Notes under the pieces: generated by a model
The model's input: the letters and a program-made list of their open reading frames with translations, nothing else
Told to the model about the DNA's origin: nothing
The model's database searches: none
Shown: one piece after another, positions 1 to 64,000 of the stretch
Layout of the letters: each line of letters begins with the position of its first letter
Numbering within the stretch: position 1 is the first letter of the stretch
Translations under genes and position numbers: made by a program
Source: Ylistrum balloti
Lineage: Eukaryota
Assembly: GCF_031769215.1 (NCBI RefSeq)
Contig: NW_026782534.1
Span: 248,001 to 312,000 of the forward strand
DNA length: 64,000 nucleotides
Reading direction: 5' to 3'

Positions 1-860
1 TTACCTGTGTAGAGACTGTCACACTGACACAGTAACAACCTAGATGGGGACATCACCTGTGTAGAGACTGTCACACTGAGACACTAACAACCTATATGGG
101 GACATTACCTGTGTAGAGACTGTCACCCTGACACAGTAACAACCTAGATGGGGACATCACCTGTATAGAGGATGACACACTGATAGGGTAATTAACTTAA
201 AAGGGAGACAACTGGTATAAAGGTTGTCACACTAAGGCAATAATAACATAAAAGGGGAGACAACCTGAGTAGATGATGTCACACTCAGAGAATAATTGCA
301 AAAAAGGGGAGACAACCTGAGTAGACGACGTCACACTAAGGCAATAATAACATAAAAGGGGAGACAACCTGAGTAGATGATGTCACACTCATAGAATAAT
401 TGCAAAAAAGGGGAGACAACCTGAGTAGATGATGTCACACTAAGGCAATAATAACATAAAAGGGGAGACAACCTGAGTAGATGATGTCACACTTAGACAA
501 TAATGACATAAAAGGGGATACAACCTGTGTAGAGGATGTAACACTAAGGCAAGAACTACATGAAAGGGGAGACAACCTGTGTAGTGAATGTCACACTAAG
601 GCAAGAATTACATAAAAGGGGAGACAACCTGTGTAGAGGATGTAACACTAAGGCAATAACTACAAAAAACGGGAGACAACCTGTGTAGAGGATGTAACAC
701 TAAGGCAATAACTACATAAAAGGGGAGACAACCTGTGTAGTGGATGTCACACTAAGGCAAGAATTACATAAAAGGGGAGACAACCTGTGTAGAGGATGTA
801 ACACTAAGGCAATAACTACATAAAAGGGGAGACAACCTGTGCAAAAAATGTCACACTCTA
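1..860. repeat. 52-53 bp minisatellite (~16 copies, runs off the window start)
   Basis: Recurrent unit such as ggggagacaacctgtgtagaggatgtcacactaaggcaataactacataaaa; the first three copies are a diverged subtype (cctgtgtagagactgtcacactgacacagtaacaacctagatggggacatca). Confidence 0.9.
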
Positions 861-1054
861 AAAATGATTGCTTATTTCTGTTAAGTATCATCTATGAATC
901 AGATTTAGCACTTTAACATATTTCTCAGTCAATGTAAACATTAATCTTCTGTTCTCTTTTATCAGATCATTCAAATGTATCAAGTGGTTTGGATAATTTG
1001 AAAATAAATGGAGAAAATGATAGGATGACATCATAATACTACCAGTACTAACAA

Positions 1055-1092
1055 TCAAAAAACAAAATCATCATCATCATCATCATCATCAT

Positions 1093-1129
<37 letters not shown>

Positions 1130-4063
1130 GGAATCCCTTGGTAAGGACATATTCCTGCTATGGTGAAGAAGTCTTTCTACTGTAAAACAAAAGAAAAAAA
1201 AATTGAAAACAGAGTTTCAAACACAAAATAATTTTCAGTCCTTGTTTATTTGTACACCCTGTAAAAGAATAAAACTTCTTTTGTCTTCATTTTTTAAACT
1301 GATGCAGTGTTGCCAACTCGTTTGAGTTTGTCAGATCAACCTGATACATGTATTAGTCATTTTATAGTCGGTACAATTCACTGGATATTTCTTTACATTT
1401 GATAAATTTTCAAAAATTCTAAAATCAATATTTTAGATCGAATTGAGTCAAAATAATGTTCACACACTACATACATTGGCTGATTGATAAGTTATGAGCC
1501 TAATATTTAAGGATTTTACTTCTGTTGGACATAATGTAAAATTTTCTGTTGTAATCTCCTTCAGTATCTATACACTTTTGCCAGTGATGCTTAAGATGTC
1601 CTTTTCTTGACCGTTCAGAAAGTCCTCCACTGCATGTATGAGGTCACCATCTGACCGAAAGTGGGTACTTAAAATGGCCTTTTTTTAATTTTGGAAATAC
1701 ACGAAAGTTTGATGGAATGAGATCAGGTGAATAAGGTGGATGCACTTGAGACTTGAGAATATCATCAGCATTCCAGAAAACCAAGGCCATAACATTTCCA
1801 GCTGATGAAACAGTCTTGGCCTTCTTTGGCCAGAGTGAACCAAGGTGCTTCCATAGTTTAGACTGTTGTTTGGCCTCTGGATGAAATGACAGACTATAGT
1901 TTTATCCATAATCACAAACCTCTGCAGAAAGTTAGCAGGATCTGCCTCTAAAAGATTCAGATTAGCACACAAAAAAGTCTGCCTGGTTTGCTTCTGATCA
2001 ACTCTCAGAAGTCTTCGTGTCCAAGGGGCTGAGAGCTCTCTCAGTGCAAGATCTTCTGTAAGGATGGAATGTACTCTTTCCTGTGAAATCCCAACTGTAC
2101 TTGCTATATATCTTTCTGTACCTCGCTGTCAGTCATAACAATATCATGGATTTTATTTACCATTTCTAGGGTTGCAACAGGCCTTCCAGGATGGCAGTCA
2201 TCCCTATAGCACAGTGATATTGTCCATTTTGTAAAAGTTGCTTGCCTTGTTTACTTTAGACATGAACTGACCAAATGACACAATCTTTGAGTACACAGCC
2301 TTAAATAGCCAGTGAATAGTAGAGCTAAAAAAGGACAACTTCAATACCAGGCTCACAACTTATGAATGAGCCCTCATAGAACATTGTCTATATATATAAA
2401 AATGTGATAACTATACAACTGATTTGGTTATACATGTCACATCTTTTTCCTTGATGTCCATGTAATTGACCCAATCACTTTTGACTTTGAACAGCTACGA
2501 CCAGATAATAAAGGGAAAGAAGTTGGTGACACTGTTGATTGTACAATAAAATGTGTACCATTACTTTGTGAGCTGATGAAAAAATCATGGTAGTGATAAC
2601 GTAGATAGAAAAGGAACAACTAAATCTGTTTCTGATCCTCATGGTGAGTCAATACTGTACACGTTGTTTATGGGTTGCTCTTATTTTTGAGATTTTCAGT
2701 TATATTTCAAATGTGAAATATGAGAAAATTTAGTCCAATGAAGACAAGGTATTTACCATAGCAACATATATCATGCTCTATCTACTTATCGTGAGTCATC
2801 CGAGTTAGGTAAAGACATTAACAATCGACAAATTTAATTAAAAACTGCAAATACATCTTCAAAAATATGATTTTCACAAACCTGTGGAAGAAGGAATCAG
2901 CTAGACAATGTGGAACCATGTAGCCTGTTAATGGTTCATATTTCTGCACATCAAAAACAAATTCAACAAAATTTTCAAATTTACTTTAACCACGAAAATT
3001 TAATCTAGTATCAGTAATGCAGACTGGTACCCACAGTAAGTTGAGTACAGCACATCTAACCATGCATATTATCACCGTAAGAGATATACTTAGTATAGTT
3101 TTACCTACCCGTCTCCTTTCTGTCTCGGTGATATTTTGCCACCTGCAATTGAAAGGATTTACTTATTCATGTAAACAAATTTTGTGCAATTACTTTTCAA
3201 CTTACTGTCATTACCAGTTTTGTACCTGTGAGGTTTACCTTTACTGATATACCTGTTGATTAATGAAAAAAAACACATAAAATTACCATTTATCTGCCTT
3301 TCATTTATATCTTTTGACCTATTTAATGCTTCATTCAACTTGGTTCATCATATCAAAATAAAGCATCACACAACTGTGACAATGAAATGATGGAACAGTA
3401 TACATGTTAGAAGGAAAACACAGCATAAGTGATATCAAGGCCCTGTTTGACCCACAGTAAATGACACATTAGCACAATGAAAAGGAGATATCATATGATC
3501 AAAAAGAAAACATACCGTTTCTTCGTGTTGATCCCTGCGTTTACGTAGTTCTATTGCCTCTTTCTCCAACTTCTCTTTCAGAGCATGCATACCTGACTCA
3601 GGACAAACAATATGTGCTTCCACATTTTTGGTACCACCATTAAATTTGATATCAATCTTCGACCCCTTCGTAGCCAGCTTCCTCAGTGTTTTACCCTTCC
3701 TCCCAATAAAATTCCCCACATCTTTTTCACGTAGAGATGGCAAAACCATGACCTCCTTGTTTATCTTCCTTGTCTGCGGGTTTGAAGAGATGGGATCCAG
3801 GATGCTGCAGTGATTGTTCTGAAGGAGCTGTTGTAGAAGGTAAAGGAACCTACTGGCACTGCTCTTACTGTTATCTAACAACTTATCTTGCATCATGCGG
3901 TCTCGGAAATTTTTGAGAAAACCATGAAATTCCTCACAAGGGTCTTGCTCTGCTATGAAATGATCAAAATATGGTTTTGCTGCTGCGATATTTTCTGAGG
4001 AAACTTTTTCCCATCTTTCTGTCAAAATGTCCCGTATCTGTTTTTCTTTACTGCTATTTATAC
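1055..4063 (-). CDS. KH-domain RNA-binding protein, 3' exons only (4063-3516, 3142-3109, 1179-1055); 5' exon(s) not resolved
   Basis: Exon 4063-3516 encodes a KH-like GxxG loop (DVGNFIGRKGKTLRKL...KIDI). Canonical AG/GT sites with consistent phases join it to a 34-nt exon (VAKYHRDRKET) and a terminal exon (ERLLHHSRNMSLPRDS-D12-Y-D8-FVF*). Confidence 0.65.
1067..1129. repeat. (CAT)n/(GAT)n microsatellite, probably coding for poly-Asp
   Basis: 21 triplets with one TAT interruption, in frame in the terminal exon of the KH gene model. Confidence 0.9.
1540..2240 (-). mobile_element. Degenerate mariner (D,D34D-type) transposase relic, intronic
   Basis: Minus-strand pieces HPGRPVATLEMVNKIHDIV, SAPWTRRLL (WVPRxL-like), MDKTIV (DETW-like), KKAKTVSSAGNVMALVFW, HPPYSPDLIPSNFRVFPKLK and HWQKCIDTEGDY, with frameshifts and an internal deletion before YSPDL. 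Confidence 0.85.
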
Positions 4064-6358
4064 CTGCAATATGTTGAAGAGTTCAAATGATAAAGTCGTC
4101 ACTTCAAAGTCACAGATACAGCTTTGAATTTGCAAGTTATTTTTGCGATTTTTCAAAGAATCAATTTTCACAATGGGTGTATCTCACAAACAAGATGTCA
4201 ATCAAGGTGTTTTATTCATACAAAAATCTCTCGATACCCTATACACATGTCAGTTATATCACACTATTACAATCTACTGTTTCTAATTAACATTACAATG
4301 CTGAAAATGTATCTAATGTGCTCAGTTGGTTGATGAGGGTTAGAATGGGGCATGATTGACGATTTGTTATTTAGGGGTTCATTGACGCATGGCTGAAAGC
4401 ATTGTGGCTAAGGGCTTAGTCAGGAAGTCTGACCATAGGTCAGTGGGGCGGTCACTGCTTCAGGGTCTTATGTATATCTATCAATTAGCAGAACACGAGG
4501 AGAAAGTAGATAATAATCTGTTGAGCTTCTTAGCTAGGATGAATTTATGAATGGATTCTCCGGTGTTGTACTGGACTCCTGAGGGGATGCAATATCTATG
4601 TTGTATAAAGTATAAATAAACCTGTAAATAAATATTTTATGCAAGGAAGATAAATTGTGTATAGCTGATGTGTCTAATATTCACAAAACCGCCAGTGTGT
4701 AGATGTTAATGGACAGGTGTGGTACTCAGTTCCTAAAATGGGCATGGTATCTGGATTGCTTAAGAGTCAATTAGGTCAGTGGGCTAGAACCAATATTTCA
4801 CCCAGTACACTTTTTCTATGAATACATACAATTTAAAAATCTACAGCAATTCTAGGTGCGATGGAGAACCTGGTGTACATTAGGGTGTAAGAAAGGCGAA
4901 GTGTGCTTTATTTATCAGCAACAGGTAGAGAGAAGTTTAGCAAGTTGTACATAACTGTAAATTTGTTACTTTGTTTGGATTTTATACAGTGTTGAAACAT
5001 AATAAATGGTGTTGTTTTCCTTGCTTAAATGGCAGGGTCTGCTCACAACACTCACATATGCATTTTGTGAAAAATCTCTATAACTTTAGATGACCAATAA
5101 TGAAACATCTGGAAAATATATTACATAATGAATATCAACAAGCTCCTGTTCTGTGTTCTCCCTGGGTCACTGCCCCAATAACACTGTTATTCCAATTAAA
5201 TACCATGATATTGCACCAACTGACTGATGGCTTACATTGATAGAGATACAAGCAGATATGATAGAAGAGCAAGTTTTTAGTGTGATACAATTAATAGATT
5301 AGGGAAATCCTTGATTTTATAAAACATACTGGAATTTGAACACAACAACCTCTAAATTCAGAGGACAAAAATATAAAAAAAGAATCAGACACATTTGTGT
5401 AACAGGTGAGTCACCAAATGCTTTTCAAAAATAATCACATAAAAATTAGCATTTATACAATAATTTAACAAAGTTTAAAAAGTACATTTAATTTACATTT
5501 GGGAGTAAAAAATTCAAAAATGTTTAATTTGTTTTAATCCAATTAAACATATAAAGCACAGGATTGTGTCCATCGACAAAACAATTTACCCCAATTACTC
5601 TGGATGGCATGCAACAAACTTGTTATTCAGTGTGGTAGGTAGTCACCAGTTACTACCCACCATAAAATTACTCTGGTTGTTCACATAGTGAGATACAGCA
5701 CATAGTAATTTAAAAAAAAACAGTAAAACCATGCAGGTGCCAAATGAAATGGAAATTTCTAAAAAGCGATTTCACTTTCAATTATGACGTTTACATACAC
5801 TAATGTGATCGTACGAGGTGAGGGGATTTCCATCCTCTTTAATGGTGTTCTAAAGCATCCTTTCAAATCGAAGGATACTTCTATTTTGACAAAACAATAC
5901 CTTATACAATCTCCTTCTAAACGTTGCCACATCAGGTGTAAAAGTATGTATTATCTGGTACAATCACAGTATCTGTGATACCTTACTACGTACGTTACAG
6001 TGGTAGGTCGATGTACAGCATACACACCTTTAGTTTCATTATGACATGTACAAATTGTTCGAGGAATTCTTTTTAATTGGTCCTGCTGTAACTTCCCATG
6101 TAGTCTGTTTATAACGAAGTGGTACTTGGCTCGCCATTTTATGTCGTGACAAAGACACACATTACGTGATTCGTCCATGTTGAGGAACGCAACGTTATTT
6201 TGTACTCTTCATGACGCTTGTAATTTACTAATTATCCTTCCAATACAAACACTTATGTGATAAAGTATTTCTACTTTCGCTTTGGTCAAAATATAAGTTT
6301 TCCACGAATTCTTCACGTGTGTATTTAAGTTACTTTTATGTCTCTGGTTACACCAAGA

Positions 6359-6376
6359 TTTCACTTTCACTTTTCC
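6359..6376 (-). promoter_or_regulatory. IRF-E/ISRE-like motif GGAAAAGTGAAAGTGAAA upstream of the KH gene (second partial site TGAAAGTGAAA at 5770-5780)
   Basis: Motif match only; tandem AANTGAAA/GAAANNGAAA consensus on the same strand as the KH gene, near a GCCATTTT YY1-like motif at ~6133-6140. Confidence 0.3.
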
Positions 6377-6559
6377 ATCAGTAACGTTGATATGTAAATT
6401 AAACTATGTTCAATGCAATTTCTTGAATGTTCCTGAAGCTAGTTTGAAGAGGGCAGATTGCAGTACGAGTCTGACCCTTACATGGAAGTGGAAGTAATAG
6501 AACCCTTTCTCTACCTCATTATTAAAATCTATCAACTGATGCCCAATCTTCTACACAGT

Positions 6560-8025
6560 GATCAAATACCTAGTCAATTACATTGATTCCAAAGTTCATC
6601 AAATGCCAAGTCAATTACATTGATATTAGGTTCATCAAATGTCCAGTCAGTTACACTGATATCAAAGTTCATCAAATGTCCAGTCAGTTACATTGATATT
6701 AGGTTCATCAAATGTCCAGTCAGTTACATTGATATTAGGTTCATCGAATGCACAGTCAGTTACACTGATATCAAGGTTCATCGAATGCTCGGTCAGTTAC
6801 ACTGATATCAAAGTTCATCAAATGCTCAGTCAGTTACACTGATATCAAAGTTCATCAAATGCTTGGTCAGTTACACTGATATCAAAGTTCATCAAATGTC
6901 CAGTCAGTTACATTGATATTAGGTTCATCAAATGCTCAGTCAGTTACACTGATATCAAAGTTCATCAAATGTCCAGTCAGTTACATTGATATTAGGTTCA
7001 TCAAATGTCCAGTCAGTTACATTGATATTAGGTTCATCAAATGTCCAGTCAGTTACATTGATATTAGGTTCATCAAATGTCCAGGCAGTTACATTGATAT
7101 CCAGGCAGTTACATTAGGTTCATCGAATCAGTCAGTTACATTGATATTAAGGTTCATCAAAGTCAGTTACACTGATATCAAAGTTCATCAAATGTTCAGG
7201 CAGTTACACTGATATCAAAGTTCATCAAATGTCCAGGCAGTTACATTGATTTTAGGTTCATCGAATGCTTGGTCAGTTACACTGATATCAAAGTTCATCA
7301 AATGTCCAGGCAGTTACACTGATATCAAAGTTCATCAAATGTCCAGGCAGTTACATTGATATTAGGTTCATCAAATGTCCAGGCAGTTACACTGATAGCA
7401 AAGTTCATCAAATGTCCAAGCAGTTATATTGATATTAGGTTCATCAAATGTCCAGTCAGTTACTTTGATATCAAAGTTCATCAAATGTCCAGGCAGTTAT
7501 ATTGATATCAAGGTTCATCAAATGCTCGGTCAGTTACACTGATATCAAAGTTCATCAAATGTCCAGGCAGTTACATTGATATTAGGTTCATCGAATGCTC
7601 AGTCAGTTACATTGATATCAAGGTTCATCAAATGCTTGGTCAGTTACACTGATATCAAAGTTAATCAAATGTCCAGGCAGTTACATTGATATTAGGTTCA
7701 TCGAATGCTCAGTCAGTTACATTGATATTAAGGTTCATCAAATGCTCGGTCAGTTACACTGATATCAAAGTTCATCAAATGTTCAGGCAGTTACACTGAT
7801 ATCAAAGTTCATCAAATGTCCAGGCAGTTACATTGATTTTAGGGTTCAGTTACACTGATATCAAAGTTCATCAAATGTCCAGGCAGTTACACTGATATCA
7901 AAGTTCATCAAATGTCCAGGCAGTTACATTGATATCAAAGTTCATCAAATGTCCAGGCAGTTACATTGATATTAGGTTCATCAAATGTCCAGGCAGTTAT
8001 ATTGATTTTAGGTTCATCAAATTTC
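6560..8025. repeat. 36/37-bp minisatellite (~40 copies)
   Basis: Alternating unit variants atcaaagttcatcaaatgtccagtcagttacactgat and attaggttcatcaaatgtccagtcagttacattgat. Confidence 0.92.
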
Positions 8026-9003
8026 CATCAATCTATTATAATAATTTATCAAGTGTTGAGTAAACCTCCTGATGAACATTGTATGTTAAGGTGAATTTCT
8101 CATGAAATCCTATACAGAATAAAGATCAAGTACCTCTGATCAAAATTTTTTTTATTACAAAAATATGGCCAAAGTCTTGTTGACAGGAAATCATTATGTA
8201 ACAAGTTACTTTACCTCTAGAAAACATCAACAATTATAAACATTACTACTTCAAACATAACATTTGAAAACTTACATCTGATGTGTTTGATAGTTTACTA
8301 AGGATATTGGACCTGCTTAACCAATGAACTGTCAACTGACATCCATTAAATAAACTGTGTACCAGGAAATGTTCACCCCAGTTTAATTTTTGCTTTTTTT
8401 GTCCATTAAAAAGGAGGGTAGCTTTAAGATGGAGCAAAAATTTGCTACACTTACATGACCATTTTATATAACCCTCAAAATGGCAAAAAGAACATGAAGT
8501 GAATTTGTGTAATAATGGTACAAGGGTGAAAATAACCTGGAGCGAAAGTATCTTGGTATACAGTATACAAAAAGAAAGTCTAATGTGATCAATTAAATAT
8601 TATTAATCAGTGGTCCCAGGTCATCAAGATTAATTGTATTCAAAAGATATGACCAGGACTAATTATTACCATCATAAATAAATATAAAGTCACTAAACAA
8701 AAGGAATAGTGTTAGTACTCATTAGAATACACAATATTCTATCTTTTTCTTTCTCTAAAAACAGTGTAAAGCACTATGTTTTTCATTTCTTGAAATAATA
8801 TTTCTGCTTTGCTTTATTTTACATGTATAAGGGTAAAGTACATGCAACTGGCTATTTAGTATTTAAGGTAAATGAAGCTTCCAATATTTTGAAAGGATGA
8901 AAAAAAATATGATTTTATTCATGTATTGAAGTATGGAATAAAAATGTCATCATTTGTACTGTTTCAAAAATTTCAAGAATGAAAAAAATAAGAAAAAAAA
9001 GAA

Positions 9004-9965
9004 AACAAGAGGCCCAAGGGGCCTTAACGGTCATCTGAGGAATATATGTCAATAATCTGGGGATTTTAACATGTTGCAAAAATGTAACAACACTTGTGCA
9101 GGACCATGTGTAAAACATCTGTACCAAGTTTGAACATGACCCACCCAATGGTTCTTGAGAGGAAGTCCATAATGTCTTAGCCAAACAGAGGCCAGGGTGG
9201 CCATCTTGGATTTTGAATCGCCCCAAAAAAGTTAAAAAAAACACTTGCCAGGACCTTGTGTAGAACATTTGTATCAAGTTTCCCCCTTTTTCCCCCTCCT
9301 GGAGCCCCTATTAGGGCCACGCCCTTTTTCCTCGCAAACTTGAAGCAGCTTCCCATGGGGATGCTTTGTGCCAAGTTTGGTCAAAATCCATTCCCTGGTT
9401 CTTGAGAAGTAGTCATTTAATGAAGGTTTTTTTTATAAATGGCCCCTTTTATACCCCTTACGGGCCCTAAAGGGGACATTATCACTTTTTTCAACATAAT
9501 TTCATATGTCCTTCAATAAGGGATGCTGTCTTCCAAATTTGCTTGAAATCGGTCAAAGTTGAATTTTTGACCCTTTTGAGCGCCCCCTAGTGGGTCCGTT
9601 TTTTACCAGATTTTTTTTCATTCGCAAACTTTGTATACCATGCCATAAGGACCCTAAATATCAAATATGAACTTAATCTGACTGTTGGTTCATGAGAAGA
9701 AGATTTTTAAAGATTTACCTAATTTTACCCCCTTTTTCCCCCTTCTGGGGCCCCTATTGGGGCCATGCTTTTTTTCTTCGCAAACTTGAAGCGGCTTCCC
9801 ATGGGGATGCTTTGTGCCAAGTTTGGTCAAAATCCATTCAGTGGTTCTTAAGAAGAAGTCGAATATGTGAAAAGTTAACGACACACGACGCATAGCGCAC
9901 GACGACAGACAAATCATGATGGCAATAGGTCACCATGAGCCTTCGGCTCAGGCGACCTAAAAAAG
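9004..9965. mobile_element. Helentron-like non-autonomous element (HINE-type)
   Basis: Starts AACAAGAGGCCCAAGGGGCC..GGTCATCTGAG and ends in the hairpin AGGTCACCATGAGCCTTCGGCTCAGGCGACCT followed by an A-run. Sub-terminal inverted repeat GGTCATCTGAG/CTCAGGCGACC; internal ~68-bp direct repeat (9325-9393 vs 9772-9840); GC content higher than the flanks. Confidence 0.7.
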
Positions 9966-11168
9966 GGGGATACACAATATTTAGCAACTAATAAGAAATC
10001 AAAGCAACAAGTCACTAATATACATGTATATAACAGAATTTAGTAACTTATGAGGGAAAGTACTAATCACTGACATGCGATATATAAATATCATAAGTTA
10101 CTACAATTTTACCAAGTTTCACCAAATCTGACCTAAGCACTTATGGACCCATGTATAATGACCTGGCTAAAATGACAACTGAATTTCTGCTGAATAAAAA
10201 ATGCATGCACATCTACACATGGTCCATAAAATTCCTGTGTAGTATCAATGAAGGAAAAGGAAAAAACCTTTCACTTAAATTGAGCGGCTCAAATTGAATA
10301 ACCAAGGAATGAAAACAAATTTTCTTTTCACTTCAATATTTAGTAATTCATGGAAGATATTCAAATTGAATAACCTAGGAATGAGCAAGCTACTTAATAT
10401 ATATAAACACTCAGTTATTTAAGAAATAAAGCAACAACATAGAACAATATAAATTAGGTAACCAATAAAGGAGGACATGTTATTTATCCATAGTTAATGA
10501 TGGGGAGTAGGTTATAAGTAAGATTGTCATTGATGTCATAGATACCAGGTATATGAATTATGTATGAAATATGATGTCTGACAAAATTTTTACTGCTGCC
10601 TCTCTTCATATCAGTAATAATAAATCAAACAATTTCTGACGATACAAAAGAAAAGAGAATTATATCAAAACAAACTGGAACCGTCGTCTGGTGGCCAACT
10701 CATACCCACCCACCACGCCAGAGTTGTTCGTAGAATTATAAAATGGTATATATGGGATATATATAATCCATTCAGTACTTTAGGTACAAGGGGCATAAGT
10801 TTTTGAAAGGGGAAATAACTCACTTTGATATAGATTACACACATTTGCAATATCTAAGGATTATTGCATGAAAACTCGTTGAAATCCATTTAGCAGTATA
10901 GGACTAGCTGGTACATCATTGCATTCCCAAAGGGGCACAACTTTCCAAATATGTAACAAGAAGCCAAACTGACACATGACACAAGGCAGTGTAACAAGGA
11001 GTCATGCACCCAGAGGTCAGGGATATTAAAAAAGTAATTCTTCTTCATCAAGAAAAAATACGAACTTCAATTCAAATTAATGAAAACAAAATTTTAGCAC
11101 ATGTATGGCAGTAGATAATATGAAATATTTTTATCACAATTCATGTCTATGGGGCCAACAGCTAGCAA

Positions 11169-14100
11169 CTATTGAGACAGGAACTCCCTCTCTACAGCAG
11201 CCGCCATTTCATCATCAACAGACCCAATAGATTCGCCATAGTCTGATTCACTAGCACTATCTTCAGCAAAGGCCTCCAATGTCTTTTCAAATTTCTCAAG
11301 TTCATTCTCACTTTCTTCACCTCCATCATGATACCTATCATCAGGATCCTTATCATGAGATGGACTGTTTTCATTAGAGGTTGATTTCCTGTCCTTAGAC
11401 TTCCATCCTCTCGGAAAATCACCTGTCATACTTTCCTCACTTGATGACTCATGAGCAGATTCTGAACTCAACACTTTAGAACGAAACCTTGCATCCCTTT
11501 CATCGTCGTCTTCATCTGATTCATCGTCATCAGTCTCATCCATGATTTCCTCCACCTCCTTGTCCATACAAGCTATGTCATCATCTGAAAAGGAATAGAG
11601 GGGATTGTAACTCGCTGAAAATCTCTCTTTTCTACTGCTGATAGCATCAGCTGGTTTGGATTTTTTCCCAGACTGTTTTATAACATCCTCATCGGATAAT
11701 TCCTCACTGTCCTCAGCTTTACGTTTGGAATTTCTCGACTTTTGATTGAAAACTTCTGGACTATTGCGAGAAGAGGAAGAACCTGTCGCTGTCAGCTCAA
11801 ATAACAGTTCATTTACCCTCTCATACCTCTCCCCACAACTCCACAGCCAATTTGGCGTAACAATATACACTCCTTTAGCTTTTTGAGCAGTCCTCACTTT
11901 AACTGTGCCAAGCAAGGCTGCAACTACATGTGTGGTTGCATCAGTGTTGTTTCCTTCTTTTGGTATGAATCTTGTTTGAATATTTGCCCCCAAAGCTTTA
12001 GCAACAATGTAAGCCCTGCTTTTCTCTGGGGGCATATTGGTGGGGAAAACACCACTGAATACTATGTTGCAGCCCTTTAGCACCTTTCGTTTGACATAAG
12101 GGATAATGTTTTTGAGGTCTGGATAATCAGTTTTGTCTTTGACAGTCTTATTCTGTAGTTGATCATATAGATCATAGAAGGCCTTATGGATCCGTGTCAG
12201 AATTTCTTCTAGGTACAGGAGATAGTCATCATCATCATCCCATTCTATTTCTTCATTTTTGTTCTCATCCTCCTCAAGTTTACTGCTGCCATTGTTCTTT
12301 TCAGCTTTGTCTTTTTCACTATCAGTTTCTTTTTTACTGACATCTTTTTTATCATCACTGGTTTTTGTACCTTCTTTTGTGTCACCTGTTTCCATGGATA
12401 TCTGTTGTGATGTTTCACAATTTGATTGACCTTCTTTTGTTACATTATTACCATCAGACATTTGACTGCCATCTGTACCAGATGTCACTTCAATGTCACC
12501 CTCCAACTTGGGATTTTCATCTGTGGTTTTCAGTTCTGACTCAGCTGACTTTAAATTACTACCCTTTGAAAGATTATCTCCCTTTGCATCCTTATAATCT
12601 ACACATTTTTGATCTTCATCTGTCTCTTCTTTTTTACTGCCTTCCTTTTCCTCCCTAGAATCTGACTTAGACACTTTCCTGACCGTGTGTGTTATGGGCT
12701 CACTGTCTTTCTCTGTCTTTGTCATTCCTGGTGGGGCGTTAATATCAGCAGTGCCCTGAAAGAACCTGTACGGCTTCACATGAATCAGGTTTGGGGAGAA
12801 ATTCCATACGTCTTCTCTATCATCAATGATACACACCATGTAATCACCACAAGGAAACAAGGCTCTGAAATACACAACTAGGCATTGTTAGAGACATAAT
12901 ACATACTTAATAAATTCAAACCACAGAAAAAGTCTTTTGTAACTCAAGAAATTAAGAATTAGAAAGAAACACTCTTCCTTAATAGTTTGACTGTACAAAG
13001 AATAAAACTTTCTTAATTCTTTTCCTTGCATTTCTTGCACTTTTATGCACCAAGAAAATTTTACAAATAAACAATAAAATTAAGAATGCAGTATAGACAT
13101 TACCATTTGCACAGTTCTAAAGTTCTCTGCGTATAATTTAAGATGTCATGGCTATCCCACAGGTGTTTAAGTAATAATCTTGTAAATATATATATATATA
13201 GGATACCTTACTAAAGGATGATTATTAAGACCTTAACAGGCCTTGATTATATATATATATAAATATATTGATCTCAGCATGATAATAAAATAAAGCACAT
13301 AATGGAATATTATAATTGGATCAAATAGACCTTGCACTATCATTTTATCAATTGCTGATGTAAGCATTTTATCAACTGCTGATGTAAGCATTTTATGAAT
13401 TACTGATGTAAGTATTTTATCAATCACTGATGCATGCATTTTATGAATTTATCTGTTACAATATTATTTACTTCAGATTTGCTGTCTTTGAGTTTTGGTT
13501 GAAACATTCGTCCCTTGACAGGATGCGGTGTGAGAAGAACTTTCCCTCTGGGTCAAGGAAGCGAGCTATAGTGTGAGCATACATACGAACACCAAATGTA
13601 CAGATATGTAGCTCATACATCTTGGAGACAGTTTCCAGGAATTGCAGAGTCTGAGGACGAATACGTGTATGGTACCACATCTGAGAATTGCCATGGGGAA
13701 GTTGGAAGTGATTAACACCCTGAAATCAACAACAAACATCATGTCAATTATAATTTGTTCATGCTTCAACCACAACAGAACAATGATTCAAATTCTAAAT
13801 TGAATTTTTTCCATACCAGTATATAGCAGAATAGTAACAACCATTTGTAGTTTAGAAGCCAATATGCAGCTATAGCTTAAACTTTAAGTTGTAGTTTACA
13901 AATGAATACGGTTTTGGTTTAAGTTTTATCAACTAATGTAACAATATAATGTTAACATGAAATTTCTCTCTATGAATATGTATCCAATCTTCAGTTTGTT
14001 ACAGTGTATTTCTGTTTAATGATTTCACATAGCTTTGCCTTTAATTTCTGGTATATAAACCAATACTGCTGTATCATTAGTTTTGTTATTTCCGGTGAAT

Positions 14101-17100
14101 AGCTATGTACCATTACTTTTTCTTTGCTGTGTCTATCAACCAATGTGGTTTTACCTTAAGATTTGCTGGGATATTGTCATTGGTCGTATGAATAAGCGTC
14201 TGATCAAGATCAACCAGAAGGACTAGTTTCCTGTTCTTCAGAAGTCGGTCTTCATCTGCTTTCCCAAGTTCCAGAGCTTGCTGTAATCAATGATTAATAA
14301 AACTGTTTATAGAATAATTCATATAGAAAATATCTGCTAATTCTGACAATAAATGTATTTCATGATTGGAGTAAGACAACATTTGACCACAGGACAGAAA
14401 CTATAACTAGTGAACTGATGATCTTCTGGTGTCAACAGTCACATGACAGAAACTATATCTAGTGAACTGATGATCTTCTGGTGTCAACAGTCACAGGACA
14501 GAAACTATATCTAGTGAACTGATGTTCTTCTGGTGTCAACAGTCACAGGACAGAAACTATAACTAGTGAACTGATGCTCTTCTGGTGTCAACAGTCACAG
14601 AACAGAAACTATAACTAGTGAACTGATGCTCTTCTGGTGTCAACAGTCACATGACAGAAACTATATCTAGTGAACTGATGATCTTCTGGTGTCAACAGTC
14701 ACATGACAGAAACTATATCTAGTGAACTGATGATCTTCTGATGTCACCAGTCACAGGACAGAAACTATAACAAGTGAACTGATGCTCTTCTGTTGTCAAC
14801 AGTCACAAGACAGTAACTATAACTAGTGAACTGATGCTCTTCTGGTGTCAACAGTCACATGACAGAAACTATATCTAGTGAACTGATGATCTTCTGGTGT
14901 CACCAGTCACAAGACAGAAAATATAACTAGTGAACTGATGATCTTCTGGTGTCAACAGTCACATGACAGAAACTATATCTAGTGAACTGATGATCTTCTG
15001 GTGTCACCAGTCACAAGACAGAAACTATAACTAGTGAACTGATGCTCTTCTGGTGTCAACAGTCACAAGACAGAAACTATAACTAGTGAACTGATGATCT
15101 TCTGGTGTCAACAGTCACATGACAGAAACTATATCTAGTGAACTGATGATCTTCTGGTGTCACCAGTCACAAGACAGAAACTATATCTAGTGAACTGATG
15201 ATCTTCTGGTGTCATCAGTCACAAGACAGAAACTATAACTAGTGAACTGATGCTCTTCTGGTGTCACCAGTCACAAGACAGAAACTATAACTAGTGAACT
15301 GATGATCTTCTGGTGTCAACAGTCACAAGACAGAAACTATAACTAGTGAACTGATGATCTTCTGGTGTCAACAGTCACAGGACAGAAACTATAACTAGTG
15401 AACTGATGCTCTTCTGGTGTCAACAGTCACAGGACAGAAACTATAACTAGTGAACTGATGATCTTCTGGTGTCAACAGTCACAGGACAGAAACTATAACT
15501 AGTGAACTGATGATCTTCTGGTGTCAACAGTCACAGGACAGAAACTATAACTAGTGAACTGATGCTCTTCTGGTGTCAACAGTCACAGGACAGAAACTAT
15601 AACTAGTGAACTGATGCTCTTCTGGTGTCAACAGTCACAGGACAGAAACTATAACTAGTGAACTGATGCTCTTCTGGTGTCACCAGTCACAAGACAGAAA
15701 CTATAACTAGTGAACTGATGCTCTTCTGGTGTCAACAGTCACATGACAGAAACTATAACTTGTGAACTGATGCTCTTCTGGTGTCAACAGTCACAAGACA
15801 GAAACTATAACTAGTGAACTGATGCTCTTCTGGTGTCAACAGTCACATGACAGAAACTATAACTAGTGAACTGATGATCTTCTGGTGTCACCAGTCACAG
15901 GACAGAAACTATAACTAGTGAACTGATGCTCTTCTGGTGTCAACAGTCACAGGACAGAAACTATATCTAGTGAACTGATGATCTTCTGGTGTCACCAGTC
16001 ACAGGACAGAAAATATAACTAGTGAACTGATGTTCTTCTGGAGTCAACAGTAATAAATTATTGAAGTGTCATGACTATATTTTTTGTGTAATTAAAAAAC
16101 CTACACCTAAGTTAGCTTGCTCTTTCGTAACTCAGAATTTCAACTTCAAAATTATCCTGTGACTTTTGCTGTCATGATGGCATTCACAGGAAGGACCTGT
16201 ATTCTACCATGTGTATTGAATAATAATAAGTGATTGTGCTAGGTGTATTGAAAAGTTTATGTAGATAAGTCATAAAATGCTTTTTGTATCTGTTCAAGTT
16301 TGGAACTATATTTAGAGTGCTAATATGTGTGTATGTCACCTAGCTTAATTCAGTGTTACATCAACATCAATTTAAAAATAAACTGTATTTTCACTTGAAA
16401 AAAAAAAACCAAAAGTGATGAGTTTTTCTTCTCCCTTTCCAAAATACATCTAACCTTTTTAAGACATTGAGCTGGAGGCCTACCACATGCTATCAAGTAA
16501 AATTGTGAAGGTGGGGTGAAGTATCTTGCTCAAAGATAAAACAATGGCTGCACAGGATAGGTCATGATCTCAGCTTATAGAAAACATGAGTATCAGTAAA
16601 ACTGATGAATGCTCCCCGGAAACAACTTTATTGGACACAAAATCTGAACAATGGGCCATAACTCTGTAATTATGGGGTTGCAAGCCCTTAATCTGGTTTG
16701 GTGCACAGTCTTATTATGATCAATGAATACAACAAGATTCATTTTCCTAGCTCTAATGAAAGCAAATTTACGCTCTGGACAAGTTATTTCAATGAAGGAC
16801 AATAGCACTATAATTGATGGATTGAGGGTCCTGAATTTTGTAGACTGCATATCGTCTTCATATGATCAATGTATACACCAAGTTTTGCTATCCTAGTTTA
16901 AATGCAAGCAAAGTTATGCTCCGGACACAAAATTTTAACAAAGGGCAGTAACTCTGTAATTGAGCGGCCAAGGCTCTGAATTTAATCACATCACATCCCC
17001 TTAGTATGACCAATGTATACACCATGTTTTTCATGATCATTGCTTCACTGTAGGCAAAGGTATGCTCCAGACACAAAAGGACAGACAGGAAGAAGGACGG

Positions 17101-20100
17101 ACAACGGGAGCATAAAAACAGAAATCACCTCAGAATGTGATGCACTACCATCAGATTTATAGTGGCATCTCTTCGAAAAATTATGGTAACATCATATCAA
17201 GCTGGTGGCTCTGTTGAAGAAGACACATGTTCCAATACTAGTAAGGACAATCTGTGGACCATAAACACAATAGTGAGAGTCCTCCCTGGATTCCACTTTC
17301 TATTCAAGAGAAACAGCAATAACAATACTTTCAAGATGGCTGCAGTGGCAGATATCACAAATGCAACCCAGATCCTTAATACAGCCAGGATCATCTGTGG
17401 ACCATACACAACACATCAGTGAAAAATCTGTGTCAATAATCAGATCTGGGACAACAAAAAATAAATATCTTTTACCTCCTCACTGACAATCAATTCAGGG
17501 ATGCTGTGGATCATTGCCACAGAAGCAGAAACTGGGGCCCGTCGATCTCCCGCCAAACCAGCTTGTCTAAAAAAGAAGAAAAACCAAATTTATTTGTACA
17601 AGTTAATAAGGAAGGTAGTTCATCTTGTTTTGTCAGTTAAATGGTCTTACCTTTTACATATTGGTTTAAATATTGATTCTTACATGGATGTCCATATTAT
17701 TCTTATTGATACTTGTAGGAACAAGACAATTCACATAATTTGTATGTAGAAACAATTCATCTGCAGATAAGTATTTCAACAGACACTATGAGGTGGATGC
17801 AAGACAAATATACAGTTTAAGGTGGATGATGGACAGACAACTTGAAGTGTGAGGTGGATGATGGACAGACAACACATAGTGTGAGATGGATGATGGACAG
17901 ACAACACATAGTGTGAGATGGATGATGGACAGACAACACATAGTGTGAGATGGTCAGGATCATGGAAAGACAACATACAGTACATGGTGTGAGGCAAATG
18001 ATGGGCAGACAGAAAACACACTGTATGAAGTGGACGACAGAAAGATCTAGACAACACACAGTGTGATGTGACAATAATGGACAAACAACAGAAATTATGA
18101 ATAATCTAGCATGTTTATTTTCACTTATACAGCTTTAAAATGACGTTTGTATGTTCAAGTAAATATATTTATTGTAACAATCATCCTAAACAGAAAACAT
18201 GACTTTACAAAAATATACCTACTCTCTCAAATCCGCACCGCAGTCAGCACACATGTCCTTCATCACAGTAGGGTGGGTACATGACTGTAGCTGCATCAGA
18301 GGACAGCTGGAAAAACAACAATTTCATGAGGAATTGTTTAACTTTATTTCTAACTTTGTGTAACTCAACAGTTGTGATATTTTCCGTTTAAAACATTCCA
18401 GTTGATTTTCCTTGATATTGAACCAATGCAATATTGTTATGTTTCAATTTATTTATTATCGAACAGGTTTACAATTTTCAATCCATACCATCAAACCAGC
18501 CAGGCTAAAATCAATCTGTAAAGTACCTGTAATAATAATTGCACCTCACTCTAAGAGTCTGACGTATAACAGTTTCAGTCTATGATTAATGCTTTGAGTG
18601 TTATGTTGTGCAATAATGATCATCGATTAATTCCTACAACGAGGATATCACTTCATATAAAATGACCAGTAGTGTATGTGATCTGTAGACCTAGTTTAAA
18701 TAAGAAAAAGTCTCAATCATTCATGATGACCATGACTTTTGGATATTTGTACAATTTGTGTTCACATATGTAAAATATTTGTGGTGTCTCCCTCATTCCA
18801 ATGCAACAAACCAGATTTGCTACCTTGGCTGACAATGTCTGTCAAATCCTGAATCATCTGAAGACTTTGGTTATCATATGTACATGACACTGGACTACAA
18901 GAAATTAATCAGTTCAAATATCACTATGTTAAAATCTTGTAAATGAGTATAGGACATACTTTATTCTTCTTAATCAACAGTGGTTCATCGTTCAATCGAA
19001 TCAGAAACCATTGGCACATTTGCTTTCCTATTGTGTTCAATGTGGAACTGTTGAAGTTCCTGAGAGCAATTGTTTTGTATAATATAAGCAGACTCCAGCT
19101 GGTTGACCTACCTGGCAGTGACTGATAAATAAGACAACAAAAAAGAGATCTAATGTCAGGGTTAATATTGCCAATGATTTGGTAGTCCTTCATAAATTGA
19201 TTCCTAAGGAATACAGAGTCCAGATCAAAAACAGCAATTATGCTGAAGGAAGAGATGACTGGACAACATCCGTTTGTAGATATCTTCCAATGGATGTTGT
19301 CTAGTGTTCTATACCTTCATCTCAGACTGATAAAGAATATAACAGGGTTGTATGACTAGTTTTGGAAGATCTTGAACTAGCAGTAGTCTAAAACCCTAGT
19401 GCCATACCAGAGGAACACCAACATTTGACTGGCCATATAAGCTTTAAGGTGACATAATATGATGTTCACCAGCCATTCACTGGACAACTGTTCTGGTGAT
19501 AGCAGATTTCAATCTGTCATTTCTGGAATTCCATCATTTGTGTATGTGAAGATGAAAAGTTTAGCATGGTCATCCTCTAACTATCAATTCAGCGATGCTG
19601 TAGACAACATCAGTCCTCTAGACAATTTCACCTTTTGTTAGCACTGTTTGTTGTAGTATTTAAATTATAAATCCAATCAACCAGAACCTCAAGAAGTGAC
19701 AGCTGGTGATGCATGGTGTCACAGTATCTCAGCCAAAAAAGGAAGTTCAGTATGTATACAGTATATGTAGTGTAAAATTTGTCCTCACAAAGTAATATAA
19801 CAGTTTTGGAATCATTCATTAATTGCCCTTCTAGGTAGTGCAGAACTCACAATAAAACCTAGCTTAAATGAAGCAAGTGTGATTCATTGACAATACTGTT
19901 CAATATCAATCTTTATTTTTAAACTTCAACATCGACACAGTTTGACTGTAGCCGTTCACATGAACAACATGCACCATCACCATTGCTTATATAGAGTAAA
20001 ACCTCTGTATAATGCAGTACAATCCAACAAGCAATATCTTAGGCATCTCAAAACTTAACTTCCCATAGTAAACTTTCATGCATTTTTGCTTTTATAAAAG

Positions 20101-20990
20101 TGGTCAGGCAAGCTGATCCATGTGTGACATTTTACAATCAATACATCTTGAACTTTGAAGTAATAAACTCAAACATCGCCACACAGACAGACCTTAGCCA
20201 GAATCTAGCTAATTAATACATCATAAGATGGAGGGCAAACGTGACAACCATATATACACATGGTCAATCAAGACATATGAAATGATACTACTGAAACACT
20301 ATAGAAAAACACTTAGCATATGTCTACAATAGACCTTCCTTATCTATGGTTTCTGTATCCTTGAAGATGGTATGTGTAAAAGTGTTCTCCTGAATTTCAT
20401 TACTCCTTCCATTTACGTATTTGCTACAATTGACCACTCCAAGAGTAAAAGTTATATTGAGACTTTATCATGGAAGTATCGACTTTTTAAAGGATGGGGC
20501 AATGTAGAAATTGAAAGTTGGGATCGCCTTACAAGCATATGCGTTGGCTAGCGCGAATTTCCATTAAGTCGAGTCGCAGATCTAGAGTGTCCATCTAGAG
20601 TTCGAAGGTTCGCGGTTCGAATCCCACCAGGGGCAGTGTGTTTTTCATTAATCCTTCCTATTATAAATTACAAATCTTTTAATGAACATTAAACAGAAGT
20701 ATATTACGTGTACTGCATATATATGTATATAATAATAGTGACTGACGATATCTTTTCGACAGTGAAATTAGTATTAGTTATTACCCTGGCTCCAAGAGTT
20801 CCCCTTCTTTGACTAAGATGTCAACAACCGTTCCAACTTCGGTTGCCTTTATTTTAAGTCCCTTCGCATTACTTGTATCATAAGTGCATAAAACAGCGCC
20901 GTGTGAAACTTTGTATCCTTTTCTAACTTTCCATTTCGCTATCTTTATAGAGCAATCTCGTGGAGCGCAAACTTTCCTGGAGGACTCCAT
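11169..20990 (-). CDS. CTDP1: RNA polymerase II CTD phosphatase FCP1; coding exons 20990-20785, 18306-18223, 17566-17476, 14280-14155, 13719-13472, 12864-11169 (816 aa)
   Basis: All junctions GT-AG with matching phases (2451 nt). Motifs CTHPTVMKDMCADCGADL, RKLVLLVDLDQTLIHTT (DxDxT), LFPCGDYMVCIIDDREDVW, BRCT-like VLKGCNIVFSG...THVVAA...VTPNWLW, and an acidic C-terminus. Confidence 0.95.
13341..13450. repeat. 24-bp tandem repeat (~4.5 copies), CTDP1 intron 5
   Basis: Unit attttatcaattgctgatgtaagc. Confidence 0.75.
14389..16052. repeat. 52-bp minisatellite (~32 copies), CTDP1 intron 3
   Basis: Highly homogeneous unit acagaaactataactagtgaactgatgctcttctggtgtcaacagtcacagg; period 52 (agtgaact at 14461 and 14513). 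Confidence 0.95.
16582..17118. mobile_element. Second Helentron-like non-autonomous element
   Basis: AAACATGAG start, sub-terminal inverted repeat ATGCTCCC (16609)/GGGAGCAT (17106) followed by an A-run, internal diverged repeats (ggacacaaaa...aactctgtaatt twice) and a gacagacag-type tract near the right end. Confidence 0.55.
17800..18075. repeat. ~32-bp degenerate tandem repeat, CTDP1 intron 2
   Basis: Unit gtgtgagatggatgatggacagacaacacata. Confidence 0.8.
20565..20646 (+). mobile_element. tRNA-derived SINE-like head / tRNA pseudogene
   Basis: B-box-like GGTTCGAATCCC followed by accaggggcagtgtg and a T5 run; T-stem and acceptor stem pair poorly, so it is not a functional tRNA. Confidence 0.4.
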
Positions 20991-22647
20991 TTTGCAACTC
21001 CGCAGTAAAATATCAAAAGATAAATAATATTATCGAATATATTTTGATAATAAAATAATAATTTTAGTGCAAATTTTATATATATTATATATTTGTAAAT
21101 CCAGTTAAATTTGAATACTTTACATATTTATGAAATATAATTATTCCAATATTAACTAATCGAAATGACATGAAATCTTAGTTCCGCAGTCAAGCGCTAA
21201 ATTTGAGTTGGATGTTTAGAGCGGAGATTAACAGCAGACTATTGTAAACAAAACATTGGAAAGAATGGCCACAACGACAGGCAGATGATACACCCTGCAT
21301 TGTATGGTTAGAAAGTTTCACATAGAAAATACCAAGATGATAAACCTGTTTCTAAAAGCTTCACTATCGGGCTAGCAATTCGTCATATCTATCGCTCGGG
21401 CTTTACGATATTAATTTTGTCGTTCGATGATCTTGTAGGCCTACAACTGCAGTTCAATACCGTGTATCAAATAGTTTTTTTATGAATTGCCTATCTACAA
21501 TTTCTATTGTTCTGTCGTTAACAAGTTTTCGGATGACGTATACCTCTGATGCGACGATACATCGAAGCAAAGACCTGCCGTACTTGCACCAGAAGTAATA
21601 GTACAGTCTTGTCGACATCGGTTTCGGACTGGATATGTTTTTGAGCGGCCATTTTGTTTAATAACATCAACTTCATGTATAAGGACCCAAGTAACTCGTT
21701 TACCAATTCATGGTAACATATGATAATAATTTTCATAGACAAGTCTGTAATTTTACTTATTACACCTTTTCATGGTATGGATAATGGGATAACTATAAAT
21801 TGCCTCTCAGATGCCAGTGATTTGTCATCATGATCTGTTTTCATTAAACCACACACCTTCTTGTGCATTTTTCGCTATACAGAAGCTTAAACGCCAAATG
21901 CCAAATTTATGTTGTGAAATAGCATTTTTATTACCTTTTATACATTATACTATTGAACAAAATTTAACTAATGAGTTATTTATTGTGCCAGTAGTATGAA
22001 ATAAAAACTCAATTGATGGAATTTTGAGTGTAAAAAATGAACAATCAAATATGGCTTATTTGAAAATGCGAAAAAGAAAAACTAAATAGGAAATGAAAAC
22101 TAGTTTTCAATATAAGATTCACAAGCAAGCAAAACTATTATCATCTTTTTTACATCAAAATGTCATCCCTGTTCAAATGGCAGTACTAGTTCTATGTTCA
22201 AAAGTTAATGTGCTGACAACTTTTGCTAAGTGAGCTCATGTTTACATATAAGTTAATAATATTTGAAAGCAATACTGAAACTGATGCATTGAGGATACTG
22301 TACTGTATTCATCACATTATCGAGATAATAAAATTATGTGTTGATAGTAGTATTCTGGCCTCAGCTATTGAGTTTTCATATTTAATAGGTACCTCATTAG
22401 AAAGTGGCCATGCTCGAAAAACTATGAAATTTAGTTTTATATATTTTTCAAATGGAAGGGTTAATGACCAAAACATTGATTGATATATCACTGATGATGG
22501 CTTGTCGAGGCACATTACTGCATGTAACATGGGATAGTCAGACTAAAATGTATAACTAGGCAATATCTTTGTTGGTTTCTTTGCTCCATAAGGGAATAAA
22601 AGCCGAGACATATGTATTGAGGAATGATTTACATGTTTTGATTATAG
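20991..22647. promoter_or_regulatory. Likely bidirectional promoter / 5' region shared by CTDP1 and CENPL
   Basis: Divergent start codons 1.67 kb apart, local CpG enrichment, YY1-like GCGGCCATTTT at 21645-21655. The CENPL ATG exon has its own acceptor at 22646-22647, implying an upstream non-coding exon. Confidence 0.5.
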
Positions 22648-22659
22648 AAAGATAAAAAG

Positions 22660-25600
22660 ATGACAAGTGGAGTCTCAGAGCAGACACCCACTAACAGTGT
22701 GGGGAAGTCCTTGGTATCGCACAGTATCAGAAGAAGTACTCGACGCTACACACCATATGGCAAGACACCTCAAAGCCGAAGGATTGCTGTGACAGGTGAT
22801 TAAGTTGATCCTTCTTGATGAAACATGCAGTGGGTTAGTCCACAACCTAGTTTTCCAGAATCATTGTAACATAAAAGATCTTGACTAATAAGGTTAATAT
22901 TCTCATTTATTTTCATCATCAGTTTTATTTCATCACCAGTGATACCAAAGGGAATAGAAATATATCCTCTTACATGATACCTCCTTATTTTCCTGTGGGA
23001 CTCGCTCTAGTTTTAAGAACACGTTGTATCATTGGACATTCTCGGAAAAATCCTTCAAAAATTACTGAGCATTTTTGAAATACTCAAAACTGCAAATTTG
23101 ACACTTGACTTCTTCTTAGGATGTGAAATTTTCACTGAAAACAGTAATTCTATCCCACTAAATACAAAGTAATTACCCTTGGTCTATCATTTTTTGAGCC
23201 TATTCTCCTGTATGGTATATCATTTACAAATACCAAACATTCATTTGTAACTTTACCCAGATAGGTTTTTAAATGTTGTATTGATATAAACTAGCATGCT
23301 CCACTTTATTATTTTGATTTTGTACATAGGACTTTTTCAGATTTCTAGGAAAATTAAATCTTGTTGCTTTACAATTAGAAAACTACAATCGGTCAATTCA
23401 ACATTTACATGTATATTTTACATTCTGTATAATTTGCAGCACCCAGATCAAGAATTCAAAGAACACCAACATCAAGAAAATCAGGTAGATATTCAGAAGA
23501 ATCATTTTCAGGGATTTAAATCTACAATTAAACATTAAAATCTACTTTGTTTAGGTTATTAGAGATATCTAATGAAATATCAACAGTCTACTATGTTTAG
23601 GTTATTAGAGATATCTAATGAAACATCAACAGTCTGCTTATGTGAAATACCTTATTTAAAAAAATTCACATATATCAAAGCATTAGCATTTTACGAAACA
23701 ACATTTCCTCTTACCCTCTGCTGAGGGGTTTTTACACCTAAATTTCATCCTGTACTTCTGTTTTTGAAAATCTACAAAGGGTAGAGAAAGTTGCAAATAT
23801 TTTGTTTTTTATCCCCAAATTTGAACTACAATGGAAACATTTAAAGTTTTGGCATATTGATTTTGGTTTTACTCGGATCATGGGGCAGGTGGAAGTATTT
23901 TATTGTTTTGAAAGCTCATATAAAAATTTCTTTTTGAAACATTCTTAAATGGATTGTAGATATTTATATAGTTAATCATTATTAGTAAATTCTGACATCA
24001 GTTATTACAGGTAATGTGTAACTATGAGGCTTGATTATATACTAGCCGAAAAAAGAAACTGTGTATGTGTAAAATGTTCATGTATTGCTCAATTTTATCA
24101 ATTAAAGCTTGAAACTTTACACAGGTAAGTTGTGTATGCCTCTCCATCATTAACACTGGCCAGCGCATGTGTTGCACAGGTAGTCTGTCTGTCTGGCCCA
24201 CATCTTCGTTTTTATGTTCTTTTTCGGCCAGCAGTCAATTGATACAGTACGTAATTGATTGCTCGAACGAGGCATATGACCACAATGTCCAGCCGAAGGT
24301 CACATTCACCAGCAACGTCATCGTGTAGAACGTTTAGCCTGGTAGTAGACGACACATACACTTCAGGCAGCAGGACTGGGCAAGTGTTATTTGCTCGGAT
24401 GAGTTCAGGTTTCATCTCCACATCAGTGACAGTCATTCTAGAGCGTATCGTCGTGTTGGTGGACAATTCCATGACAGTGATGTGATTCAATGAAGTCCAT
24501 TTGGCAGCGGTAGTGTCATGGTGTGGGATGGCATCTTATTCCATGGCAGAACAGCTCTTGTGGTTGTGAACAGCACACTGACAGGCATCAGATACCCCAG
24601 AACAATGTGAAGGTGCTGTCCTGGCCAGAAATGTCACAGAATTTGTAGCCTATAGAATATTAGTTAGATGAGATGCACCATTCCTTACATTATCTCCAAA
24701 ATCAACCGTTAGTGTACCTGGTATTTCCTGACCTGTTACTTGCACTTGTGAGAATATGGAATGATATTCCCCAGGTTTTTTCCAGCACACTTGTCATATC
24801 ATTGCGGCATCATTGTCAAGCATGCATTGATTCCAATGGTGGACATACCTGGTATCGATGAGCTAAGCTTTGTTTAGTGAACATCTATGAAAATTTATCT
24901 CTATCCAAGACGCTGCTGATGCAATAACCATATCTGTTGAGCAGGTGTTAAATAAAGGTCAGATAAAACCCTGTTGAAAATTTTTTGGTGATTTTTTATA
25001 TACCTTCCAAGTTATTTGATATTTATATTATGCAGTTTCTTTTTCCTGGAAGTATATTTACAATTTCAGTAAGGATTTATTTTTTTACTAAGTATACCAA
25101 AAGAAAAATAAAGAGTTTATTATGAAAGATTTACTCTATTCTGACCAATCTCAAAATTCTTCACATGCTGATAGGTCACTTTAGTTGATGCAGACAATGA
25201 TTTGAAGAAAAACATATGAGATGTTTCATTTACTGTATATTTCAGACAGAGTAAGTGAGAAAGAGCAACAGAAAGATTTCAAAGGTAATGGATTATTGTT
25301 TTACTTGTCCACGTCATTGACCTTATATGTCGTCTCAAGTCAAGTTAATTCATACTGAATGAGTAATCAAGTCTTAACATGAGTAGTAAATGTGTGAAGC
25401 ATTCCACTGAAAAGTTATTTTACACTTTAATGAAGGACTAAAGGTTTTTTAGTTGGTGATGATGATTATGGAAATATCAGTTCTGTGCTTGAGTTCAAAA
25501 GGTGGCCTCAGAGACTCTTTGTTGATTTCAATGACACCCAATCATGGTCAAAGTGTATTATTTTCATGTTTTGTTGTATGGCTTGCCATGTTGCAGAATC

Positions 25601-28600
25601 AGAGTTATTTACCACAACTTGTTGTTCTAATGATATGAAATATTTTAGGCTTGACAATGAAAACCTGGCGATCCTTCAAACTGACACCTCTATATGGGTT
25701 TAGTAGTAATCCAAGAAATCTGAAGAAGATCGCCAATGCTCTCTCTGCACACATAGAAGCGGTAAGTTATGTGGCACCAAAATATTTCAACAAAAGTAAT
25801 ATCTTTCTGCTTCCTTGTTCGATTAAGGTAAAATACACAACTACATCTGCATGTGTAACCGTTAAAGTTTCTAACACCAGATTATTATCACTGAATTTAA
25901 GCAAAGCCTCCAGGTCACAACATTAGTTTCATCCCCAGGTTACAGCATTATTTGTTTTGTCCCCAGGTTACAGCATTAGTCTAGTAACTGGGCTACAACA
26001 ATAGTCTAGTCCCTTAGTTACAGCATTAGTCTTATCCCTTGGTTACAACATCAATCTTATCCTTGCATTACAGCATGAACCTGGTCCCTGGACTACAACT
26101 ATAGTCTTGTTCCTGGATTACAGCAATAGTCTAGACCCTGGACTACAGCTTTTCCTCCTGTGTAACACACCTTAAAAGTTTTATATATATGTATATAAGT
26201 CAGTAATTGTGCATTTTCACCAAACTGGGTATGAAGGTTAAATAGGGTCTCCATCTCTCCTTTGCATTAATTTTGACGTTTTTTGAACTTTCATGCATTT
26301 GGGTTCTAGAGCATATATTGAAGAGTCTTTCTTTCCTGAACAACAGAGTTTATGCACATCCTGGTCAGGCTGTGTAGAGAATGCTAAAACAGGATCTCCG
26401 ATGGATTAAACTTCCTCAGTGTGGAGTGTTTTAAATTGTTGTAAATCCTGGTCAGGCTGTGTAGAGAATGCTAAAACAGGATCTCCGATGGATTAAACTT
26501 CCTTATATCACATTTAAAACATAATCTGCCGTTAAAAGTTTCCTCAAAAGACTTGTAGTCTCTTAATGAATATTCTGATTCATAAGTTTTCCTACATAGT
26601 ATCCAGGTGTATTATTGTAAAACAATATTTTACATTTCAAAGTAAAGATTCTTGAATCCATATTGTTTATATGAAATGCATGTATATCCAGGAAGTTCCC
26701 ATTTAGAAGTGTATTTAGTGTGTTCAAAAAATAGATACACAACTATTTAACAATCTTATTGCTATTCCAGTAAAACATCTATACCATCCCCAGACGACAG
26801 GGTTTGTTCTGGGGTATTAATCACCAATAGAATTTAAATGATTATTTGCCAAGACATCTTACACAAGAAATCAAACCATGAATGATAAAAGAGATACATT
26901 CCAGAGTCATGGGACCACTTGGATGTTTTACAGAAATAGCCCTTATTTCTTGTTTTGTAGAATTATCTGAAGTCTTTACCAGGCTTCATGTTTGATTAGA
27001 TACTATGGATGCTTCTGCTGTGAAGTAATTTGGATTTCAGGAAAATGTTTTCATTTCAAAAATGATTGAAATAGTAGTAGACTTGATCGAAGTCTTCCTG
27101 GATATTAGAACACAGTACTCATGAAATGAAAAGAGAGGGATCTACTTTCAGTAATCTCTATTTTCAGGAAAAAAGAAAAGGCATTTTTATGGACAACACT
27201 CTGATGGGCAAGGCATACATTAGTATTTACAAAGATCTCAAAGTGACAGAGGGTGAGTCTCATGTGATGTTCACATTTTAAGAAGTATGTTCAAATGATA
27301 AAATACAAAACAGTCCTTATCTCAAGATAATGCTTAGCCTTATCATAATGGTTTGTTTCTGGACAAAATCTTGACTGATTTTTTCAGCCTTTTGGTAATC
27401 AGTCTAAATTCCATGATAAATGTAAATTTGTTATTGATTATACAATTTCTCATACAGTTGATCCGGAAGCAATCCAGATTATAGTTAAAGGGAAAAATGC
27501 AACTGGTGAGTCTTTTTTTTTTAATGATTGAAATCACAATGTTTTCTTCAAAATTGAAAAATGCAAAATTCTAATAACAACTTATTAATCTTATAAGATA
27601 AATACACCAGTGAGAAATGATTGAACCTTACATTTATTTAGTTTGACATCCTGTAAATTTTTATTTAAGAATATTAAAAAATTTGTTGAATTTACACCAT
27701 AATCTCTACGCCAGATCAAATTATGGTGGTCCTCAGTTAAAGGGCCAATGTTAATGATTACATTTGACAACCTCGCCAAGAATAAAGATTTTTTTTATAA
27801 AATTATCTTAAGAGATCTTCAAGTTGATTTTTTGTTTTGTTTTTTTTTGTTCCAGGAGAAGACACCATACAACTGACAGCTGTGTTGTGTGGTGTGGATA
27901 TGCAAGAAAACCATATCAAGGCTGCCATGCGTGAAAACTTTACTTATTTTCCAGTCATGTTGGTGAAAGCATCACTCTCTATGTGTAACGCTGTCACTAG
28001 ATGGCTTGAGGTACTCAATTGGTATTTCATTTGATCACATAATCTGCCTGTTATCTGTTGAATTCTGTGTAACATTTTTGTGTGTATCTTGTTAGTGAAA
28101 TATACCATGAAGTGTTTTTCATCGACTGATGTCATAATGTGCAGAGTGCCATCTTGGAATTTGACTCTATATGTTTCTGTTGCAATTACTGGAAAAATCC
28201 TTGATGGACATTTCTCATATTTCATATGAAGATTTCCCGTAGTCTCCGGTTTAAGTTTTTAACTGTATTTCTTTACTGTTATTTCAATTTTCATGTGTAA
28301 GTTTCCTTTGTTGCAAACAAACTCACTGGTCAGTATTATAAATAATTACAATGATTGCAATGTTAGAGCAAAGAAGAGATAATAGATAGAAAAATCTAAA
28401 GTACCTATTAATATCAAACAATGGTGGGTACTAAGATCCTTCTGTGTTCTCTTACGTTCTCTGGTTTCATGCTACGTTTGTGGTACACACAGATGCAGTA
28501 CGACTGTAAAGTGACTCCTCTCTCTCTGTCTTCCTATGATTTGGCCTGGATGGTGTCCATGTGGAGCGGAATGAAAAATGAAAGTATGTATGCATGCATT

Positions 28601-30313
28601 ACTAAATATATATATTAGATGGTTAAGCTTTCAAGACCTTCTTCCATGTAAGTAAACAATTCTTATTTAAACTGCCCAGCTTGCAGAATACAACAAAAAG
28701 AAATAAAGAAATAGGCAGTGCTTTAAAATTTTCAATATGGAAGAACAAATTTTATTTACAATTAATCTGAATTATCCTGTAGTTAGGGTCATGTTTATAA
28801 ACAGTGGATATGGCCCTTGATGAGGTCAGAAAGTTAATGAGAAACAAAGGTAATCATTTAATTCTTTGCTTTGTAGTTTCCATTTTGGTAGGGGATCTAT
28901 CTTATATCCTGCAGTGTTTGATTGTACATGTACTAATATTGAAGTGTTTTTATTAACTTAGATGGGAAGACCAAGCCTGTGGAATTTCTGTATTCTGTAC
29001 CAAAGGAGTGTGAGGGACTGTCATCTATAAACTACAGTATAGATCCCGAAGATTGTCAGGATCTATGGGAAAGGTGACACAATTTTTGTCTCAATCTTTT
29101 AGAGAAAGTGGAATGATGATTTGTTACATTTCAGAAAATTATTTGACTTGAATGATATCACCATGGTCTCTAAAAATATCACATTTAAGATGAACATTCC
29201 TTTTTCAGGGTTTTAACACATGCTATAGTAGGAAACAAAAGACCATCTTTGATTTTGACAATGAAAGTTTGTTATTATAACTAATGAGATTTTTCTCAAG
29301 CTTTTTATTTGGGTCCCCTTGGTCCTGTGTTGTGCATTTCTGATTTTTGGACTGGTCTGTAATGGTGAACAGGCAACCAATTTGGATTTGGTAGTTGTGG
29401 ATTCTTATTCCTATTTAAGAGGAATGTTCAAATTTTGTATCATTAAGAACAAAAACAGAGGAGAGAAGAGAATGATTCAGCTTTTAAAGAGCAACTAAAG
29501 ATAACGGGTTGTGGATGCAAAGGTCCCTCTAAGATCTCTTGTGTATATGTTCTATGTATCTGAAAACACTACATGGTTTTTGTCTACCTTTTCAGAATTC
29601 ATGATAAAGATGAGGTAGACTTTACTAGTGAAGAAGTCCAGAAGTTCATTCGTAGTTTGGAAGCTCATTTCTTCCGCATCTTCAAGGTTAAAATTTCAGT
29701 AAGTAGTCCATTATTTTTATATCAAATATATCTGATAGGGTGGCATCGTAAAATAAAAATATTGACTTGATGTTCAAAAGACTGATATTATTTGTAGGTG
29801 GAATAAAAAGTTGTGTTTGATGATTTGTTCTTAAAAAGAAGCTTATAAAAGTCCTTCTGATGTTGCAGGCAATGTCACTAGTTCGAATAGGAACCCCGTT
29901 GTGTATGGTGGGAACTGATGGACGTTTGAAGGTATGCACTTCTTAAGGCAACCTGTGTGTATTGAAGTACAAAATGAAGTGTACATATAAATATTTAAAA
30001 TATTTAGAGGTTCCCCGGCCAGATTCATGCACATAAATGATTGATCCCAGACAAATCATTATGTCTTATTACGTTTTACGTCCCACATCAATATTATTGT
30101 CACACATTGAGGAACTGTGTTGATGACACAAGTATTGAAATTGTTGTCAATGTTTTTCATCTAATTACACAAAATGTCCAAATAGTACATACAAATTACT
30201 CACTATATCCTGTTTTGTAGATTTTTCTCTCCAACAAGATCCATGTGTTGCTGAGGCACCTGACGGAGTTGGCCATGGGTCACACCTTTAGTAATATCCT
30301 AGGTGTGATGTAG
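22660..30313 (+). CDS. CENPL: Centromere protein L; coding exons 22660-22795, 25246-25284, 25649-25761, 27168-27252, 27458-27505, 27856-28010, 28493-28583, 28962-29073, 29596-29698, 29869-29931, 30221-30313 (345 aa)
   Basis: Eleven GT-AG exons with consistent phases (1038 nt). Segments match human CENP-L from memory: KTWRSFKLTPLYGFS (KQWTLYSLTPLYKFS), AEKRKG, DPEA, YDCKVTPLSLSSYDLAWMVSMW, EFLYSVP...IDPEDCQDLW, EEVQKFIRSLEAHFFRIFK, TDGRLKI, LRHLTELA. Confidence 0.9.
23541..23635. repeat. 46-bp direct duplication, CENPL intron
   Basis: tctactttgtttaggttattagagatatctaatgaaatatcaacag twice. Confidence 0.8.
24040..25054 (+). mobile_element. Internally deleted Tc1-like (DD34E) DNA transposon with TIRs and TA target duplication
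   Basis: Imperfect TIRs TACTAGCCGAAAAAAGAAACTG / CAGTTTCTTTTTCCTGGAAGTA flanked by TA at 24038-39 and 25055-56. Broken transposase motifs VLF.DEFRF, GSGSVMVWDGI, WPEMSQNL*PIEY and W..IPQ....GGHTWY. Confidence 0.85.
26358..26503. repeat. 59-bp exact direct repeat pair (26358-26416, 26445-26503)
   Basis: atcctggtcaggctgtgtagagaatgctaaaacaggatctccgatggattaaacttcct twice. Confidence 0.85.
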
Positions 30314-32501
30314 ACTTTCCATAATGCCTTCTGTGTGATGGAGACCATCCGTTATGTTTTCCATGTGATGAAGACGTTTTGTAATGTTATTATTGTGATG
30401 CAGACCTTCATGATAGTCTGGCTGTGATATTCACCATCAGTTGTATTCTTGTTATTACTGTGAACATTCATGATCTTCTAAAGGTGTCATGTGTGATATT
30501 AATTGCTTTGGTGATTCAATGATGTCATAAATGTTAACCAGGCTCAGGTCACACTATGTTATGGATCATGTGAATAATAACAAAAGTTTGAGACAATTGT
30601 TTTGTAGGTCCTCAATTTGTTAAGTAATGTTTGATAATCAAATTATTTAGGTTTCGTCACATAGTGTTGCTGTTGCCTTCAAGTTGTCATAATATGGTTT
30701 CTACTCAGTATTCTGATACAGTTTGAGATGTTTAACTGAAATTTTTGTAGCTGTATAATGAGAAGATACAGGTTAAGTTTATACTTTATTTCAGTTGTCT
30801 GACTTTTGTTTAAGAGTTAAGACACTTGGATTAAGTACATGTTCAAGTTCTGAGTGCTGCATTAGAATACTGAACTGATTTGTAGATGTAATATTTTTAC
30901 AAAGTCAGCTAATAAGTAACTTTGGTCATCATGTTTGGTCAAACAATACCTGAAACAATGTGAACAAGTCAGGATTACACCTCTCTAAAACACTAAAATC
31001 AACTCTTTACTCTCCTTTGGTTGCTGGTAGGGACATCCATATCACACAGACACTTCTTTTTTTTTATCATTACTGTATACAGGGAAACTTTTGCCACATT
31101 TCAACTTTGGCAAAAATAAAACAGCAGCCAAAATTAACGTCGTAGGTAACACAAATGTCTTGTTTCCTGTGTGATTATCTCCTCCTGTGCCATATATAGG
31201 ATAAGGGTATCTTTTTTATTATCTAGTATTTTATTCTTATTTTTATTGCCTATGCAAATATCAATAGATTTTTTATTACACTTTTGCTGCATGTTGTTTA
31301 ATATCTGGTACAGCTGTGTTGCATTTTTGATTAAAGCTTGATCCCATGAAACTTTTAGTACAATGATAGATATTTTAGTTTCACATACAATTGGTGAACA
31401 TTCGGTCTTTCAAGTTCAAGATTAGTAACTATTGTCTGGAGTTCCTACGGCAGGAGGGCGTAGGGGCAGGTAGGAACAATAATGGTAAATAATACTTGTA
31501 ATTGTGTATGTAAGAATAAAAACGGTTTGATTAAGATTTCATCAACAAAGGGGAATTTTTTAATTGTCAAGTTGAAAGTATAAAATAATAAAAATTTAAA
31601 TATTATATTCTGTTGTGTAATTTATACTTGTGAAATTATGTGCAATACTTTCCTTGGTGAATGTACATGTATATATATTTCTGAAAATCTGCGTTCTCTA
31701 ATCCTATTACTCACGTTGTATAAACATCATTGTGTAAATAATGAGTATGTATTGTATTATACATGCATATAGGTTTTAGACCTGTATGAAAACAGATGAC
31801 TGTAAATAAAATGTAGAAATATAAAACAATGCGTTTTGGGTACTCTTTCATAAACTTAAAAGTCTTATAAGGGTATCTAAACATTTGCTTTGAATTTGAA
31901 CAGAAATTGTTATTGTTAAGACTCATCATTCGATCAAATGATATGATTAGTGAGCAGCCTGCCTTCAAACAAATTTACGTATGATGTTTTTTCATTGTGT
32001 CAGGGAACAATGGAACTCAATTTAAACTGCCAGGGTAAATTCTTATCCACCTTCACACCTGTACAAACATGAACTAACAGGGAAATCTTGAACCACTCTC
32101 ACCCATACTCCAACATGGTCTGACGGGGTAAATACTGACCCACCTTCACCTCTTCCCTTACTTAGACTGATTGGGTAAATCCTGAACCACTCTTGCCTCT
32201 TCCCCAAAATAGACTAACGTAATTTAGATTGACTAGGTAAATTCCGTACGCAATGAAAAAACTATTTCGATAGAACGAAAGAATACTGGGAACGATCTGT
32301 AAAATATAAATGTAAAACCCGTAGAATTTCATATCACATTAATAGACGAAAAACTTGCTAGATAGTTTGTGATAACCGAGAGAAACTAGTAATATTTGAC
32401 GTAGCTTTATTTCCTATTATTTGAAATAACTTCGACTATTGCAAAGTTGCTTGAGATTGTACATTTAGCCTACAAATCATTTATTTTAAAATAACAACAT
32501 G

Positions 32502-35500
32502 CTAAACATTGTTCTTATATACGGGAGCATCAGACAGAGGCAGTGGTTTGTTTCCCAGAATAATGTCAGCGGCCTTTTCAGTCAGCAATATTGTCGGGCC
32601 GTTCAGGTTCCCAGTAGTAATATTTAGGATGATAGAGGCATCAACTACTCGAAGATTATCTACACCTAAAACACGAGTCTGAGAATCCAACACAGCCATC
32701 GGGTCACTCTCATCTCCCAATTTACATGTACATAGTGGATGGTAATTGGTGTCTCCATTAGCACGGTTGAAGACATCTAATTCGGCGTCTGTTTGACTGT
32801 CAGGTCAAGGCAATATCTCTCGACCAGCAGGGAAAGGATCGAACGCTTTCTGTTTAAACACTTTCCTGGCAGCTTTGACGCAATCCCTCATTGTCCTCAC
32901 ATCTTATTCATATATGTGAGTGGGTTGTTGGACTTTCCTCTTGATACGTGAAGAGGACCATTGTCTCCCTTTGTTCATGGGTCTGAGTTTTTTTTAATAT
33001 GGTAAACATCATATGACCATCCCTTTGCCCAAGCCTTCTCCCATCCATCGTAGTCCCCACCATTGCCACGGATGTATACCATGACTCATTGTTGTTCATG
33101 TGAGGCTCTGGGTTCGGTATGGTAGAACCAGTTGTGCTTGTCATCACACAGGTTGTACGTGAGGGCAGCAGACATGTGGATCTTCCAGATGAAGTCTCTT
33201 TGGCCAGCCTCCAGAACACATTGTTGTTAGGATCAGCAGACAGTCGATTGGTGAGAGTACAGCCAGCCGAGCCTGCACAGACGATTATGTAGTCATAGGC
33301 GGGTTTAGTTTTAGATATCTTGGAGGCATTACCTGTATACCATTTGTGTAACTGGATTGTTGTCTCATTCGTGACGTGCAGCTGAAAAATCGACACTGGA
33401 GATTGACTCTTCCGATCTGCCTCATCAGAGGAGTGTCGTCAAGAAGTAGCTTTCGTTTATCGGGTTATCGGGTTTGCTATTTGATGTCAGTGATATGATC
33501 AATAACTGCAGTATGTACAACTAGGTCGGTGAGCCACTTCAGGTCACATACACCGGATAGCACCCAGATCCTTTGCAACTTCGTTGATTTTCCAAAGGAA
33601 TAATCTCTGAGAGTTTTCTCAAGGCAAACATTGAGTTCATCACATATGGGACGTATGCTGTGGTCGGGGAACAGTGTTACTTAGTGCAGAATGTCTCCAC
33701 ATATTATTAAGTCAACATACTTCAACACACCCACATTTGTCTGGCAAATCTGAAAGTGAAAGCTCCCGTTTATCACCACCACACATTGCTGATCTGATTC
33801 CTTATTTAGTGTTTTAAAACTTTTTTGACATCCCTGAAAAGTTATTTTGGTTCTTTTAGAAGTGTAGATTTACACTCCTGCCACCCTCTGTGCACATTTA
33901 TCATGAACTCCTCATAGGTCAAGTGTTTGTGGTCCTTTCCATTAGTGACGACCTCACCTCCAAGTGGGTGGTTCAATATTCATTCAACAGCTCATTCTTT
34001 ACTTTACATCTTTGTTCGCAAATTTCCTATCTCTCTTGAATTTCTTATCCTATATCACTACGCCAAGTTCCGCGTTCTAGCCTTTAGGAAAAAATAAGAC
34101 CAATAAAAGTTAATATAAGGGAAATGAGGAATGCCATTGTTTATATATACACTGTGGTATGGTAAGATTTATGGAATAAGCGCAAATACTAATCCTCAAA
34201 TGATTTATGGTGTGTGTGTCATTAGGAAGTTTGAACCGTCTCATTGACCAAAATCTACTCATATGCTTGGATCATCGACAAGAAAATGAGGTGTATTCAT
34301 TCACATTTACGTTTAATCAAGATTTTCTTTGTTGTCATTTCTATTGAACATCATTCTATCAATCACGAATAAACGAAACAAATTATCAGAATTAATCGAA
34401 GTCTCTTCTGAAAGTGTCCTCTTAAGAAAACATGTTTTCGTGTGTTACAAGTTTGAAAGTATTCGATAATGATAATAAATTGAGGATATTTGGTCCATCT
34501 ATCTCCCGAACTTGGTGCTGGCACAGGAAATGGCAGCATGGATATCAAAGATGACCATTGCAACCTTTAGTTCACGATTCTCAAAAAATCTAAAACAAAT
34601 CTTATCTACCGTGTGCAGGGAAAAAATTCGTCAAAGTTTACTTTCATCCCCTTCGTGTTTCCACAAGTAGAGCGAAAAATAAGAGGAAGGCCAGTTAAGA
34701 TGAAAAGTGCATACTCATGTATTTTAAAGTGAATTTTATACTGGGAGAAAAAGTTTGATTCGGTGGCGAAAAAAACTGAATTATTACATATCCATTGTCA
34801 GCATAAATTTGTATTTAAAGATGCTAATAGCTTTTGTGTGTTTTGTACAATCTTACAAAAACGTTCATACAATGTATTTATATGAACAATGCTTAAGAAA
34901 GGGAAGCCGAACTATCAATCATTTTTTCAAAAGTACACAACTAGAAGTTGATCACTGATGTATAACATTTTGAGTAAAAACTGATAAATGGCATCTTTTC
35001 CAATTCATGAAATTTCATAGTTTTCTTATTTTTTGCTAATACTTGATTAATTATGACCAAAAGAACTCACGTGTCTCTTTGATAATTGTATAGTTGTTGA
35101 TCACAGAATCATGTACACGATAAATGCTAATTTAACTAAAAGGATATTCTCAAAGAGACGGACAAGATAAGAATAATAATTTCCATTATACACTATATAT
35201 ATCCAATTCGACAGCAATTCAGCGGACCACACGTCAAGAAGGTAATATAGTCGGTATTTTCTTTATTTCCATATCCGATTGATATATATAAGAATAAGAA
35301 ATAAACTTGTTTATTGACATCAAACACACTTGTCCATCATTGAACTGCACTTGTGTAGTATTCTAATGTGTTTATTGTGACATCGTTCACTTCATTAGGC
35401 TATATTTTCGTTAATTTAATGAAAATGTTTTATCCACAAATTGACATGTTCGTGAAAGTGGATATCGTAGTACTCATCCAAAAACAAACCTCATCGAAAT

Positions 35501-35772
35501 AGAATTTTCATTATTAAACCACGATATCTGAGCGCCAGGAGAATATTTTTTACAATATTGAATACTTGCTGAGACGCTTATTTCCTTGCACAAGGGGATC
35601 ACATTGATTGGAGGCATATCAATGTGCCGTCTTTGTCGAAAATAAGTAGGGATGACTTCTTCCCAGCATTAATGGCCTTGGTAGGTTTGACAATGTTAAT
35701 AGTTCTGACTTATGACAGGGCGGTGTTGTGATCTGTTACGGAGCTGTAGGTGGCATACCTGCCACGAACACA
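32502..35772 (-). pseudogene. Pseudogene of the HAD-HAD-choline dehydrogenase fusion gene (copy 0)
   Basis: Exon-2 remnant 35569-35772 (FDKDGTL with in-frame stops); only the 3' end of exon 3 remains (~34484-34580, DIHAA, TGG>TAG); last exon from 34081 is frameshifted, with ~780-bp and ~50-bp deletions in the GMC domain; C-terminus ...PVYKNNV* at 32502. Confidence 0.9.
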
Positions 35773-36664
35773 TGTAAGATGGACTCAGCATGACAGACAG
35801 GAAAAGTGATGCTCGCAGGAAGAGGTGAACATACTTAAACACAGATTGACACAGACAGTACTTGCTTCTTCGGAAGACACCTCGGTAAAGATAAAACAAA
35901 TAGTGTTTCTCTTAGGGATACATACTGATATATATGTTTTAATTACATTTACAGATAGATATTGTACACCCTGAACACAAAGTCTTTGTGATCTCATTCA
36001 TGTAATCCTTCTGATTCCACAAGCCATCACTTATCGACATGGGGAAGGTATGCGTGGAAAATAACTTGCTAATATCGTGATGCAGACTCTATCGAATTAC
36101 AGCCGACCTGTCAATAATCTGATACAGGCGTACTTTACCGTCTTCTCCAGCCTGCATTCGGTGAACATTTCACGGGAAGAATAGGGACCACTAATGATAA
36201 TTTTCTGTCACGTGACCTATATATATAAATGAGCAGCATTAATAATGTGAAATCCATGGAGTGAAGAGCAGGCAAGAGGAATTTGTTGTCGTAATTGTTG
36301 TAATATGAGTTTGTATTCCTATTATAATTCACATTAATTGAAATTCAACTTTGCTGCATTGACAAGTCATTAAACAAAAACAAATTTTTGCCTTCTCCAT
36401 GATTTTACTTTCCATGGGTAAACATGAAAGGGACATCTTCCTTTGTCTTCTGACGACCTGTTACCATGCACCCCAAACAGTTTGATAATTAGGGATGAGT
36501 GCTGTATTATATCTCTCAATTCCCCACGTTTGTCCAGATCCGTCGGGTTTTGTCTTTTGATTATAATATTGTTGAATACTTTGATTCAGTAGTTAACTAT
36601 CTTAAAGATTAAACAAACAGTGCAAATGATATTCTAAATAACTAAATTTTCTCTGTTTCAAGCT

Positions 36665-36930
36665 TTTTTTATGCCCCCGGATCGAAAGATCGAAAGGTGG
36701 CATGAACATTTTTGACCATGTGACCTTGACCGTGACTAATTTTTTTTCAAAATTTTTAACATTGGTCACAACTATTACATCATAAGAGGTGTTGCTTTCA
36801 TATTTGGCATGTTTGTTTCATGTAACAAGACCTTTCTGGTAAAATATTTTACCATATGACTTTGACCTAAATTTGAAAAACATTAGCATTGGTCTTAATT
36901 ATTGCACAATGAAGACATCAGTGTTTCATA
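36665..36930. mobile_element. Truncated Helentron-like element
   Basis: T-run then ATGCCCCCGGATCGAAAGATCG end motif, gaccttgacc-type internal motifs, and a gacatcagtgtttca tail. Confidence 0.45.
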
Positions 36931-39009
36931 ATTTTGTTGCAAACAAGGCATATTGTTTTCTCTGAAATTATGAAACGGATTATAATTTTCTCTATTTGTC
37001 GTTTAAATTTTTCAGTTTTTCATAGATTTTGTTTGTCTTTGAAAACAATTATTCTGTTGACGCAACAAATATCTATCAGCAACATGGTTCATTAATGATT
37101 GAGCAACTTTACCTTATAAATAAACATATCAAGTCCATTGAAATTATCAACCTTTAAAGGTTTAGAGGTGACTCATGATTTTGAATTTTAACGGCAATAT
37201 GACTCTTTGTCCGGTTGTTTACTTTGCTCATTAAACATTAATTTTTTGGGTTTCTTAGAAATAAGAAAAGTTTAGTTTTAGTAGTGTCGTCGAAATATTC
37301 TGATTCCGTATTGATGAAATACGATGAAATCTTGAAATGATGCCGATTACATTTAGCTTTTACAGAGTTTGATTTACTAGCAATATAGTTTGGACGTTGA
37401 TAAACGACATAATGTTGTGGATCTTACCTAATAAAATTGTTGGTTATCTCTTGAGTACGAATGAATTGCACCTCTATAAGAACACAAAAACAAAAATGTG
37501 TCCAAAATCAATCACAGGTTTTACTTTTAAAGTAATCTCATTTATCTATCTGGTTGCAGAATATTCGTTCCATATATCTCATAGTATGATTCGTTGGAAA
37601 TACGACGCTTCTGGAGCAATAAGATGATATCTCGATTGTCAGATAACTAAAACAATTCATTGGAGATACAATGCTCTTGGATAAGTAGAGTGATTTCTCG
37701 TTGTCAGATGATGCCTCTGGATGTGTAGAGTGATTTCTCAATTGTCAGCTAACTTAACCCAAACTACAAAGATTAAATAGTGATTTATTCTTCATTCAAA
37801 AACTACATTAATTGATTCAAAAGAAGATTTTCCAGCAGTGTGTTTGATTATTAGTTTGCGATTGTTAGTTATTATTCATCGTATTATGAAAACAGTTCTC
37901 TTGTTTTTAGAATATCATAACTATTGCAGTAACAAAGCGTCACTGGTGAATTTAACAAAAGGATTTTCTCCGAGAAATACTTTGGACTAATTGTATCAAT
38001 GAATCAAAAAGCAATATATTTAGAGTTAATATAACATGATCCACATATGAGAAACAGTAAACAAAGAAAGACAACATAATTATATACTTATATAACGACT
38101 AAACAACAACTGATCTGAGTATATCATAAATAAATTGAAATAATGAAATAATGATTTAATATTGAAGTAAAAAAAAAGATAGATATCAGCCATTAAAAGA
38201 AACCTTGGTCGATGGCTTTGCCATGTTTATCTACATTACTGACAGAAAATACGATTTGAAGTAAACATTGATACAGAACACAACACATTGATTCAAATAT
38301 ATTTAACTTACAAAAACAAGAGACTATAGAAAGATGAGTAAATTCACAATTTAAGCCCAAAATCGACTACAAGCAGATAAAATAAATGTAAAACATAAAA
38401 ATTTTCTTGCGTATCAGGCAAACTCCACGATAAGATAATGATTACAGATAGCCTGCTTACCGTTGCGATAAAGAAGTTTTTAGAACACAGACTGAAATGT
38501 AGAAAAAAAAAAATGCACAAAACATGAAGTACATCAAAATGCCATTGTTATCCCAGAACAGTACAGAATAAGATCATTTCAGTTGCAGAAAGATCTTTGT
38601 TGCAGTCAGTGTAAATTAAAACCAATAACTTCACTAAGTTTCGTCTCCTCAGTGTTTCATACCTTATGTTTAAGCAGTAAGCTTGCTGACACAAAAATGT
38701 CTTTATCTGATTAGATAATGATCACAACCAGTCGAGATTGAGGGATCAAGGATCCACTACTAAAAACTAAAAAAAACCAGCTTATATTCAGGATATTCAT
38801 GAACCCTTCTTCAGATGTAATTTGCCTTCTCACAGCATCAAATTATGCCTCTGATTAGATTTTGGTAGCCATTGGCCGAGGCTGAAGTGTCACAATTCCC
38901 ACTTGACAACTCGGGAGTGGATGTATATCCTTTCGACAACATGCTATTTTGTTGTTGATCATTTTCCTGAACCATGTACGAATATCACTGAGATATAAAT
39001 ATCTTTTCA

Positions 39010-39095
39010 CTAACTACACCTATACACAGGAGCATTAGATCGGGGCAGTGGTTTGTTCCCCAGGATAATGTCAGCGGCCTTCTCAGCTATCATTA
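39010..39095 (-). pseudogene. Orphan relic: last 27 codons of another choline dehydrogenase copy
   Basis: Reads [27 protein letters not shown]; its 3' flank is homologous to the copy-2 flank. Confidence 0.85.
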
Positions 39096-39281
39096 CATGC
39101 TGCTGCCAATAAGCTATGTTGGAGCTGAAAGGAAAGGACATCTATATTTTATACATTAGCATTTATTTCTTCAAGCAAACAACAATAACGATTTGTAAGC
39201 AACAAGTAGTCTATACAAGTAGTGCTTTTAAAATAGAATAATATTCTACCAAACCCTATTTGAGAATCATTATTTAATTTG

Positions 39282-42200
39282 CTATACTTTGTTCTTGTAT
39301 ACAGGAGCATTAGACCAAGACAGTGGTTTGTTCCCCAGGATAATGTCAGCCGCCTTTTCAGCCAGCATTATTGTCGGGCCGTTCAGGTTTCCAGTAATAA
39401 TATTTGGCATGATAGAGGCATCAACTACTCGAAGATTATCTACACCTAAAACACGAGTCTGAGAATCCAACACAGCCATCGGGTCACTCTCATCTCCCAT
39501 TTTACATGTACATGATGGATGGTAGTCGGTGTCTCCATTAGCACGGTTGAAAGCATCTATTTCAGCGTCTGATTGACAATTAGGTCCAGGCTTTATCTCT
39601 CGACCAGCACGGAAAGGATCGAACGCTTTCTGTTTAAACACTTTCCTTGCAGCTTTAACGCTGTCCCTCATTGTCCTCAAATCATATTCTGTAGACAGGT
39701 AGTTGGCTACAATCTTTGGATGGTCTTTTGGATTTCTGGTTTTCAGCTTGACATAGCCTCTACTGGTGGCGCGCATAGGTCCCGCGTGGAGTTGATAGGC
39801 ATGTTCATTACCAGTATTACGCCCATGATCGTTTGTAACAGCTGGTACGAAATGGAACTGAATGTCAGGATATTCTAAGCCTTCTTCACTTGGAACAAAC
39901 CCGCCACTTTCGAAGTGAGTCGTCGCTCCATCACCTGTCTGTGTAAGGAACCACTGAAGCCCAATGCGAATCATATTGTGAGGGAATTTCCACTGAGCAG
40001 AATAAAGAGTGATGGGAAGCTTGCATGCCTCCTGTACACATACATCAAGATGGTCCTGGAGGTTTTCTCCAACACCAGGAAGGTGTTGAACTACAGGAAT
40101 GTCCAGCGACTTCAGCTCGTCTGCATTACCTACACCCGATAACATGAGAAGCTGAGGAGAGTTGATTGATCCTCCACTCAAAATCACCTCCTTCTCTGCT
40201 CTGATAACCTTTTTTACTCCCTTCTGTTCATACTCTACACCCACGGCTCGCTTGTTCTCAAATACAATCCTCGTGGACAAGGCATTTGATTCCACTGTCA
40301 CATTGTCACGTTTTAAAGCTGGCCTGAGGTAAGCCATAGCAGCACTCCATCGCCGGCCTTTGTGAATGGTCATGTCCATCGGCCCTACGCCCTCCTGCTG
40401 ATAGCCGTTCATGTCTTCTGTAAACGGGAAGCCGGCCTGCTGACCTGCTTCTATAAAAGCCTGATGCAGTGGGTTGTTGGACTTTCCTCGTGATACGTGA
40501 AGAGGACCATCACCTCCCCTGTAGTCATTCTCCCCAAGTTCATGGGTCTGAGATTTTTTAAAGTATGGTAAACAGTCAGCATATGACCATCCCTTTGCCC
40601 CAGCCTTCTCCCATCCATCATAATCACCAGCATTGCCACGGACGTATACCATGGCATTGAGTGAAGACGATCCTCCCCAGACTCGTCCTCGTGGCCAGTA
40701 CATGACCCTGTTGTTCATGTTAGGCTCTGGTTCGGTATGGTAGAACCAGTTGTACTTGTTATCATACAGGTTGTACATGAGGGCAGCAGGCATGTGTATT
40801 TTCCAGGTGTAGTCTCTTGGACCAGCCTCCAGAACACACACTTTGTTGTTTGGATCAACAGACAGTCGATTGGTGAGAGTGCAGCCAGCTGATCCTGCAC
40901 CAACGATGACGTAGTCGTAGGTGGATCCAGCTCTAGATATCGTGGATACATTCCTCACCTGTATACCATTAATGCAACTGGACGATTGTCTCCTTCGTGG
41001 CGTGGTGCTGAAATATCGACTCTGGAGGTCGACCTTCCTCGTCAGAGGAGCCACATTTAGATGTATCTTCCGTTTATTGGGACTGGTCGATGAGTCATCC
41101 ATGATATGATCAATCACATGGTCTGCAGTAGGTACAACTAGGTCGGTGACCCACTGCAGGTCATCTGCAGACCCTACACCTGATAACACACCAATCTTTT
41201 GCACCCTCGTTGATCTTCCAAATGCAAAATCTTTGAAAGAATCACCAACTAAGACAGTTTTCTCAGGGCTGACATTGAGTTCGTCACATATGATTTGTGT
41301 GCTGTGATCAAGAGATCGTGCGAAAAAGTGCGGATCATCTCCACAGATCATCATATCAACATACTTCAAAACACCTAGATGTGTCAAATCTGACAGAGCA
41401 AGCTCTCGTTTATCTCCAGTACATATTGCTATTTTGATTTCTTTTCTCTTTAGTGTTTTGAAGAATTTTTTTATATCCCTGAGAAGAGATTGTGGTTCTT
41501 CTCGAAGTATACATTCACACTCCTGCCAGACTTTGTTCACAACCATCAGAGACTCCTCATATGTCAAGTGTTTATGGATCATCTCCACTAGTGACGACCT
41601 CACCTCCAAGTTAGCGGTTCCATGTTCATTCAACAGCCCGTTCTTTACTTTACCTGTCTGTTCGCATATGCCTAGCCTCTGGTAAATTTCTGATCTCAGA
41701 TCACAAAGACCAGTCGCTTGTTCTAAGCTGTAACGTAAATGAGAGGATCAATGTACAACTGATCTTGACTCAATTCAGATTATAAAAATTTTGTTTGCAA
41801 CATCATGCATTCTTAGCTTAAGACAAATGAGGTATACTAATGTTTATGTATACAATGTCATACGCCATGGCCAATGATGGACACTTTTGAGAATGACTGA
41901 TGGAATATGGAATAAAATTATAATCGTCGGATAACTTATTTAATCGGACGAGGTTCCTATTATGTAAGCAAGTTGTCTTTGCCAACGAAATTAGTTCTGA
42001 ATTAACCAAGAGTGATTTTTCTAAAATTAATCAAAAATAACTAAAAATTTTCACTGATAAATTTGGACCCTGATCTTCAGAACATTACCCTAGAATTCTA
42101 CCTATTATTCTACAGTGTTTACACATGTTGTATTTTCCTTGGAAAAAGGATGGGCATTACCAGGAATTGAACAAGACTGTATCATTATGAATTTTGGGGG

Positions 42201-45200
42201 CTCTAATCGTCAAAAAATCAATTGCATGATTGAATCAATGATAAGAAAACGAGGTAATTTTCAGTAATTTTCACTCAACTTCAGACGATTGCATTTCTAA
42301 TGCACGTCGTTCAGAAGTCTTAACATATATATTTACTGTGTTAGTTAGGATAATATATTTAAGATATTTAAAGCATCAAATCGTAATACATACTTTGAAC
42401 AGATTTGGTCCGTCCATTTGCCGAACCTGCTGTGGGCACAGAGGATGGTACCATGGAGATCTAAGATGATCAGGGCAACAGTCGGTACATGATTTTCAAC
42501 ACTAGCATACTCATCAGAATTGGAAGATTCCAAGGAATATGGTTCGATCAAGATTCTTTTGTCATTGGAGTAAGCGTAGCATTCCCTCCATTGGTCCTCC
42601 GGTAGGATGAGGGGCAACAAGTCTTGGACACTTTCTATAACATGATTGGCCGCTGGGTACAAATCATTTGTCTGACCTATACCACTTAATACCCCTATAT
42701 TCCAGCCAAGCTGTGCTGCCTTTCCCATACCCACATCAGCTTTGGTGTCTCCCACCATGACAGTATCTTCAGGGTTCACACCAAGCATTTCGCAGATCAG
42801 CTGAGCGTTATCTGCAGCAGGTTTTGGGACATTAGTTGGGTCATCACCACAAACGATGTGATCAATCCATTTGTGAATTCCTATATCATGTAGCAATGCT
42901 TCAGTGGCTTGCCGTCGATCAGAAGTACAAATAGCGATCTTAATTCCGTTTCTTTTCAAAATCTTAAACAAGGTGTTCAGGTCCGCTAACGGTTTAGTTT
43001 GGAAAATACCATGTCCATCTTCCCAAATGTTGATCACAATGTCACGACCTTTGTTTTCATCGAGACCTTCTTGTCTGAGAAGCTCTACTAAAGCATCTTG
43101 TACCATTTCATCAGTAGCCTCCGCAAACAGACCTGGCACAACACGGTCAGATTCGTTACAAAATCCGATCTTTTTAAACACTTTTTCTTGAATGTCTAGT
43201 CCGGTGTTTTCTTCCAACCTGAAACGTTAGCGTTACTGATGTGATCATCTTAATTTGTTAAACATACCACAGTCCATGATGATATCGTATAAAACAGTAT
43301 ACCATTTACCAGAAAAAAACTTTCATTAAAATTTACCTCCACCCCTTTCACGCTTCCAAAAATAGAGCAAACAATAATAAACAGCAAAGGAATACCAACA
43401 TTTTAACATAATCATATATCAAACCCAAATCAAATAAACTAGAATAAATATGAATAAAAAAAATCACACAAAGTACAAGGAAAACAGCACCAGGTGTTCC
43501 GAAAGAGTGAGCATCAACTGCTTCATCGACATCCGCCATGTAAATCTTGTCAATCCAAGTACGCAGTGTCACGTTCTCAAATGAGAACATGGTATACAAC
43601 GGAACCAACAGGCATAAAAAAACATTCAGCTTCATATCGCACAAAAAAATGTAAAACTTCCCCGGAAACCTCACCAATCTGTATTTTTTGAAACGCTGTG
43701 TTAAGTGTTTGTTCTTCAGTTGACAACTTCTTTCACGGAAATCGTAATAATGGGAACATGCCATAAAATATCGAATTAGCTATTTCTTGAATTCATTGAT
43801 TTTAACATACAGCATCGTGGAAAGCTGTCCATGATGGTTTCAGTTTCAGAAAAGAGAGAAATAATCGACTGATGTGGAAGAATCTATAGTGTACTTGATT
43901 TCCAATTCTTGATAAGAACATCAATATATGTTTAACACAATATAAACCACCAATTCGACAACATTTAAATAACTTACCAGACAAAGTCAATGAGGTGATA
44001 TAGTCGGTATTTTCTTAATTTTCATACCTGATTGGTATTAAAAAAAATAAGGAAAACTTCCTTAATGACAGCAAACACAGTAGTAATATTCTAGTGTGTA
44101 TTGTGAAATCAGTCATTTTCATAGGGCTACATTTTTGTTGATTTTATGTATACTCTTTATCAATTAATCCATATGTTCATGATAGTGGATATCGTAAGTG
44201 CTAATGTAAATCACTTAGATTCAGCGAATACTTCTCTTAACGATCCCGCATCGTCAGACATATTCGCGAATACATGATTTAGAATTGACTTCAACTTCGC
44301 AAATGATTAGCAAATGATGAAACACGGACTATTCAAGACTCCGATATCGGTTACAGAATCAACATAGATGCTTTCCAAAGTTACAAAATACAAATAATAG
44401 CGAGGTATTTGAATTTGCTATTGACACTCAACGCGGATTCATGCGAAAATAAATCCCACGCAAAATATAAGTGATTTACATTGTTCATTCAAAATTAAAC
44501 GTGAAACCCGAAAATATTTAATTTGATAGTATTGAATACTTACTTAGACGCTATTTTCTTTGCCCAATGAGACCACATTGCCTGACAACATATCAGGGTG
44601 CCGTCTTTGTCGAAAATAACTAGGGATGCCTTCTTCCCGGCATCAGTGGACTTGGTAGGTTTGACACTGTTGATAGTTCTGACTCTTGAAAGGGTGGTGT
44701 TATGATCTGTTACCGAGCTGTAGGTGGTGTAACTGCCACAAACACCTGGAAGAAAGGCATAGTAAGACAGTTATGGATATTGTAGCTCCTAGGGAAAGAC
44801 AGTACATGCGTCTTCGGGAGATTCGATAAAGAAAACCTATCAGATCAAACAATTGTGCGTCCCTTAGGAATACATGTACATACTTAGACACAACATATTA
44901 AATAGAGAAATTAAGACATACGCCTTCAATAGATGCCCGTATTTCTTAATGTGATTGGCAGCCCTTCCTTACAAGTTAGATAATTGTACCATTTGGAAAC
45001 GTCTTTGGCAAATGAGAACAGCAAGGAAAATATCTTATGCCAAAGAAGTGTGATACAAAGATTCTGGATTTCCCATTTAAAAAATATAAATTAAATTAAA
45101 TTACTTAAAACGAATAACATGCATACTTCACTTATGTATATGAATACTTCATTATTTTCACTTCTGCACTTAATTAGTAATATGTGAGCTGCAGTACGCT

Positions 45201-45436
45201 TGAATTACTACAAACAGTTTTATATCTGAAAAAAAGTTTCACGAACGTTCCTGTCCTCACAATAAGACCTGGATTTACATATGCAGGGATGAAATCTTTG
45301 TGCACTACACACCTAACAAATGCTTTAGTTTGGGGTGGTATGCCGATATATTCTTTGAAGCTTTCGACGCAGTGAAGATTCTGCTGAGACAACCGGGACG
45401 AAGCAGTCCTATGCAGGTCTTTCCAACAGTTGCCAT
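39282..45436 (-). CDS. CHDH: Mitochondrial HAD-HAD-choline dehydrogenase fusion, copy 1; coding exons 45436-45313, 44745-44544, 43218-42394, 41727-39282 (1198 aa)
   Basis: GT-AG exons of 124/202/825/2446 nt with phases 1,2,2 give one ORF. HAD motifs DKDGT, T, K, GDTKAD; second HAD DLHGT...GDSFKD. GMC motifs [36 protein letters not shown] and GNLNGPTIM closely match vertebrate CHDH. Confidence 0.9.
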
Positions 45437-48400
45437 TTTGACTGTTAACTTGTGCGGAAGCGTTTTATTCTATTTGCCTGTAATAAAAATAAAATCAATA
45501 GAATTAATTCACACCTGGTGCTCTTCAAATCTGTTTACAATTTTGAATTCGTATCTATGTGCTTGAAATATTCACGATTTCCTATATCAATATTTTTCTG
45601 TATTGTTTATCGATTTAGATGGTAAGAAGAATGTTAAACAATTTTCACGTTTAAAAAGTGTCCATTCAACGTGGAAGTCGATAGAAGAATGCATGTTTGA
45701 ATCATTTAAAGAGAGCTGTGTATACTTATACGGATTATGGGAAACAACTTTTACTTTTAATATTTGTTAAATCTGTCCTATTGCTTTTTTGATAATTCGT
45801 AAAAATATTGTATATGTATATACTTAAATGACTCTCGTTCTATAAGTGTAATTGTATTGTATACACAGTGCACTTCGCCCTCCTTTAATTTGTATTAATA
45901 TCTACTAATAATGAATAAATGCTTACTGCGATATATGTATATAAAATTTGATATTGCACATTATACTTTAGATTTGTTAAGTTTGTTCACTGAAGAGTAG
46001 GAAAGGTCGGGGTAGAAAACAATCATGACTTTATGTAAATATTCCTGTATCTGGGTCAAGGATACACACGTAAATATAGTAACCTGAACATGTCAGTGGA
46101 GTGTGTTATTTCTGTTTGTAGTATATGTGATATAAGGAGTACCTCCATGGTCCACTGGGCTACAACCTTCAACAGCAATCATTTCCTTAGATGTATAACT
46201 GGTTATGTTGTCGTGTTGTTTAAGTATTTCGGAACGAAGTAAAGAAATAAAAAAAAATAGAGGTTATATCAGGCATAGGTGGATTTAGGATATTTCTAAG
46301 TGTGTTAGACATAAGCTACCTTGAACAGAGAACAGTCTCCTGTAATCAATGGCATCTTCTAACACATTTGAAATAGCAGGGAAAATAAACGTGAAGTCAC
46401 ACTGACACTAATGTTTTACTTACGGGAAAAGAAAACCTGAGTGACTGTGGTTAGCTAACACTGATAACATGATGTAGACGAAAGCTATCCCGCTACAACC
46501 TACCTGTCAATATAGGCGATATAGTGTGTGTTTTTTTCTGCTCCGCCAACATGCAGTCAGTGCAACTGTCCTGCTGAAACCAGTGGTATAAAATATCATC
46601 ATACTTTACTCGGATAACGATACTTATACAACAGGAGATAACATTTCATTGCTTCCAGTATCTACATAACGTGCCACGGTCAAAAACTAGAGATAGTATT
46701 ACTACTTACGATAACTTCCTGTCTCGTGGTCTACACATGTTATGAACACCGTTAAGCATGACCTTTTGTATAAAAGCAGTGACTTAGAACAGCAAGGGAA
46801 CTTCTTGGGGTTAGGGTATAATCTTACTTGTTGTTGTCACATTAGCATTAAACTGAAATTCAGCATTGATAGCCTACATTACATTCACAATAATCTTGCC
46901 TCTCGTAAGAAAACTTGAAAATGCGTGTTCATGTGTCCCATTATTAAAATATCATAGGCGTACCATGAGTAAGTATGAACAAATTGTGAATCTTTATTCA
47001 ATTACATTTACTGTTGTGTCCCGACATATAGAATTGGAAATTTGTGGTTGTGGTGGGGAAGAGGGGAGGGGGGGGGGGCATTATATATATATATATAAAA
47101 TGTGATATCGGGTGAGGTCGTATTTGTCACAATCCGTCAACATTTGCCAGAGTTACGGGACTTGATAATTTCAAAAAAGATATTTTTTCTGTTTCCGTCA
47201 AACAACTGTCATCTTAACGGTCCTACTTGAACTAACATTGTTATGATGTTCGAATTAATTCGATATTTGTCAAAATCCATCAGAGTTAAGGACTTAAAAA
47301 AAGTTTCTACGTCTTCGTCCAGTAATTTTATTTTATTAAGCTTTATTTTAGTGCGGTCTTGAATGGTTTCAGTAATGGTAATTTTTTGCCATAGCTACTG
47401 GAATAAATAATAATCAGGAAAATACTACGACACTGAATAAAACTAACAACCTGCTTCGTTTAACGAACATAAATAGGTGTTTCAGTTTCATTTCGTTTTC
47501 CTAAATATGTCAAGTATGCCCCAAAGTCTCTTTACCAATCAGTAGCTCAATTCCTTTTAGAAAACGTTTTCTTATTTAGCACATGCATTCCTAATGTGCT
47601 TTCTTACTCGAATGTACTATATTTGATGCCTATGGCAAAGATACCTTTCAATTAAATTACCAAGCCCTCGTGTTTGCTTAGCCTTTATGAATGACTTACC
47701 CTCGGGATTGTGTTTATCAAACATATCTTATCTTCTTATCTCTTTTGCCTTTATGTTATTGAATAATTTGAGTAATATTATGGCCTAAACGTTGTTATTA
47801 TTATTCATTTTCTCAAGCTGTATATGTCCACAGAAATAGATTATAGTTTCAATTTTTCGGTTTGTTAGTTATAATTATATCATTATAACGCCAATATGAG
47901 TTATTGTTTAGTTGTTAAATTTACTCAGAAACATTCAATATTCAGGAATAAAACATAATTATTTTTGTAGTGTCATTTAAGAATTCTTAATAACTATTGA
48001 TGAAATTTTAAAATAATCCTTATTACATTGAGCTGCGTAGATTAATAACAATATGCTATGAACGTGTAATATCCGCCATGTTGTGGATATTACTAAACCA
48101 AATTATTAATTACATCTGGATTACGAAAGAGCGGATTAACTGCGCCTCTATCAGAATACTAATTTAAAAAAATAAATAAATAAAAAAAGATAAAAACTAT
48201 CAGGATCGATGACAATCCATATTCTAGTTGTTTATTATTTGTTCTTTATTTTTTTACGGTTCATTGGAGATGTGATGCTCCTGGATTTGTAGAGTAATAT
48301 CGCGATTGTCTGGTAGTTAAACACAAACTACTATGAAAAACAGTGATTTATTTATCATTCACAAACTACATGCGGAATTATACTCATTTTTTTAAAATAG

Positions 48401-49032
48401 CATAACTATGGAAGTCACAAAGCATTATTGATACATTTAACAAAAAGATTTTCTCTCAGAAATGTAATATTTTTGGCTGATTGTATCAATGAAGCGTTAC
48501 CGATACATTTAACAAAAACATTTTCACTCAGAACTATAATACTTTTGGCTGATTTTGATGAAGGTTTTGTGAAAAAGGCAATTTATTGACAGCTTGAAAT
48601 ATCACCTCAATTACGACAAGCAGTAAAAAACCGCATAATTTGTATTCAATTAAACACGCAGATTTCATGTTTTAAAGCGCCATAATATGTAAATATTTAT
48701 TATCGGTAAGATTGTAATGATATCTTTTCAAAAATAAAATTGATATAACAAATCTTAAACGAAAAAGGTAAATTCAATAAAAAGGGAAAGTCTTGATCGA
48801 AGGCTTTGCAAAGTTTATTTGTAGTGCATACATTGATACAGAACACATCACATTGAATCCAATATTGTGTACTTCGCTTGGATATAAAAATCAGAGTGCT
48901 GGGGATATCTCTGTTAGCCCGTATTAGCTTCATGTTTTGTTTTTGTTTTGTTCTTTTTTATCATTATCATTTTTCCTGTCAACTATATATTACCATCAAT
49001 AATTTCGTGCATAACCAGATACAAATGTTCTC

Positions 49033-52000
49033 TCACTTACTACATTTATACACAGGAGCATTAGACCGAGGCAGTGGTTTGTTCCCCAGAATAATGTCAG
49101 CGGCCTTCTCAGCCAGCATTATTGTCGGGCCGTTCAGGTTCCCAGTAATAACATTTGGCATGATAGAGGCATCAACTACTCGAAGATTATCTACACCTAA
49201 AACACGTGTCTGAGAATCCAACACAGCCATCGGGTCACTCTCATCTCCCATTTTACATGTACATGATGGATGATAGGCACTGTCTCCCAAAGCCCGAACA
49301 AAGGCGTCTATTTCAGCGTCTGTTTGACAATTAGATCCAGGCATTATCTCTCGACCAGCGCGGAAAGGATCGAACGCTTTCTGTTTAAACACTTTCCTTG
49401 CAGCTTTGACGCTGTCCCTCATTGTTCTCACATCATATTCTGTAGACATGTAGTTGGCTACAATCTTCGGATGGTCTTTTGGATTTTTGGTTTTCAGCTT
49501 GACGTACCCTCTGCTTGTAGCACGCATATATCCCACATGCAGTTGATATGCATGTTCATCGCCATTTTTACGCCCATGATCGTTCACAACAGAAGGTAAG
49601 AAGTGAAACTGAATGTCGGGATATTCCTGACTTTCTTCACTATGGACAAACCCACCACTCTCCAAATGTGCGCTGGCTCCATCTCCTTTCTGAGTCAGAA
49701 ACCACTGTAGACCTATCCGAATCATATTGTGAGGGAATTTCCACTGAGCAGAATAAAGAGTGATTGGAAGCTTGCATGCCTCCTGTACATACACCTCAAG
49801 ATGGTCTTGGAGATTTTCTCCGACACCAGGAAGGTGTTGAACTACAGGAATGTCCAGTGCCTTCAGCTCGTCTGCATTACCTATACCCGACAGCATGAGT
49901 AGCTGAGGAGAGTTGATTGATCCTCCACTCAAAATCACCTCCTTCTCCGCTCTGATAATCTTTTTTACACCCTTCTGTTCATACTCTACACCCACGGCTC
50001 GCTTGTTCTCAAATACAATCCTCGTGGACAGGGCATTTGATTCCACTGTCACATTGTCACGTTTTAAAGCTGGCCTGAGGTAAGCCATAGCAGCACTCCA
50101 TCGCCGGCCTTTGTGAATGGTCATGTCCATCAAACCTACACCCTCCTGTTGATAGCCGTTCATGTCGTCTGTAAACGGGAAGCCAGCCTGCTGACCTGCT
50201 TCTATAAAGGCCTGATGCAGTGGGTTGTTGGTTTTTCCTCGTGACACATGAAGAGGACCATCACCTCCCCTGTAGTCATTCTCCCCAAGTTCATGGGACT
50301 GAGATTTTTTAAAGTATGGTAAGCAATCTGCATATGACCATCCCTTTGCCCCAGCCTTCTCCCATCCATCATAATCACCAGCATTACCACGGATATAGAC
50401 CATGGCATTGAGCGAAGATGATCCTCCCCAGACTCGTCCTCGTGGCCAGTACATGACCCTGTTATTCATGTGAGGCTCTGGTTCGGTATGGTAGTACCAG
50501 TTGTACTTGTCATCACAAAGATTGTACATGAGGGCAGCAGGCATGTGGATCTTCCAGGTGTAGTCTCTTGGACCAGCCTCCAGAACACACACCTTGTTGT
50601 TAGGATCTGCAGACAATCGATTGGTGAGAGTACAGCCAGCTGATCCTGCACCAACGATGACGTAATCGTAGGTGGATCCAGCCCCAGATACCGTTGAGGC
50701 ATTCCTCACCTGTACAGTACTGGTGAAACTGGTTGGTTGTTTCGCTCGTGGCTTGGTGCTGAACAATCGACACTGGCCATTGATACCTTGGGGCTTCCTG
50801 ATCGAAGGAATGCCAGCTGGGGATATTTGTTTACGGGCTTGTGGATCTTTTAAAATATGATCAATCACATGATCTAGAGTAGGTACCACCAAGTCGGTGA
50901 CCCACTTCAGGTCATCTGCAGACCCTACACCTGATAACACTCCGATCTTTTGTACCTTTGTTGATTTAACAAAAGAAAAATCTTTGTTAGAATCACCGAC
51001 TATGACAGTTCTCTCAGGACTGATATTGAGTTCATCACATATGAGGTGCGTGCTGTGATCAGGAGACCTTGAGACAGAGTGTGGATCATCTCCACAGATC
51101 ATCATATCAACATATTTCAACACATCAAGATTTGTCAAATCTGACAGTGCAAGTTCTCGCTTATCTCCAGTACATATTGCTATTTTGATTTCGTTTCTCT
51201 TTAGTGTTTTGAAGAATTGTTTGATGTCCTTGTGAAGTGATTTTGGTTCTTGAAGAAGCGTAGATTCACACTCCTGCCAGACTTTGTTTACAACCATCAA
51301 AGACTCCTCATATGTCAAGTGTTTATGGATCATCTCCACTAGTGATGACCTCACCTCCATGTTAGTGGTTCCATGTTCATTCAACAGCCCATCCTTTATT
51401 TTACTTGTTTGTTCACATATTCCAAGCCTCTGATGAATTTCTGATCGCAGACCACAAAGACCAGTCGCCTGTTCTAACCTGTAACAAAAATTGAGGCCCC
51501 GAATTATTTCTGTCTTGTATTTCTGTACATACTGTATTTAGAGCTCGTAATAGCGTTTTGTAGACAAGGTTACATTTTGTGTCTCGGAATTAAGTCAGGG
51601 TGTTGAGTTAGTATTCCTTTTTGTTCATCTCTTTATGTCCAAAGACTGATACAAAAGATACAAAAGTGAAAATTTAAGAATTAGATATATTAAAGCTTGA
51701 CAATGAATTTAACCGAATCCTGCAGCTGTTTCATCCTTCTAGGTCCCGTCAGCGACGGACGCTTAGGGTTTGCATATAGAAAGCAAGCAAAGAACTCTGT
51801 GACTTGACGTATTATAATGTTTCGATGTAAATTTTAAGTGAGGGTCATGACTCTGATTACAAAGTTTAAACTGTATGCAATACAGACCTTGAGCAGATTT
51901 GGTCCGTCCATTCGCTGTACTTGCTGTGGGCACAGAGGATGGTACCATGGAGATCTAAGATGATCAAGGAAACAGTCGGTACATGATTTTCAACACTAGC

Positions 52001-55000
52001 ATACTCATCTGAATTTGAAGATTCCAGAGAGTATGGTTCGATCAAGATTCTTTTGTCATTGGAGTAAGCGTAGCACTCCCTCCATTGATCCTCCGGTAGG
52101 ATGAGAGGCAGTATATCCTGAACATTTTCGATCACATGACTAGCAGCTGGATACAAATCACTTGTCTGACCTGTGCCACTCAGTACACCAATATTCCAGC
52201 CGAGCCGCGCTGCCTCTCCCATTCCCACGTCCGCCTGGGTATCTCCCACCATCGCAGTATCTTTAGGGTTCACGCCAAGATTTTTGCAAATCCTTTCAGC
52301 ATTATCAGCAGCAGGTTTTGGAACATTGTCAGGGTCATCACCGCATGCGATTTGATCAATTAAACTGTGGATTCCGAATTCTTCCAGAATTTCTTCAGTT
52401 CCTTTCCTACGGTCAGACGTACAAACAGCAATCTTAATATTGTGTCTTCTCAAAATTTTAAACAATGTTTTTAGATCTGCCAAAGATTTGGTTTTATAAA
52501 TGCCGTGTCCCTCCTCCCAGACGTCGTGTACAATGGCGTGACATTTGTCCTTATCCACACCCTCCTGTTTGAGAACGTCAATTACAGCATCTTGGACCAT
52601 TTTAGTTGTACCCTCTGCCAACAAGCCCGAGACAACTCGGTCAGATGAACTACAGAATCCGATCGCTTTAAACACTTTCTCCTGAATATCAAGACCGGTC
52701 GCTTCAACCAACCTGAAATTATAAATCGATGAAATTAGATGTTGGTTTATCAATAATACATTCAATAATATTTTTATATATTGTTATGGTATTTGTCATA
52801 GAAAAGTAAAAGTATCAACAATTAAGCAACATTAAAACACGAGTCTGAGAATCAGCCATAGGTCGCCATCCGTTCCCATCTCATACTCTTATGATCGACG
52901 GTAGACACTTTCTTAGAACATCAATGTTTATTTATTGAGAAGGAGAAACCCTGCTTTATAAGGACAGGCAATAACAAATACTAATTTAAGAAATTTATTA
53001 TACACCTGTCAGCAATAAAGAGCATTCATTACATATTACGTAACAATTTTATAACATTCTGTCCTTCTACAATAACATCAACGTGATTAATATACAGTGT
53101 TCGCTTTCAAAAAGTTGTGAAATTTTTTTCCGAATCCTAAGAACAACTTTTTAGTTTGAAATGAAATATTTACTTGGAGGCTATTTTCTTTGACCATGGG
53201 ACCCACGTTGTTTGACAGCATACCAAGGTGCCGTCTTTGTCGAAAATAACTAGGGATGCCTTCTTCCCGGCATCAGTGGACTTGGTAGGTTTGACACTGT
53301 TGATAGTTCTGACTTCTGACAGGATGGTGTTATGATCTGTTACGGAGCTGTAGGTGGCGTAACTGCCACGGACGCCTGGAACAATTAAAAAACAAAACAT
53401 GAATAGCAAGAAAGTCATTGTTAGAGAAAAGTTTACACGAAATTATGAATTTATCACAAAAGCGTTTCGTCCTTGTAGGAATCATCAGTAACAGGGGCAT
53501 CACTAATGGAAATCTTGAGGAGGAGTTGGAAAAAATATATTTAAAAATGAGCTGTTGAACTGCAGATGGGAAGCACTACTAGTACTAGTTTATGTCACTA
53601 TTCATATGCACTAAAAGGTGGCGGGTGTAATGTAACCTCAAGAATTTCATCAGCGGAGTTTTTAATCGTAAAGGATTGTACGAAATACATACAAGGGAAT
53701 ATCATTTTTCCAAATGACTATAGTAATACATACACTGTATGTACAAATTATTATTTATACTGCAGCATACTGCTATTTCCTCCTTCTTGGACTCGTTCGG
53801 CCTAACGTGAATGACAGTTACACTATGACCCATATGGAAGAGTATGCCCCTCTTTGTAAGATATATTTTTTGTCTGAAACAGTCGTTTTAACTTGTATCT
53901 AACGACACCTTTCATTGTAATGAATCGGATCGAAATTTTCCTCTTCAAACTGCCCATCAAGGAACTACTTTTTGCCTAATCGAAAGACTTCAAAAGTTTC
54001 TAAAGATAGAATTACATTGAAATCTACCAGCTTCATTTCAGAATAGGATTTTTGTTAAGATCTTAATACAAATGGAATTGAGTGACAGGCGAAACCTATA
54101 AAAACCCTCTCCTTAGAAAATCAAAAAGATGTACTCGTAAAATTGAATATGTAAGTAACCTAGGATAGCTGTATAACAAGGCGTGTGTTTTTGGAAAATG
54201 TAACTACTAGTTTTAATGGCGGTTGTGCTACACGCTATTTTCAAATGTATTAAAGGCAGATAAGTTGTCCATTCATTCGTAACACTGCGCATGTCCTTAC
54301 TAGATAGTTGACAGATATCGATACAAAGTAATTACCTAATAACGTTAACGAATCCCTATACTGACTCCACAATCGATATATTTGTGCTTCCATCAAGATC
54401 GAGAGAGCCATGTAGAAAGATCTCCCTGAGCAGAGAGAGAGAGTTGTCGAGAACTTTTTTGTAAGTATGGAAGGTGATAAATGTTTTCTTGTCTGTATAC
54501 ATAATATTCAAGCTTTACGCTATTGTGGTTTTGCGTTACAGTGTAATATATATTACAAACGTTATATGATAAAAAAGATTGCAATGTGATGATAATAAAC
54601 AAAGGTTACCAACTGTGTAAGGAAAAAAACATTCTTAACTGTTCTCTTCTTTTACACAACTAAGAAGCGCCTACACGCTTGAATAAAACATATGAGATAC
54701 ACCATGAACAGTGTGACATATATAACACATTGAACATAGACAGATATCCAATATACCCACGAGACTTCAGGAATTAGAGGCAATATTGGGCGAGAAATTA
54801 ACTGGACAAAAACACACAATGAAAAAAGGATAAAAACGATTTTATAGTATTATTTGTAATCTAATATTATCAGTCATTTCAAAAATCACTGTTCGGGTAT
54901 CCGAAGGTCGACTTCCAAAAATACTTTGTAATTATATACCAATATATGGTAACATTTTGAACCATTTATACAAATGGTATACATTAATGTTTTAAGAATA

Positions 55001-55141
55001 TTTTCAACACCACATACCTAACATAGTTTGTAGTTTGGGGTGGTATGCCGGCATATTCCTTGTAACATTTGATGCTGTCAAGAGTCTGCCAAGACAACCA
55101 GGACGCAGCATCCCTATGCAGGTCTTCAAAACTGTAGTCAT
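49033..55141 (-). CDS. CHDH: Mitochondrial HAD-HAD-choline dehydrogenase fusion, copy 2; coding exons 55141-55018, 53375-53174, 52712-51888, 51478-49033 (1198 aa)
   Basis: Exon lengths and phases identical to copy 1. Canonical CHDH residues [13 protein letters not shown] and GNLN; HAD1 DKDGT/K/GDTQAD intact. Upstream non-coding exon donors at ~56217 and ~56241. Confidence 0.92.
52833..52880 (-). other. Short CHDH last-exon fragment inside intron 2 of copy 2
   Basis: taaaacacgagtctgagaatc (21 bp) is identical to the CHDH DSQTRVL coding segment, followed by degenerate agccataggtcgccatccgttcccat resembling the adjacent CHDH sequence. Confidence 0.6.
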
Positions 55142-56789
55142 GGTAACTGTTAACTTGAGGGATAACTTATTTTTCAATGGAATAGTTTATCTGTAATCAA
55201 GCAATACTATTAGAATTTAAAGATAAAAGCATACATTTAAAATTTGTTTTCATCAGCTAAGAAGAATCTTTTCAATTATATCCTACATCATGATTTATAC
55301 GAAATCAACAATTTTCAAACAGACGCAATTCCTGGGTTTAAAAATATTTTCTTAAGTGCCCATATGATTGTATAATTAATAGGAAAGTTGAAAAGACGTT
55401 TGATTTTCCCATACAAAATCCCTCAAACAGAATCATTGCATGCATTTTACATTTTTGGAAAAAAAGTCATGGTACTAATTGCTGTCTATTTTGTTATATT
55501 GTGAACAGTACTCCCTTTATTAGCATATGTAATATTTAATTTCTGTATAAAATTTCTGGTATTCTAATCAATGACAGAAGCCATATTTAAGCAAAATTTC
55601 TGTTATTCTAATCAATGACAGAAGCCATATTTAAGCAATCTTAAAATACAGAAAAACCTTCATGTACCCAGGTAATACTGAGTCGGTCATTACCATTGAC
55701 CGATACAGAATTGATCATTAAATCTGAGAACAGAAATCATGTTACAGATGCTTGCTACTTTAATTATCCGTTTGACAGAGGCTGACTTATTACAAGTAGA
55801 AAGTCTTTATACAAAGGTCTATACAACAAACATGGTGATATTTTATACGTGATCAGTACATTTTACAAGTTAACACCATCGACATCGAACATTCGTGCTG
55901 GGGTATTTAAATGTGATTGACGGGAACGTTCTCAATAGAAAGCATAGAAAAATGATTTAACACCCAGTGATGTTCGATTCTCTTAGATTCTCAACCTGTT
56001 GATAACATCACTTGTATGCAAAAATATCTTTACAACTTTGAACACTATTTCTTGGTAAATCTAGATAATCAGGTCTGTTATCATTATAACAATGCTTCCC
56101 AAATATAGGACGTGAATTTGAACACACACGTGATTTTAATTAGATAACTTATCATGTTCATAACATTTCCATTTCAAATACGAGATTATTATATCTTTCT
56201 TATTCAGATTAATTACCTGTTACTCCAAGCTGATACATACCTGTTTTCACTCCGACACAAGCAAGCAATCGTGAAACCTGCCCACTAAAAACTATGTGTC
56301 TGGATACACGTAGATATACTTATCATATCTTACTCAGATACTGACACATTTCACAGACATGAGATAACATTTCACTGCATCTAAAATGAACTGACAATGA
56401 CATCGTCTCGAGATTCGCCAAGCTGGGCGACCTTGTGTCTGACACACTACTTTGTTGGAACGAGTTAAGTAGGTGAGCTGGCCATGGGAATATTATCTCC
56501 CTTCTACAGATAGGGCATCATGTTGTATCGTGCAAGGTCTGAGCTTTTGGGGGAGATGGTTGCTTTCAAATATATTGTATTCGTATTTATTCCTAAGAAA
56601 GTGTCATCAATAAAAAAAATATTCGTAAAGAATATAAAAATGGGGTTTGACCTTAATTGAAAAGGATAGCTCTGGGACTATCTGAAGACGCCATACAAGG
56701 GTCGGGAAAAGACAGGAAATTAAGAAATGTGCCAACCATTTACTAGTTATAAACCTAGATCTCGTTATTTGCAATATACTACCTAACAC

Positions 56790-58620
56790 CCTCGTATCAC
56801 TGCCTTAAACCCTCGTTATACTACCTTACACCCTCGTTATACTATCTTACACCCTCGTTATACTACCTTACACCCTCGTTATACTACTTTACACCTTCGT
56901 TATACTACTTTACACCTTCGTTATACTACTTTACACCTTCGTTATACTACCTTACACCCTCGTTATACTACCTTACACCTTCGTTATACTACCTTACACC
57001 TTCGTTATACTACCTTACACCCTCGTTATACTATCTTACACCCTCGTTATACTACCTTACACCCTCGTTATACTACTTTACACCTTCGTTATACTACTTT
57101 ACACCTTCGTTATACTACCTTATGTCTTCGTTATACTACCTTACACCCTCGTTATACTATCTTACACCCTCGTTATACGTTATACTACTTTACACCTTCG
57201 TTATACTACTTTACACCTTCGTTATACTACCTTATGTCTTCGTTATACTACCTTACACCCTCGTTATACTACCTTACACCCTCGTTATACTACCTTACAC
57301 CTTCGTTATACTACCTTACACCTTCGTTATACTACCTTACACCCTCGTTATACTATCTTACACCTTCGTTATACTACCTTACACCCTCGTTATACTACCT
57401 TACACCCTCGTTATACTACCTTACACCTTCGTTATACTACCTTACACCCTCGTTATACTACCTTACACCTTCATTATACTATCTTACACTCTCGTTATAC
57501 TACCTTACACCCTCGTTATACTATCTTACACCCTCGTTATACTATCTTACACCTTCGTTATACTACCTTACACCTTCGTTATACTACCTTACACCTTCGT
57601 TATACTACCTTACACCCTCGTTATACTACCTTACACCCTCGTTATACTACCTTACACCTTCGTTATACTACCTTACACCCTCGTTATACTACTTTACACC
57701 TTCGTTATACTACCTTACACCCTCGTTATACTACCTTACACCCTCGTGATACTACCTTACACCTTCGTTATACTACCTTACACCTTCGTTATACTACCTT
57801 ACACCCTCGTTATACTACCTTACACCCTCGTTATACTATCTTACACCCTCGTTATACTACCTTACACCCTCGTTATACTATCTTACACTCTCGTTATACT
57901 ACCTTACACCCTCGTTATACTACCTTACACCCTCGTTATACTACCTTACACCCTTGTTATACTGTCTTAAACATTCGTTATACAACCTTACACCTTCATT
58001 ATACTACCTTACACCCTCGTTATACTACCTTACACCTTCGTTATATTACCTTACACCCTCGTTATACTACCTTATGTCTTCGTTATACTACCTTACATCC
58101 TCATTATACTACCTTATGTCTTCGTTATACTATCTTACATCCTCATTATACTACCTTATGTCTTCGTTATACTACCTTACATCCTCATTATACTACCTTA
58201 CATCCTCATTATACTATCTTACACCCTCGTTATATTTCCTTACGCGTTCGTTATACTACCTTAAACATTCGTTATACTACATTATGTATCCGTTATACTA
58301 CCTTTCATCCTCATTATACTATCTTACGCCTTCGTTATACTACCTTATGTCTTCGTTATACTATCTTATGCCTTCGTTATACAACCTTACACCTTCGTTA
58401 TACTACCTTACACCTACATTTTACCTTACATTCTCATTATACTACCTTACACTTTCGTTTTATCTTACATCCTCATTATACTACCTTACACTTTCGTTTT
58501 ACCTTACATCCTCATTATACTACCTTACACTTTCGTTTTACCTTACATCCTCATTATGCTACCTTACACCTTCATTTTACCTTACATCCTCATTATGCTA
58601 CCTTACATCTTTGTCTTTCT
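56790..58620. repeat. 21-bp minisatellite (~85 copies), decaying to the right
   Basis: Unit cttacaccctcgttatactac; explains the YYLTPSL/VILPYTL pseudo-ORFs. Confidence 0.95.
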
Positions 58621-60834
58621 ACCTCATCTTCTTGTTAAGCTGTCTAACATCTACATTATAATACGTTATGCATGCATTATACATGTACTACCTTACACTA
58701 TAGTAACATGTCCTCTTTATAATACTTTTCACTTTTGTTTTACTACTTCACACTATTGTTACAATACTTTAGCCTTCTTAATATAACCTTGGATTTTCAT
58801 TATACAGCCTTACATCCTCATTATATAATAAATTCATACTTCATACTCCTGTTATACTGCCTTAATCCCTCGTTACATGACCCTGATCTTATCTGTCTGC
58901 TGAAATGTTGTCCAGAAAGACCTTGTATCATATAAATACAACAAAGACTGTCACTACAAGCAGTAACTTATACTTGGTATGTATATGATTCTGAAGTGTC
59001 AAATGTGATTGTGAATTCAAACATTTCCATGACATTAGTGTAAAACTTTATCTGGATAAGCAAACTGAATTCATACAATAACACTAATTCACAGGGAATA
59101 CATTTCAATCATATAGTTTATTGATCGTTACAAACTTTTAGATGATGGGAATGATTGTCTTACGCCTAATATAGCAGTTTTCATGGTCCCAGTCACCTGT
59201 AACAAATGTTAACATTATCACCGGTCAACTTCAATTGGAATACTATAATGAGGAGTATAAAAAAAGTGTCCCTGGTAGATTTAACAATTGGAATGTCTGG
59301 GAAATAGATATACCATACTACATGTATCTTGATTGCACATTCTATCATAAATAGATATAAAGATATTGATAATCAATTATCTGCAGCTGTAGCCATTGTT
59401 TTCAAACATCTGACTGAGAGAAGTTGTCATAGTAATGTTTTCTCACAATACTGACGTCTCAATATTCATAACAGTGATGTCTAGGACAACTCAGTACTGA
59501 TTTAACAACCATTTCAATAGCTACCGCTGCAATTTTCAATGCACTTTTTCTACCACCTCATACATTAACTGGGGGCATTTAAAATACCCCCTTGTCAACC
59601 ATATCACAAGCAAAATTCCCCCATAAAAATTCACAATACCTCTTTATCTGCTATTATTACATACAAACTTATAAGCTGTTTACTGAATTTATGTCTTATT
59701 TGATTTGCTCAACAATTCTCACTGGTATATCATTTAGAACCTACAAACAGATTTTTTCATCATAATATTGTGTATATATGAATAAAACATTGATAGCATA
59801 GTATTCACAGAAAACAACGAAATATAAAACAATTAACCTCAAGAAATCTTAAAATGACAAAGGACTCGTTCAATTATAATGCCAAAGACAATACAAAACT
59901 ACAAACAGCAAACATGGCACATAATATACAATGCTGAGTTACTTATTTGGAACATTTTGATATCTTGCTAAGTGATGTCAAAAATGAACATTAGTCACAC
60001 TTATCTTTGTTATAAATAAGGCGTAGTCTTCTATAATCAGTTATAGACCTATGGTGAGGTGAACATGAAGTTATATGAATATATGACAAATTATCAACCC
60101 AATATTGTTTTATCATGAGGAGTTTCATATCAATATTACAATGGCATTGATTGTTCAAAAATAAGTGACAGAAAAAACAAATCCAACAGATCAGGCAGTG
60201 TGTAAAATAAAAAGATCATAAGAAAAAGAAATCACATTGTCTAATAAAACCTGGAATTCAATCCTCCTTATTTAGATTACAGGAAAAAAAACTCTGAAAT
60301 AGTTGAGTTTCAGGAAAAAAGCATAAACAACATGATTATCCAGGTACAATGTCTGTATCAATGTATATCAACATAACTGTGAAAAAATCAATGTAAAGAA
60401 AAATTGTACAACCCAAGTCTGAAATGCATACCTCTGTTATATTGATGGGAAGGGTACATAGGATCAGTTTAGATTGAAAAACCTAACACTACTTATTAAT
60501 GTGTTTGTTTAAAAAGTTTACATCCTGGCAAAAGCTGAGATCATGTAAATATTGTACATACAAACAGTGTACTGCTGACAACATCTTATTCTGAATACAA
60601 AATGTCATACAAAGCACTAGTATATACTGTAAACAATCATTTGGCTGTAATTATACCTTTGAGTATTTCACACTAAACTTGAAAGCACTATAGTTATAAA
60701 TCTGCTACATGACAATATTGCCTGTTATGCTGTACTCTCATATATACTATCTGTGATTATTAACAAACAATATTAATATACAGAAAACACATTTGTGATC
60801 ACATTCACATCTGATCTACTAACTGATGAACATT

Positions 60835-61492
60835 GTTAAGAAGGTAAATCTGACCTACCTATTGATGTACAGTGTTTTGGAGGTATATCTGACCTACTTA
60901 TTGATGTACAATGTTTTGGAGGTACATCTGACCTACTTATTGATGTACAGCGTTTTGGAGGTACATCTGACCTACTTATTGATGTACAGTGTTTTGGAGG
61001 TACATCTGACCTACTTATTGATGTACAGTGTTTTGGAGGTATATCTGACCTACTTATTGATGTACATTGCGATGGAGGTATATCTGACCTACTTATTGAT
61101 GTACAATGCAAGGAGGTATATCTGACCTACTTATTGATGTACATTGCAATGGAGGTATATCTGACCTACTTATTGATGTACATTGCGATGGAGGTATATC
61201 TGACCTACTTATTGATGTACATTGCGATGGAGATATATCTGACCTACTTATTGATGTACATTGCGATGGAGGTATATCTGACCTACTTATTGATGTACAT
61301 TGCGATGGAGGTATATCTGACCTACTTATTGATGTACATTGCAAGGAGGTATATCTGACCTACTTATTGATGTACATTGCGATGGAGGTATATCTGACCT
61401 ACTTATTGATGTACCTTGCGATGGAGGTATATCTGACCTACTTATTGATGTACATTGCGATGGAGGTATATCTGACCTACTTATTGATGTAG
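60835..61492. repeat. 39-bp minisatellite (~17 copies)
   Basis: Unit gaggtatatctgacctacttattgatgtacattgcgatg, with a left subtype ...tacagtgttttg. Confidence 0.93.
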
Positions 61493-62130
61493 TGATACAT
61501 AAGTCACATTATGGTACAGTGAGATCTGAACTACTGTTTACTGTACAATGTTTCAGATGTGCAGATACCTAAGCTGTACTTAGACTAAAGGACAATGTGG
61601 TTACATGTCCACTTACCTGCTACTGTTTAATTGAAATCAGTAGCACTGTGTGGAAAACATTGGAAGTTAAACAAACAATAAATGAAAAAAAAAACCAAAA
61701 AACAAAAATCCAGATCATCAAAGTTCCATACAACAAAACATAGATTACATTGGGACTATAATTTATGTGTAAAAAAGATAAAAATGCAAAGAAAAAAAAT
61801 CAAAATTGATTTACAATCTGCTCATAAATGAACATATTTAACAAATCAGAAAAGAAAAAGGTTTCTAAAAAAGTTAATGACTAATAATCAAAGCAAACAA
61901 TGAAAAGAAACAAAAAAAATTTCACTAGCATTACATGTTTGCTCACAAATAAACTATGTTGGAATTGTAAGGAAAGGACATCTATGTTTTATACATTAGT
62001 ATTTGTTTCTCCAAGCAAACAACAATAATGATTTGTAAGCAACAAGTAGTCTGTACACATGTGCTTTTAAATAGCAAGTTGTTGCAATTATATTCTACTA
62101 AACCCTACTTCAGAATCATCATTTAGTTTG

Positions 62131-64000
62131 CTATACTTTGTTCTTGTATACAGGAGCATTAGATCGAGGCAGTGGTTTGTTTCCCAGGATAATGTCAGCG
62201 GCCTTCTCAGCCAGCATTATTGTCGGGCCGTTCAGGTTCCCAGTAACTATATTTGGCATGATAGAGGCATCAACTACTCGAAGATTATCTACACCTAAAA
62301 CACGAGTCTGAGAATCCAACACAGCCATCGGGTCACTCTCATCTCCCATTTTACATGTACATGATGGATGATAGGCACTGTCTGCGTAAGCACGGTTAAA
62401 GGCATCAATCTCGGCATCTGTTTGACAATCAGGTCCTGGCAACAGCTCTCGACCAGCGCGGAAAGGATCAAACGCTTTCTGTTTAAACACTTTCCTGGCA
62501 ACTTTGACACTGTCCCTCATTGTCCTCACATCATATTCTGTAGACAGATAGTTGGCTACAATCTTCGGATGGTCTCTTGGATTTTTGGTTTTCAGCTTGA
62601 TGTTACCTTTACTGGTAGCATGCATTGGTCCTGTATGCAATTGGTAGGCATGTTCATCACCAGTTTTACGCCCGTGATCTTTCACAACAGAAGGTAAGAA
62701 GTGAAACTGAATGTCGGGGTACTCAAGACCTTCTTCACTATGGACAAACCCACCACTCTCCAAATGTGCGCTGGCTCCATCTCCTTTCTGAGTCAGAAAC
62801 CACTGTAGACCTATCCGAATCATATTGTGAGGGAATTTCCACTGAGCAGAATAAAGAGTGATTGGAAGCTTGCATGCCTCCTGTACATACACCTCAAGAT
62901 GGTCTTGGAGATTTTCTCCGACACCAGGAAGGTGTTGAACCACAGGAATGTCCAGTGCCTTCAGATCGTCTGCATTACCCACACCCGATAACATGAGAAG
63001 CTGAGGAGAGTTGATTGATCCTCCACTCAAAATCACCTCCTTCTCTGCTCTGATCACCTTTTTTACACCCTTCTGTTCATACTCTACACCCACGGCTCGC
63101 TTGTTCTCAAACATAATCCTCGTGGACAGGGCATTTGATTCCACTGTCACATTGTCACGCTTCATAGCTGGCCTGAGGGAGGCCATAGCAGCACTCCATC
63201 GCCGGCCTTTGTGAATGGTCATGTCCATCAAACCTACACCCTCCTGTTGATAGCCATTCATGTCGTCTGTAAACAGAAAGCCAGCCTGCTGACCTGCTTC
63301 TATAAAGGCCTGATGCAGTGGGTTGTTGGTTTTTCCTCGTGACACATGAAGAGGACCATCACCTCCCCTGTAGTCATTCTCCCCAAGTTCATGGGTCTGA
63401 GATTTTTTAAAGTATGGTAAGCAATCTGCATATGACCATCCCTTTGCCCCAGCCTTCTCCCATCCATCATAATCACCAGCATTTCCACGGATATAGACCA
63501 TGGCATTGAGTGAAGACGATCCTCCCCAGACTCGTCCTCGTGGCCAGTACATGACCCTGTTGTTCATGTGAGGCTCTGGTTCCGTATGGTAGTACCAGTT
63601 GTACTTGTCATCACACAGGTTGTACATGAGGGCAGCAGGCATGTGGATCTTCCAGGTGTAGTCTCTTGGACCAGCCTCCAGAACACACACCTTGTTGTTA
63701 GGATCTGCAGACAATCGATTGGTGAGAGTACAGCCAGCTGATCCTGCACCAATGATGACGTAATCGTAGGTGGATCCAGCCCCAGATGTCGTGGAAGCAT
63801 TCCTCACCTGTACAGCACTGGTGGAACAGGGTGATTGTCTCCCTCGTGACATTGTGCTGAACAAACGACATTGGACATTGACACTTCCCGGCTTTCTCAG
63901 TTTAGGAAGAGCATTTGGTATCATTTGTTTGCCAGGAGTGGTTGGTGGGTCTTCTAAGATATGATCAATCACATGGTCTACAGTAGGCACCACTAGGTCG
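62131..64000 (-). CDS. CHDH: HAD-HAD-choline dehydrogenase fusion, copy 3 (3' part of last exon; 5' end outside the window)
   Basis: Open ORF containing the end of HAD2 (DLVVPTVDHVIDHI), the linker and a full GMC domain ending PVYKNKV*. Confidence 0.88.
   Translation of the reverse strand, partial: DLVVPTVDHVIDHILEDPPTTPGKQMIPNALPKLRKPGSVNVQCRLFSTMSRGRQSPCSTSAVQVRNASTTSGAGSTYDYVIIGAGSAGCTLTNRLSADPNNKVCVLEAGPRDYTWKIHMPAALMYNLCDDKYNWYYHTEPEPHMNNRVMYWPRGRVWGGSSSLNAMVYIRGNAGDYDGWEKAGAKGWSYADCLPYFKKSQTHELGENDYRGGDGPLHVSRGKTNNPLHQAFIEAGQQAGFLFTDDMNGYQQEGVGLMDMTIHKGRRWSAAMASLRPAMKRDNVTVESNALSTRIMFENKRAVGVEYEQKGVKKVIRAEKEVILSGGSINSPQLLMLSGVGNADDLKALDIPVVQHLPGVGENLQDHLEVYVQEACKLPITLYSAQWKFPHNMIRIGLQWFLTQKGDGASAHLESGGFVHSEEGLEYPDIQFHFLPSVVKDHGRKTGDEHAYQLHTGPMHATSKGNIKLKTKNPRDHPKIVANYLSTEYDVRTMRDSVKVARKVFKQKAFDPFRAGRELLPGPDCQTDAEIDAFNRAYADSAYHPSCTCKMGDESDPMAVLDSQTRVLGVDNLRVVDASIMPNIVTGNLNGPTIMLAEKAADIILGNKPLPRSNAPVYKNKV

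Follow-up and report, generated by a model that had tools for sequence, protein, structure and literature searches.

Organization of the locus

The stretch of DNA analysed here (64,000 nucleotides, referred to as the window) contains paralogous nuclear genes of Ylistrum balloti arranged in tandem, with at least three intact copies and one pseudogene (Table 1). Gene models were obtained by a brute-force splice search, which gave for each of the complete copies, A and B, a single model reproducing the RefSeq protein. The copy A locus matched P0005 with 100% tblastn identity, and the sequence search with P0001 (copy B) returned a 100% identical RefSeq prediction from Y. balloti. In both copies, the four coding exons measure 124, 202, 825 and 2446 nt and the introns are GT-AG throughout; the splice models agree in their coordinates with the first-pass annotation, which had described two complete genes of 1198 aa with identical exon structure. 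Its statement that the last exon carries most of the second HAD domain (HAD2) and the choline dehydrogenase (CHDH) in one frame was also borne out, considering that the minus-strand ORFs at 39282-41633 and 49033-51384, both of 783 aa, contain most of one HAD domain together with the Pfam domains GMC_oxred_N and GMC_oxred_C in a single frame. The order along the polypeptide is presequence, HAD1, a conserved structured connector, HAD2, a linker and a full CHDH.

Table 1. Features of the tandem array (positions in the window).
Feature	Position	Strand	Basis
Degraded fourth copy (pseudogene): exon-2-like piece and broken exon-4-like region	32505-35781	-	tblastn HSPs, shifting frames
Orphan short duplicate of the CHDH C-terminus (~aa 1170-1197)	39013-39096	-	tblastn; blastn of locus A vs locus B
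Copy A, complete gene (LOC132559680, P0005, 1198 aa)	39282-45436	-	sole splice solution, reproduces P0005
Copy A coding exons	45436-45313, 44745-44544, 43218-42394, 41727-39282	-	splice search
Copy A HAD1	42585-44632	-	counterpart of copy B HAD1
Copy A HAD2	41082-42482	-	counterpart of copy B HAD2
Copy A linker	40923-41081	-	counterpart of copy B linker
Copy A CHDH	39282-40922	-	counterpart of copy B CHDH
Copy B, complete gene (LOC132559670, P0001, 1198 aa)	49033-55141	-	sole splice solution, reproduces P0001
Copy B coding exons	55141-55018, 53375-53174, 52712-51888, 51478-49033	-	splice search
Copy B HAD1 (aa 80-320), interrupted by intron 2	52079-53262	-	Pfam Hydrolase and HAD_2
Copy B HAD2 (aa 355-599), interrupted by intron 3	50833-51976	-	motif table, alignment, didomain model
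Copy B linker, aa 600-652	50674-50832	-	motif and composition
Copy B CHDH, aa 653-1198 and stop	49033-50673	-	GMC_oxred_N, GMC_oxred_C, TIGR01810
Copy C: HAD2 tail, linker and whole CHDH, open frame, exits the window edge	62131-64000	-	tblastn, 86-90% identity

The translation of copy C runs through 622 stop-free codons before its stop. In the pseudogene, the exon-4-like region is split over frames -1, -3, -2, -1, -3 and -2 (tblastn), and an equivalent of aa 805-1063 is missing, while the orphan duplicate lies about 190 bp downstream of the copy A stop codon. The third intact copy and the pseudogene had been overlooked in the first-pass annotation, as had the degeneracy of HAD2 and the existing NCBI gene prediction. 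No Ylistrum transcript was found in the collections searched, where P0001 matched only the genome scaffold.

The HAD and CHDH domains

The C-terminal domain is a full CHDH, as had been proposed: it exceeds the equivalog cutoff (732 bits) of TIGR01810 (betA) in both copies, with 786 bits for copy B and 772 for the other, and matches the choline dehydrogenase structure PDB 9lq0 over its full length (2.5e-178). The FAD-binding GxGxxG and the ten-residue segment of the catalytic His are conserved.

HAD1 is predicted to be a catalytically complete, Mg-dependent phosphatase of subfamily IA with a helical C1 cap. All four of the catalytic motifs previously reported, FDKDGT, (I/V)CTSD, PKP and GDT(K/Q)AD, are present (D87, D89, T207, K241, D266 and D270 in copy B) and invariant in every species examined, across 12 molluscs and across phyla; the AF2 model (pLDDT 94.3) has the HAD-IA C1-cap fold. 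Pfam, NCBIfam and Foldseek concur with the earlier description of HAD1 as a C1-cap HAD like the phosphoglycolate phosphatases (PGP) and not of the PHOSPHO1 type. Phosphoglycolate phosphatases, NANP, PpaX and enzymes like them gave its best matches by profile and fold, none being choline-specific. Because these matches fall far below the family cutoffs (60 bits against 225 for the NCBIfam PGP model) and identity to the nearest relatives (phosphoglycolate phosphatase, NANP, AlnB and beta-PGM) lies at only 16-24%, they indicate the fold class and not the function. HAD1 showed no match to PF06888 in Pfam, and PHOSPHO1 and PchP structures were absent from its best 50 Foldseek matches; it would accordingly be placed outside both known families of phosphocholine phosphatases. 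It belongs to a distinct eukaryotic family that carries the signature C-F-H-x-M-W-x-P-W after motif I.

The "HAD x2" of the first-pass annotation holds without reservation for HAD1 only, since HAD2 is degenerate. Its motif I reads DLHGT (D362-x-H364 in copy B), the general acid/base Asp having been lost to His, and in scallops Arg has taken the place of the motif III Lys; the Asp residues of motif IV are kept. HAD2 is nevertheless under purifying selection (dN/dS 0.28, compared with 0.16 for HAD1 and 0.14 for CHDH), and its fold is confidently predicted in the model of the HAD1-HAD2 didomain (pTM 0.77). HAD2 is an ancient internal duplicate, and the second HAD is older than crown molluscs: the HAD1 and HAD2 domains of molluscs fall into two distinct clades (support 99/95 and 98/86), each mirroring the mollusc phylogeny. 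In copy B, the intron inside HAD2 has the same position and phase as that of HAD1.

A fusion conserved across Bilateria

The junction of HAD1 with motif I of HAD2 lies in exon 3, and that of HAD2 with CHDH in exon 4; as each junction sits inside one exon, the fusion does not depend on splicing. The oyster contig L001 contains a complete fusion ORF of 1191 aa. On the M. gigas genomic locus it falls into five aligned blocks, and the four gaps of 150-828 nt between them fit GT...AG introns; the contig is therefore a spliced mRNA.

The fusion is conserved across Bilateria, being found in six animal phyla and in more than 30 species. The HAD-HAD-CHDH arrangement occurs in bivalves, gastropods, cephalopods, an annelid and a flatworm, and HAD-CHDH in a hemichordate, a copepod and an acoel, while nematodes and a tunicate have an unfused HAD with a presequence-like N-terminus. 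As to whether the architecture had already been described, which the first-pass annotation had left undecided, predictions named "uncharacterized protein" or "choline dehydrogenase" are widespread in RefSeq and UniProt, but our literature search found no paper discussing it. The qPCR primers for the oyster "ChCDH", which was treated as a key enzyme of betaine synthesis in a study of its seasonal expression, encode peptides of the fusion HAD2. The oyster "ChCDH" betaine gene appears to be the fusion gene.

The presequence and the internal linker

The basic N-terminus, whose acidic residues begin only at position 55, with a net charge of +6 or +7 up to there, probably targets the protein to mitochondria, in line with the acid-free presequence and the mitochondrial location already proposed. 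A second segment of this kind precedes CHDH. The copy B linker has no acidic residue among its last 45, is rich in K, R, S and T, and includes an R-x-F-S-T motif; across the 22 tabulated fusions, the 45-residue stretch ahead of the Rossmann start contains 0-4 acidic and 5-10 basic residues. The motif, as R-x-F/Y-S-T/S, is conserved in molluscs, the annelid, the flatworm, the hemichordate and the acoel (the copepod has a looser R-x-L-S-T), and R-x-F/Y-S-T also ends the N-terminal presequences of two stand-alone CHDHs, one from a lizard and P0218. The linker therefore looks like a retained ancestral mitochondrial presequence of CHDH.

A possibility, though not the likelier one, is that the protein is a polyprotein, whose precursor would be imported by means of the N-terminal presequence and cut at the internal linker by the matrix processing peptidase, so that the mature products would be a phosphatase made of HAD1 and HAD2 and, separately, a conventional CHDH. 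This would fit either of the functional readings discussed below. The composition of the linker and the motif shared with the ends of stand-alone CHDH presequences point in this direction, and yeast Arg5,6, a precursor split into two enzymes within the matrix, provides a precedent. On the other hand, the linker evolves fast outside the motif (36% identity between copies A and B), so that only the short motif is constrained, and this may itself be a relic of the joining of the two genes. No conserved Met that would permit an alternative start was seen in the linker alignment.

Proposed function

The most economical reading is the sequence phosphocholine to choline to betaine aldehyde, with phosphocholine as the candidate substrate: HAD1 would free choline from a phosphocholine-type ester and the fused CHDH would oxidize it, within a conserved, probably mitochondrial, fusion protein. 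We give this reading a probability of about 0.45. After import into mitochondria, HAD1 would hydrolyse a choline phosphate ester, most likely phosphocholine, and CHDH would convert the resulting choline into betaine aldehyde, leaving a separate aldehyde dehydrogenase to complete glycine betaine. HAD2, with weak catalytic activity or none, would assist HAD1 in a structural or regulatory role, and the precursor may be cleaved after import at the internal R-x-F/S-T site. The "one-gene route to glycine betaine" of the first-pass annotation was therefore overstated, because CHDH stops at betaine aldehyde and the gene encodes no aldehyde dehydrogenase. The functional coupling of the HAD family with CHDH, in contrast, is strengthened by the recurrence of the fusion: consecutive steps of one pathway are the simplest explanation for its having persisted, or arisen anew, in six phyla. 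Arguing against phosphocholine, HAD1 resembles neither known family of phosphocholine phosphatases, and the HAD would be placed in the matrix, while phosphocholine is synthesized in the cytosol and not known as a matrix metabolite.

It is conceivable, if less likely, that the fusion is real but HAD1 acts on a phospho-metabolite unrelated to choline, such as phosphoglycolate (metabolite repair), a sugar phosphate, or a phosphate-bearing cofactor (for example FMN or PLP), or that it regulates CHDH; the fusion would then stem from common targeting or co-regulation and involve no transfer of substrate. This would suit the best family and fold matches of HAD1, although these are too distant to indicate function, as well as the stand-alone orthologues of nematodes and the tunicate, which imply that physical coupling is not obligatory. 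Moreover, CHDH is a flavoenzyme, and some HADs hydrolyse FMN. The six-phylum fusion is, as said, explained more simply by consecutive pathway steps.

Cleavage of phosphonates, rather than phosphate monoesters, by a phosphonatase-like HAD1 is very improbable. Phosphonates are abundant in molluscs, the "PhnX-like" TIGR03351 is among the top NCBIfam matches and PhnX structures are among the Foldseek matches, but the TIGR03351 scores (55-57 bits) do not come near the 219 required, HAD1 retains the +2 Asp that is replaced by Ala in PhnX (phosphonoacetaldehyde hydrolase), and the HAD family is also found in nematodes, copepods and tunicates. Finally, although the NCBI models are automatic predictions, some relatives are flagged "LOW QUALITY PROTEIN" and partial models of 640-1056 aa occur, a mistaken merging of neighbouring HAD and CHDH genes by prediction or read-through is contradicted by the shared exons, by the full-length spliced mRNA contigs of oysters and by the recurrence in more than 30 species, and has a negligible probability.

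If true, the preferred reading, in which HAD1 supplies choline to CHDH, points to a phosphate-ester route into betaine synthesis.

Comparison with known systems

The C-terminal 546 aa of the fusion correspond to BetA and to vertebrate mitochondrial CHDH, being a full-length GMC flavoenzyme that aligns end-to-end with 9lq0. Canonical CHDH lacks the additional ~650 N-terminal residues with the two HAD domains, and the N-terminal presequence of the stand-alone enzyme has become an internal linker in the fusion. In yeast Arg5,6, too, the two enzymes are linked by an internal segment that resembles a presequence and bears an MPP-type Arg motif; the likeness of the fusion is one of motif and composition only, and its cleavage is hypothetical.

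As regards HAD1, it is matched best in fold and profile by bacterial phosphoglycolate phosphatase (Gph) and mammalian NANP/HDHD4, both of the HAD-IA type with a C1 cap. They have the four HAD motifs in common with it, as well as the position of the helical cap behind motif I, but their low identity is accompanied by scores that miss all equivalog cutoffs. Plants make betaine from phosphocholine via a phosphatase step. In Pseudomonas, a HAD phosphorylcholine phosphatase, PchP, stands upstream of BetA and BetB (pathway: PMC4113454). The logic proposed for the fusion is the same, a HAD-superfamily phosphatase freeing choline from phosphocholine for oxidation, but these routes use separate proteins of other HAD subfamilies, and the activity of the fusion is hypothetical; HAD1 is not detectably a member of the PchP or PHOSPHO1/PECP1 families.

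Acinetobacter MtlD differs in its mannitol-1-phosphate dehydrogenase, which is of an unrelated family, and in its reversed order, considering that the phosphatase would act first in the fusion; NF046057 reaches only 20-35 bits (cutoff 800). Nevertheless, MtlD also combines a HAD-IA phosphatase, a structural neighbour of HAD1 (TM ~0.6), and a dehydrogenase in one polypeptide that makes a compatible solute.

Gene structure and transcript evidence

An ORF scan of the window revealed two 783-aa ORFs on the minus strand, one in each of the two complete gene copies A and B (table below), together with upstream ORFs of 290 and 299 aa. In the Pfam analysis, each 783-aa ORF contained GMC_oxred_N and GMC_oxred_C in its C-terminal 545 residues and the rear two thirds of a haloacid dehalogenase-type phosphatase (HAD) domain in its first ~180 residues, and the two upstream ORFs contained a separate HAD domain. 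A protein search showed that both genes are already covered by RefSeq predictions of 1198 aa each, namely P0005 (LOC132559680, copy A) and P0001 (LOC132559670, copy B). A brute-force splice search over GT/GC donors and AG acceptors gave exactly one model per gene that reproduces the respective RefSeq protein, with four coding exons (124, 202, 825 and 2446 nt) and GT-AG introns throughout; the coordinates and the length of 1198 aa proposed for both genes in the first-pass annotation are confirmed by these unique models. Exon 3 encodes the rear of the first HAD domain (HAD1) and continues through a conserved connector to motif I of the second (HAD2), while exon 4 encodes the remaining part of HAD2, a linker and the complete choline dehydrogenase (CHDH) domain. 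The architecture is hardly dependent on splicing, and the earlier claim that the HAD2-CHDH join is independent of the splice model holds, both parts being within exon 4.

The introns of HAD1 and HAD2 lie at the same aligned position (between …KIASK and L… in HAD1, and between …QICSR and L… in HAD2) and in the same phase, which indicates that HAD2 originated by duplication of a phase-symmetric exon unit. Compared with the scallop genes, the oyster orthologue (M. gigas genomic locus L003) has one extra coding intron, and hence five coding blocks; the HAD2-internal intron has the same position in both.

The exact Ylistrum sequence matched no transcript contig in the sequencing-run contig collection searched. 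The P0011 protein cluster corresponds to Crassostrea/Magallana gigas XP_011440921, and several oyster contigs of 4.0-4.5 kb, assembled from sequencing runs, contain a complete 1191-aa ORF with UTR-like flanks. When the oyster transcript contig L001 was aligned with the M. gigas genomic locus, five blocks matched, and the four gaps between them (828, 208, 441 and 150 nt) were compatible with GT…AG introns. This block-and-gap pattern identifies L001 as a spliced mRNA across HAD1, HAD2 and CHDH, so that the proposed fusion of HAD, HAD and CHDH in one polypeptide is borne out both by the shared exons and by the oyster transcript.

Some database entries had to be discarded as evidence for other architectures. 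The Pecten protein P0018 (642 aa) is not a stand-alone CHDH, as it starts with the fusion exon-1 presequence and the tail of HAD2. Proteins of 809-822 aa do not represent a separate single-HAD architecture: their start lies within the HAD2 cap, and they are ORFs of the last exon called on genomic contigs, comparable to the 783-aa ORFs of the window. The 'stand-alone' HADs of Lottia, Lingula and Paragonimus are partial models, terminating in the second HAD motif I. The Mizuhopecten and Pecten 'isoform X2' proteins (P0002 and P0003, 1051-1056 aa) start within the HAD1 cap, with neither presequence nor motif I; if these predicted isoforms are real, they would be non-imported and phosphatase-dead.

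The dehydrogenase and phosphatase domains

The CHDH domain scored 205-207 bits with PF00732 and 129-130 bits with PF05199, and its VGAGSAG motif (GxGxxG FAD site) is invariant. With TIGR01810 (betA), scores were 772.0 bits for copy A and 786.0 bits for copy B, against a curated equivalog cutoff of 732.1. The domain was also aligned over its full length with the solved choline dehydrogenase 9lq0 (E 2.5e-178, query 4-547 of 549), including the segment with the catalytic His (HPSC-CKMG). From domain content, cutoff and full-length similarity, the C-terminal domain is therefore predicted to be a choline dehydrogenase (BetA/CHDH).

The HAD1 motif residues (D87/D89, T207, K241, D266/D270) are invariant in 12 molluscs, and the same motifs are found in all the other phyla. 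In an HMM-guided alignment of 75 HAD domains, every protein had exactly one canonical domain (F-D-K-D-G-T, T, K, G-D-T-x-x-D), whose cap has the invariant signature W-x-x-W (following motif I) and L-A-E. In the AF2 model of HAD1 (pLDDT 94.3, pTM 0.91), helices 20-98 lie after strand 1 and before the core, and the model matched HAD-IA structures with a Foldseek probability of 1.0; the motif set and the cap position in the model assign HAD1 to HAD subfamily IA with a C1 cap. Its Foldseek neighbours among the PDB and the Swiss-Prot models were NANP, phosphoglycolate phosphatases, AlnB, beta-phosphoglucomutase, PhnX and, from the bifunctional protein MtlD, its phosphatase domain, all generic HAD-IA C1-cap phosphatases with 16-24% identity and TM 0.55-0.70.

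HAD1 fell below every NCBIfam equivalog cutoff by a wide margin. For the bacterial phosphoglycolate phosphatase Gph (TIGR01449 / NF009695), it reached at most 60.6 bits vs 225 and 49.8 vs 180; for the phosphonoacetaldehyde hydrolase PhnX (TIGR01422), it reached 25-34 bits vs a cutoff of 220, and has Asp, not Ala, at +2. No exon product matched the PHOSPHO1/PHOSPHO2/PECP1 profile PF06888 at E<=0.01 in Pfam, and the Pseudomonas phosphorylcholine phosphatase PchP was neither among the 10 PDB sequence matches nor among the top 50 Foldseek matches of HAD1. An ESM Atlas search with HAD1 returned 'PGP-family' clusters only. Transfer of function from the PDB sequence search, from Foldseek (pdb, Swiss-Prot) or from the ESM Atlas was rejected, because the neighbours are only generic HAD-IA or PGP-like proteins. 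The predicted structure settles the fold class of HAD1, and this fold class does not fix the substrate.

The first-pass annotation had counted two HAD phosphatases; the motifs of HAD1 are indeed complete, but HAD2 is degenerate, leaving one predicted-active HAD plus one degenerate domain. Molluscan HAD2 keeps the nucleophile Asp; its general acid/base position (+2) is occupied throughout by His, apart from two species with Asn. The Lys of motif III is, according to lineage, retained, replaced by Arg (scallops and oysters) or lost (several gastropods, cephalopods, and Mactra among the bivalves); cephalopod HAD2 also lacks motif IV. A complete catalytic motif set was not found in HAD2 in the mollusc alignment. 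In the annelid Owenia (tandem-HAD protein P0365), and likewise in the JGI protein P0079, the HAD order is the opposite, the degenerate domain coming before the other. Asp is retained at +2 of the second HAD in Lingula P0078 (FDKDGS) and Macrostomum (DKDGS); Paragonimus P0113 has Asn there. Judging from these motifs, HAD2 degeneration may be lineage-specific.

Maximum-likelihood analysis separated the molluscan HAD1s (99/95) and HAD2s (98/86) into two clades, both mirroring mollusc phylogeny, which makes the duplication older than crown molluscs. The dN/dS ratio was 0.28 for HAD2, 0.16 for HAD1 and 0.14 for CHDH, which points to continued constraint on HAD2. In the model of the HAD1-HAD2 didomain (pLDDT 86, pTM 0.77), HAD2 folds confidently, and the 34-residue connector, 100% identical in copies A and B, has defined secondary structure. 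We read HAD2 as a pseudo-enzyme, or a much-altered enzyme, that was kept for a structural or regulatory role; the locus would then be a clean case of pseudo-enzyme retention over > 500 million years.

Presequence and linker

In both copies, the first Asp or Glu is at residue 55, in agreement with the acid-free N-terminal presequence originally noticed, and the net charge before that residue is +6 or +7. An R-G-S-Y-A motif is present in the N-terminus of copy B, its Arg being replaced by Cys in copy A. Of the 11 other species examined, 10 have similar N-termini; the exception is Owenia, with an acidic residue at position 7. The composition fits a precursor targeted to the mitochondrial matrix, and a mitochondrial location of the fusion protein is, on these sequence features, probable.

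Across the 22 tabulated fusions, the stretch of 45 residues that precedes the CHDH Rossmann motif contains 0-4 acidic and 5-10 basic residues. The linker motif R-x-F/Y-S-T/S occurs in mollusc, annelid, flatworm, hemichordate and acoel fusions, and also ends the N-terminal presequences of stand-alone CHDHs (a lizard protein and a 615-aa representative). Because of this common composition and motif, the linker is best seen as a CHDH presequence trapped inside the fusion, of which the locus would be a clean case. The dN/dS of the linker is about 1.1, an unreliable value because the gapless codon alignment ignores compensating indels.

The tandem array

Features of the fusion-gene array in the window
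Feature	Position	Strand	Remarks
Fourth copy, degraded	32505-35781	-	exon-4-like part in frames -1, -3, -2, -1, -3, -2; aa 805-1063 equivalent absent; explains the local GC rise at 32-34 kb
Orphan duplicate of CHDH C-terminus	39013-39096	-	last ~28 codons, about 84-105 bp; ~190 bp downstream of copy A stop
Copy A	39282-45436	-	LOC132559680
783-aa ORF of copy A	39282-41633	-
CHDH of copy A	39282-40922	-
Copy B	49033-55141	-	LOC132559670
783-aa ORF of copy B	49033-51384	-
CHDH of copy B	49033-50673	-
Satellite array	56775-58607		between copies B and C; 21-bp unit, about 88 repeats; overlaps strong negative GC skew at 56-60 kb
Satellite array	60809-61491		between copies B and C; 39-bp unit ~17.6 times, 233-bp higher-order period
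Copy C	62131-64000+	-	tblastn; intact frame, 622 codons to stop

Copies A and B share 82.5% protein identity, with an overall dN/dS of 0.23. Their DNA similarity ends within ~10 nt of every exon boundary, and this confinement to exons shows that the duplication is old. The dS between them is about 1.0 in HAD1 and 0.31-0.34 in HAD2 and CHDH, and the tree groups the two copies as sisters in its HAD2 clade but not among the HAD1s. Both observations suggest exon-limited gene conversion between copies A and B, or a mosaic origin, although their introns are not alignable. The orphan CHDH fragment downstream of copy A probably remains from the rearrangement by which the array arose.

The CHDH of copy A carries 14 private substitutions at positions invariant in 10 other mollusc orthologues (including C705Y, D707N, E945D, Y947C, L989F, L1011V, S1013A, V1015T and A1118D); that of copy B carries one, and copy C resembles copy B. 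The oxidoreductase of copy A may be relaxed, or shifted in specificity.

Distribution in animals

The distribution search was limited to fusion-length proteins with a HAD1-like domain, and was accompanied by an exhaustive HMMER search. Proteins with the HAD-HAD-CHDH architecture (~1150-1235 aa) came from an annelid (Owenia), a flatworm (Macrostomum) and numerous bivalves, gastropods and cephalopods; those with a single-HAD-CHDH architecture came from the hemichordate Glandiceps, with 907 aa, and from the copepod Lepeophtheirus, with 863 aa. The HMMER search added a 1013-aa fusion from the acoel Convolutriloba. In the copepod-like transcript fragment P0128, the HAD leads directly into the CHDH Rossmann motif.

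When HAD1 alone was used as the query, stand-alone orthologues of ~300 aa (40-47% identity) with presequence-like N-termini were retrieved from many nematodes and one tunicate; there was no vertebrate member among the 118 matches. Some protist-looking metagenomic proteins on AT-rich contigs (P0143, P0159 and relatives) are members of the HAD family with an N-terminal SPX-like region (precomputed PF03105), a domain combination that hints at a connection to phosphate sensing.

Discussion

The fusion is a widely conserved variant of CHDH, publicly predicted and apparently undescribed. No description of the HAD-CHDH architecture was found in the open-access literature, an absence that is not proof; the open-access papers found to pair choline dehydrogenase with haloacid dehalogenase were all microbial, and a coral betaine paper mentions no phosphatase. 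Because the 'choline dehydrogenase' of molluscs and several other phyla is a three-domain protein with a predicted active phosphatase in front, both the first step and the true substrate may be missing from the accepted two-step betaine pathway.

[quoted passage not shown] The ChCDH qPCR primers gave no DNA match in a search at up to 3 mismatches. In an ungapped scan with translation, the forward primer translates as P-S-G-H-N-T-L and has its best oyster cDNA match on those HAD2 codons, with 5 mismatches, all synonymous; the reverse primer, a weaker match with 7 mismatches, encodes V-M-K-K-I-G, a HAD2 segment 111 nt downstream of the forward site. Since the primer translations fall within HAD2, the identification of oyster ChCDH as the HAD-HAD-CHDH fusion is moderately supported, and the expression and SNP studies appear to measure the fusion gene.

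Betaine is a major osmolyte and methyl donor in marine invertebrates, and oyster mitochondria regulate betaine synthesis in salinity stress. The first-pass annotation had proposed a one-gene route to glycine betaine, but the gene by itself stops short of betaine. The most economical hypothesis for the HAD1-CHDH fusion would be a phosphocholine route, to which we assign a probability of about 45%. A choline phosphate ester as the substrate is suggested, indirectly, by the maintenance of the fusion in at least six phyla, and by the fact that the only hydroxyl of the CHDH substrate is the one phosphorylated in phosphocholine. Against it stands a problem of compartment, as phosphocholine is not known as a metabolite of the matrix.

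A wider scheme seems rather unlikely at present: the HAD family would be an unrecognised mitochondrial phosphocholine (phosphobase) phosphatase, its fusion with CHDH would mark a conserved bilaterian phosphocholine-to-betaine pathway, HAD2 would serve as a pseudo-enzyme for ligand sensing or scaffolding, and after import the precursor could be split by way of the internal presequence. If true, the scheme would give an orphan enzyme family a function and account for the way in which betaine synthesis is supplied in marine invertebrates. The fusion also serves as a Rosetta stone, offering a testable function for a HAD family that is unfused in nematodes (filarial parasites included) and tunicates. 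The phosphocholine route proposed here, with HAD1 acting before CHDH, would follow the same logic as the bacterial route, in which PchP is followed by BetA, and as the plant route, and this likeness also argues for a choline phosphate ester as the substrate.

What the first reader, a model, noticed from the sequence alone, without database searches (positions are those of the whole stretch)
50671..50845. Internal mitochondrial-presequence-like linker with MPP-type motifs: possible polyprotein
Seen: between HAD2 and CHDH lies a ~58-aa Arg/Lys/Ser/Thr-rich linker with no Asp/Glu in copies 2 and 3 (63769-63945) and only one in copy 1 (40920-41094). The linker is the most diverged part of the protein, yet R-x-F-S-T (RLFST, RYFST, RLFST; RFFS in the pseudogene) and VRN[AV]ST are kept in every intact copy. 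Established: these match R-2/R-3 mitochondrial processing peptidase sites, and tandem precursors cut internally by MPP exist in fungi (S. cerevisiae Arg5,6 and Atp25; S. pombe Rsm22-Cox11). Inference: the precursor is imported and cleaved into a free di-HAD protein and a mature CHDH, or the ancestral CHDH transit peptide was captured and kept under selection. No linker Met is shared by all copies, which argues against internal initiation.
Basis: partly seen in the sequence, partly recalled or inferred. Interest (0 to 1): 0.8.

Follow-up and report, generated by a model that had tools for sequence, protein, structure and literature searches.

The report
Presequence-like cleavable linker in HAD-CHDH fusion
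In this scallop gene a disordered, strongly basic spacer between two phosphatase-like domains and a choline dehydrogenase carries a mitochondrial-peptidase cutting motif conserved across eight animal phyla, so the protein is probably imported as one chain and cut in two; the cut itself has not been shown.

Summary
The window is from the scallop Ylistrum balloti. It holds three tandem minus-strand copies and one pseudogene of a four-exon gene: N-terminal presequence, HAD1, HAD2, a ~60-aa linker, then a true BetA-type choline dehydrogenase (CHDH).

- **Linker:** By composition it is the most presequence-like stretch of the protein.
- **Motif:** R-x-[FY]-S-[TS] occurs in the linker of 64 of 74 fusion homologues (1.1 expected). 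R-x-[FY]-S-T is seen in named species of eight phyla. It is never found at the acidic HAD1-HAD2 junction (0/28) and is rare in the same proteins' N-terminal presequences (1/35).
- **VRNAST:** this is the scallop-family form of the site nearest CHDH.
- **Relatives:** stand-alone CHDHs nest inside fusion clades and keep a looser motif at the same position. Stand-alone mitochondrial-type HAD orthologues exist in nematodes.
- **Precedent:** mammalian ACAD10 is cut at two MPP-consensus sites about 20 residues apart.

Best reading, at about 0.6: an MPP-processed polyprotein. No RNA or protein data were available, so cleavage is inferred.

The scan had already noted this linker on copy 3, and an earlier follow-up on that neighbouring copy of the same genome reached the same reading.

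The parts
50671..50850 (-). Copy 2 linker between HAD2 and CHDH: 60 aa, disordered, basic and presequence-like
   Evidence: Translation and composition. AlphaFold2 pLDDT below 50 for exon-protein residues 182-235, i.e. window 50680-50841. Top presequence-likeness window of the whole protein.
50755..50769 (-). Copy 2 upstream candidate MPP/Icp55-type site, RLFST (P0001 R621-T625)
   Evidence: An upstream strict motif occurs in 15 of 74 fusions against 0.17 expected.
50692..50709 (-). Copy 2 CHDH-proximal candidate R-2 site, VRNAST (P0001 V641-T646)
   Evidence: It lies in the same -40..-8 zone (R at about -16 from GxGxxG) as the R-x-[FY]-S-T of other phyla, where R lies at -15 to -25.
55013..55141 (-). 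Copy 2 exon 1: N-terminal presequence of the whole fusion (starts MTTVLK; basic, no acidic residue)
   Evidence: tblastn of P0001 and a GT donor site. N-termini of 35 full-length fusions are all of this basic type.
53173..53376 (-). Copy 2 exon 2: start of HAD1 with intact motif I, FDKDGT
51887..52714 (-). Copy 2 exon 3: rest of HAD1, the acidic HAD1-HAD2 junction, and HAD2 motif I, which reads DLHGT (51941-51955)
49033..51489 (-). Copy 2 exon 4: rest of HAD2, the linker and the whole GMC choline dehydrogenase, with no intron; stop codon at 49033-49035
   Evidence: The CHDH part scores above the TIGR01810 betA equivalog cut-off (787.5 against 732.1 bits).
40920..41099 (-). Copy 1 linker (RYFST at 41004-41018, VRNVST at 40941-40958)
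63769..63954 (-). Copy 3 linker (RLFST at 63853-63867, VRNAST at 63790-63807); this copy runs off the window end
32514..35769 (-). Degraded fourth copy (pseudogene); its linker remnant reads RFFS at about 33381-33392 and is followed by a frameshift

Best explanation
The stretch encodes an unstructured, presequence-like spacer inside a mitochondrial composite precursor with the order N-terminal presequence, HAD1, HAD2, spacer, choline dehydrogenase. The proposed mechanism has three steps. First, the N-terminal presequence drives import through TOM/TIM23. Second, the matrix processing peptidase (MPP) removes that presequence. Third, MPP also cuts in the spacer at one or both conserved sites. In copy 2 these would be R621-L622|F623, with the Phe then trimmed by an Icp55/XPNPEP3-type aminopeptidase to leave Ser, and R642-N643|A644. 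The result would be a free di-HAD protein of about 64 kDa, a free mature CHDH of about 61.5 kDa, and possibly an excised peptide of about 21 aa. Shown here: the gene structure, the disorder, the composition, the motif with its conservation and position, the N-terminal presequence-like start, and the existence of both halves as separate proteins in other lineages. Inferred: mitochondrial location, which peptidase acts, and the cleavage itself.
For: (1) The linker is basic with almost no acidic residues. It is predicted disordered (pLDDT about 28-38) between folded HAD2 and GMC domains. (2) A composition score trained only on N-terminal presequences ranks the linker as the best window in 30 of 35 full-length fusions, and first overall in this protein. 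(3) R-x-[FY]-S-[TS] is present in 64 of 74 fusion linkers (1.1 expected) and twice or more in 20 of 74 (0.01 expected). Within -40..-8 of GxGxxG it occurs in 59 of 74. R-x-[FY]-S-T is present in named species of Mollusca, Nemertea, Annelida, Platyhelminthes, Arthropoda, Chordata, Hemichordata and Echinodermata. (4) Internal control: the other inter-domain junction, HAD1-HAD2, is acidic (20% D+E) and carries the motif in 0 of 28, against 26 of 28 for the HAD2-CHDH linker. (5) All full-length fusions have their own basic N-terminal presequence. Friedl et al. found that internal MPP cleavage needs such a presequence (PMC8734313). (6) Stand-alone CHDHs carry a looser R-x-[FYLI]-[SAC] in the same zone upstream of the GMC domain in 11 of 17 (2.1 expected), and they nest within fusion clades. 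So this segment does serve as an N-terminal presequence once the HADs are lost. (7) Stand-alone HAD orthologues with presequence-like N-termini end where the linker begins, so both halves are viable separate proteins. (8) Animal precedent: ACAD10 (HAD-kinase-ACAD) is cut at two MPP-consensus sites about 20 aa apart in a disordered linker, one of the R-x-Y|S type (PMC11342911). (9) Only 27 of 70 linkers have a Met upstream of the first motif, and copy 2 has none. A 4.3-kb mRNA contig from an unnamed species, closest to the oyster sequences, encodes the whole fusion in one ORF.
Against: There is no protein-level or localisation evidence for any member of this family, and I found no paper on the fusion. 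No RNA run holds this locus; the single holder is DNA, so a shorter transcript cannot be excluded for the scallop. TargetP, MitoFates and iMLP could not be run, and my presequence score is a home-made composition proxy. The motif is much more strictly conserved than MPP sites in ordinary presequences (1 of 35 N-termini), which could point to some other binding partner. The linker is Pro/Gly-rich and may not form the amphipathic helix typical of targeting signals. The 74 sequences are dominated by molluscs and are not independent. Even in ACAD10, mutating the Arg residues did not abolish cleavage, so a motif does not prove MPP is the enzyme.
Confidence: 0.6

Rival explanations
1. The tether is not cleaved. 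The fusion works as one ~128-kDa matrix or inner-membrane enzyme. The linker is kept as an internal targeting-like signal (iMTS-L) that binds Tom70 or TOM receptors and helps import of a long precursor, or simply serves as a flexible basic tether.
For: iMTS-Ls are common and uncleaved in many mitochondrial proteins (PMC5881500, listed; PMC8734313). The linker is compositionally presequence-like. The fusion has persisted across Bilateria, which might reflect an advantage of physical linkage.
Against: An import-helper or tether role would select for charge and amphipathicity, not for a fixed pentapeptide that matches the MPP/Icp55 cleavage consensus in named species of 8 phyla. The same proteins' real N-terminal presequences do not keep such a motif (1 of 35). 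Both halves repeatedly exist as separate proteins.
Confidence: 0.2
2. Alternative isoform: an internal promoter or start site gives a stand-alone CHDH whose N-terminal presequence is the linker. The motif is then conserved as an ordinary N-terminal MPP site of that short isoform, with or without processing of the long form.
For: NCBI models of 642 and 647 aa exist in Pecten (P0017, P0020). Stand-alone CHDHs derived from fusions use the equivalent segment as their N-terminus. No RNA data for this locus could be examined.
Against: There is no conserved Met: copies 1 and 2 have none in the linker, and only 27 of 70 fusions have one within 35 aa upstream of the first motif. No intron or exon boundary precedes the linker; it sits mid-exon. 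The ~800-aa 'proteins' in the database are ORF calls on the genomic last exon, not transcripts. P0017 begins with the MTS exon joined to the HAD2 tail, so it is a deletion variant rather than an internal start.
Confidence: 0.1
3. Regulatory phospho-site or other docking motif: R-x-[FY]-S-T is a basophilic-kinase (R at -3 of Ser) or other recognition site that controls the fusion enzyme, unrelated to proteolysis.
For: Arg at -3 of an invariant Ser fits basophilic kinase logic (my own knowledge, not tested). Conservation is stricter than for ordinary MPP sites.
Against: The position coincides with the presequence end of stand-alone CHDHs. The surrounding segment has presequence composition. The invariant aromatic residue directly before Ser, followed by Ser-Thr, is the MPP/Icp55 pattern reported for Arg5,6 and ACAD10. 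No kinase is known for this context.
Confidence: 0.06
4. Neutral relic or chance: the linker is a decaying remnant of an old transit peptide and the motifs are coincidental.
For: The linker is the fastest-evolving part of the protein.
Against: 64 of 74 observed against 1.1 expected. The motif is retained across protostomes and deuterostomes while the flanking linker residues cannot be aligned.
Confidence: 0.02

Closest known systems
Mammalian ACAD10 (HAD-kinase-ACAD precursor), cleaved internally, likely by MPP (PMC11342911)
   Same: It is an animal mitochondrial multi-domain precursor with an N-terminal presequence, N-terminal HAD-type domain(s) and a C-terminal flavoenzyme. The inter-domain linker is disordered and carries two MPP-consensus sites about 20 residues apart, one of the R-x-Y|S type. 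The HAD domain lacks the full DxD motif, like HAD2 here (DLHGT).
   Different: The enzymes and pathway differ. Cleavage of ACAD10 is shown by westerns and mass spectrometry; here it is only predicted. There is no homology between the linkers.
Fungal Arg5,6 and Atp25 composite precursors processed by MPP (PMC8734313, PMC5063612)
   Same: The precursor has an N-terminal presequence plus an internal presequence-like segment with an R-2/aromatic +1 site at the domain junction. Icp55 trimming of the new N-terminus is predicted. The junction signal is conserved across species that keep the fusion, and the halves are separate genes in other lineages.
   Different: The lineage is fungal and the proteins are unrelated. 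Those cleavages are experimentally proven. The motif here is more uniform across taxa.
N-terminal presequence of stand-alone mitochondrial CHDH (fish, sea urchins, starfish, venerid clams)
   Same: It lies in the same zone upstream of the GxGxxG FAD motif, has the same basic, S/T-rich, acid-poor composition, and has a related R-x-[FYLI]-[SAC] site (11 of 17). The CHDH domains are orthologous.
   Different: It is N-terminal rather than internal. The strict R-x-[FY]-S-[TS] form is absent from it (0 of 17).
Internal MTS-like sequences (iMTS-L) that bind Tom70 (PMC5881500)
   Same: They are internal stretches with presequence composition in a mitochondrial precursor.
   Different: iMTS-Ls are defined by TargetP profiles, lie within folded domains as a rule, and need no cleavage motif. 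This one is a discrete disordered linker with a conserved cleavage-type pentapeptide.
Human mitochondrial TOP3A, C-terminal trimming by MPP (PMC12585908)
   Same: MPP acts in animals at a non-N-terminal site.
   Different: It removes a ~90-aa tail rather than separating two enzymes.

Membership tests
MPP-processed composite mitochondrial precursors (Arg5,6 / Atp25 / ACAD10 type) | [quoted passage not shown] | tested here: met
   Exon 1 (55013-55141) encodes a basic N-terminus free of acidic residues. All 35 full-length fusions have the same kind of start. This is judged in silico by composition only.
MPP-processed composite mitochondrial precursors (Arg5,6 / Atp25 / ACAD10 type) | Two functional modules that occur as separate proteins in other lineages | tested here: met
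   Stand-alone CHDHs nest among the fusions. Stand-alone HAD orthologues with presequence-like N-termini occur in nematodes and a tunicate.
MPP-processed composite mitochondrial precursors (Arg5,6 / Atp25 / ACAD10 type) | The junction is accessible or disordered and presequence-like | tested here: met
   pLDDT is below 50 over residues 182-235 of the exon-4 product. The linker is the best presequence-composition window in 30 of 35 fusions. TargetP/iMLP itself could not be run.
MPP-processed composite mitochondrial precursors (Arg5,6 / Atp25 / ACAD10 type) | An MPP consensus (Arg at -2 or -3, aromatic or hydrophobic at +1, Ser/Ala/Thr after it) at the junction | tested here: met
   RLFST and VRNAST are present in copy 2. 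The strict motif is in 64 of 74 fusions against 1.1 expected.
MPP-processed composite mitochondrial precursors (Arg5,6 / Atp25 / ACAD10 type) | Demonstrated cleavage into two polypeptides, dependent on MPP | not testable with these tools
   No proteomic or biochemical data were reachable, and no paper on this fusion was found.
MPP-processed composite mitochondrial precursors (Arg5,6 / Atp25 / ACAD10 type) | Mitochondrial matrix or inner-membrane location | not testable with these tools
   Inferred from the presequence-like N-terminus and from orthology to mitochondrial CHDH.
Choline dehydrogenase (BetA/CHDH, GMC oxidoreductase) | A full-length match above the curated equivalog cut-off, with GMC N and C domains | tested here: met
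   TIGR01810 scores 787.5 bits against a cut-off of 732.1. PF00732 and PF05199 both match. The profile starts at YDYVIVGAG, so the linker lies outside the catalytic domain.
HAD-IA phosphatase | Motif I DxDG[TS] with both aspartates | tested here: inconclusive
   HAD1 has FDKDGT and meets the feature. HAD2 has DLHGT, with the second Asp replaced, and does not. No NCBIfam equivalog cut-off is reached, so the substrate is unknown.

The most novel reading that the evidence does not exclude
The HAD-CHDH gene is an obligatory polyprotein as old as Bilateria, which would make it the first phylum-spanning, MPP-tailored composite precursor recognised in animals. Its internal site is held to a near-perfect R-x-[FY]-S-T consensus because internal cleavage, unlike presequence removal, tolerates no degeneracy. 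In lineages with two sites the excised basic peptide of about 20 aa, or a regulated choice between cut and uncut forms, could tune betaine synthesis during osmotic stress.
Probability: 0.12. Interest if true: 0.8.

Novelty: new member of a known kind. Interest (0 to 1): 0.6.

Why it matters
Internal tailoring of composite precursors by MPP is proven for a few fungal proteins and, only recently, for mammalian ACAD10 and TOP3A. This family offers a natural comparative data set: about 75 sequences from eight phyla, with repeated natural fissions. In it the rules for an internal site can be read from conservation. The site is much stricter than those in N-terminal presequences, and the other inter-domain junction of the same protein serves as a built-in negative control. 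The family also bears on how marine invertebrates make the osmolyte glycine betaine, because the enzyme annotated as 'CHDH' in molluscs is in fact made with two phosphatase-like domains attached. The prediction can be tested directly, using existing mollusc proteomes or a simple import and MPP assay.

Tried and rejected
- **RNA evidence for an internal transcription start.** The only run holding the locus (X1) covers the introns and shows no splice joints, so it is DNA. Nothing can be said about expression in Ylistrum.
- **The many ~800-aa database 'proteins' as possible short isoforms.** Rejected. L003 shows intron sequence and an AG acceptor directly upstream, so these are ORF calls on the genomic last exon.
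- **A signal peptide at the N-terminus.** The in-frame ORF at 53170-53418 begins with a hydrophobic stretch. This is intron read-through: the real exon 2 starts at an acceptor at 53376, and the true start is exon 1 at 55141.
- **Literature on the fusion or on the size of mollusc CHDH protein.** Nothing usable was found.
- **An MIP/Oct1 octapeptide (R-10) reading of the stretch after RLFST.** It fits some scallop copies (F-x-x-T) but not copy 2 (F-S-T-K), so I did not pursue it.
- **ORFs at 57122-58661(+).** They have no Pfam hit and are an artefact of a 21-bp minisatellite.
- **Earlier findings by words.** The search returned nothing.
Full report
**What is at the coordinates.**
The finding lies on the minus strand, inside a long open reading frame at 49033-51384. 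The best database match is 100% identical: an uncharacterised 1198-aa protein of the scallop Ylistrum balloti, P0001. tblastn of P0001 against the window gives four coding exons for copy 2: 55141-55013, 53376-53173, 52714-51887 and 51489-49036. All have canonical GT-AG borders. A second complete copy lies at 39294-45436. A third runs off the window end at 62143-63999. A degraded fourth copy lies at 32514-35769. Pfam and NCBIfam give two HAD-IA-type domains followed by a GMC oxidoreductase. The GMC part passes the curated betA (choline dehydrogenase) equivalog cut-off, and that profile begins exactly at YDYVIVGAG. Everything between the end of HAD2 and that point is therefore extra to both catalytic domains.

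**Checking the observation.**
- The 58 aa encoded by 50671-50844 contain no Asp or Glu. The corresponding 59 aa of copy 3 contain none, and the 58 aa of copy 1 contain one.
- Net charge is +6 to +9 and pI is about 11-12.
- The pseudogene keeps RFFS and is frameshifted just after it.
- In an alignment of ten scallop-family sequences the linker is by far the least conserved part. Even so, R-x-F-[SG]-T, a middle Arg and Q-x-R-[NH]-x-[SA] are fixed or nearly fixed.

**The linker is disordered and presequence-like.**
An AlphaFold2 model of the exon-4 product was built from a 40-sequence alignment (mean pLDDT 80.7). It has one long low-confidence stretch without secondary structure, residues 182-235 (window 50680-50841). 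This stretch lies between a confident HAD2 (pLDDT about 80-90) and a confident GMC domain (above 90).

TargetP and MitoFates were not available, so I trained a simple amino-acid log-odds score. The positive set was N-terminal presequences only: the first 34 residues after the initiator Met (positions 2-35) of 35 full-length fusions, plus the N-termini of 17 stand-alone CHDHs. The negative set was the folded domains. Scoring was leave-one-out. In P0001 the best 21-residue window of the whole protein is 619-639, in the linker, ahead of the true N-terminus. In 30 of 35 fusions the linker outscores every other internal window.

**The motif is conserved far beyond scallops.**
- Among 74 homologues with at least one HAD domain upstream of CHDH, the strict pattern R-x-[FY]-S-[TS] occurs in the 60 residues before the GMC domain in 64. 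Composition-preserving shuffles predict 1.1. It occurs twice or more in 20, against 0.01 expected.
- It concentrates 15-25 residues before GxGxxG (59 of 74 within -40..-8). A second, upstream copy is present in 15 of 74, against 0.17 expected.
- R-x-[FY]-S-T is present in named species of eight phyla: bivalves, gastropods and a cephalopod, a nemertean, an annelid, a flatworm, a copepod, amphioxus, two hemichordates and two crinoids.
- The scallop VRNAST is the local variant (Phe/Tyr replaced by Ala) of this CHDH-proximal site. Mizuhopecten still has RNFAT.

Two internal controls make this meaningful. The other inter-domain junction of the same proteins, HAD1-HAD2, is acidic (20% D+E) and has the motif in 0 of 28. 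The HAD2-CHDH linker of those same 28 has 6% D+E and the motif in 26. The genuine N-terminal presequences of the same proteins have the strict motif in only 1 of 35.

**Relation to ordinary CHDH presequences.**
Stand-alone CHDHs of fish, sea urchins, starfish and venerid clams lack the strict motif (0 of 17). They do carry a looser R-x-[FYLI]-[SAC] within 40 residues upstream of the GMC domain in 11 of 17, against 2.1 expected.

A maximum-likelihood tree of the CHDH domain follows the animal phylogeny. Stand-alone forms are nested among fusions at least nine times. Some of these stand-alone entries are truncated gene models. Fusion with HAD is therefore old, probably as old as Bilateria. Single-HAD forms are found in the deuterostomes and the copepod, and di-HAD forms in the lophotrochozoans. 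Stand-alone CHDHs of clams and scallops are recent derivatives in which the linker region has become N-terminal.

The reciprocal half also exists alone. HAD orthologues of about 290-330 aa in nematodes and a tunicate have presequence-like N-termini and stop a few residues to a few tens of residues past the end of the HAD domain, which is where the linker begins in the fusions.

**The fusion has its own N-terminal presequence.**
Exon 1 encodes a basic, acid-free N-terminus, and every full-length homologue has one. The linker is therefore not needed for targeting, yet it is kept with a cleavage-type motif. In yeast, Friedl et al. showed that Arg5,6 is cut by MPP at an R-2 site with an aromatic +1 residue inside an internal presequence-like segment. 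They also showed that this cut requires a strong N-terminal presequence, and that Icp55 trimming of the new N-terminus is predicted (PMC8734313).

In mammals, ACAD10 has a HAD domain, a kinase and a flavin-dependent ACAD domain. It is cut at two sites about 20 residues apart in a disordered linker: after Ser617, which is preceded by Arg616, and before Ser637, which is preceded by Tyr with Arg634 at -3. Both sites fit the MPP consensus (PMC11342911). The copy 2 linker has the same layout: R621-L-F-S-T, then R642-N-A-S-T 21 residues later. TOP3A is a further animal case of non-N-terminal MPP cleavage (PMC12585908).

**Most likely mechanism.**
Import proceeds through the N-terminal presequence. 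MPP removes that presequence and also cleaves at the linker site or sites. An Icp55/XPNPEP3-type aminopeptidase may then remove the exposed Phe or Tyr. The products would be a di-HAD protein of about 64 kDa and a CHDH of about 61.5 kDa.

I put this at about 0.6. It rests entirely on sequence logic and analogy, and no localisation, RNA or protein evidence was reachable. The weaker statement has roughly 0.9 confidence: that the linker is a presequence-equivalent segment whose cleavage-type motif is under strong purifying selection.

**Rivals.**
- **Uncleaved import-helper or tether.** This does not explain conservation of a specific pentapeptide.
- **Internal start producing a short CHDH isoform.** It lacks a conserved Met: there is none in copies 1 and 2, and only 27 of 70 fusions have one. 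The linker lies mid-exon. The ~800-aa database entries turned out to be ORF calls on the genomic last exon. A 4.3-kb mRNA contig from an unnamed species, closest to the oyster sequences, carries the whole 1191-aa ORF.
- **Kinase or docking motif.** It cannot be excluded, and it would fit the unusually strict conservation.
- **Chance or neutral relic.** It is excluded by the statistics.

**Limits.**
- The 74 sequences are phylogenetically non-independent and mollusc-heavy.
- The shuffle test controls composition, not ancestry. The spread over eight phyla and the two internal controls are the stronger arguments.
- The presequence score is a home-made proxy.
- The single sequencing run that holds the locus is DNA.

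**Earlier notes and restrictions.**
The scan's earlier notes on the same genome include the same linker on copy 3, and a follow-up on that neighbouring copy reached the same reading. I re-derived each point independently here.

Noticed in passing
window 56775-58607: A 21-bp minisatellite (about 88 copies, 86% matches, unit TATACTACCTTACACCCTCGT) lies between gene copies 2 and 3. It explains the strong negative GC skew at 56-60 kb and the spurious plus-strand ORFs at 57122-58661, which have no Pfam hit.
   Followed up: partly
window 32514-35769 (-): A fourth, degraded copy of the HAD-HAD-CHDH gene, with frameshifts and deletions. The array is therefore at least four tandem copies in the same orientation.
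   Followed up: partly
window 51941-51955 (-); copy 1 equivalent near 42450: HAD2 motif I reads DLHGT, so the second, acid/base Asp is replaced by His, while HAD1 keeps FDKDGT. Relatives show D-x-[HN]-G at this position. HAD2 is probably not a conventional phosphatase. This parallels the non-catalytic HAD domain reported for ACAD10.
   Followed up: partly
P0017 and P0020 (Pecten maximus, 642 and 647 aa): These are natural HAD-less variants. The N-terminal presequence exon (starting MTTVLKT) is joined directly to the last ~30 residues of HAD2, then the linker and CHDH. Both linker motifs are still intact.
   Followed up: partly
window 49033-51489 (-); L003:355-2772: The rest of HAD2, the linker and the entire CHDH lie in one intron-free exon in the scallop. 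The same is true of a genomic contig from an unnamed species whose protein (P0023) most resembles the Mytilus edulis sequence, with an AG acceptor directly upstream. The cause could be intron loss or a retroposition origin of the CHDH half; I did not examine this.
   Followed up: no
P0205 (C. elegans), P0127, P0135, P0140, P0157 (other nematodes), P0191 (tunicate Clavelina): Stand-alone orthologues of the HAD domain (about 290-330 aa, 40-48% identity) have presequence-like N-termini and are annotated only as 'phosphoglycolate phosphatase' or uncharacterised. This appears to be an uncharacterised, conserved mitochondrial HAD family. No vertebrate member appeared among the 120 hits listed.
   Followed up: partly
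window 11169-12875 (-) and 3435-4025 (-): Long ORFs with a BRCT domain (E = 7.7e-6) and a weak KH domain hit. They are probably exons of unrelated neighbouring genes.
   Followed up: no
linkers of lophotrochozoan di-HAD fusions: Many carry two R-x-[FY]-S-T sites 8-54 residues apart (median 17). Most deuterostome single-HAD fusions have one. Why a second, upstream site is kept is unexplained; excision of a spacer peptide, as in ACAD10, is one possibility.
   Followed up: partly
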